A stretch of DNA of 24,474 nucleotides. Origin: a virus (Duplodnaviria; Caudoviricetes). Position numbers and translations under genes: made by a program. The DNA is taken from positions 1 to 24,474 of the IMG/VR virus record IMGVR_UViG_3300020172_001369. One strand, given 5' to 3'. Shown here piece after piece: positions 1 to 24,474 of this stretch (positions within the stretch are counted from its first letter, which is position 1; the number at the start of each line of letters is the position of its first letter). Below the pieces are notes generated by a model, which did not search any database, was not told the DNA's origin, and saw only the letters and a program-made list of their open reading frames with translations.

Positions 1-1110
1 GCTACAGCAGATGGCGGCGGAATAACATTAAAGGGCGCAACAGATAAAACTTTTAACTGGGTAGATGCCACAGACGCATGGACTTCATCAGAGCACCTTA
101 ACCTTGCTTCAGGAAAGTCATTATATTTAAACGGCACCCTATTAAAGGATGCTACAGAAACTCTTACAAATAAGACAATCAATGCAACATCAAATACAAT
201 TACAGTAACATCTGCAAATGTATCAGATTTTAATGAAGCCGCCCAGGATGCAATTGGAAATAATGTTGGAACTGGTCTTACATACACTGACTCAACAGGC
301 GCAATTTCTGTTGATACAACAACAATTCAAGCAAGAGTAACAGATGTTTCAGATACAGAAATTGGATATCTAAATGGAGTAACATCTGCAATTCAAACTC
401 AGCTAGACGATAAGTCCACAGCGTCTAAAACAGAAACTTTTACAAACAAAACCTTAACATCTCCTAAGATTAATGAGGATGTTGTTCTTACTGCAACTGC
501 CACTGAATTAAATTATGTAGACGGAGTAACTTCAGCAATTCAAACACAATTAGACGGCAAGGTAGACGAGTCACTATTTGACACAAAGGGAGATATTTTA
601 GTTGCTTCAGCTGATAATACCCCAGCTAAGCTTGCAGTTGGAACAAATGGATATTTGCTCACAGCAAATTCAAGCGCAACAAATGGAGTTGAGTGGGCGG
701 CAGCACCAATATCTCTTCCTTCTCAATCAGGAAATACTGGAAAATATTTAACAACAGATGGAACATCTGCTTCATGGGGAACCCTTGTAGTTCCAATTGT
801 AACTGGAACAGATACAGTAACTGGAAATACTGCAGAAACTGTAGACACTACAGCATTATCAGCATTTACAAGTATTGAATATATGGTTTCACTAAAGCAG
901 GGATCAAAGATTAGAACATCCAAGGTAATCCTTCAAACCGATGGAACATCTGTAGATATGACAGAGTTTGCTATTACAGAAACTGGAGGAACAATAGCAG
1001 GTATTGTAGTATCGGCAGCGGTGGCTTCAACAAATGCCGTCTTGCAAGTAACAGCAACAGACGCTTCAACCACAAACGTAACGGTAAAGTTTAGCAAAGT
1101 CGCACTTTAA
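1..1110 (+). CDS. Virion fibre protein, 5'-truncated by the window, with a C-terminal T4 gp9-like beta domain
   Basis: Frame +1 is open from base 1 (ATADGGGITLKGATDKTFNWVDATDAW...) to TAA at 1110, so the track's 655 start is internal. It has an internal repeat EIGYLNGVTSAIQTQLDDK / ELNYVDGVTSAIQTQLDGK and a shaft motif LPSQSGNTGKYLTTDGTSASW. The C-terminal KIRTSKVILQTDG..MTEFAI resembles the gp9 C-domain as I recall it. Confidence 0.75.
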   Translation, partial: ATADGGGITLKGATDKTFNWVDATDAWTSSEHLNLASGKSLYLNGTLLKDATETLTNKTINATSNTITVTSANVSDFNEAAQDAIGNNVGTGLTYTDSTGAISVDTTTIQARVTDVSDTEIGYLNGVTSAIQTQLDDKSTASKTETFTNKTLTSPKINEDVVLTATATELNYVDGVTSAIQTQLDGKVDESLFDTKGDILVASADNTPAKLAVGTNGYLLTANSSATNGVEWAAAPISLPSQSGNTGKYLTTDGTSASWGTLVVPIVTGTDTVTGNTAETVDTTALSAFTSIEYMVSLKQGSKIRTSKVILQTDGTSVDMTEFAITETGGTIAGIVVSAAVASTNAVLQVTATDASTTNVTVKFSKVAL

Positions 1111-1120
1111 GGGGTAACAA

Positions 1121-2125
1121 ATGTCAGACAAAAGCTTTAAGGTAAAAGACGGGCTAATTGTTCCGTCTTTATCTACTGCTGGAATTGTTAAAACTAGTTC
1201 CTCTGGCGTAATTACATCTTCTGCAACATTATCAATTTCAGAGGGCGGAACTGGGCAAACAACTGCAGGAAATGCTTTAAATGCATTGCTACCTCTTCAA
1301 ACAAATAATACAAACTATTTCTTACAAACAAATGGAGTTAGTCCACAATGGACATTAATGCCTCCTACTTCATATCAAACATCTGAGCCAACTAGTCCAG
1401 TATTGGGACAATTATGGATTGATTCAGATTCTTCTGCCACATCATTTGATCCCTCTATTATCCGCAGACAAGCATTTACAGCAACTGGAGGCCAAACAGT
1501 ATTTACTGTAACAAATTCATTTACTAATGGATTTGAAAGCGTATATCTAAACGGTATTTTGCTTGCCAGAACATCTGATTATACAACTTCAAATTCAAAT
1601 ACAATTACATTAGTTTCTGGGGCGGCGGTAAACGATATCCTTGAAGTAATAGGAATTACTCTTATATCTCCTACAAATACATACACACAGGCTGAAATTG
1701 ATTCTATTGTTACAACACAAGTTAATGGCCTTATTGATTCTGCCCCTTCTGCATTAAATACATTAAATGAATTAGCAGCAGCTTTGGGCGATGATGAAAA
1801 TTTTGCTACAACTGTTACAAATTCATTATCTGGTAAGAAAAATGAGTCTTCATCATCAATATCATCAAATACAAATTTAGTGGCTGGAACTAGATATTTT
1901 GTAACATCTGCATCATCATTAACATTAACACTTCCTGCATCAGCATCAGTAAATCATCAAATTGATATATTTGATGCATCAGGAAATGCGGGAACGTATA
2001 ATATAGTTGTAGCAAGAAATTCACATAAAATTAACGGTAATGAGGGTAATCTAATTATTGATGAAAATGGTAGATGGACTATGCTTGTATATACTGGTTC
2101 TACATACGGATGGGCGGTAAAATAA
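1121..2125 (+). CDS. Multi-domain fibre/adaptor ('hub') protein
   Basis: AAGGGG SD. Modules in order: N-terminal MSDKSFKVKDGL, GGTG shaft motif, EPTSPVLGQLWIDSD, an ATGGQTVF..VYLNG..DY domain, the tail-fibre coiled-coil motif APSALNTLNELAAALGDDENFATT, and a C-terminal TLTLPAS..KING..YTGSTYGW domain. Confidence 0.75.
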   Translation: MSDKSFKVKDGLIVPSLSTAGIVKTSSSGVITSSATLSISEGGTGQTTAGNALNALLPLQTNNTNYFLQTNGVSPQWTLMPPTSYQTSEPTSPVLGQLWIDSDSSATSFDPSIIRRQAFTATGGQTVFTVTNSFTNGFESVYLNGILLARTSDYTTSNSNTITLVSGAAVNDILEVIGITLISPTNTYTQAEIDSIVTTQVNGLIDSAPSALNTLNELAAALGDDENFATTVTNSLSGKKNESSSSISSNTNLVAGTRYFVTSASSLTLTLPASASVNHQIDIFDASGNAGTYNIVVARNSHKINGNEGNLIIDENGRWTMLVYTGSTYGWAVK

Positions 2126-3669
2126 TGGCAGATATTAAAACATCAAGTTTAGATGGAATACTAAAAGGGAATAATTCTTCTAGGCCAGCATCTGGTGCAA
2201 ATGGTGATTTATACGTAAATACAGAAACAGGTTTTCTAGAAGTTTATACTTCTTCTGGATGGTCAAAAATTGGAGCACAGCCTTCAGTTGTTTCTGGAGT
2301 TACTGCAACAAATTCTGGATCGGGTAGAGCATACAATAATGGATCAGCATCAGTTGCATTTACAGAGGGTTCTGTAGGCGGAACATATACTGTTACTTCT
2401 TCACCAGGATCATTTACTGCAACTGGAACAAGTTCTCCGATTACTATAACTGGATTACAGTCAAGCACTGGATATACATATACTATAGTTGCATCAAATA
2501 ATTATGGAACTTCATCTGCAAGTTCTGCCTCATCTTCTGTAACAGCAACAACAGTTCCTCAAGCACCAACAATATCTTCCGTAACAGGTGGCAACGCACA
2601 AGCTACAGTTACAGTTACCGCAAATGCTACAGGAGGATCTACAATTACTGGATATACCGTAACATCTTCTCCAGGAAATATTACAGCATCTGGTAGCTCA
2701 CCACTTACTGTAACTGGATTAACAAATGGAACAGCTTATACATTTACAGCAGTTGCAACAAATGCAAATGGAAATTCATCTGCAAGCTCCGTATCAAGCA
2801 GTGTTACTCCAGTAAGTGCTCCAACAGTTACTGGAGGAACTTTATCTTCTGACGCAACATATTACTATAGAACATTTACATCAAACGGAACACTAGCAGT
2901 TTCAAATGTTACTTTATCAGCAGACGTTTTAGTTATTGCAGGTGGAGGAGCAGGCGGTAAATCTGATGCTGGAGGAGGCGGTGGCGGAGCTGGTGGAATA
3001 ATTTATGATGACGCAAGATCTTTATCAGTTGGTAGTTATACAGTTACAGTAGGTGCTGGTGCATCAACAACAACAAGTTCTGTAAATGGATCTAACGGAT
3101 CAGACTCATATTTTGATGTATTAAGAGCATTTGGCGGTGGTGGAGGAGCTGGAAGAGGAACAAGCGGAAACTCTGGAGGTTCTGGTGGCGGTGGTGGAGC
3201 AGAAGGAAATCAATCTGGAGGATCAGTTACTCAAACTTCTAATAACTCTGGTGTAGGATACGGATTTTCTGGTGGATCTGGTCAATCTTCAAACTATTTA
3301 AATGGTGGTGGAGGTGGAGCTGGTGCAGCTGGAAATGCAACTGGTCAAATGATGGGCGGAGACGGAAAAGATACTTGGTCTTCATGGGGAGCCGCAACTT
3401 CAACTGGACAAAATGTTGGAGGAGCTAGATATTATGCAGGTGGCGGTGGAGCGGGTTCTTATAACGGATATTCTCCAGTAGGAACTGGTGGCTATGGAGG
3501 TGGAGGCGCAGCTGGACCAGCAGGTGCTGGAACAGGAACTGCTGGAACAGCTAATACTGGAGGCGGTGGAGGAGGATGTTCTTCTAATCCAAGCAATCCA
3601 GGAAACGGTGGCGGAGGCGGATCAGGCATTGTTATTGTTAGATATACAAGGGCCTCTGTAGGAGGATAA
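2125..3669 (+). CDS. Glycine-rich adhesin-like virion protein 1 (2x FN3 + Gly-rich domain)
   Basis: Start placed at ATG 2125 (TAATG overlap with the upstream stop; MADIKTSSL). Two FN3-like repeats (SPITITGL...YTYTIVASN; SPLTVTGLTNGTAYTFTAVATN) precede a GGGGAGG-rich domain ending GGSGIVIVRY. Confidence 0.8.
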   Translation: MADIKTSSLDGILKGNNSSRPASGANGDLYVNTETGFLEVYTSSGWSKIGAQPSVVSGVTATNSGSGRAYNNGSASVAFTEGSVGGTYTVTSSPGSFTATGTSSPITITGLQSSTGYTYTIVASNNYGTSSASSASSSVTATTVPQAPTISSVTGGNAQATVTVTANATGGSTITGYTVTSSPGNITASGSSPLTVTGLTNGTAYTFTAVATNANGNSSASSVSSSVTPVSAPTVTGGTLSSDATYYYRTFTSNGTLAVSNVTLSADVLVIAGGGAGGKSDAGGGGGGAGGIIYDDARSLSVGSYTVTVGAGASTTTSSVNGSNGSDSYFDVLRAFGGGGGAGRGTSGNSGGSGGGGGAEGNQSGGSVTQTSNNSGVGYGFSGGSGQSSNYLNGGGGGAGAAGNATGQMMGGDGKDTWSSWGAATSTGQNVGGARYYAGGGGAGSYNGYSPVGTGGYGGGGAAGPAGAGTGTAGTANTGGGGGGCSSNPSNPGNGGGGGSGIVIVRYTRASVGG

Positions 3670-3670
3670 T

Positions 3671-4102
3671 ATGGCTAAAACTATTAAAGTATATGATGGA
3701 ACAGGATGGCAAGACTTAGCTCTTGCTACCCCCGTTGGTGCTACAGGCCCTACAGGGCCTACTGGACCTTTAGGAGCCACAGGTGCAACTGGCGCATCAG
3801 GTGTGGCTGGAACCCCAGCTATAACCAATAGTTCAATTAATTCAAATACTACATTAGTGGCGGGAACAAGATACTTTGTAAATACAACATCTGCAAGAAC
3901 ATTAACAATGCCTTCATCTGCTACAGTTGGAGATGAAATTCAAATTATTGATTCAACAAATACGGCGGCAACAAATAATATTACAGTTTCATCAAATAGC
4001 TTAAAGATAAATGGAGAAGTCCAAAATGCTATAATTGATGTAAATAGCGGAGCAGCATTATTTTTATATACAGGTTCAATATATGGTTGGAGGATGTCTT
4101 AA
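3671..4102 (+). CDS. Short adaptor: KVYDG peptide + short collagen stretch + TLTLP/KING/YGW domain
   Basis: The GGAGGA SD is supplied by the last codons of the upstream gene. About 9 G-X-Y triplets. The C-terminal domain is paralogous to those of 1121-2125 and 9674-10180. Confidence 0.75.
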   Translation: MAKTIKVYDGTGWQDLALATPVGATGPTGPTGPLGATGATGASGVAGTPAITNSSINSNTTLVAGTRYFVNTTSARTLTMPSSATVGDEIQIIDSTNTAATNNITVSSNSLKINGEVQNAIIDVNSGAALFLYTGSIYGWRMS

Positions 4103-5695
4103 ATGGTAATAAAACTATCAAGTATGGGTGGAGTCCCTTTTGGAGATACAGCAAATAGACCATCAAATCCAGATATTGGTCAAACATATCATAATGGAGA
4201 AATTGGCGTAACTGAAATTTATACAGCAAATGGTTGGATTTCAAATAGTGCTCCTCCTGCCGCACCTTCAATTGGAACAGCTACAGATGTTGGAACATCT
4301 AGAGCTTATAACAATGGCGCAGCAACTATTACATTTACAGCTGGAACAGCTGGAGGAGTTGCTTCTTCTTATAAGGTTACATCATCTCCAGGAGCAATTC
4401 AAGCAACAGGCTCATCTTCACCAATTACAGTTTCTGGATTAAGTTCTGCAACCTTATATACATTTTCAGTTTCTGCAGAAAACAACTATAGCTCAACAGC
4501 TTCAGCAATTGCATCAAATTCAATTACAGCCACAACAGTTCCAAATGCACCAATAATTGGAACAGCAACGGCAACTGGAGTTTCTGGAACAGCAACACTT
4601 ACATTTACTGCATCAGAATCTGGTGGATCATCAATAACAAACTATTCTTACTCAACAGATGGGAATACTTATACTCCTTTTTCTCCAGCACAAACTTCAA
4701 GCCCTTTAACAGTTACGGGCTTGACCAATGGAACATCTCAAACGCTTAGATTAAAAGCAATAAATGCAAATGGGAGTTCTGCTGCAAGTTCTGCAAGTAA
4801 TTCATTTACACCAATTGCTCCAAAGGCAACAGGTGGAACTATTACAGTTTCAGGCAATACTTTTTATCACACATTTACATCAAGCGGAACATTTACTCCA
4901 AGTGCTAGCTTTACAGTCTCTGCATTAGCAGTTGGCGCAGGAGGCGGAGGAGGAAATGGCGGTGGCGGAGGAGCTGGTGGAGGTTTTGTAAGATTAATTA
5001 CAGGACAATCAGTAACTTCTGGAACAGGATATTCAATTACAATGGGAGCAGGTGGAACTGGAGGCACAACTAATACTCCAAACGGTAGCAATGCAACAAT
5101 TGGAACATCGACAACATTATTTGGACAAACATGCGTTGGTGGTGGACCAGGTGCTGGATACCAATCTAACGCACCAACAACTGGAACATTTGCAAACGGA
5201 GGAGGTGGAGGAAATGGTCAGTCAGGTGGAAACGGAAATGGGTCAACAGGTAATGCTGGTAGCGTAACAATTGGTGGCTTAACTGTAAATGGATTCGCTG
5301 GCGCAGGTGGAGGCTCATCACCTATTGGAAATATGGCTGGTTCTGGTGGAGCGGGTGCTAGACAGGCAGGAGGATTCCCATCTGGAAACTATGGAGACTC
5401 TCCAAGCAACGGACAACCTTGGATACCAGGAGTTGGAGGAAATGGTTTTCAATGGACATCAGGGCTAGGTGGAAATAATAATTATTACGCAGGTGGAGGT
5501 TCTGGAGGATGGAACTCTAATAGTCACGGCGCAGCTGGTGGACTAGGCGGAGGCGGAACATCTGGAGGATTAAATACTGCATCAACAGCCAACATTGCAG
5601 GAACTTCAAATACTGGAGGCGGTGGGTCAGGAGCTTCAGCAACTGGCGGTAATGGAGGATCTGGAATAGTTATTATTACCTATTCAGGATTATAA
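4103..5695 (+). CDS. Glycine-rich adhesin-like virion protein 2 (2x FN3 + Gly-rich domain)
   Basis: ATG directly follows the upstream TAA. Same architecture as 2125-3669: RPSNPDIGQTY..EIYTANGW, RAYNNG FN3, second FN3, YHTFTSSG, ending GGSGIVIITY. Confidence 0.8.
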   Translation: MVIKLSSMGGVPFGDTANRPSNPDIGQTYHNGEIGVTEIYTANGWISNSAPPAAPSIGTATDVGTSRAYNNGAATITFTAGTAGGVASSYKVTSSPGAIQATGSSSPITVSGLSSATLYTFSVSAENNYSSTASAIASNSITATTVPNAPIIGTATATGVSGTATLTFTASESGGSSITNYSYSTDGNTYTPFSPAQTSSPLTVTGLTNGTSQTLRLKAINANGSSAASSASNSFTPIAPKATGGTITVSGNTFYHTFTSSGTFTPSASFTVSALAVGAGGGGGNGGGGGAGGGFVRLITGQSVTSGTGYSITMGAGGTGGTTNTPNGSNATIGTSTTLFGQTCVGGGPGAGYQSNAPTTGTFANGGGGGNGQSGGNGNGSTGNAGSVTIGGLTVNGFAGAGGGSSPIGNMAGSGGAGARQAGGFPSGNYGDSPSNGQPWIPGVGGNGFQWTSGLGGNNNYYAGGGSGGWNSNSHGAAGGLGGGGTSGGLNTASTANIAGTSNTGGGGSGASATGGNGGSGIVIITYSGL

Positions 5696-5722
5696 GCACA
5701 TATAGATTTAATCATTGAATAA

Positions 5723-5731
5723 TGATAAAAT
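5723..5731 (+). promoter_or_regulatory. Extended -10 promoter (TGaTAAAAT)
   Basis: Lies in the 64-bp AT-rich gap. TAGATT sits 17 bp upstream (5703-5708) and a strong SD AAGGAGG follows at 5746-5752. Confidence 0.55.
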
Positions 5732-5759
5732 AAGAAAAACATAACAAGGAGGAAATAAC

Positions 5760-6164
5760 ATGGCACATTGGGCCGAATTAGATGAAAATAATGTAGTAAC
5801 CCGTGTTCTTGTTGGGGATAATAATGATCCAGCAGGAGATGAAGGCTACCAGTGGTTAATTGACAACCTTGGCGGAACTTGGGTAAAGACTTCATATAAT
5901 GCAGTAGCAGGAAAGCGTAGAGATCCTGAAACTGGAGAAATGACAGAAGAGGCAGGGCTTAGAAAGAATTATGCAGGTATTGGATACACATATGATTCAG
6001 TAAGAGATGCATTTATTCCACCTACTCCTTATGCATCATGGACTGTAAATGAAACAACATGCACCTGGGAAGCACCAACTCCAATGCCTACAGAAGAAGG
6101 AAAATTCTTTACATGGAATGAGGAGACAACATCATGGGAATCTCATGATGTTCCTACAGAATAA
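5760..6164 (+). CDS. Trp-rich acidic 'MAHWAELDENN' protein, putative fibre-assembly/tip partner
   Basis: Strong SD. Motifs AGIGYTYD..DAFIPP.PY.SW..CTWEAP.PMP..WNE. Paralogous to 12484-12822 and, more distantly, 9282-9635. Function is inferred from position after Gly-rich genes. Confidence 0.65.
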   Translation: MAHWAELDENNVVTRVLVGDNNDPAGDEGYQWLIDNLGGTWVKTSYNAVAGKRRDPETGEMTEEAGLRKNYAGIGYTYDSVRDAFIPPTPYASWTVNETTCTWEAPTPMPTEEGKFFTWNEETTSWESHDVPTE

Positions 6165-6168
6165 ATAA

Positions 6169-7320
6169 ATGACAAGAGCTAGAGATATTGCAGCACTTTT
6201 AACAACCGCCAGCGATTTGGCAACGGATGCTGAAACAGCTGCTGCAATCTCTACTCACAATTCTGCTACAACTTCAGTTCATGGTATTTCAAATACTGCA
6301 AGTTTAGCAACATCAACAAGTGTTTCATCTGCAATTACAACACATGCAACTGCAGCAAATGGACATGTTGGACGTGGTAATACTGCAAGTAGACCAGCAT
6401 CTCCAACAGTTGGAGATATGTATTTTGATACAACATTAGACGGATTAATTCAATATACAATAAATGAAGGATGGAAATTAATAGGTTCTGTTGGAATTCC
6501 ATTAATATCTGTAGATTATCTTGTTGTTGCAGGTGGCGGTAGTGGTGGACTTGAAAGTTCAAATGTTGGTGCTGGAGGCGGCGGTGCAGGCGGCTATCGC
6601 ACATCTGCTGGAACTTCAGGTGCAAACTCATCTGCAGAATCTGCTCTTATTTTATACAAAGGCACTGCATACACAGTAGCTATTGGCGCAGGTGGCAGTA
6701 ACGCAAGTGGAACAAATTCATCTTTTTCTACTATTACATCAATTGGTGGTGGTCGTGGTGGTGACTATGCAGGAACACAAACTGGATTTAGTGGAGGTTC
6801 GGGTGGCGGTGCTTGCTATAACCAAACAGGTTCTGCAGGAACTGCTAACCAGGGTTTTAAGGGTGGTGATTACGCTGGAGGAACCGAAGCAGGTGCAGGT
6901 GGTGGTGGAGCAAGTGCTGCGGGAGGCAATGGTCTTGGTGGTAATAATGGTTCTGCTGGCGGTAATGGCTTGGCATCATCTATCACTGGTTCATCTGTAA
7001 CAAGAGCAGGTGGCGGCGGAGGAGGTGGAGGCTATCAATCAGGAGGTCTTGGCGGTGCTGGTGGCTCTGGTGGAGGAGGCGCTGGTGGCAATACAGATAA
7101 CAATGGTATTGCAGCAACAGCAAATACTGGTAGCGGTGGCGGTGGCGCAGGTGGAGAAAGCTCGTCCGTAACTCAAAGAACGCCAGGCAATGGTGGATCA
7201 GGCATTGTCATATTACGCACAAATGTTCAAGCAACTGCTACTACAGGATCTCCAACTTACACAACTTCAGGCGGAAATCATATTTATCAATTTACATCTT
7301 CAGGGAGCATAACTTACTAA
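6169..7320 (+). CDS. Glycine-rich adhesin-like virion protein 3 (MTRARDIA N-terminus, no FN3)
   Basis: RPASPTVGDMYFDT motif, then a Gly-rich domain VDYLVVAGGGSGG...GGSGIVILR and a C-terminal IYQFTSSGSITY. Confidence 0.8.
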   Translation: MTRARDIAALLTTASDLATDAETAAAISTHNSATTSVHGISNTASLATSTSVSSAITTHATAANGHVGRGNTASRPASPTVGDMYFDTTLDGLIQYTINEGWKLIGSVGIPLISVDYLVVAGGGSGGLESSNVGAGGGGAGGYRTSAGTSGANSSAESALILYKGTAYTVAIGAGGSNASGTNSSFSTITSIGGGRGGDYAGTQTGFSGGSGGGACYNQTGSAGTANQGFKGGDYAGGTEAGAGGGGASAAGGNGLGGNNGSAGGNGLASSITGSSVTRAGGGGGGGGYQSGGLGGAGGSGGGGAGGNTDNNGIAATANTGSGGGGAGGESSSVTQRTPGNGGSGIVILRTNVQATATTGSPTYTTSGGNHIYQFTSSGSITY

Positions 7321-7736
7321 TGGCAAATAAAGATTTTAAAGTCAAAAATAATCTAGTAGTTGGAGACTTAACAACTGCTGGACCAATTGTTAGACATACA
7401 GATGGAACACTTACTTCTCATACCTCCCTCCCAATTGACAAAGGCGGAACAGGGCAAACTTCTGCTACTAATGCATTAAATGCTTTATTGCCAGTTCAAA
7501 CATCAGCATCAACAAAGTTTTTGTATTCAGATGGAACTTCAACTTCCTGGGAAACACCAAATTATTCAGAAGTAGCAGTTGATGGAGCACCATTATCAAC
7601 CAGAAAAACCCTTAATTTTATAGGGGCAACCATATCTGATGACTCCCCTAATAATAGGACTAATGTTACAATTGGAGGAAGTCAATATTCACAAGTATTG
7701 CTAGCTCAAGATATTACGGGAATGACGATTCTTTAA
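7320..7736 (+). CDS. Short fibre/adaptor with KDFKVK N-terminus
   Basis: TAATG overlap. MANKDFKVKNNL and GGTGQTSATNALNALLP match 1121-2125. C-terminal LNFIGA..NVTI motif. Confidence 0.7.
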   Translation: MANKDFKVKNNLVVGDLTTAGPIVRHTDGTLTSHTSLPIDKGGTGQTSATNALNALLPVQTSASTKFLYSDGTSTSWETPNYSEVAVDGAPLSTRKTLNFIGATISDDSPNNRTNVTIGGSQYSQVLLAQDITGMTIL

Positions 7737-7746
7737 GGAGTAAAAA

Positions 7747-8040
7747 ATGCCAGATTATGCAAGTTTATCAACACAAATTGAAGGTGCTAAAACAGAGTTA
7801 ACAGCATTGTTTTCAAGCGGTCAACTGACAGCACAAGATATGGTATTTGTTGCTTCCGCACTTGATAAGCTAGGAAGCATGCTTGGCGTTAATGATATTG
7901 TGGCGGCAACATCAGCTGGCGTTACAACTTTAACAAATACACAAAATACAGGCGTTACAACGCTTAATAACACAAGAGATTCAGCGATTGCTACAATTAA
8001 TAGCACATACTTACACCCGCTGTTTTTGATAGGAGTATAA
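7747..8040 (+). CDS. Small helical virion/linker protein
   Basis: AAGGAG SD, amphipathic helical pattern, a short GVTTL repeat and a hydrophobic C-terminus YLHPLFLIGV. Confidence 0.6.
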   Translation: MPDYASLSTQIEGAKTELTALFSSGQLTAQDMVFVASALDKLGSMLGVNDIVAATSAGVTTLTNTQNTGVTTLNNTRDSAIATINSTYLHPLFLIGV

Positions 8041-8043
8041 CAA

Positions 8044-8373
8044 ATGGCAACAACTTATAAGGTATTAGGACAATTAAATCCGTCAGCAACAACAGCTTCG
8101 ACTTTGTATACATGTCCATCAAGCACTGAAGCAATCTGGTCAACACTTAATGTTGCAAACTTATCTTCATCTGCAGCAACTTTTCGCATTGCAGTTAGAC
8201 CAGACGGTGCCACATTAGAAAATAAGCACTATCTTGCATATGATGTATCAATTGGAGCAAACAACTCAACAGCACTAACATTAGGTGGAACATTAAATGC
8301 TGCCGATGTAGTTACTGTTTATGCATCTAATGCTAATTTATCATTTAACTTGTTTGGATCGGAGATTGCATAA
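8044..8373 (+). CDS. Small beta-rich virion protein (MATTYKVLGQ family)
   Basis: AGGAG SD within the upstream gene end. Beta-sandwich-like pattern (TLYTCP, LNVAN, FRIAV, YLAYDVSI). TAATG-coupled to the next gene. Confidence 0.65.
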   Translation: MATTYKVLGQLNPSATTASTLYTCPSSTEAIWSTLNVANLSSSAATFRIAVRPDGATLENKHYLAYDVSIGANNSTALTLGGTLNAADVVTVYASNANLSFNLFGSEIA

Positions 8374-9275
8374 TGCCAATTCAAAATTTTTATACACCTG
8401 CTGCTGGTCAGCAAAAAATTCCATATTATCAAGTATTAACATCTAGCGGAACATGGACATTGCCATCAGGTTATGGAGCTGGAAATCCATTAACAGTCTA
8501 TGCAGTATGTATTGGAGGCGGAGGTGGCGGTGCTGGTGGCAACGGAGCTGTTGCAACATTTAGAAATGAAACAAATACAGGTGATTATGGATATTCAACT
8601 GGAGCTGCAGGCGGACTTGGCGGAAATTGTGGATTAATTTCATCTGGAACACTATCCTTAACATCAAATGTTTCATACACTATAGGTGCTGGTGGTTCTG
8701 GAGGAGCAGCTGGATCAAAAAATAATACAACTGGAGATGCTAATAATTATGGCCAGACTAGGGCTGGAAATAATGGTGGAGCGGGATCTTCTGGAGGATC
8801 TACTACTTTTAGTTCTTTAACAGCGTCTGGTGGTTCAGGCGGAGCAATTGGTAGCGGAACAGGATCACAAACTCAAACACAATCAGCCTCGGCCTGGACA
8901 AGAACATGGTCTAGCTCTGGTTCATCAATAGCGCCAACCGTTAATATAAATTCAGCATATGCCACAACTTCATGTGCTATTGGTGGATCTGGTGGATACC
9001 AAGGTAGTGGTCAAAGCATTGGCACCGCTGTAACAATAACTCAAACACAAAACACAGCTTCTTCTTTAGCACCTACTGGTTCAGTAACTGTAGACTCATC
9101 CGCATTTTCTAGATATGGATCAGGCGGCGGTGGGGGTAATGGAGATACTGGTGGTTATTCATGGCATGGAGGAGGCGGCAGCTATTCATGGAATGCAGTA
9201 TCCAACTTTGGAAATGCCGCAACATCTGGTGGAAGTGGAGGACAAGGCTTAATAGTTCTATACTACTTAGCCTAA
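8373..9275 (+). CDS. Glycine-rich adhesin-like virion protein 4 (divergent, Gly-rich domain only)
   Basis: Framework LTSSGTWTLP..CIGGGGGG..YTIGAGG..STTF..GGQGLIVLYY. Confidence 0.75.
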   Translation: MPIQNFYTPAAGQQKIPYYQVLTSSGTWTLPSGYGAGNPLTVYAVCIGGGGGGAGGNGAVATFRNETNTGDYGYSTGAAGGLGGNCGLISSGTLSLTSNVSYTIGAGGSGGAAGSKNNTTGDANNYGQTRAGNNGGAGSSGGSTTFSSLTASGGSGGAIGSGTGSQTQTQSASAWTRTWSSSGSSIAPTVNINSAYATTSCAIGGSGGYQGSGQSIGTAVTITQTQNTASSLAPTGSVTVDSSAFSRYGSGGGGGNGDTGGYSWHGGGGSYSWNAVSNFGNAATSGGSGGQGLIVLYYLA

Positions 9276-9281
9276 TAAATT

Positions 9282-9635
9282 ATGAACAATAAATATGCAA
9301 TTCTAAATGAAAACAATATAGTAATCAATACTATTGTAATTGATGATTCCGAGTATGATATTAATGATTTTATTTCATTAACACCAGAATCAGATCATGC
9401 AGTTAAAGTAGATAATAATGGAGAGCCGTTTATCGGAGAGCCATTTATTAATGGGTGGTTTAGAACACATTCGCCATATTCTGGCTGGATCTGGGATGAA
9501 AATTCTCACGAATGGAATGCTCCAGTATTAAGGCCAGCAGGCAGAGACTATGTTTGGGATAATTCTACAGAGTCATGGGAATTGTCTGAATATGAAAAAC
9601 TTCAGGATATTTTGGCTCAACAAACAACAAATTAA
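9282..9635 (+). CDS. Trp-rich acidic partner protein (divergent MAHWAE-like paralog)
   Basis: YAILNENNIVINTIV matches WAELDENNVVTRV. PYSGWIWDE..EWNAPV.RP..WDNSTESW matches the C-terminus of 5760-6164. Confidence 0.65.
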   Translation: MNNKYAILNENNIVINTIVIDDSEYDINDFISLTPESDHAVKVDNNGEPFIGEPFINGWFRTHSPYSGWIWDENSHEWNAPVLRPAGRDYVWDNSTESWELSEYEKLQDILAQQTTN

Positions 9636-9673
9636 TAATTAAGATATATCAATTAGGGGATAAGTGAACCAGA

Positions 9674-10180
9674 TTGTCAGATAAGAATTTTAAAGTAAAA
9701 AATAAGCTCACCATAGCTGGGCTTACTAATTCATCTGGCGTCCTCCTTGTTGAAGGTCATACTGTTGATTCACATACTAATTTAGCAACACAATATGGCG
9801 GAACAGGAACAACAACATCTCCTAATTCTGGAGAATTCTTATATTCATCTGGTGGAACAACATATGCTGCTACTTCTTTATCATCCACCGTCCCACTTTG
9901 GGCGGCAGTATCAGTAAACTCAAACATAACACTTTCTAAGTGGAATAACTATATGGTTAATACATCATCTGCTAGAACATTAACACTTCCAGCATCTCCA
10001 TCATCTGGTGATGAAATTCACATTTTTGATGTAACTGGAACAGCAGCAACAAATAAAATTACAGTAGGTTCAAATTCAAATAAAATAAATGGAGCAGTTC
10101 AAGATTTAGAAATTGACGCAAATAATGCGGGAGTCGTTCTAATATATACTGGATCAGCTTATGGATGGAAGGTATCATAA
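9674..10180 (+). CDS. Short adaptor: KNFKVK N-terminus + TLTLP/KING/YGW domain
   Basis: The TTG start is supported by alignment of MSDKNFKVKNKL with the N-termini at 1121 and 7320. The C-terminal domain is paralogous to those of 1121 and 3671. Confidence 0.75.
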   Translation: MSDKNFKVKNKLTIAGLTNSSGVLLVEGHTVDSHTNLATQYGGTGTTTSPNSGEFLYSSGGTTYAATSLSSTVPLWAAVSVNSNITLSKWNNYMVNTSSARTLTLPASPSSGDEIHIFDVTGTAATNKITVGSNSNKINGAVQDLEIDANNAGVVLIYTGSAYGWKVS

Positions 10181-12481
10181 ATGGCATTAAGCTATACATC
10201 ATTAGCAGGCGGTGGATCTTCAGGGTTTGCAACAAATGACTTTACAATAAACGTTGGGTCATCTGGAAATACATCAGTGCCGTTAACCACATCTTTTCCG
10301 TCTGGAAGCTATATTTGCACCTCATCTTTATCTGATGCCACGCTTGATATTTATTTAATTAATGAAGATGGAACATCTGCAGGATATTCAAGTGCTACAA
10401 CTTCAGTTACAACAGTTACTGCATCAAAAGCTTTTAATAAAGTAGTAATTTATGGAGCAGCAAATAATGATACTTTAACATTTCAATTCAAGTATGTATT
10501 TACACCAAATGCAGCAAGTTCTTCAGATTTCTTAGCAGTAGGACCAAAAATTACATCAGTCTCAGATTCAGATCTTCAAAACATTAACGACACAACAACC
10601 ATCACAGGATTCAATTTTGCAGAAGATGTTCAAGTTGCATTTACTGGAACAGGATACTCCTCAACTGCAGCAAAGTCGATTGTCAGGTCATCATCTACAT
10701 CCTTGCTAGTAACTAGACCAGATAACTTCCCAACATCTGGAGCACCATATACGATTACAGTTACAAATCCAGGAATTTCTAATCCAACATCTACAAATTC
10801 ACATGTTTTAGCAAGCTCTGTAACTGCTGGAAATGCCCCAGTATGGGTAACATCAGCAACACTTACACCTTTTCAAAAAGGTGTTTCATACTCTCAAGTA
10901 ATTCAAGCAACAGATTCTGATGGAGGATCATCGGTAACATATTCAATTATTTCTGGATCTTTGCCAACAGGTATTTCTTTTGACACAGGAACTGCGACAT
11001 TTAGTGGAACTCCAACAGCAAATTCTGGTGTTCCATATTCTTATACTATTCGTGCTACAGACTCAGGGGGCAACTTTGTAAATAGAGCATTTTCATTAAC
11101 ACAGGCTGTTCCAGATGCTCCAACTTCAGTAGTTGGAACAGATGTTGGAACTAGTCGTGCATTTAACAATGGAGCCGTATCGGTTGCCTTTACAGCCCCA
11201 TCTTATACAGGAACAAGCTCAATAACATCTTATACCGTAACAGCAAGCACTGGACAAACAGCATCAGGCGCAACATCGCCTATTGTAGTAACAGGAATAG
11301 CAACTGGAGCAACTCCAACATTTACAGTTACCGCAACTAACACTGGTGGAACTTCATTATCTTCAGGTGCATCTTCTGCAGTTACCGTAACAACAGTTCC
11401 AGGAGCACCAACAATTGGAACAGCTTCTATTACTAATACTACAACAGCATCGGTTACATTTACAGCAGGACTAACTGGAGGTAAATCTATTACTTCTTAT
11501 GTTGGAGCTTCAAGTCCTTCAATATCTGTCTCAACTTCTGCTGGAACAACTAGCCCCGTTTCTGTTACTGGTTCTTATGGACAAGGACAGTCGTATACAT
11601 TTGCACTAGCTGCAGTAAATGCAAATGGAACATCTGATTATTCAGCATATTCAAATGGCATAACCCTACTGACGTTGCCTACAGTTAGCGGAGGAACACT
11701 GGGATCTGATGCGACCTATTATTATAGAACATTTACTAGCAACGGAAACTTAGTAGTTTCAACTGGTTCACTTTCAGTAACTGCATTAATGGTAGGTGGT
11801 GGTGGCTCTGGTGGTTATAGTGCACGTGAATTTGACCCAACTTACGGAACATATATGGTAAGAGCGGGTGGCGGAGGAGCAGGTGGATTAATAGAACCTA
11901 CTGCTACAATAGCTCCTGGAACATATTCAATTGTTATCGGCGCAGGCGGAGTATATAATAATAACAATGGAACAAGTTCAACATTTAATGGCAATACGGC
12001 AATTGGCGGCGGCTATGGAACATACTTTAACGGTGCAACTGGCGGTTCTGGAGGCGGAGGAGGCTCCATTACTGCAGCAGGATTTGGTGCATATGCTGGA
12101 GGAGCAGGAACTGCTGGACAAGGAAATGCTGGATCTGGTGGAACCACGGGCAACGGCGGTGGCGGCGGAGGTAAAGGAGCAGCTGGTAGCGTTCCAAGCG
12201 GAGGTGCTGGTGGACTTTATTCGGCATATGCTTCAGCAACTGGAACTGGATCTGGAGGATACTACGCAGGTGGAGGAGCAGGAACTACTGGAAGCGGAGG
12301 AGCTGGAGGCGGAGGCAATTCAACTTCTGGTTCTATAGGTGCAAATGGAGCAGCTAATACTGGAGGCGGCGCAGGCGGAGGCGGCTACACAAATCAAAGC
12401 AGTGATGGAACATTGGCTGGAGGAAATGGTGGATCTGGCGTTGTTATAGTAAGATATTTAAGATCAGCAGTAGGAGGATAA
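10181..12481 (+). CDS. Glycine-rich adhesin-like virion protein 5 (IPT/TIG-like, putative-Ig, 2x FN3, Gly-rich domain)
   Basis: PKITSVS..ITGFNF..ITVTNP (IPT-like), then QATDSDG..SGSLPTG..SGTPT..IRATD (He_PIG-like), RAFNNG FN3, and DATYYYRTFTSNG. Ends RYLRSAVGG, like protein 1. Confidence 0.8.
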   Translation: MALSYTSLAGGGSSGFATNDFTINVGSSGNTSVPLTTSFPSGSYICTSSLSDATLDIYLINEDGTSAGYSSATTSVTTVTASKAFNKVVIYGAANNDTLTFQFKYVFTPNAASSSDFLAVGPKITSVSDSDLQNINDTTTITGFNFAEDVQVAFTGTGYSSTAAKSIVRSSSTSLLVTRPDNFPTSGAPYTITVTNPGISNPTSTNSHVLASSVTAGNAPVWVTSATLTPFQKGVSYSQVIQATDSDGGSSVTYSIISGSLPTGISFDTGTATFSGTPTANSGVPYSYTIRATDSGGNFVNRAFSLTQAVPDAPTSVVGTDVGTSRAFNNGAVSVAFTAPSYTGTSSITSYTVTASTGQTASGATSPIVVTGIATGATPTFTVTATNTGGTSLSSGASSAVTVTTVPGAPTIGTASITNTTTASVTFTAGLTGGKSITSYVGASSPSISVSTSAGTTSPVSVTGSYGQGQSYTFALAAVNANGTSDYSAYSNGITLLTLPTVSGGTLGSDATYYYRTFTSNGNLVVSTGSLSVTALMVGGGGSGGYSAREFDPTYGTYMVRAGGGGAGGLIEPTATIAPGTYSIVIGAGGVYNNNNGTSSTFNGNTAIGGGYGTYFNGATGGSGGGGGSITAAGFGAYAGGAGTAGQGNAGSGGTTGNGGGGGGKGAAGSVPSGGAGGLYSAYASATGTGSGGYYAGGGAGTTGSGGAGGGGNSTSGSIGANGAANTGGGAGGGGYTNQSSDGTLAGGNGGSGVVIVRYLRSAVGG

Positions 12482-12483
12482 AA

Positions 12484-12822
12484 ATGGCACATTGGGCAGA
12501 ACTAGATGAAAACAACATTGTTATAAGAGTAACAGTAGGATCAAATGAAGATCCAGATGAAGGATATCAATGGCTAATTGATAATTTAGGCGGAAGATGG
12601 ATTAAGACTTCATATAATGCAAGAAATGGTAAAAGAGTAAATCCTGAAACAAACGAAGAAACAGAAGAACCAGGCTTTAGAAAAAATTTTGCAGGAATAG
12701 GCTCTATATATGATGAGCAAAGAGATGCCTTTATTCCTCCAAAGCCTATAATTATAAGTCCTTCTGGATCAGAATTAGAATTTTTGTTTGATGAAGAAAC
12801 ATGCAGTTGGATAAGGGCATAG
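12484..12822 (+). CDS. 'MAHWAELDENN' partner protein, shorter paralog
   Basis: AGGAGGA SD. Shares MAHWAELDENN, DEGYQWLIDNLGG.W.KTSYNA and DAFIPP with 5760-6164, but lacks the last Trp module. Confidence 0.7.
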   Translation: MAHWAELDENNIVIRVTVGSNEDPDEGYQWLIDNLGGRWIKTSYNARNGKRVNPETNEETEEPGFRKNFAGIGSIYDEQRDAFIPPKPIIISPSGSELEFLFDEETCSWIRA

Positions 12823-12855
12823 TATAATTAATACATATTAATATTCTATAAAGTA

Positions 12856-12884
12856 TTTACAATATTAATAAAATATAGTAAACT
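12856..12884 (+). promoter_or_regulatory. Sigma70-type promoter, probably leaderless, for the glycosyltransferase
   Basis: TTTACA (12856-61), 17 bp, TAAACT (12879-84), 6 nt, ATG 12891. No SD. Confidence 0.7.
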
Positions 12885-12890
12885 TTATAT

Positions 12891-13949
12891 ATGCGTTTTC
12901 ATGTAATTAATCTACCACATACAAATACAACAAAAGATTTTGTTAATTGCGCCTATACGGAAAAGGTAAGGCGATTTTGTAATATGATGAAATCATTAGG
13001 GCATACAGTTTATTTATACGGCGGCGAAGAAAATGAAGCTGACGTAGATGAATTTATTACATGTATAACAGAAGAAGAAAGATTAATAAGTTTAAATGGG
13101 AAGCACTACGTAGAAGCTTCCTTTGATACCTCCCTCCCACATTGGCAAAGTTTTAACAACAAAGCAATTATAGAAATTGCTAAAAGAATAGAACAAAAAG
13201 ATTTTATATGTATAATTGGCGGAACTGCACAGAAGCCTATTTCAGATTATTTTCCAAACCACATTTCGGTAGAGTATGGAATTGGGTATGGCGGAACATT
13301 TGCCAAGTATCGTGTATTTGAATCATATGCTTGGATGCATAGTATGTATGGAGGATGGAAAAATCCTACATCTGCAGATGGTAATTTTTTTGATGCAGTA
13401 ATTAATGGTTACTTAGAACCAGAAATGTTTCCATTAGTTGAAAAGAAAAACCCTTACTATTTATATATGGGCAGAATGATTGATCGTAAGGGTGTTGCAA
13501 TTGCTTCTCAGGTCTGCGAAGAACTTGGAGTAGATCTAATTATGGCGGGGCCAGGAAATGAGATTCCCCCATATGGAAACTATATTGGAGCAGTTGGTCC
13601 AGAAGAAAGAGCAAAGTTAATGGGTGGAGCAACAGCTCTATTTGCCCCAACTAAATATATTGAGCCATTTGGTAATGTTGTTATTGAAGCACAAGCATGT
13701 GGAACTCCTACAATTACTACAGATTGGGGAGCATTTACAGAAACAAATATAAATGGGTTAACGGGTTATAGATGCCGCACATTTGATGAATTTTGTAAAG
13801 CGGCGGAAGATGTAAAGAGCCTTGATCCAAAAACTATACATGAAAGGGCCATTAGTCTATACTCAGTAGATAGCATCAAATATGAGTATGACAAGTATTT
13901 CAGCCGTCTTTTAACCTTATGGGATAAAGGCTGGTATCAAAGAAGTTAA
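12891..13949 (+). CDS. GT-B fold glycosyltransferase (GT4 / Glycos_transf_1-like)
   Basis: LGHTVYLYG, YMGRMIDRKG, and the EX7E motif EPFGNVVIEAQACGTPTITTDWGA. Confidence 0.9.
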   Translation: MRFHVINLPHTNTTKDFVNCAYTEKVRRFCNMMKSLGHTVYLYGGEENEADVDEFITCITEEERLISLNGKHYVEASFDTSLPHWQSFNNKAIIEIAKRIEQKDFICIIGGTAQKPISDYFPNHISVEYGIGYGGTFAKYRVFESYAWMHSMYGGWKNPTSADGNFFDAVINGYLEPEMFPLVEKKNPYYLYMGRMIDRKGVAIASQVCEELGVDLIMAGPGNEIPPYGNYIGAVGPEERAKLMGGATALFAPTKYIEPFGNVVIEAQACGTPTITTDWGAFTETNINGLTGYRCRTFDEFCKAAEDVKSLDPKTIHERAISLYSVDSIKYEYDKYFSRLLTLWDKGWYQRS

Positions 13950-13958
13950 TGGTATAAT
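13950..13958 (+). promoter_or_regulatory. Extended -10 promoter TGgTATAAT, probably leaderless
   Basis: Perfect TGnTATAAT immediately after the GT stop and 6 nt before ATG 13965. No SD. Confidence 0.7.
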
Positions 13959-13964
13959 TTAAAA

Positions 13965-14978
13965 ATGGGCACAACAGGCAAGGGTTTTAGATACCCACAA
14001 TATTCAGCAACACCAGATGTTCCAAGAGATTTAGAATACTTGGCAGATGATGTTGATGCATACTTAGATGCACATCCTGGTCCAACTGGACCAACTGGCG
14101 TAACTGGACCAGCAGGTGCAACAGGACCAACTGGAGTAACAGGTGTAGCGGGACCAACTGGAGTAACTGGCCCAGCAGGAGCAACAGGGCCAACTGGAGT
14201 AACGGGACCATCAGGTGCAACAGGGCCAACTGGAGTAACGGGACCAGCAGGTGCAACAGGACCAACTGGAGTAACAGGACCCACAGGTTCTACAGGAGTA
14301 ACAGGACCATCAGGTGCATCAGGAGCAACTGGATTGCAAGGATCTGGCGTAGTAATTCTTGGAACTTATTCCACACTGTCAGCATTACAATCTGCACACC
14401 CAACTGGATCTGCAGGAGATGGATATACTGTATCTGGAAATTTATATGTTTGGTCAGCAAACACTTCAAGTTGGATAGATGTTGGACCATTAGAAGGGCC
14501 AACTGGCCCAATAGGAGTAACAGGAGTAACAGGACCAACAGGAGTTACTGGACCAACTGGAGTAACAGGACCAACAGGTGTAACTGGTGTAGCGGGACCA
14601 ACTGGAGTAACTGGGCCAGAAGGTGCAACAGGACCAACTGGCGTAACAGGACCATCAGGTGTAGCAGGACCAACTGGAGTAACAGGTGTAGCAGGACCAA
14701 CTGGAGTAACAGGTGTAACTGGACCAGAAGGTGCAACAGGACCAACTGGAGTAACAGGACCAACAGGAGTTACTGGACCAACTGGAATAACAGGGCCAAC
14801 TGGAGTAACGGGTCCAGCAGGTGCTACGGGCGTAACAGGGCCATCAGGTGCAACAGGCCCAACTAATTCAAATGCTTACACAAATGGCATGACGACATCT
14901 GCAAATAAAGTATTCTATAATACAACTGGAACAAATCCAACCGCAACTGCGGCAGGCGACCTCTATATTTACTATTAG
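13965..14978 (+). CDS. Collagen-like fibre protein
   Basis: N-terminal anchor-like [20 protein letters not shown]. Two G-X-Y blocks are separated by a [14 protein letters not shown] knob. C-terminus [13 protein letters not shown]. Confidence 0.85.
14079..14348 (+). repeat. Collagen block 1, ~30 G-X-Y triplets (9-bp period)
   Basis: GPT/GVT/GAT/GPA triplets; recurrent ggaccaactggagtaac. Confidence 0.9.
14496..14864 (+). repeat. Collagen block 2, ~41 G-X-Y triplets
   Basis: Uninterrupted [12 protein letters not shown] triplets. Confidence 0.9.
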
Positions 14979-14986
14979 GAGCTAAT

Positions 14987-16708
14987 ATGACTATAAAAGT
15001 ATATGATGGCTCTACATGGCAAACTCAAAAAAGTTTAAAGATTTCACCAGATGGATCTACCTGGTCCACAGCTAAAAAGGGCTGGATTTACAATGGAACA
15101 TTATGGTCTCAATTTTATCCAGAGTATCCATTAAATACAGCATCTCCATCGGTTAGTGGATCTACAACTCAAGGACAAACACTTACATGTTCAACTGGAA
15201 CATGGAATATAAATGATGCATTTATAGGAACATATACCTATCAATGGACTAGGGCTGGCTCCAATATATCTAGTGCAACATCCTCAACATATTCAACAGT
15301 ATTGGCAGATGTTGGCAATGCAATTGCATGTAAAGTAACATCAACAAATGAAAGAGGAACAACTACTGTAACAAGTAGTAATTCAATTTCAGTTGTTAGC
15401 GCAATTCCAGGAGCACCATCAGGGCTTTCATTGTCTGATACAACAGACACACCCCCAACCCCAGGAGCAATGTCTGTATCAAGCGTAACACAAACATCAC
15501 TCAACTTCTCATTTGGAGCAGCAACTGGGACATTTACTGCATATGAAGTTTTAACATCAAACAGCAATCATGTTGCTTCATCTTTAAATCAATCTACACG
15601 AACTGGATCTATTACTGGCGGATCTGCTGGAGAGTCATATTTTGTTTCAGCATTTACAACAAATACAAATTGTAAGCTAACAGCGTCATGGTCAGCTGGA
15701 ACAAACGCAACATCATATGACGTTTATGTTGGCGGATCTTATGTTGGAAATACAACTAGCACAAGTTATACTCATACCGCAGGAAGTATAGGGTCTAAAT
15801 CAGTTAATGTTCGTTCTAGAAATGCTTCAGGAGCAGAGGCAACAGGTGTATCTGGAAGCATAACTTTAAGCAAAAGATATTCATCTGGAGGGACGGCTGC
15901 TAGTGGTAATTTTTTAAGTAATTATACAGTTAGCTGGAATGCAAACGGAGGAGCAGTTTCTCCAGCATCTAGCACAGTATCTCCAGGGTCTTCCGTTACT
16001 GCTCCAACTCCAACAAGAAGCGGATATTCATTTAGTGGTTGGTATAACGCTTCTTCTGGCGGATCTCTTATAGTAAATGCAGGTAATTCATATACCCCAT
16101 CATCAAGTATTACCCTTTATGCACAATGGACATTGACTCCAATTACTCCAAGTATAGGAAGTTTATCTATTAGCACTTCTGATACTGCACAAACTTTAAT
16201 TACTGTTAATTGGAGTTCTACAAATCAAAATACATGGTCACTAACAGTAAACCCATCTACAGGTGGATCTGGAGGAGGATCTTCATTTTCTGGATCAAGC
16301 CAAACAACTAAATATATTGGAGTAGGAACCGCTGGAACTACTTATACAATTCAATTAACTGTTACATCTTCAACAGGACATACTGCATCTAGTTCAGTAA
16401 ATCATACTCCGCCATCAGCAGGCACAGCGCCATCAACTCCATCTGGTCTAACAAATACATATTCTACTGGTCCAACATGGAACGGCTCTTGGACCGCTTC
16501 TAGTGGAACAACCCCAATAACATATTATTGGACACTGTATCAGTCTGCAACAAGTGGCGGAACAATAAATGCTACTGCAAGTGGAAATACAACTGGAACA
16601 TCATTTTCACAATCAATGAATAGTGCAAATGGTTTATGGGCATACTTTACGGTGTATGCTCAAAATTCAGCTGGAACTTCTGGAACAGCAACTTCTGGGT
16701 GGGCATAA
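14987..16708 (+). CDS. Ser/Thr-rich Ig/FN3/InlB-B-repeat virion protein (putative tip of the collagen fibre)
   Basis: AGGAG SD and N-terminal MTIKVYDGSTW. Ig-like GQTLTCSTGTW..YTYQW, FN3 motifs, and a YTVSWNANGG..PTRSGYSFSGWY..TLYAQW repeat (Listeria-Bacteroides type). Confidence 0.8.
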   Translation: MTIKVYDGSTWQTQKSLKISPDGSTWSTAKKGWIYNGTLWSQFYPEYPLNTASPSVSGSTTQGQTLTCSTGTWNINDAFIGTYTYQWTRAGSNISSATSSTYSTVLADVGNAIACKVTSTNERGTTTVTSSNSISVVSAIPGAPSGLSLSDTTDTPPTPGAMSVSSVTQTSLNFSFGAATGTFTAYEVLTSNSNHVASSLNQSTRTGSITGGSAGESYFVSAFTTNTNCKLTASWSAGTNATSYDVYVGGSYVGNTTSTSYTHTAGSIGSKSVNVRSRNASGAEATGVSGSITLSKRYSSGGTAASGNFLSNYTVSWNANGGAVSPASSTVSPGSSVTAPTPTRSGYSFSGWYNASSGGSLIVNAGNSYTPSSSITLYAQWTLTPITPSIGSLSISTSDTAQTLITVNWSSTNQNTWSLTVNPSTGGSGGGSSFSGSSQTTKYIGVGTAGTTYTIQLTVTSSTGHTASSSVNHTPPSAGTAPSTPSGLTNTYSTGPTWNGSWTASSGTTPITYYWTLYQSATSGGTINATASGNTTGTSFSQSMNSANGLWAYFTVYAQNSAGTSGTATSGWA

Positions 16709-16709
16709 C

Positions 16710-16901
16710 ATGATAGATAAAGATATTAAAATTTTTATAATAAGCAACATGATATCAAATATAGATATTCATATAAGTTCAATAGAATCTGACAATGATG
16801 AATGGCCAGAAGAAAAGCCATCAAAGCAGTCAGTATTAGATGAACTGTATAATAAAAAAACAGCGTTACAATTAGAATTGGCTAGCGTTCAATCTAGCTA
16901 A
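16710..16901 (+). CDS. Small helical hypothetical protein (63 aa)
   Basis: ATG 1 nt after the upstream stop, in the frame of track ORF 16623-16901. Fills the gap between its neighbours. Confidence 0.6.
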   Translation: MIDKDIKIFIISNMISNIDIHISSIESDNDEWPEEKPSKQSVLDELYNKKTALQLELASVQSS

Positions 16902-16918
16902 AAAAATAGGAGGAAAAA

Positions 16919-17116
16919 ATGACAACATACGCACTACTAACAAATGACGAAAAGGCTCAGATTGAAATTGCTGCAAAGCGCAATCTTGAATACCAGATGT
17001 ATGCACTTGAAGTAGAAGTAATTGCAGAGAATGCAAAGACTTCACCAGATGCTGCACGTTTAACTGCTCTAGCAGATGATATTGCAGATAAGCAAGCACA
17101 AATAGCAGCAATTTAA
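16919..17116 (+). CDS. Small coiled-coil/helical-hairpin hypothetical protein
   Basis: Strong AGGAGG SD and an Ala/Glu-rich heptad pattern. Confidence 0.7.
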   Translation: MTTYALLTNDEKAQIEIAAKRNLEYQMYALEVEVIAENAKTSPDAARLTALADDIADKQAQIAAI

Positions 17117-17126
17117 TTAGGAATAA

Positions 17127-18995
17127 ATGTCATATAAATCTACAATTTTGTCTGACTATCCGTTAGCATATTATCCATTAGATGATATGACAACGGAAGA
17201 TTCGGTATTGGATTTTAATGACATCCTATCACAATTTGATACATATCAAGAACTGCTAGATGCTTTTTCTTCATACTCAAATATATATGGAGATATTGCA
17301 TATGATCATTCTGGATGTGAAAATGACAGTATTTATATTGGAGATCCAGAGTCAGACCTACTTCCAATAGTAGTAGGAAATAGCAGATCTACAAAGATTG
17401 GTAATTTAAACTCTATTCAATATACAGTTAACAGAAACTATATTGCTAAACAAACTAACAGTCAGTTTGCCACCGCTTATTCTTCTGATAACGATTTTTC
17501 TATAGAGTTTTGGTTTTACCCACAAATACCAAATGATGATCTTACACCCCTTGTTGGAGACTTAACAAATGATGTAGGAGTTTTCTATGAAAATGGCAAT
17601 ATAGTATTTAAGGTTGATTCTCAGACTTTAGAATACACACTTGATAATACAAAGAAAGCATTTCACATTGTTGCAACATATACACAGTCAACAATTTCAA
17701 TATACATAGACGGAGAACTAGCAGTAAATAAAAGCCTATCTGCTTTTAAATTTACTAACACAGCACTTGCCCTATCTTCTGGCCCATGCTTAAATGCAGC
17801 AGATTCATTTTTGATTAACAGTGTTGGAATATACAGATATTCTCTTTCTCCAAATCAGATATCATATCACTATCAGGCTGGAAAAGGTTTGGCACCACTT
17901 GAAATAGCAGCTCCAGATAACGGAGAAATGTTTCAAATATTTGACGATTCCATATCTTCAGTTTTTCAATATTCCTATCCAGCAGACAAGCCATGGAATA
18001 ATTTTGTAACAAATGGTATTTATTATAATCAGATTGAAGATATGATTGAGATTGAAAAATCAACTGGATCACAAACGGTTATATTAGAAGACTATCTTAT
18101 ACTTCCCTCTTTAACTGCTGACTCTTCAAAAATTGAGTGGAGCGGGGACAACGGGATTGTAGTTGAGACAAGCGTAGATGATTCAACATATGTTCAGTGC
18201 GTAAATGGACAATCTATACCTCAATATAAATTAGGTTCATTTAGCAGCACAAATAAACTATATATTAAAATTACAATGTCTACTACAGATGCTAGCAAGT
18301 ATCTGCCGAAACTTAAATATTTTTCAATATCCCTATACAACAACCAAAGAGTATTTGCCTCAAATGGTCCATCAAATATTACCACTATGGAGGGTGTTGC
18401 AGGTATATCAGATGCTAACATCAGCTTTGGATTGAATAAGAGCGATATGCTTTTAAGAGATAATAGAAACGGATTAAGAACCGTATCAGGCTCTGGATTT
18501 TATATTAATACAGCCGCCTTGGTTAATACATTAGAGTTTTTCTATACGCCCTCTGCCCTAACTACTAGTGGCCTAATATCAACAACATCTAGCGCTACAT
18601 CTGCTGCCTCAAATTATTCGTGGGGAACCACTGGCACTATAAGTAAAACTAATATATCAGCCATATACGTAAATGGAATAAATAAGACATCTCAGACCAA
18701 CATCTCTAATGTCTTTAAGGATGATCAATTGCACCATGTAGTAATTGTATACTCTAACTCAATAAGCGGGTCAATTAAATTTAATCATAATTCAAGCGGC
18801 AGCGTATCTGCCCTGTATCAGTATATTGCCCTATATCCAGATGCATTTAATTCAACTAAAGCATTAGAACATTATAGTCTATGGATAAATAAAGATGTTG
18901 AAACTATTAATGACAACTCAACCTATTCACTCAAGATTGACCAAGATGAAGCCGAATACTTTGATAATGTCTGGCTACTAGTCCAAAACACATAA
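17127..18995 (+). CDS. LamG/concanavalin-A-like domain virion protein
   Basis: PLAYYPLDD, FSIEFWF, FHIVATY..IYIDGEL and VGIYRYSLSPNQISYHY. A second degenerate LamG-like unit follows (TLEFFY..IYVNG..HHVVIVY). Confidence 0.75.
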   Translation: MSYKSTILSDYPLAYYPLDDMTTEDSVLDFNDILSQFDTYQELLDAFSSYSNIYGDIAYDHSGCENDSIYIGDPESDLLPIVVGNSRSTKIGNLNSIQYTVNRNYIAKQTNSQFATAYSSDNDFSIEFWFYPQIPNDDLTPLVGDLTNDVGVFYENGNIVFKVDSQTLEYTLDNTKKAFHIVATYTQSTISIYIDGELAVNKSLSAFKFTNTALALSSGPCLNAADSFLINSVGIYRYSLSPNQISYHYQAGKGLAPLEIAAPDNGEMFQIFDDSISSVFQYSYPADKPWNNFVTNGIYYNQIEDMIEIEKSTGSQTVILEDYLILPSLTADSSKIEWSGDNGIVVETSVDDSTYVQCVNGQSIPQYKLGSFSSTNKLYIKITMSTTDASKYLPKLKYFSISLYNNQRVFASNGPSNITTMEGVAGISDANISFGLNKSDMLLRDNRNGLRTVSGSGFYINTAALVNTLEFFYTPSALTTSGLISTTSSATSAASNYSWGTTGTISKTNISAIYVNGINKTSQTNISNVFKDDQLHHVVIVYSNSISGSIKFNHNSSGSVSALYQYIALYPDAFNSTKALEHYSLWINKDVETINDNSTYSLKIDQDEAEYFDNVWLLVQNT

Positions 18996-19009
18996 TTTTG
19001 TCACAGACG

Positions 19010-19049
19010 TTGACAAATCCTGGACTTTGATTTAAAAGAATGGTAAAAT
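19010..19049 (+). promoter_or_regulatory. Promoter region of the head operon
   Basis: TGGACT (19021-26), 17 bp, TGgTAAAAT (-10 at 19044-49), 8 nt, ATG 19058 with no SD. An upstream TTGACA (19010-15) has TAAAAG 17 bp later. Confidence 0.65.
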
Positions 19050-19057
19050 GAGAATCT

Positions 19058-19399
19058 ATGGATATTAATAAGACTAATGTAAAGATGCTTGACGAAGAGT
19101 CAACGCTTGGAATCTATGTTTGGGAAATGCCAGACGGAAGATGGATTGGCGACGATGACGGCAACTTTTTATCAGTTACCTCTAAAAAGGGAAATCGATC
19201 AAGAATAAATGCTTTGGCGGATGCAGTTAGACATTACGGAATATCTGAAGGTCAGCCAAAATTTTTGTCAGCCCGTCGTAAAATTGATGATGAAGAATTT
19301 GAGTATCAAAAGCAAAGACTTGACTGGGGCCTAGTTCCAGACCCACTAGATATTGGAAATTATAAAGACGACATTAAAAAGTTTAAGGGGATGAAATGA
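19058..19399 (+). CDS. Hypothetical protein translationally coupled to the portal
   Basis: Clean ORF (GIYVWEMPDGRWIGDDDGNFL) with an ATGA overlap with the portal start. Confidence 0.75.
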   Translation: MDINKTNVKMLDEESTLGIYVWEMPDGRWIGDDDGNFLSVTSKKGNRSRINALADAVRHYGISEGQPKFLSARRKIDDEEFEYQKQRLDWGLVPDPLDIGNYKDDIKKFKGMK

Positions 19400-20979
19400 G
19401 ATACGAAGAAGATAATGAGATTGAAAACTCAGACGTTGTTTTAAAAAATGCAGGAGATTTATTTTTTCGACCAGCCCCAATAACACAGGACTCAGATGAG
19501 TTTAAGGTTGAAAACGAAGACCTACTCAAGATAAATGGTTTAGGCACATCTTTTCGTCGTAAGATAAGTAGAGATATTCAAAAGCGTTTTGTTGGTGTTG
19601 ATGGAGCGGCTACACAGCAGAACTTGCTTGCACAAGCAATTACTGGCTACGCCATGTTTGACCTTGTTCAGCCAGAATATAACTTAGATTACCTTTCTCG
19701 TATTTATGAAATTTCCCCATATAACTATGCAGCAATTAATGCTAAGGTTTCAAATATTGTTGGCCTAGGCTACGACTTTGTTGAAACAAGAAAAACAATT
19801 GAAGCAATGGACGGAATTGAAAGCGAAGCTCAATTAGAAAGAGCACGCAGAAAGCTAAATAAATTACGTCAAGACCTACACAATTGGCTAGAAGATTGCA
19901 ACGAAGAAGAAACATTTAAAGAAACGCTTATTAAGTTTTATACAGACGTTGAGGCAACAGGAAATGGCTACCTAGAAATAGGAAGAACCTCTGCTGGCAG
20001 AATCGGATATGTTGGACATATTCCAGCAAAGACAATGCGTATTCGTAGACTGCGTGATGGCTTTATTCAATTGCTATATGGCAAGGCTGTATTCTTCCGC
20101 AACTTTGGAGATCAAGAAACACCTAATCCAATTTCAGGCGGGGAAGATCGTCCAAACGAAATTATTCATTATAAGAAATATACACCAATGAATAACTATT
20201 ACGGAATCCCAGATATTATTGCAGCACAAAATGCTATGGCAGGAAATGAATTTGCTGGAAAGTATAACCTAGACTACTTTGAAAATAAGGCGGTCCCAAG
20301 ATATGTTATTACAGTAAAGGGTGCAAAGTTATCGCCAGAGTCAGAAAGAAAACTGCTTGAGTTTTTCCAGGTTGGCCTAAAGGGTAAGAATCATAGATCC
20401 CTATATGTTCCTCTTCCAGCAGATAGTCCAGACCAAAAGGTTGAATTTAAGATGGATCCAATTGAGGCTGGAGTCCAAGATTCATCATTTAATACATATC
20501 GTAAAATGAATAGAGATGAAATCCTATTGGCTCATAGAGTTCCAATTAATAAAATTGGAGTTCCAGAGGGAGTCAGCCTTGCTTCTGCCCGTGACGCAGA
20601 TAAAACATTTAGAGAGCAGGTTTGCGGACCAGCCCAAGATATTATTCAAAAGAAATTAAATAAAATAATTGCAGAAATGACAGATGCATTAGAACTTAAA
20701 TTTAATCAGCTTACTCTTACAGATGAGGATACTCAGTCTAAGATTGATGAGAGATATTTAAGAATGAAGGTAATTACCCCTAATGAAGTTAGAGTTAGAA
20801 AGGGCATGGTCCCAATTGATGGAGGAGACGAAGTTATTGAATTAAAGCCTCAGCAGGCTGCAGAGCAAAATGCTCAAGCAATGAATTCTCGTCAAAGAAC
20901 TCAGGAAAGATCTGCAAATGCCCCAGATATTGATGGGGAAGCTCGCCAACCAAAAGGGGACGGAAGAGTAACTGCATAA
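19396..20979 (+). CDS. Portal protein (HK97/PBSX-like)
   Basis: DVEATGNGYLEI, HIPAKTMR, NEIIH.K, YYGIP, YFENKAVP, EILLAHRVP and ITPNEVRVRKGM.PIDGGD. Located before the protease and capsid genes. Confidence 0.93.
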   Translation: MRYEEDNEIENSDVVLKNAGDLFFRPAPITQDSDEFKVENEDLLKINGLGTSFRRKISRDIQKRFVGVDGAATQQNLLAQAITGYAMFDLVQPEYNLDYLSRIYEISPYNYAAINAKVSNIVGLGYDFVETRKTIEAMDGIESEAQLERARRKLNKLRQDLHNWLEDCNEEETFKETLIKFYTDVEATGNGYLEIGRTSAGRIGYVGHIPAKTMRIRRLRDGFIQLLYGKAVFFRNFGDQETPNPISGGEDRPNEIIHYKKYTPMNNYYGIPDIIAAQNAMAGNEFAGKYNLDYFENKAVPRYVITVKGAKLSPESERKLLEFFQVGLKGKNHRSLYVPLPADSPDQKVEFKMDPIEAGVQDSSFNTYRKMNRDEILLAHRVPINKIGVPEGVSLASARDADKTFREQVCGPAQDIIQKKLNKIIAEMTDALELKFNQLTLTDEDTQSKIDERYLRMKVITPNEVRVRKGMVPIDGGDEVIELKPQQAAEQNAQAMNSRQRTQERSANAPDIDGEARQPKGDGRVTA

Positions 20980-20999
20980 ATTATTAGGCAACTAGTTAT

Positions 21000-21028
21000 T
21001 TGCCTTTTGAGATATACACGTATAAAAT
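21000..21028 (+). promoter_or_regulatory. Sigma70-type promoter, probably leaderless, for protease/capsid
   Basis: TTGCCT (21000-05), 17 bp, TAAAAT (21023-28), 7 nt, ATG 21036. No SD. Confidence 0.7.
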
Positions 21029-21035
21029 TAAGCAT

Positions 21036-22343
21036 ATGAACATTGAAAAGTCTTTGTGGTCCTCTGATGGCGAAAACATCTCGCTATCTGTTCCATTTAC
21101 AAAAGTAAATCGTGAGAAGAGAACTGTATCAGGCTTTGCTACTTTAGACAACATTGATCAAACAGGAGATGTCGTTACATCAGAAGCAAGCATGAAGGCA
21201 TTTGAAAGTTTCCGTGGAAACATTCGTGAGATGCACACACCTTTGGCGGTAGGCAAGCTAGTTTCATTTAAGCCAGAAACCTATTACGATTCAAAGACTG
21301 GTAATTTTTATAATGGCATTTATGTAGATGTATATGTATCAAAGGGCGCACAAGATACATGGGAAAAATGTTTAGATGGAACACTACAGGGTTTTTCAAT
21401 CGGCGGAAAGATTAAAGAATCAGACAATGAAGTTAACAAGTCAACAGGCAAGCCAGTAAGATTCATCAAAGAGTATGATCTTGTAGAGCTTTCAATTGTA
21501 GACTCACCAGCAAATGAACTATGCAACGTTATTTCTATTCAGAAGATGAATGGTGAATTAATTTTTAAGGGTATGGCAGCAGAAATTGTAGCAGAGAATA
21601 TTTTTTATTGTGAAGATAGTGATTCAGTATTTCTATCAACAGAGAAAACATTTGACTCTCCAGTAACTGGAAAGCCAGCATCTTTAATTGGTTGGGTAGA
21701 AAGTGCGGACACCAACAAAGCAAAAGAAATAGATAAGATTCTTGATTCATTTAAGAAGTCAAGATTGTCGTTGCCTGATACACAAATAATTGCAAAACAG
21801 GCAAACGCAGAAGGAGGTAATGAAGTGTCAGAAAACACAGAGACAGTTGTAGTCGAAGAGACTCCAGTTGTAGAAGAAACACCTGCTGTTGAAGAAACAG
21901 CAGCTCCTGCAGAAGATGCAGCACCAGCAGAAGACGCTTCTGCCGAAACTGTTGAAAAAGCAGCCGACGTATCAGAAGTTATGGTTGATGAACCTGATTT
22001 TGCAAAGATGCTAGGCGATCTAAAAGGCTTTTTCTCAGAAACTCTTAATAAGGCATCAGAATCAAATGCTGCTCAGGTTTCATCAATCAAGGAAACCGTT
22101 GAGACATTCAGCAAGACAGTTGATACCCGTATTACAGAATTGGCAGAACAACATGCAGCACTTTCAAAGGCTGTAGAAAACATCAAGAACACGATTGACG
22201 GCGTAGAAAAGCGTGTTGACGCAGTAGAATCAGATACTGCAATTAAGAAGTCCTCTGACCTTGGCGGGTCACAGGAAGTTACAATCAAAAAATCTAAATG
22301 GAACGGTTCTTTCCTCGGTTCCGTGAACGAATTAATTCGATAG
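21036..22343 (+). CDS. Prohead protease (HK97/U35-like) fused to a C-terminal scaffold region
   Basis: RTVSGFAT..DQTGDVV, IREMH (His), GTLQGFSIGG (Ser) and LVELSIVDSPAN. Start moved to ATG 21036 (MNIEKS). Confidence 0.9.
   Translation: MNIEKSLWSSDGENISLSVPFTKVNREKRTVSGFATLDNIDQTGDVVTSEASMKAFESFRGNIREMHTPLAVGKLVSFKPETYYDSKTGNFYNGIYVDVYVSKGAQDTWEKCLDGTLQGFSIGGKIKESDNEVNKSTGKPVRFIKEYDLVELSIVDSPANELCNVISIQKMNGELIFKGMAAEIVAENIFYCEDSDSVFLSTEKTFDSPVTGKPASLIGWVESADTNKAKEIDKILDSFKKSRLSLPDTQIIAKQANAEGGNEVSENTETVVVEETPVVEETPAVEETAAPAEDAAPAEDASAETVEKAADVSEVMVDEPDFAKMLGDLKGFFSETLNKASESNAAQVSSIKETVETFSKTVDTRITELAEQHAALSKAVENIKNTIDGVEKRVDAVESDTAIKKSSDLGGSQEVTIKKSKWNGSFLGSVNELIR
21825..22343 (+). CDS. Nested in-frame scaffolding protein (172 aa)
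   Basis: Perfect SD AAGGAGGT (21811-18) 6 nt before an in-frame GTG. The product is acidic and EETP/APAED-rich, followed by coiled coil. Confidence 0.7.
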   Translation: MSENTETVVVEETPVVEETPAVEETAAPAEDAAPAEDASAETVEKAADVSEVMVDEPDFAKMLGDLKGFFSETLNKASESNAAQVSSIKETVETFSKTVDTRITELAEQHAALSKAVENIKNTIDGVEKRVDAVESDTAIKKSSDLGGSQEVTIKKSKWNGSFLGSVNELIR

Positions 22344-22366
22344 AAATAAGGTAGGTGAAAAATATA

Positions 22367-23416
22367 ATGAGCAACGAATTGTTAGCAAAATCAGTAGCCA
22401 CTGATACTACAGTTACAACATCAATGTCAGGTTCTGCGTCAAGCACAACAGGCATTCATATTGGATCTGAAGGTGATGGTGGTTTACTTAACCCAGAACA
22501 GTCTGCCCGCTTCTTGGATTATATGTTCGACGCAACCGTAATTGGTAAGGTCGCACGCACAGTCCGCATGAAGTCAGACACAACAGAGATTGATCGTATT
22601 GGCGTAGGCGAAAAGCTTATGAAGCTTGCGACAGAAGCAGATGACACAGGTTCAAATGCAGCTGTTACATTCTCAAAGATCTCTCTCACAACTAAGAAGC
22701 TTCGCTTGGATTGGGAACTTTCAACAGAGTCTCTAGAAGACAACATTGAAGGTCCAGACCTAGAAGATCACATTGCCCGCATGATGGCAACACAGGCAGG
22801 TAACGACATTGAAGACGTGCTTCTAAACGGAAACACAGCTTTGACATCAGATGCACTTTACAAGGCATTCAACGGCGTAGTCAAGAAGTCTAAGGCTTCT
22901 GGACACGTTGTAGATGCAGGTGGAGCTGCTGTATCTCGTGCTATATTTAACTCAGCACTCAAGGCACTTCCACGCAAGTATAAGCAGCGTCGCACAGACC
23001 TCCGCTTCCTTGCAGGTTCAAACTTGATTCAGGACTTCCTATATGCAAACAGCATTGGAACAAACCAGACAATTCCACAAGATATTGCTTCAAGCATTAT
23101 TCGTGGAGATGTCCAGCCACTATCTGGTCCAGCAGGTTACGTAGCACCTTACGCATTTGGTATTCCAATTGTTGAAGTTCCGCTACTTCCAGAGACACAG
23201 ACAGGTGATTACTCAGGAGCAACAGGTTCACACGGTGATATCCACTTGACATTCCCAAATAACGTAGTTATTGGTATCAAGCGTGACGTAACTGTATACC
23301 GTTTCTTCTGGCCAAAGAAGGACGCAATTGAATATACAATGTATACTCGTGTTGGTGTCCAGATTGAGCAAGCAGATGCTTGGGTAGTCGTAAAGAACGT
23401 TAAGGTAGCTTCATAA
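22367..23416 (+). CDS. Major capsid protein (HK97 fold)
   Basis: GGLLNPEQSARF, LSTESLEDNIEG, DIEDVLLNG and FGIPIVEVP. AGGTGA SD 8 nt before ATG 22367. Codon choice typical of a highly expressed gene. Confidence 0.93.
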   Translation: MSNELLAKSVATDTTVTTSMSGSASSTTGIHIGSEGDGGLLNPEQSARFLDYMFDATVIGKVARTVRMKSDTTEIDRIGVGEKLMKLATEADDTGSNAAVTFSKISLTTKKLRLDWELSTESLEDNIEGPDLEDHIARMMATQAGNDIEDVLLNGNTALTSDALYKAFNGVVKKSKASGHVVDAGGAAVSRAIFNSALKALPRKYKQRRTDLRFLAGSNLIQDFLYANSIGTNQTIPQDIASSIIRGDVQPLSGPAGYVAPYAFGIPIVEVPLLPETQTGDYSGATGSHGDIHLTFPNNVVIGIKRDVTVYRFFWPKKDAIEYTMYTRVGVQIEQADAWVVVKNVKVAS

Positions 23417-23444
23417 TTTAATTTATAAGCAAACTGCAAGAATT

Positions 23445-23472
23445 GCCCCCCAATTAATCTTGGGGGGCTTTT
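23445..23472 (+). terminator. Intrinsic terminator after the capsid gene
   Basis: GCCCCCCAA-ttaatc-TTGGGGGGC, a perfect 9-bp stem followed by TTTT. Confidence 0.9.
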
Positions 23473-23488
23473 CATTTAAATTTAACAA

Positions 23489-23497
23489 TGCTATAAT
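23489..23497 (+). promoter_or_regulatory. Extended -10 promoter TGcTATAAT
   Basis: Perfect TGnTATAAT just after the terminator, with an AAGGAG SD before ATG 23524. Confidence 0.7.
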
Positions 23498-23523
23498 TAA
23501 ATACCGAGAATAAGGAGCAAATT

Positions 23524-23919
23524 ATGTCATTTGAAACACTTAAAGTTTCAGAACTAAAAAAAATTGCAGAAGATTTTGGCGTAGATACAGAATCCGTAAA
23601 AGGAAAGCCTAGCCTAATTGCAGCACTTGCTGAAGAAGGCGTAACCTGGGCAGTATACGAAAAGACAATTAAAGATATTGATGAGAATAAAGAAGAAGTA
23701 GATATTCTTCCAAAGTTTGATCCTAACAAGGAGCAAGACAAAGATACTATATTGGTTAGAATGACTAGAGCTAATTTCCGATATGACATTCTAGGCCACA
23801 CCTTTACAAAAGAGCACCCATTCGTGGCAATGAAGCAAGAGCAAGCGCAAGAAATTTTTGATAAGGAGGAAGGTTTTAGATTGGCTACGCCAAAGGAAGT
23901 TCAAGACTTCTATAACTAA
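23524..23919 (+). CDS. Protein with an N-terminal Rho-N/HeH-like helix-extension-helix domain
   Basis: LKVSELKKIAEDFGV....K..LIAAL pattern; AAGGAG SD. Confidence 0.7.
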   Translation: MSFETLKVSELKKIAEDFGVDTESVKGKPSLIAALAEEGVTWAVYEKTIKDIDENKEEVDILPKFDPNKEQDKDTILVRMTRANFRYDILGHTFTKEHPFVAMKQEQAQEIFDKEEGFRLATPKEVQDFYN

Positions 23920-23929
23920 AGCCTAACAA

Positions 23930-24474
23930 ATGGCAGAGATATATGTAAATCAAACATCACCAATTAAAACAAAGATATTTTGGGGCGGAGAAATTGTTGA
24001 TGCAGATAACAACCTTGTAACTGCTAGAGTTTATGATATTACTGAAGATGGAACAATATCTCCAACAATTAGTCCATCTACAATAATAGTTACATTAACT
24101 GCAACTAAGCTAGAAACTGACATTGGAACATATCAGGTAATTATTCCATTTCAATATTGTGACAGAAATAGAAAATTTAAGATTGTATGGTCATATCAAG
24201 TTGGTGGCGTATCGGCATCACATGTTTACTATACGGATGTAGTAACCCCATATGCAAATATGGCAGATGTTCTTGAGGATTTAAATATAGGAACAGATCC
24301 CTCTGATCCAAATTATAGAACTTATCATGAACTTCAGATGGCAGAAAAATATGCTCGTAAGCTAATTGAGTCTTATACAGAGCAGTCATTCTTTTTGTAT
24401 GATGATACACAAATTGTATATGGACACGGTTCAGACATTCTGCCGCTTCCATTTAGAATTTATGAAATGCATAA
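23930..24474 (+). CDS. Probable head-to-tail adaptor, 3'-truncated by the window
   Basis: Not in the track because it has no stop. Open from ATG 23930 (MAEIYVNQTSPIKTKIFWGG...) to the window end. TPYA..DV and AEKYARKLIESYTEQSF resemble gp6/gp15-type adaptor helices, and the position after the capsid gene fits. Confidence 0.65.
   Translation, partial: MAEIYVNQTSPIKTKIFWGGEIVDADNNLVTARVYDITEDGTISPTISPSTIIVTLTATKLETDIGTYQVIIPFQYCDRNRKFKIVWSYQVGGVSASHVYYTDVVTPYANMADVLEDLNIGTDPSDPNYRTYHELQMAEKYARKLIESYTEQSFFLYDDTQIVYGHGSDILPLPFRIYEMH

What the first reader, a model, noticed from the sequence alone, without database searches (positions are those of the whole stretch)
1..12822. Candidate plug-and-socket branched adhesin tree with five glycine-rich tips
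Seen: the island is built from a few recurring modules. (a) An N-terminal MxxKxFKVKxxL occurs on three genes (1121, 7320, 9674). (b) A C-terminal TLT(L/M)P..KING..YTGSxYGW domain occurs on three genes (1121, 3671, 9674), each abutting or overlapping a Gly-rich gene with a similar start (MADIKTSSL, MVIKLSSMGG, MALSYTSLAGG). (c) There are five paralogous Gly-rich proteins. (d) Three Trp-rich partners each sit directly after a Gly-rich gene. Inference: short N-terminal peptides dock into cognate domains on other gene products. Proposed wiring: ORF1 binds 1121, 7320 and 9674; 1121 binds 2125, 3671 (then 4103) and 6169; 7320-7747-8044-8373 form a chain; 9674 binds 10181. This would be a combinatorial multi-receptor apparatus, analogous in logic but not in parts to the branched tailspikes of CBA120/G7C-type phages.
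Basis: partly seen in the sequence, partly recalled or inferred. Interest (0 to 1): 0.9.

Follow-up and report, generated by a model that had tools for sequence, protein, structure and literature searches.

The report
Snap-together branched phage fibre tree
A freshwater phage carries 15 consecutive fibre genes whose start and end motifs occur as matched pairs across related phages, so the proteins likely snap together into branched fibres with up to five glycine-rich, probably host-binding tips, reusing connector domains known from phages T4 and CBA120 in new positions.

Summary
The modules are real and the plug-and-socket reading is largely supported, but the parts are not new. ORF1's C-terminus folds like T4 gp9's fibre socket. 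A 3:3 model with 1121's KxFKVK start scores 0.94 against 0.00 for the best control (likeness to gp9-gp34 may help). The TLTLP..GW domain is XD1 of CBA120 TSP4 and T4 gp10, which papers call a spacer; here it ends proteins and co-varies with the next gene's first ten residues. Two further pairs track each other in 86 gene blocks of relatives: half-ring with KVYDG start (86 of 86) and an XD2/3-like domain with MTRAR start (85 of 86). Trp-rich partners best match the Pam3 gp25 chaperone domain (Z 4.7). Four of five tips hit PF21722; 8373 is unproven. One 1121 homotrimer fills all three ORF1 grooves, so the three branches likely alternate between fibres; yet 17 of 18 complete islands hold exactly three such genes. 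No virion evidence. This scan noted similar grammars before on other DNA. New variant of branched receptor complexes.

The parts
1..1110 (+). ORF1, 5'-truncated fibre trunk; C-terminal T4 gp9-C-like socket at 790-1107
   Evidence: Model pLDDT 95; Foldseek 1QEX E 9e-5, TMq 0.72; 9F4A_LA 178-297 Z 11.1, rmsd 2.4, 102 aligned; a full-length relative begins with Mtd_N PF18454
1121..2125 (+). Hub A: KxFKVK plug (aa 1-13), half-ring (aa 90-103, nt 1388-1429), XD2/3-like domain (nt 1460-1663), helical fibre segment (aa 184-257), C-terminal XD1 (nt 1841-2122)
   Evidence: plug residues 1-10 and 13 form the interface
2125..3669 (+). Tip 1: XD1-type plug, ring motif, FN3 domains, PF21722 glycine-rich domain
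   Evidence: start overlaps the stop of 1121
3671..4102 (+). Linker: KVYDG start (likely completes the half-ring of 1121), short collagen-like repeats, C-terminal XD1
4103..5695 (+). Tip 2: XD1-type plug, ring motif, two FN3 domains, PF21722
5760..6164 (+). Trp-rich partner, likely gp25/Tfa-like assembly chaperone
   Evidence: PHROG 7759; model pLDDT 93; best fold match 7YPX_a 4-57, Z 4.7
6169..7320 (+). Tip 3: MTRAR plug (likely for the XD2/3-like domain of 1121), ring motif, PF21722; tip part 85% identical to a gene of cultured Planktophila phage E7
7320..7736 (+). Branch B base: KxFKVK plug, short fibre, hydrophobic C-terminal tail
7747..8040 (+). Small linker ending in a hydrophobic-Gly tail of the kind that precedes 8044-like adaptors
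   Evidence: no homologue in the loci then held
8044..8373 (+). Small adaptor, PHROG 1276; also in phages Melnitz-3 and E7
8373..9275 (+). Tip 4: divergent Gly-rich protein, no Pfam hit, paralogy unproven
9282..9635 (+). Divergent Trp-rich partner
   Evidence: PHROG 7759 and 14370
9674..10180 (+). Branch C base (TTG start): KxFKVK plug of type C, C-terminal XD1
   Evidence: 7RFV (TSP4) 57-174, E 2e-7
10181..12481 (+). Tip 5: XD1-type plug, several beta-rich domains, FN3, PF21722
12484..12822 (+). Trp-rich partner, 68% identical to 5760

Best explanation
The island encodes fibre proteins whose terminal motifs are genetically paired and likely dock trimer-on-trimer into branched, host-binding fibres. 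Predicted: the gp9-like C-terminal trimer of ORF1 takes the KxFKVK strands, three strands in three grooves. Inferred: each ORF1 trimer carries one of three alternative homotrimers, so a virion would bear a mosaic of three subtrees. Subtree A is hub 1121, which would bind tip 2125 on its terminal XD1, linker 3671 (then tip 4103) by completing a split ring, and tip 6169 on its XD2/3-like domain. Subtree B is 7320-7747-8044-8373. Subtree C is 9674 with tip 10181. The Trp-rich proteins likely chaperone folding of the glycine-rich heads and may leave the particle. Tips, plugs and sockets are shuffled between phages, which would retune host range.
For: Folds and homology: gp9-C (PHROG 967 for 2 of 18 family members); XD1 of TSP4, gp10 and gp34; gp9-C is the gp34 N-terminus attachment site (PMC10253068, passage). 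Complex model: score 0.94, best control 0.00; the mark was reached by 116 of 157 solved and 2 of 215 mismatched pairs (roughly applicable); runs share at least 82% of contacts; partner pLDDT at least 93; the interface is plug residues 1-10 and 13. Genomic grammar: gp9-C gene followed by a KxFKVK gene in 44 of 46 pairs (background 111 of 1668); XD1 end followed by a Gly-rich gene 61 of 89 (background 212 of 1668); Trp-rich gene preceded by a Gly-rich gene 50 of 70. XD1 similarity tracks the next gene's residues 2-11 (r 0.62) more than its residues 12-60 (0.27), its C-terminus (0.24) or its own N-terminus (0.35), n=59. XD1 tail W.F[DE] is followed by M.I[RK]K in 11 of 11 against 0 of 78; tail WK[VA][GA] by Asp3 in 16 of 16 against 4 of 73. 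Half-ring count equals KVYDG-start count in 86 of 86 blocks (28 with, 58 without). XD2/3-like and MTRAR: 36 both, 49 neither, 1 socket only, 0 plug only; 9 blocks with XD2/3-like but no half-ring have MTRAR in 9 and KVYDG in 0. For homotrimers: collagen-like repeats in 3671, a tail-fibre helical segment in 1121, and type B stems about 20 aa shorter in 15 of 18 islands. Tip exchange: 85% identity over 273 aa to phage E7 under a different N-terminus.
Against: No proteomics, microscopy or binding assay exists for this phage. Only one junction was modelled, and it resembles the solved gp9-gp34 complex, so the pass may come from memory. Papers state that XD1 binds no partner in TSP4, gp10 and gp9 (PMC8825819, PMC10253068). 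The gp9-C fold also ends several tailspikes (6E1R Z 10.7), so fold alone does not prove a socket. A plug profile did not hit T4 gp34, and sequence links to gp9-C and gp10 XD2/3 were weak. Motif patterns were tuned on these same loci, the loci were fetched with the window's own modules, and relatives share ancestry; adjacency also reflects linkage. XD2/3-like and MTRAR counts differ in 7 of 86 blocks. Exactly three KxFKVK genes in 17 of 18 complete islands, with one type C in each of 18 islands, is not explained by free competition.
Confidence: 0.62

Rival explanations
1. Three-way splitter: one ORF1 trimer holds all three KxFKVK proteins at once, one strand per groove (an A-B-C heterotrimer, or one strand from each of three trimers), so each fibre carries all five tips.
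For: 17 of 18 complete islands have one gp9-C gene and exactly three KxFKVK genes; a 100/100 clade (type C) holds one gene from each of 18 islands; both near-complete genomes searched have a single gp9-C match; the model shows three equivalent grooves; in this window all three stems are in register.
Against: Partial loci exceed three or likely do: one has four, another has three without its first hub; one complete island has one. Type B stems are shorter in 15 of 18 islands. The distal domains of 1121 are of trimeric families. Three fixed recombination slots could keep the number without any stoichiometry.
Confidence: 0.25
2. Linked cassettes: the motif pairs are inherited together as recombination units and dock only at the root or not at all; the tips are independent fibres, or non-virion proteins, and gp9-C or XD1 could be terminal binding domains.
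For: Adjacent sequences co-vary through linkage; XD1 is reported as a spacer; gp9-C-like domains end several tailspikes; there is no virion evidence.
Against: Non-adjacent pairs match in number across 86 blocks; co-variation drops sharply after residue 11 of the downstream gene; the root junction passes the complex test.
Confidence: 0.13

Closest known systems
CBA120 TSP1-4 branched complex and G7C gp66-gp63.1 (PMC8825819: abstract passage and 12 passages seen)
   Same: Hub proteins with T4 gp10-like domains bind partner trimers; the window's C-terminal domain is a sequence homologue of TSP4 XD1 (E 2e-16).
   Different: There XD2 and XD3 bind and XD1 is called a spacer; here XD1 is terminal and appears to be the main socket. 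Tips are FN3 plus glycine-rich heads, not beta-helix depolymerases. At least five junction types are used, three levels deep.
T4 gp9-gp34 junction (1QEX; 9F4A; PMC10253068 passage; bioRxiv 10.64898/2026.03.06.709160 passages)
   Same: Same C-terminal fold and the same predicted N-terminal-strand docking.
   Different: gp9 sits on the baseplate and serves one gp34; here the domain ends a long fibre and the genome offers three plug proteins.
Klebsiella KP32/K11 branching domain plus conserved peptide (PMC13352976: abstract and section 21 read)
   Same: An experimentally shown plug-and-socket rule: a short N-terminal peptide docks RBP2 on a branching domain.
   Different: One junction and two RBPs; no sequence match between that peptide and these plugs was tested.
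RaK2/Alcyoneusvirus adsorption complex (PMC10253068: 8 passages seen)
   Same: About ten proteins in nested branches through gp10-like domains; one protein has a gp9-C-like end.
   Different: A jumbo myophage with enzymatic tips; XD1 is proposed not to bind.
Cyanophage Pam3 gp24-gp25 and S16 gp38 (PMC9608196: 12 passages seen)
   Same: Glycine-rich head with a small downstream partner; the Trp-rich model's best match is the gp25 domain that grips gp24.
   Different: Pam3 has one unbranched fibre; gp25 has a helical trimerisation domain that the Trp-rich model lacks.

Membership tests
Branched RBP complexes of CBA120/G7C type | Hub with T4 gp10-like XD1 domain | tested here: met
   Profile hits 7RFV E 2e-16, gp10 E 5e-9, gp34 E 3e-7
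Branched RBP complexes of CBA120/G7C type | XD2/XD3 branching domain | tested here: inconclusive
   1121 aa 114-181 profile hits two tandem domains of 9K4A (E 4e-4) and 7XY1 (E 0.58); gp10 comparison not significant. That those regions are branching domains is my inference.
Branched RBP complexes of CBA120/G7C type | Beta-helical depolymerase tips | tested here: not met
   Four tips are FN3/PF21722 or PF21722 proteins and the fifth has no Pfam hit
Branched RBP complexes of CBA120/G7C type | Complex shown on the virion | not testable with these tools
   No culture, proteome or map
T4 gp9 fibre connector | C-terminal beta-barrel fold | tested here: met
T4 gp9 fibre connector | Binds the N-terminus of a fibre trimer | tested here: inconclusive
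   The model supports it (0.94 against 0.00) but does not show it
T4 gp9 fibre connector | Short baseplate protein with an XD1 middle domain | tested here: not met
   Relatives are 605-1503 aa fibres, the one scanned starts with Mtd_N
Glycine-rich adhesin domain PF21722 | Pfam gathering score | tested here: met
   2125, 4103, 6169 and 10181 pass; 8373 does not
Glycine-rich adhesin domain PF21722 | Receptor binding | not testable with these tools
   Inferred from Pam3 gp24 and S16 gp38
Tfa/gp25 tail-fibre chaperones | N-terminal fibre-binding beta-sandwich | tested here: inconclusive
   Top of 7 rows among 48,161 chains is 7YPX_a (Z 4.7, rmsd 2.2, 54 aligned); Mu Tfa 5YVQ_B Z 2.1; Foldseek E 4.2. 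Z is modest.
Tfa/gp25 tail-fibre chaperones | C-terminal helical trimerisation domain | tested here: not met
   The model has one helix, at residues 29-36

The most novel reading that the evidence does not exclude
A symmetric gp9-like trimer acts as a three-way splitter that takes three different chains, and with terminal XD1 sockets, a split ring and small adaptors builds one fibre with five different glycine-rich heads: a genetically readable wiring code for multivalent host recognition in lake actinophages.
Probability: 0.25. Interest if true: 0.85.

Novelty: new variant of a known kind. Interest (0 to 1): 0.6.

Why it matters
If right, the architecture of the host-recognition apparatus of abundant uncultured lake phages can be read from gene ends, and several orthogonal peptide-domain pairs become available for building multi-tip phages. 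It would assign a binding role to XD1, which two papers describe as a non-binding spacer, and a likely function to two widespread unknown families (PHROG 7759 and 1276). It may explain how such phages cope with microdiverse hosts. A cultured phage, Planktophila phage E7, carries the tail-adaptor-tip junction, a Trp-rich gene and a near-identical tip, so parts are testable now.

Tried and rejected
Sequence search of solved structures with the ORF1 C-domain, the adaptor, the Trp-rich family and a glycine-rich profile gave nothing useful; single-sequence search with the XD2/3-like domain also failed. Profile comparison with T4 gp9-C gave probability 1.6% and with gp10 0.7%; the gp9 link rests on the fold. 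A 20-residue plug profile did not hit T4 gp34, so plug homology to gp34 is not shown. ESM Atlas returned only unnamed viral clusters for 5760 and 8044; the adaptor's fold was not identified. tblastn of the ORF1 C-domain and of a glycine-rich domain against cultured phages found nothing (the low-complexity filter limits the second). Foldseek gave no significant hit for the Trp-rich model. One seed of the exploratory glycine profile was out of frame; later counts use a composition rule instead. My first idea that the C-terminal domain was XD2 was dropped after reading the domain borders. No RNA holder was listed. Short joints were not used. Literature searches listed no description of this system in freshwater phages; the library holds only open-licence papers and preprints, no supplements were read, and Plattner 2019 and Ouyang 2022 were seen only as citations.

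Full report
Context. The window is a phage fragment: portal, protease, capsid and head-tail adaptor genes follow the island. The capsid protein is 58-59% identical to those of large Streptomyces phages. Relatives have about 107 kb genomes (2 complete) and a 2103-aa tape measure. Runs that hold the stretch best are freshwater metagenomes (X1 may be the source). An actinobacterial host is inferred, and is backed by a tip shared with Planktophila phage E7 (PMC10202952, part 1 of 2 of the text plus passages read). In one relative examined, the genes upstream include a weak match to a T5 L-fibre assembly protein (PHROG 3304 E 1e-5; Pfam LtfC below cut-off), and the ORF1 homologue starts with Mtd_N. 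A tail-fibre location is therefore likely but not shown.

Observation. All four motifs are present. One caveat: 8373 is Gly-rich but has no Pfam hit and does not beat its own shuffles against a profile of other tips.

What the modules are. The C-terminal domain of 1121, 3671 and 9674 matches residues 91-174 of CBA120 TSP4 (E 2e-16), T4 gp10 56-138 and gp34 99-184, and gp9 79-149. By the borders in PMC8825819 (passages) this is XD1, which that paper and PMC10253068 (passages) treat as a non-binding spacer because its two ends lie on opposite faces. Here it is the last domain, so one face would be free. The ORF1 C-terminal domain folds with pLDDT 95 and matches T4 gp9 and the gp9 of a T4-like Klebsiella phage, residues 178-297, Z 11.1; several tailspike C-termini follow closely (Z 10.7-7.5). 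PMC10253068 states that this gp9 domain attaches the long fibre through the N-terminus of gp34. One is a 68-residue domain whose profile hits two tandem domains of a K1 depolymerase (9K4A, E 4e-4); I read it as XD2/3-like, unproven. The other is the first half of a ring motif that is complete in tips 2125, 4103 and 6169, while 3671 begins with the second half (sequence). The Trp-rich family folds confidently; its best match among 48,161 chains is the N-terminal domain of Pam3 gp25 (Z 4.7, rmsd 2.2, 54 aligned), with Mu Tfa third. In Pam3 that domain grips the glycine-rich head, and gp25 was not found in virions (PMC9608196, passages).

Root junction. Three copies of the ORF1 domain with three copies of 1121 residues 1-80 score 0.94; the best of three controls scores 0.00; runs share at least 82% of contacts and partner pLDDT is at least 93; the mark was reached by 116 of 157 solved and 2 of 215 mismatched pairs, roughly applicable here. 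The interface is exactly the motif, residues 1-10 and 13, against socket residues 44, 54-64 and 74-78. A like complex is solved (gp9 with gp34 chains in 9F4A), so the pass may reflect likeness.

Grammar in relatives. Loci were fetched with four window-derived queries and 17 extensions, merged by exact overlap to 152 contigs plus the window. On the first set, 1668 distinct gene pairs: gp9-C gene then KxFKVK gene 44 of 46; terminal XD1 then Gly-rich gene 61 of 89; Trp-rich gene after Gly-rich gene 50 of 70, though only 50 of 204 Gly-rich genes have one; hydrophobic-Gly tail then 8044-like adaptor 30 of 35, while 30 of 60 adaptors follow such a tail by my narrow pattern. On the full set: of 102 terminal-XD1 pairs 89 are within 5 nt, and these 89 were counted for plugs; specific tail-plug pairs hold 11 of 11 against 0 of 78, and 16 of 16 against 4 of 73. 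After clustering 86 such pairs to 59, XD1 similarity tracks the next gene's residues 2-11 (r 0.62) and much less its residues 12-60 (0.27). In 86 distinct blocks from one KxFKVK gene to the next or to the island end (open-ended blocks were left out), half-ring and KVYDG counts agree in 86; XD2/3-like and MTRAR presence agree in 85 and counts in 79. These partners are often not adjacent, which linkage alone does not explain well. Limits: patterns were widened after I saw misses (16 of 18 islands agreed before), the loci are related and were found with these modules.

The number three. Seventeen of 18 complete islands have one gp9-C gene and three KxFKVK genes; one has a single gene. In a tree of 54 N-termini from 18 islands (the 17 plus one near-complete), a 100/100 clade holds one gene from each. 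Partial loci show four, or three without the first hub, and some relatives add a second gp9-C-bearing gene. The model shows that one homotrimer can fill all three grooves; collagen-like and helical fibre segments suggest homotrimers; type B stems are about 20 residues shorter in 15 of 18 islands. I therefore favour alternative occupancy (mosaic fibres) and keep the three-way splitter as the bold rival.

Exchange. The 6169 tip is 85% identical over 273 aa (79% DNA over 814 nt) to a gene of the 39-kb phage E7, where it has another N-terminus and lies behind a tail-adaptor-tip run. Melnitz-3 carries XD2/3-like, adaptor and Trp-rich genes in its fibre region. One contig of run X6 holds window modules in another order.

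Verdict. Shown: modules, homologies, gene-level pairing. Predicted: the root junction. Inferred: all other junctions, trimer states, virion location, host binding, chaperone role. The logic is known and tested in Klebsiella phages (PMC13352976, abstract and section 21) and the parts come from the T4/CBA120 kit, so this is a new variant of a known kind. What is new is the terminal use of XD1, the split ring, the depth of nesting with non-enzymatic glycine-rich tips, and the conserved triad. My searches listed no paper on it; supplements were not read. Earlier notes of this scan report similar grammars in a marine cyanophage and other freshwater phages; they are not independent support. Interest 0.6.

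Noticed in passing
window 13965-16708: A collagen-like gene ending in a half-ring-like tail is followed by a gene starting MTIKVYDG with a Listeria-Bacteroides repeat: probably a second split-ring junction on a separate fibre outside the finding.
   Followed up: no
window 12891-13949: A glycosyltransferase closes the island; another precedes it in a relative. They could modify fibres or DNA.
   Followed up: no
window 17127-18995: A conserved LamG-domain protein directly before the portal module marks the island end in relatives.
   Followed up: partly
L155 and proteins P0052, P0060, P0069, P0077: Tips that begin with a plug-like strand followed by their own gp9-C-like domain; other proteins hold 2-7 gp9-C repeats.
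   Followed up: partly
L019:5471-10318: Upstream chain in relatives: LtfC-like gene, two linkers (one ending in IDGG) and an ORF1 homologue starting with Mtd_N; IDGG ends before Mtd_N starts may be a further junction type.
   Followed up: partly
loci with MIDQY/MSIESY proteins, e.g. L013, L015, L025: An extra MSKAR-type start appears without a second XD2/3-like domain; its socket is unidentified.
   Followed up: partly
many loci, e.g. L011, L012, L052: Small non-fibre genes of about 180-260 aa are interleaved between tip genes; not annotated here.
   Followed up: no
L233:11566-17534 (OX376640): Cultured phage E7 has a fibre ending in a hydrophobic-Gly tail, an 8044-like adaptor, two Gly-rich tips and a Trp-rich gene four genes further on.
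   Followed up: partly
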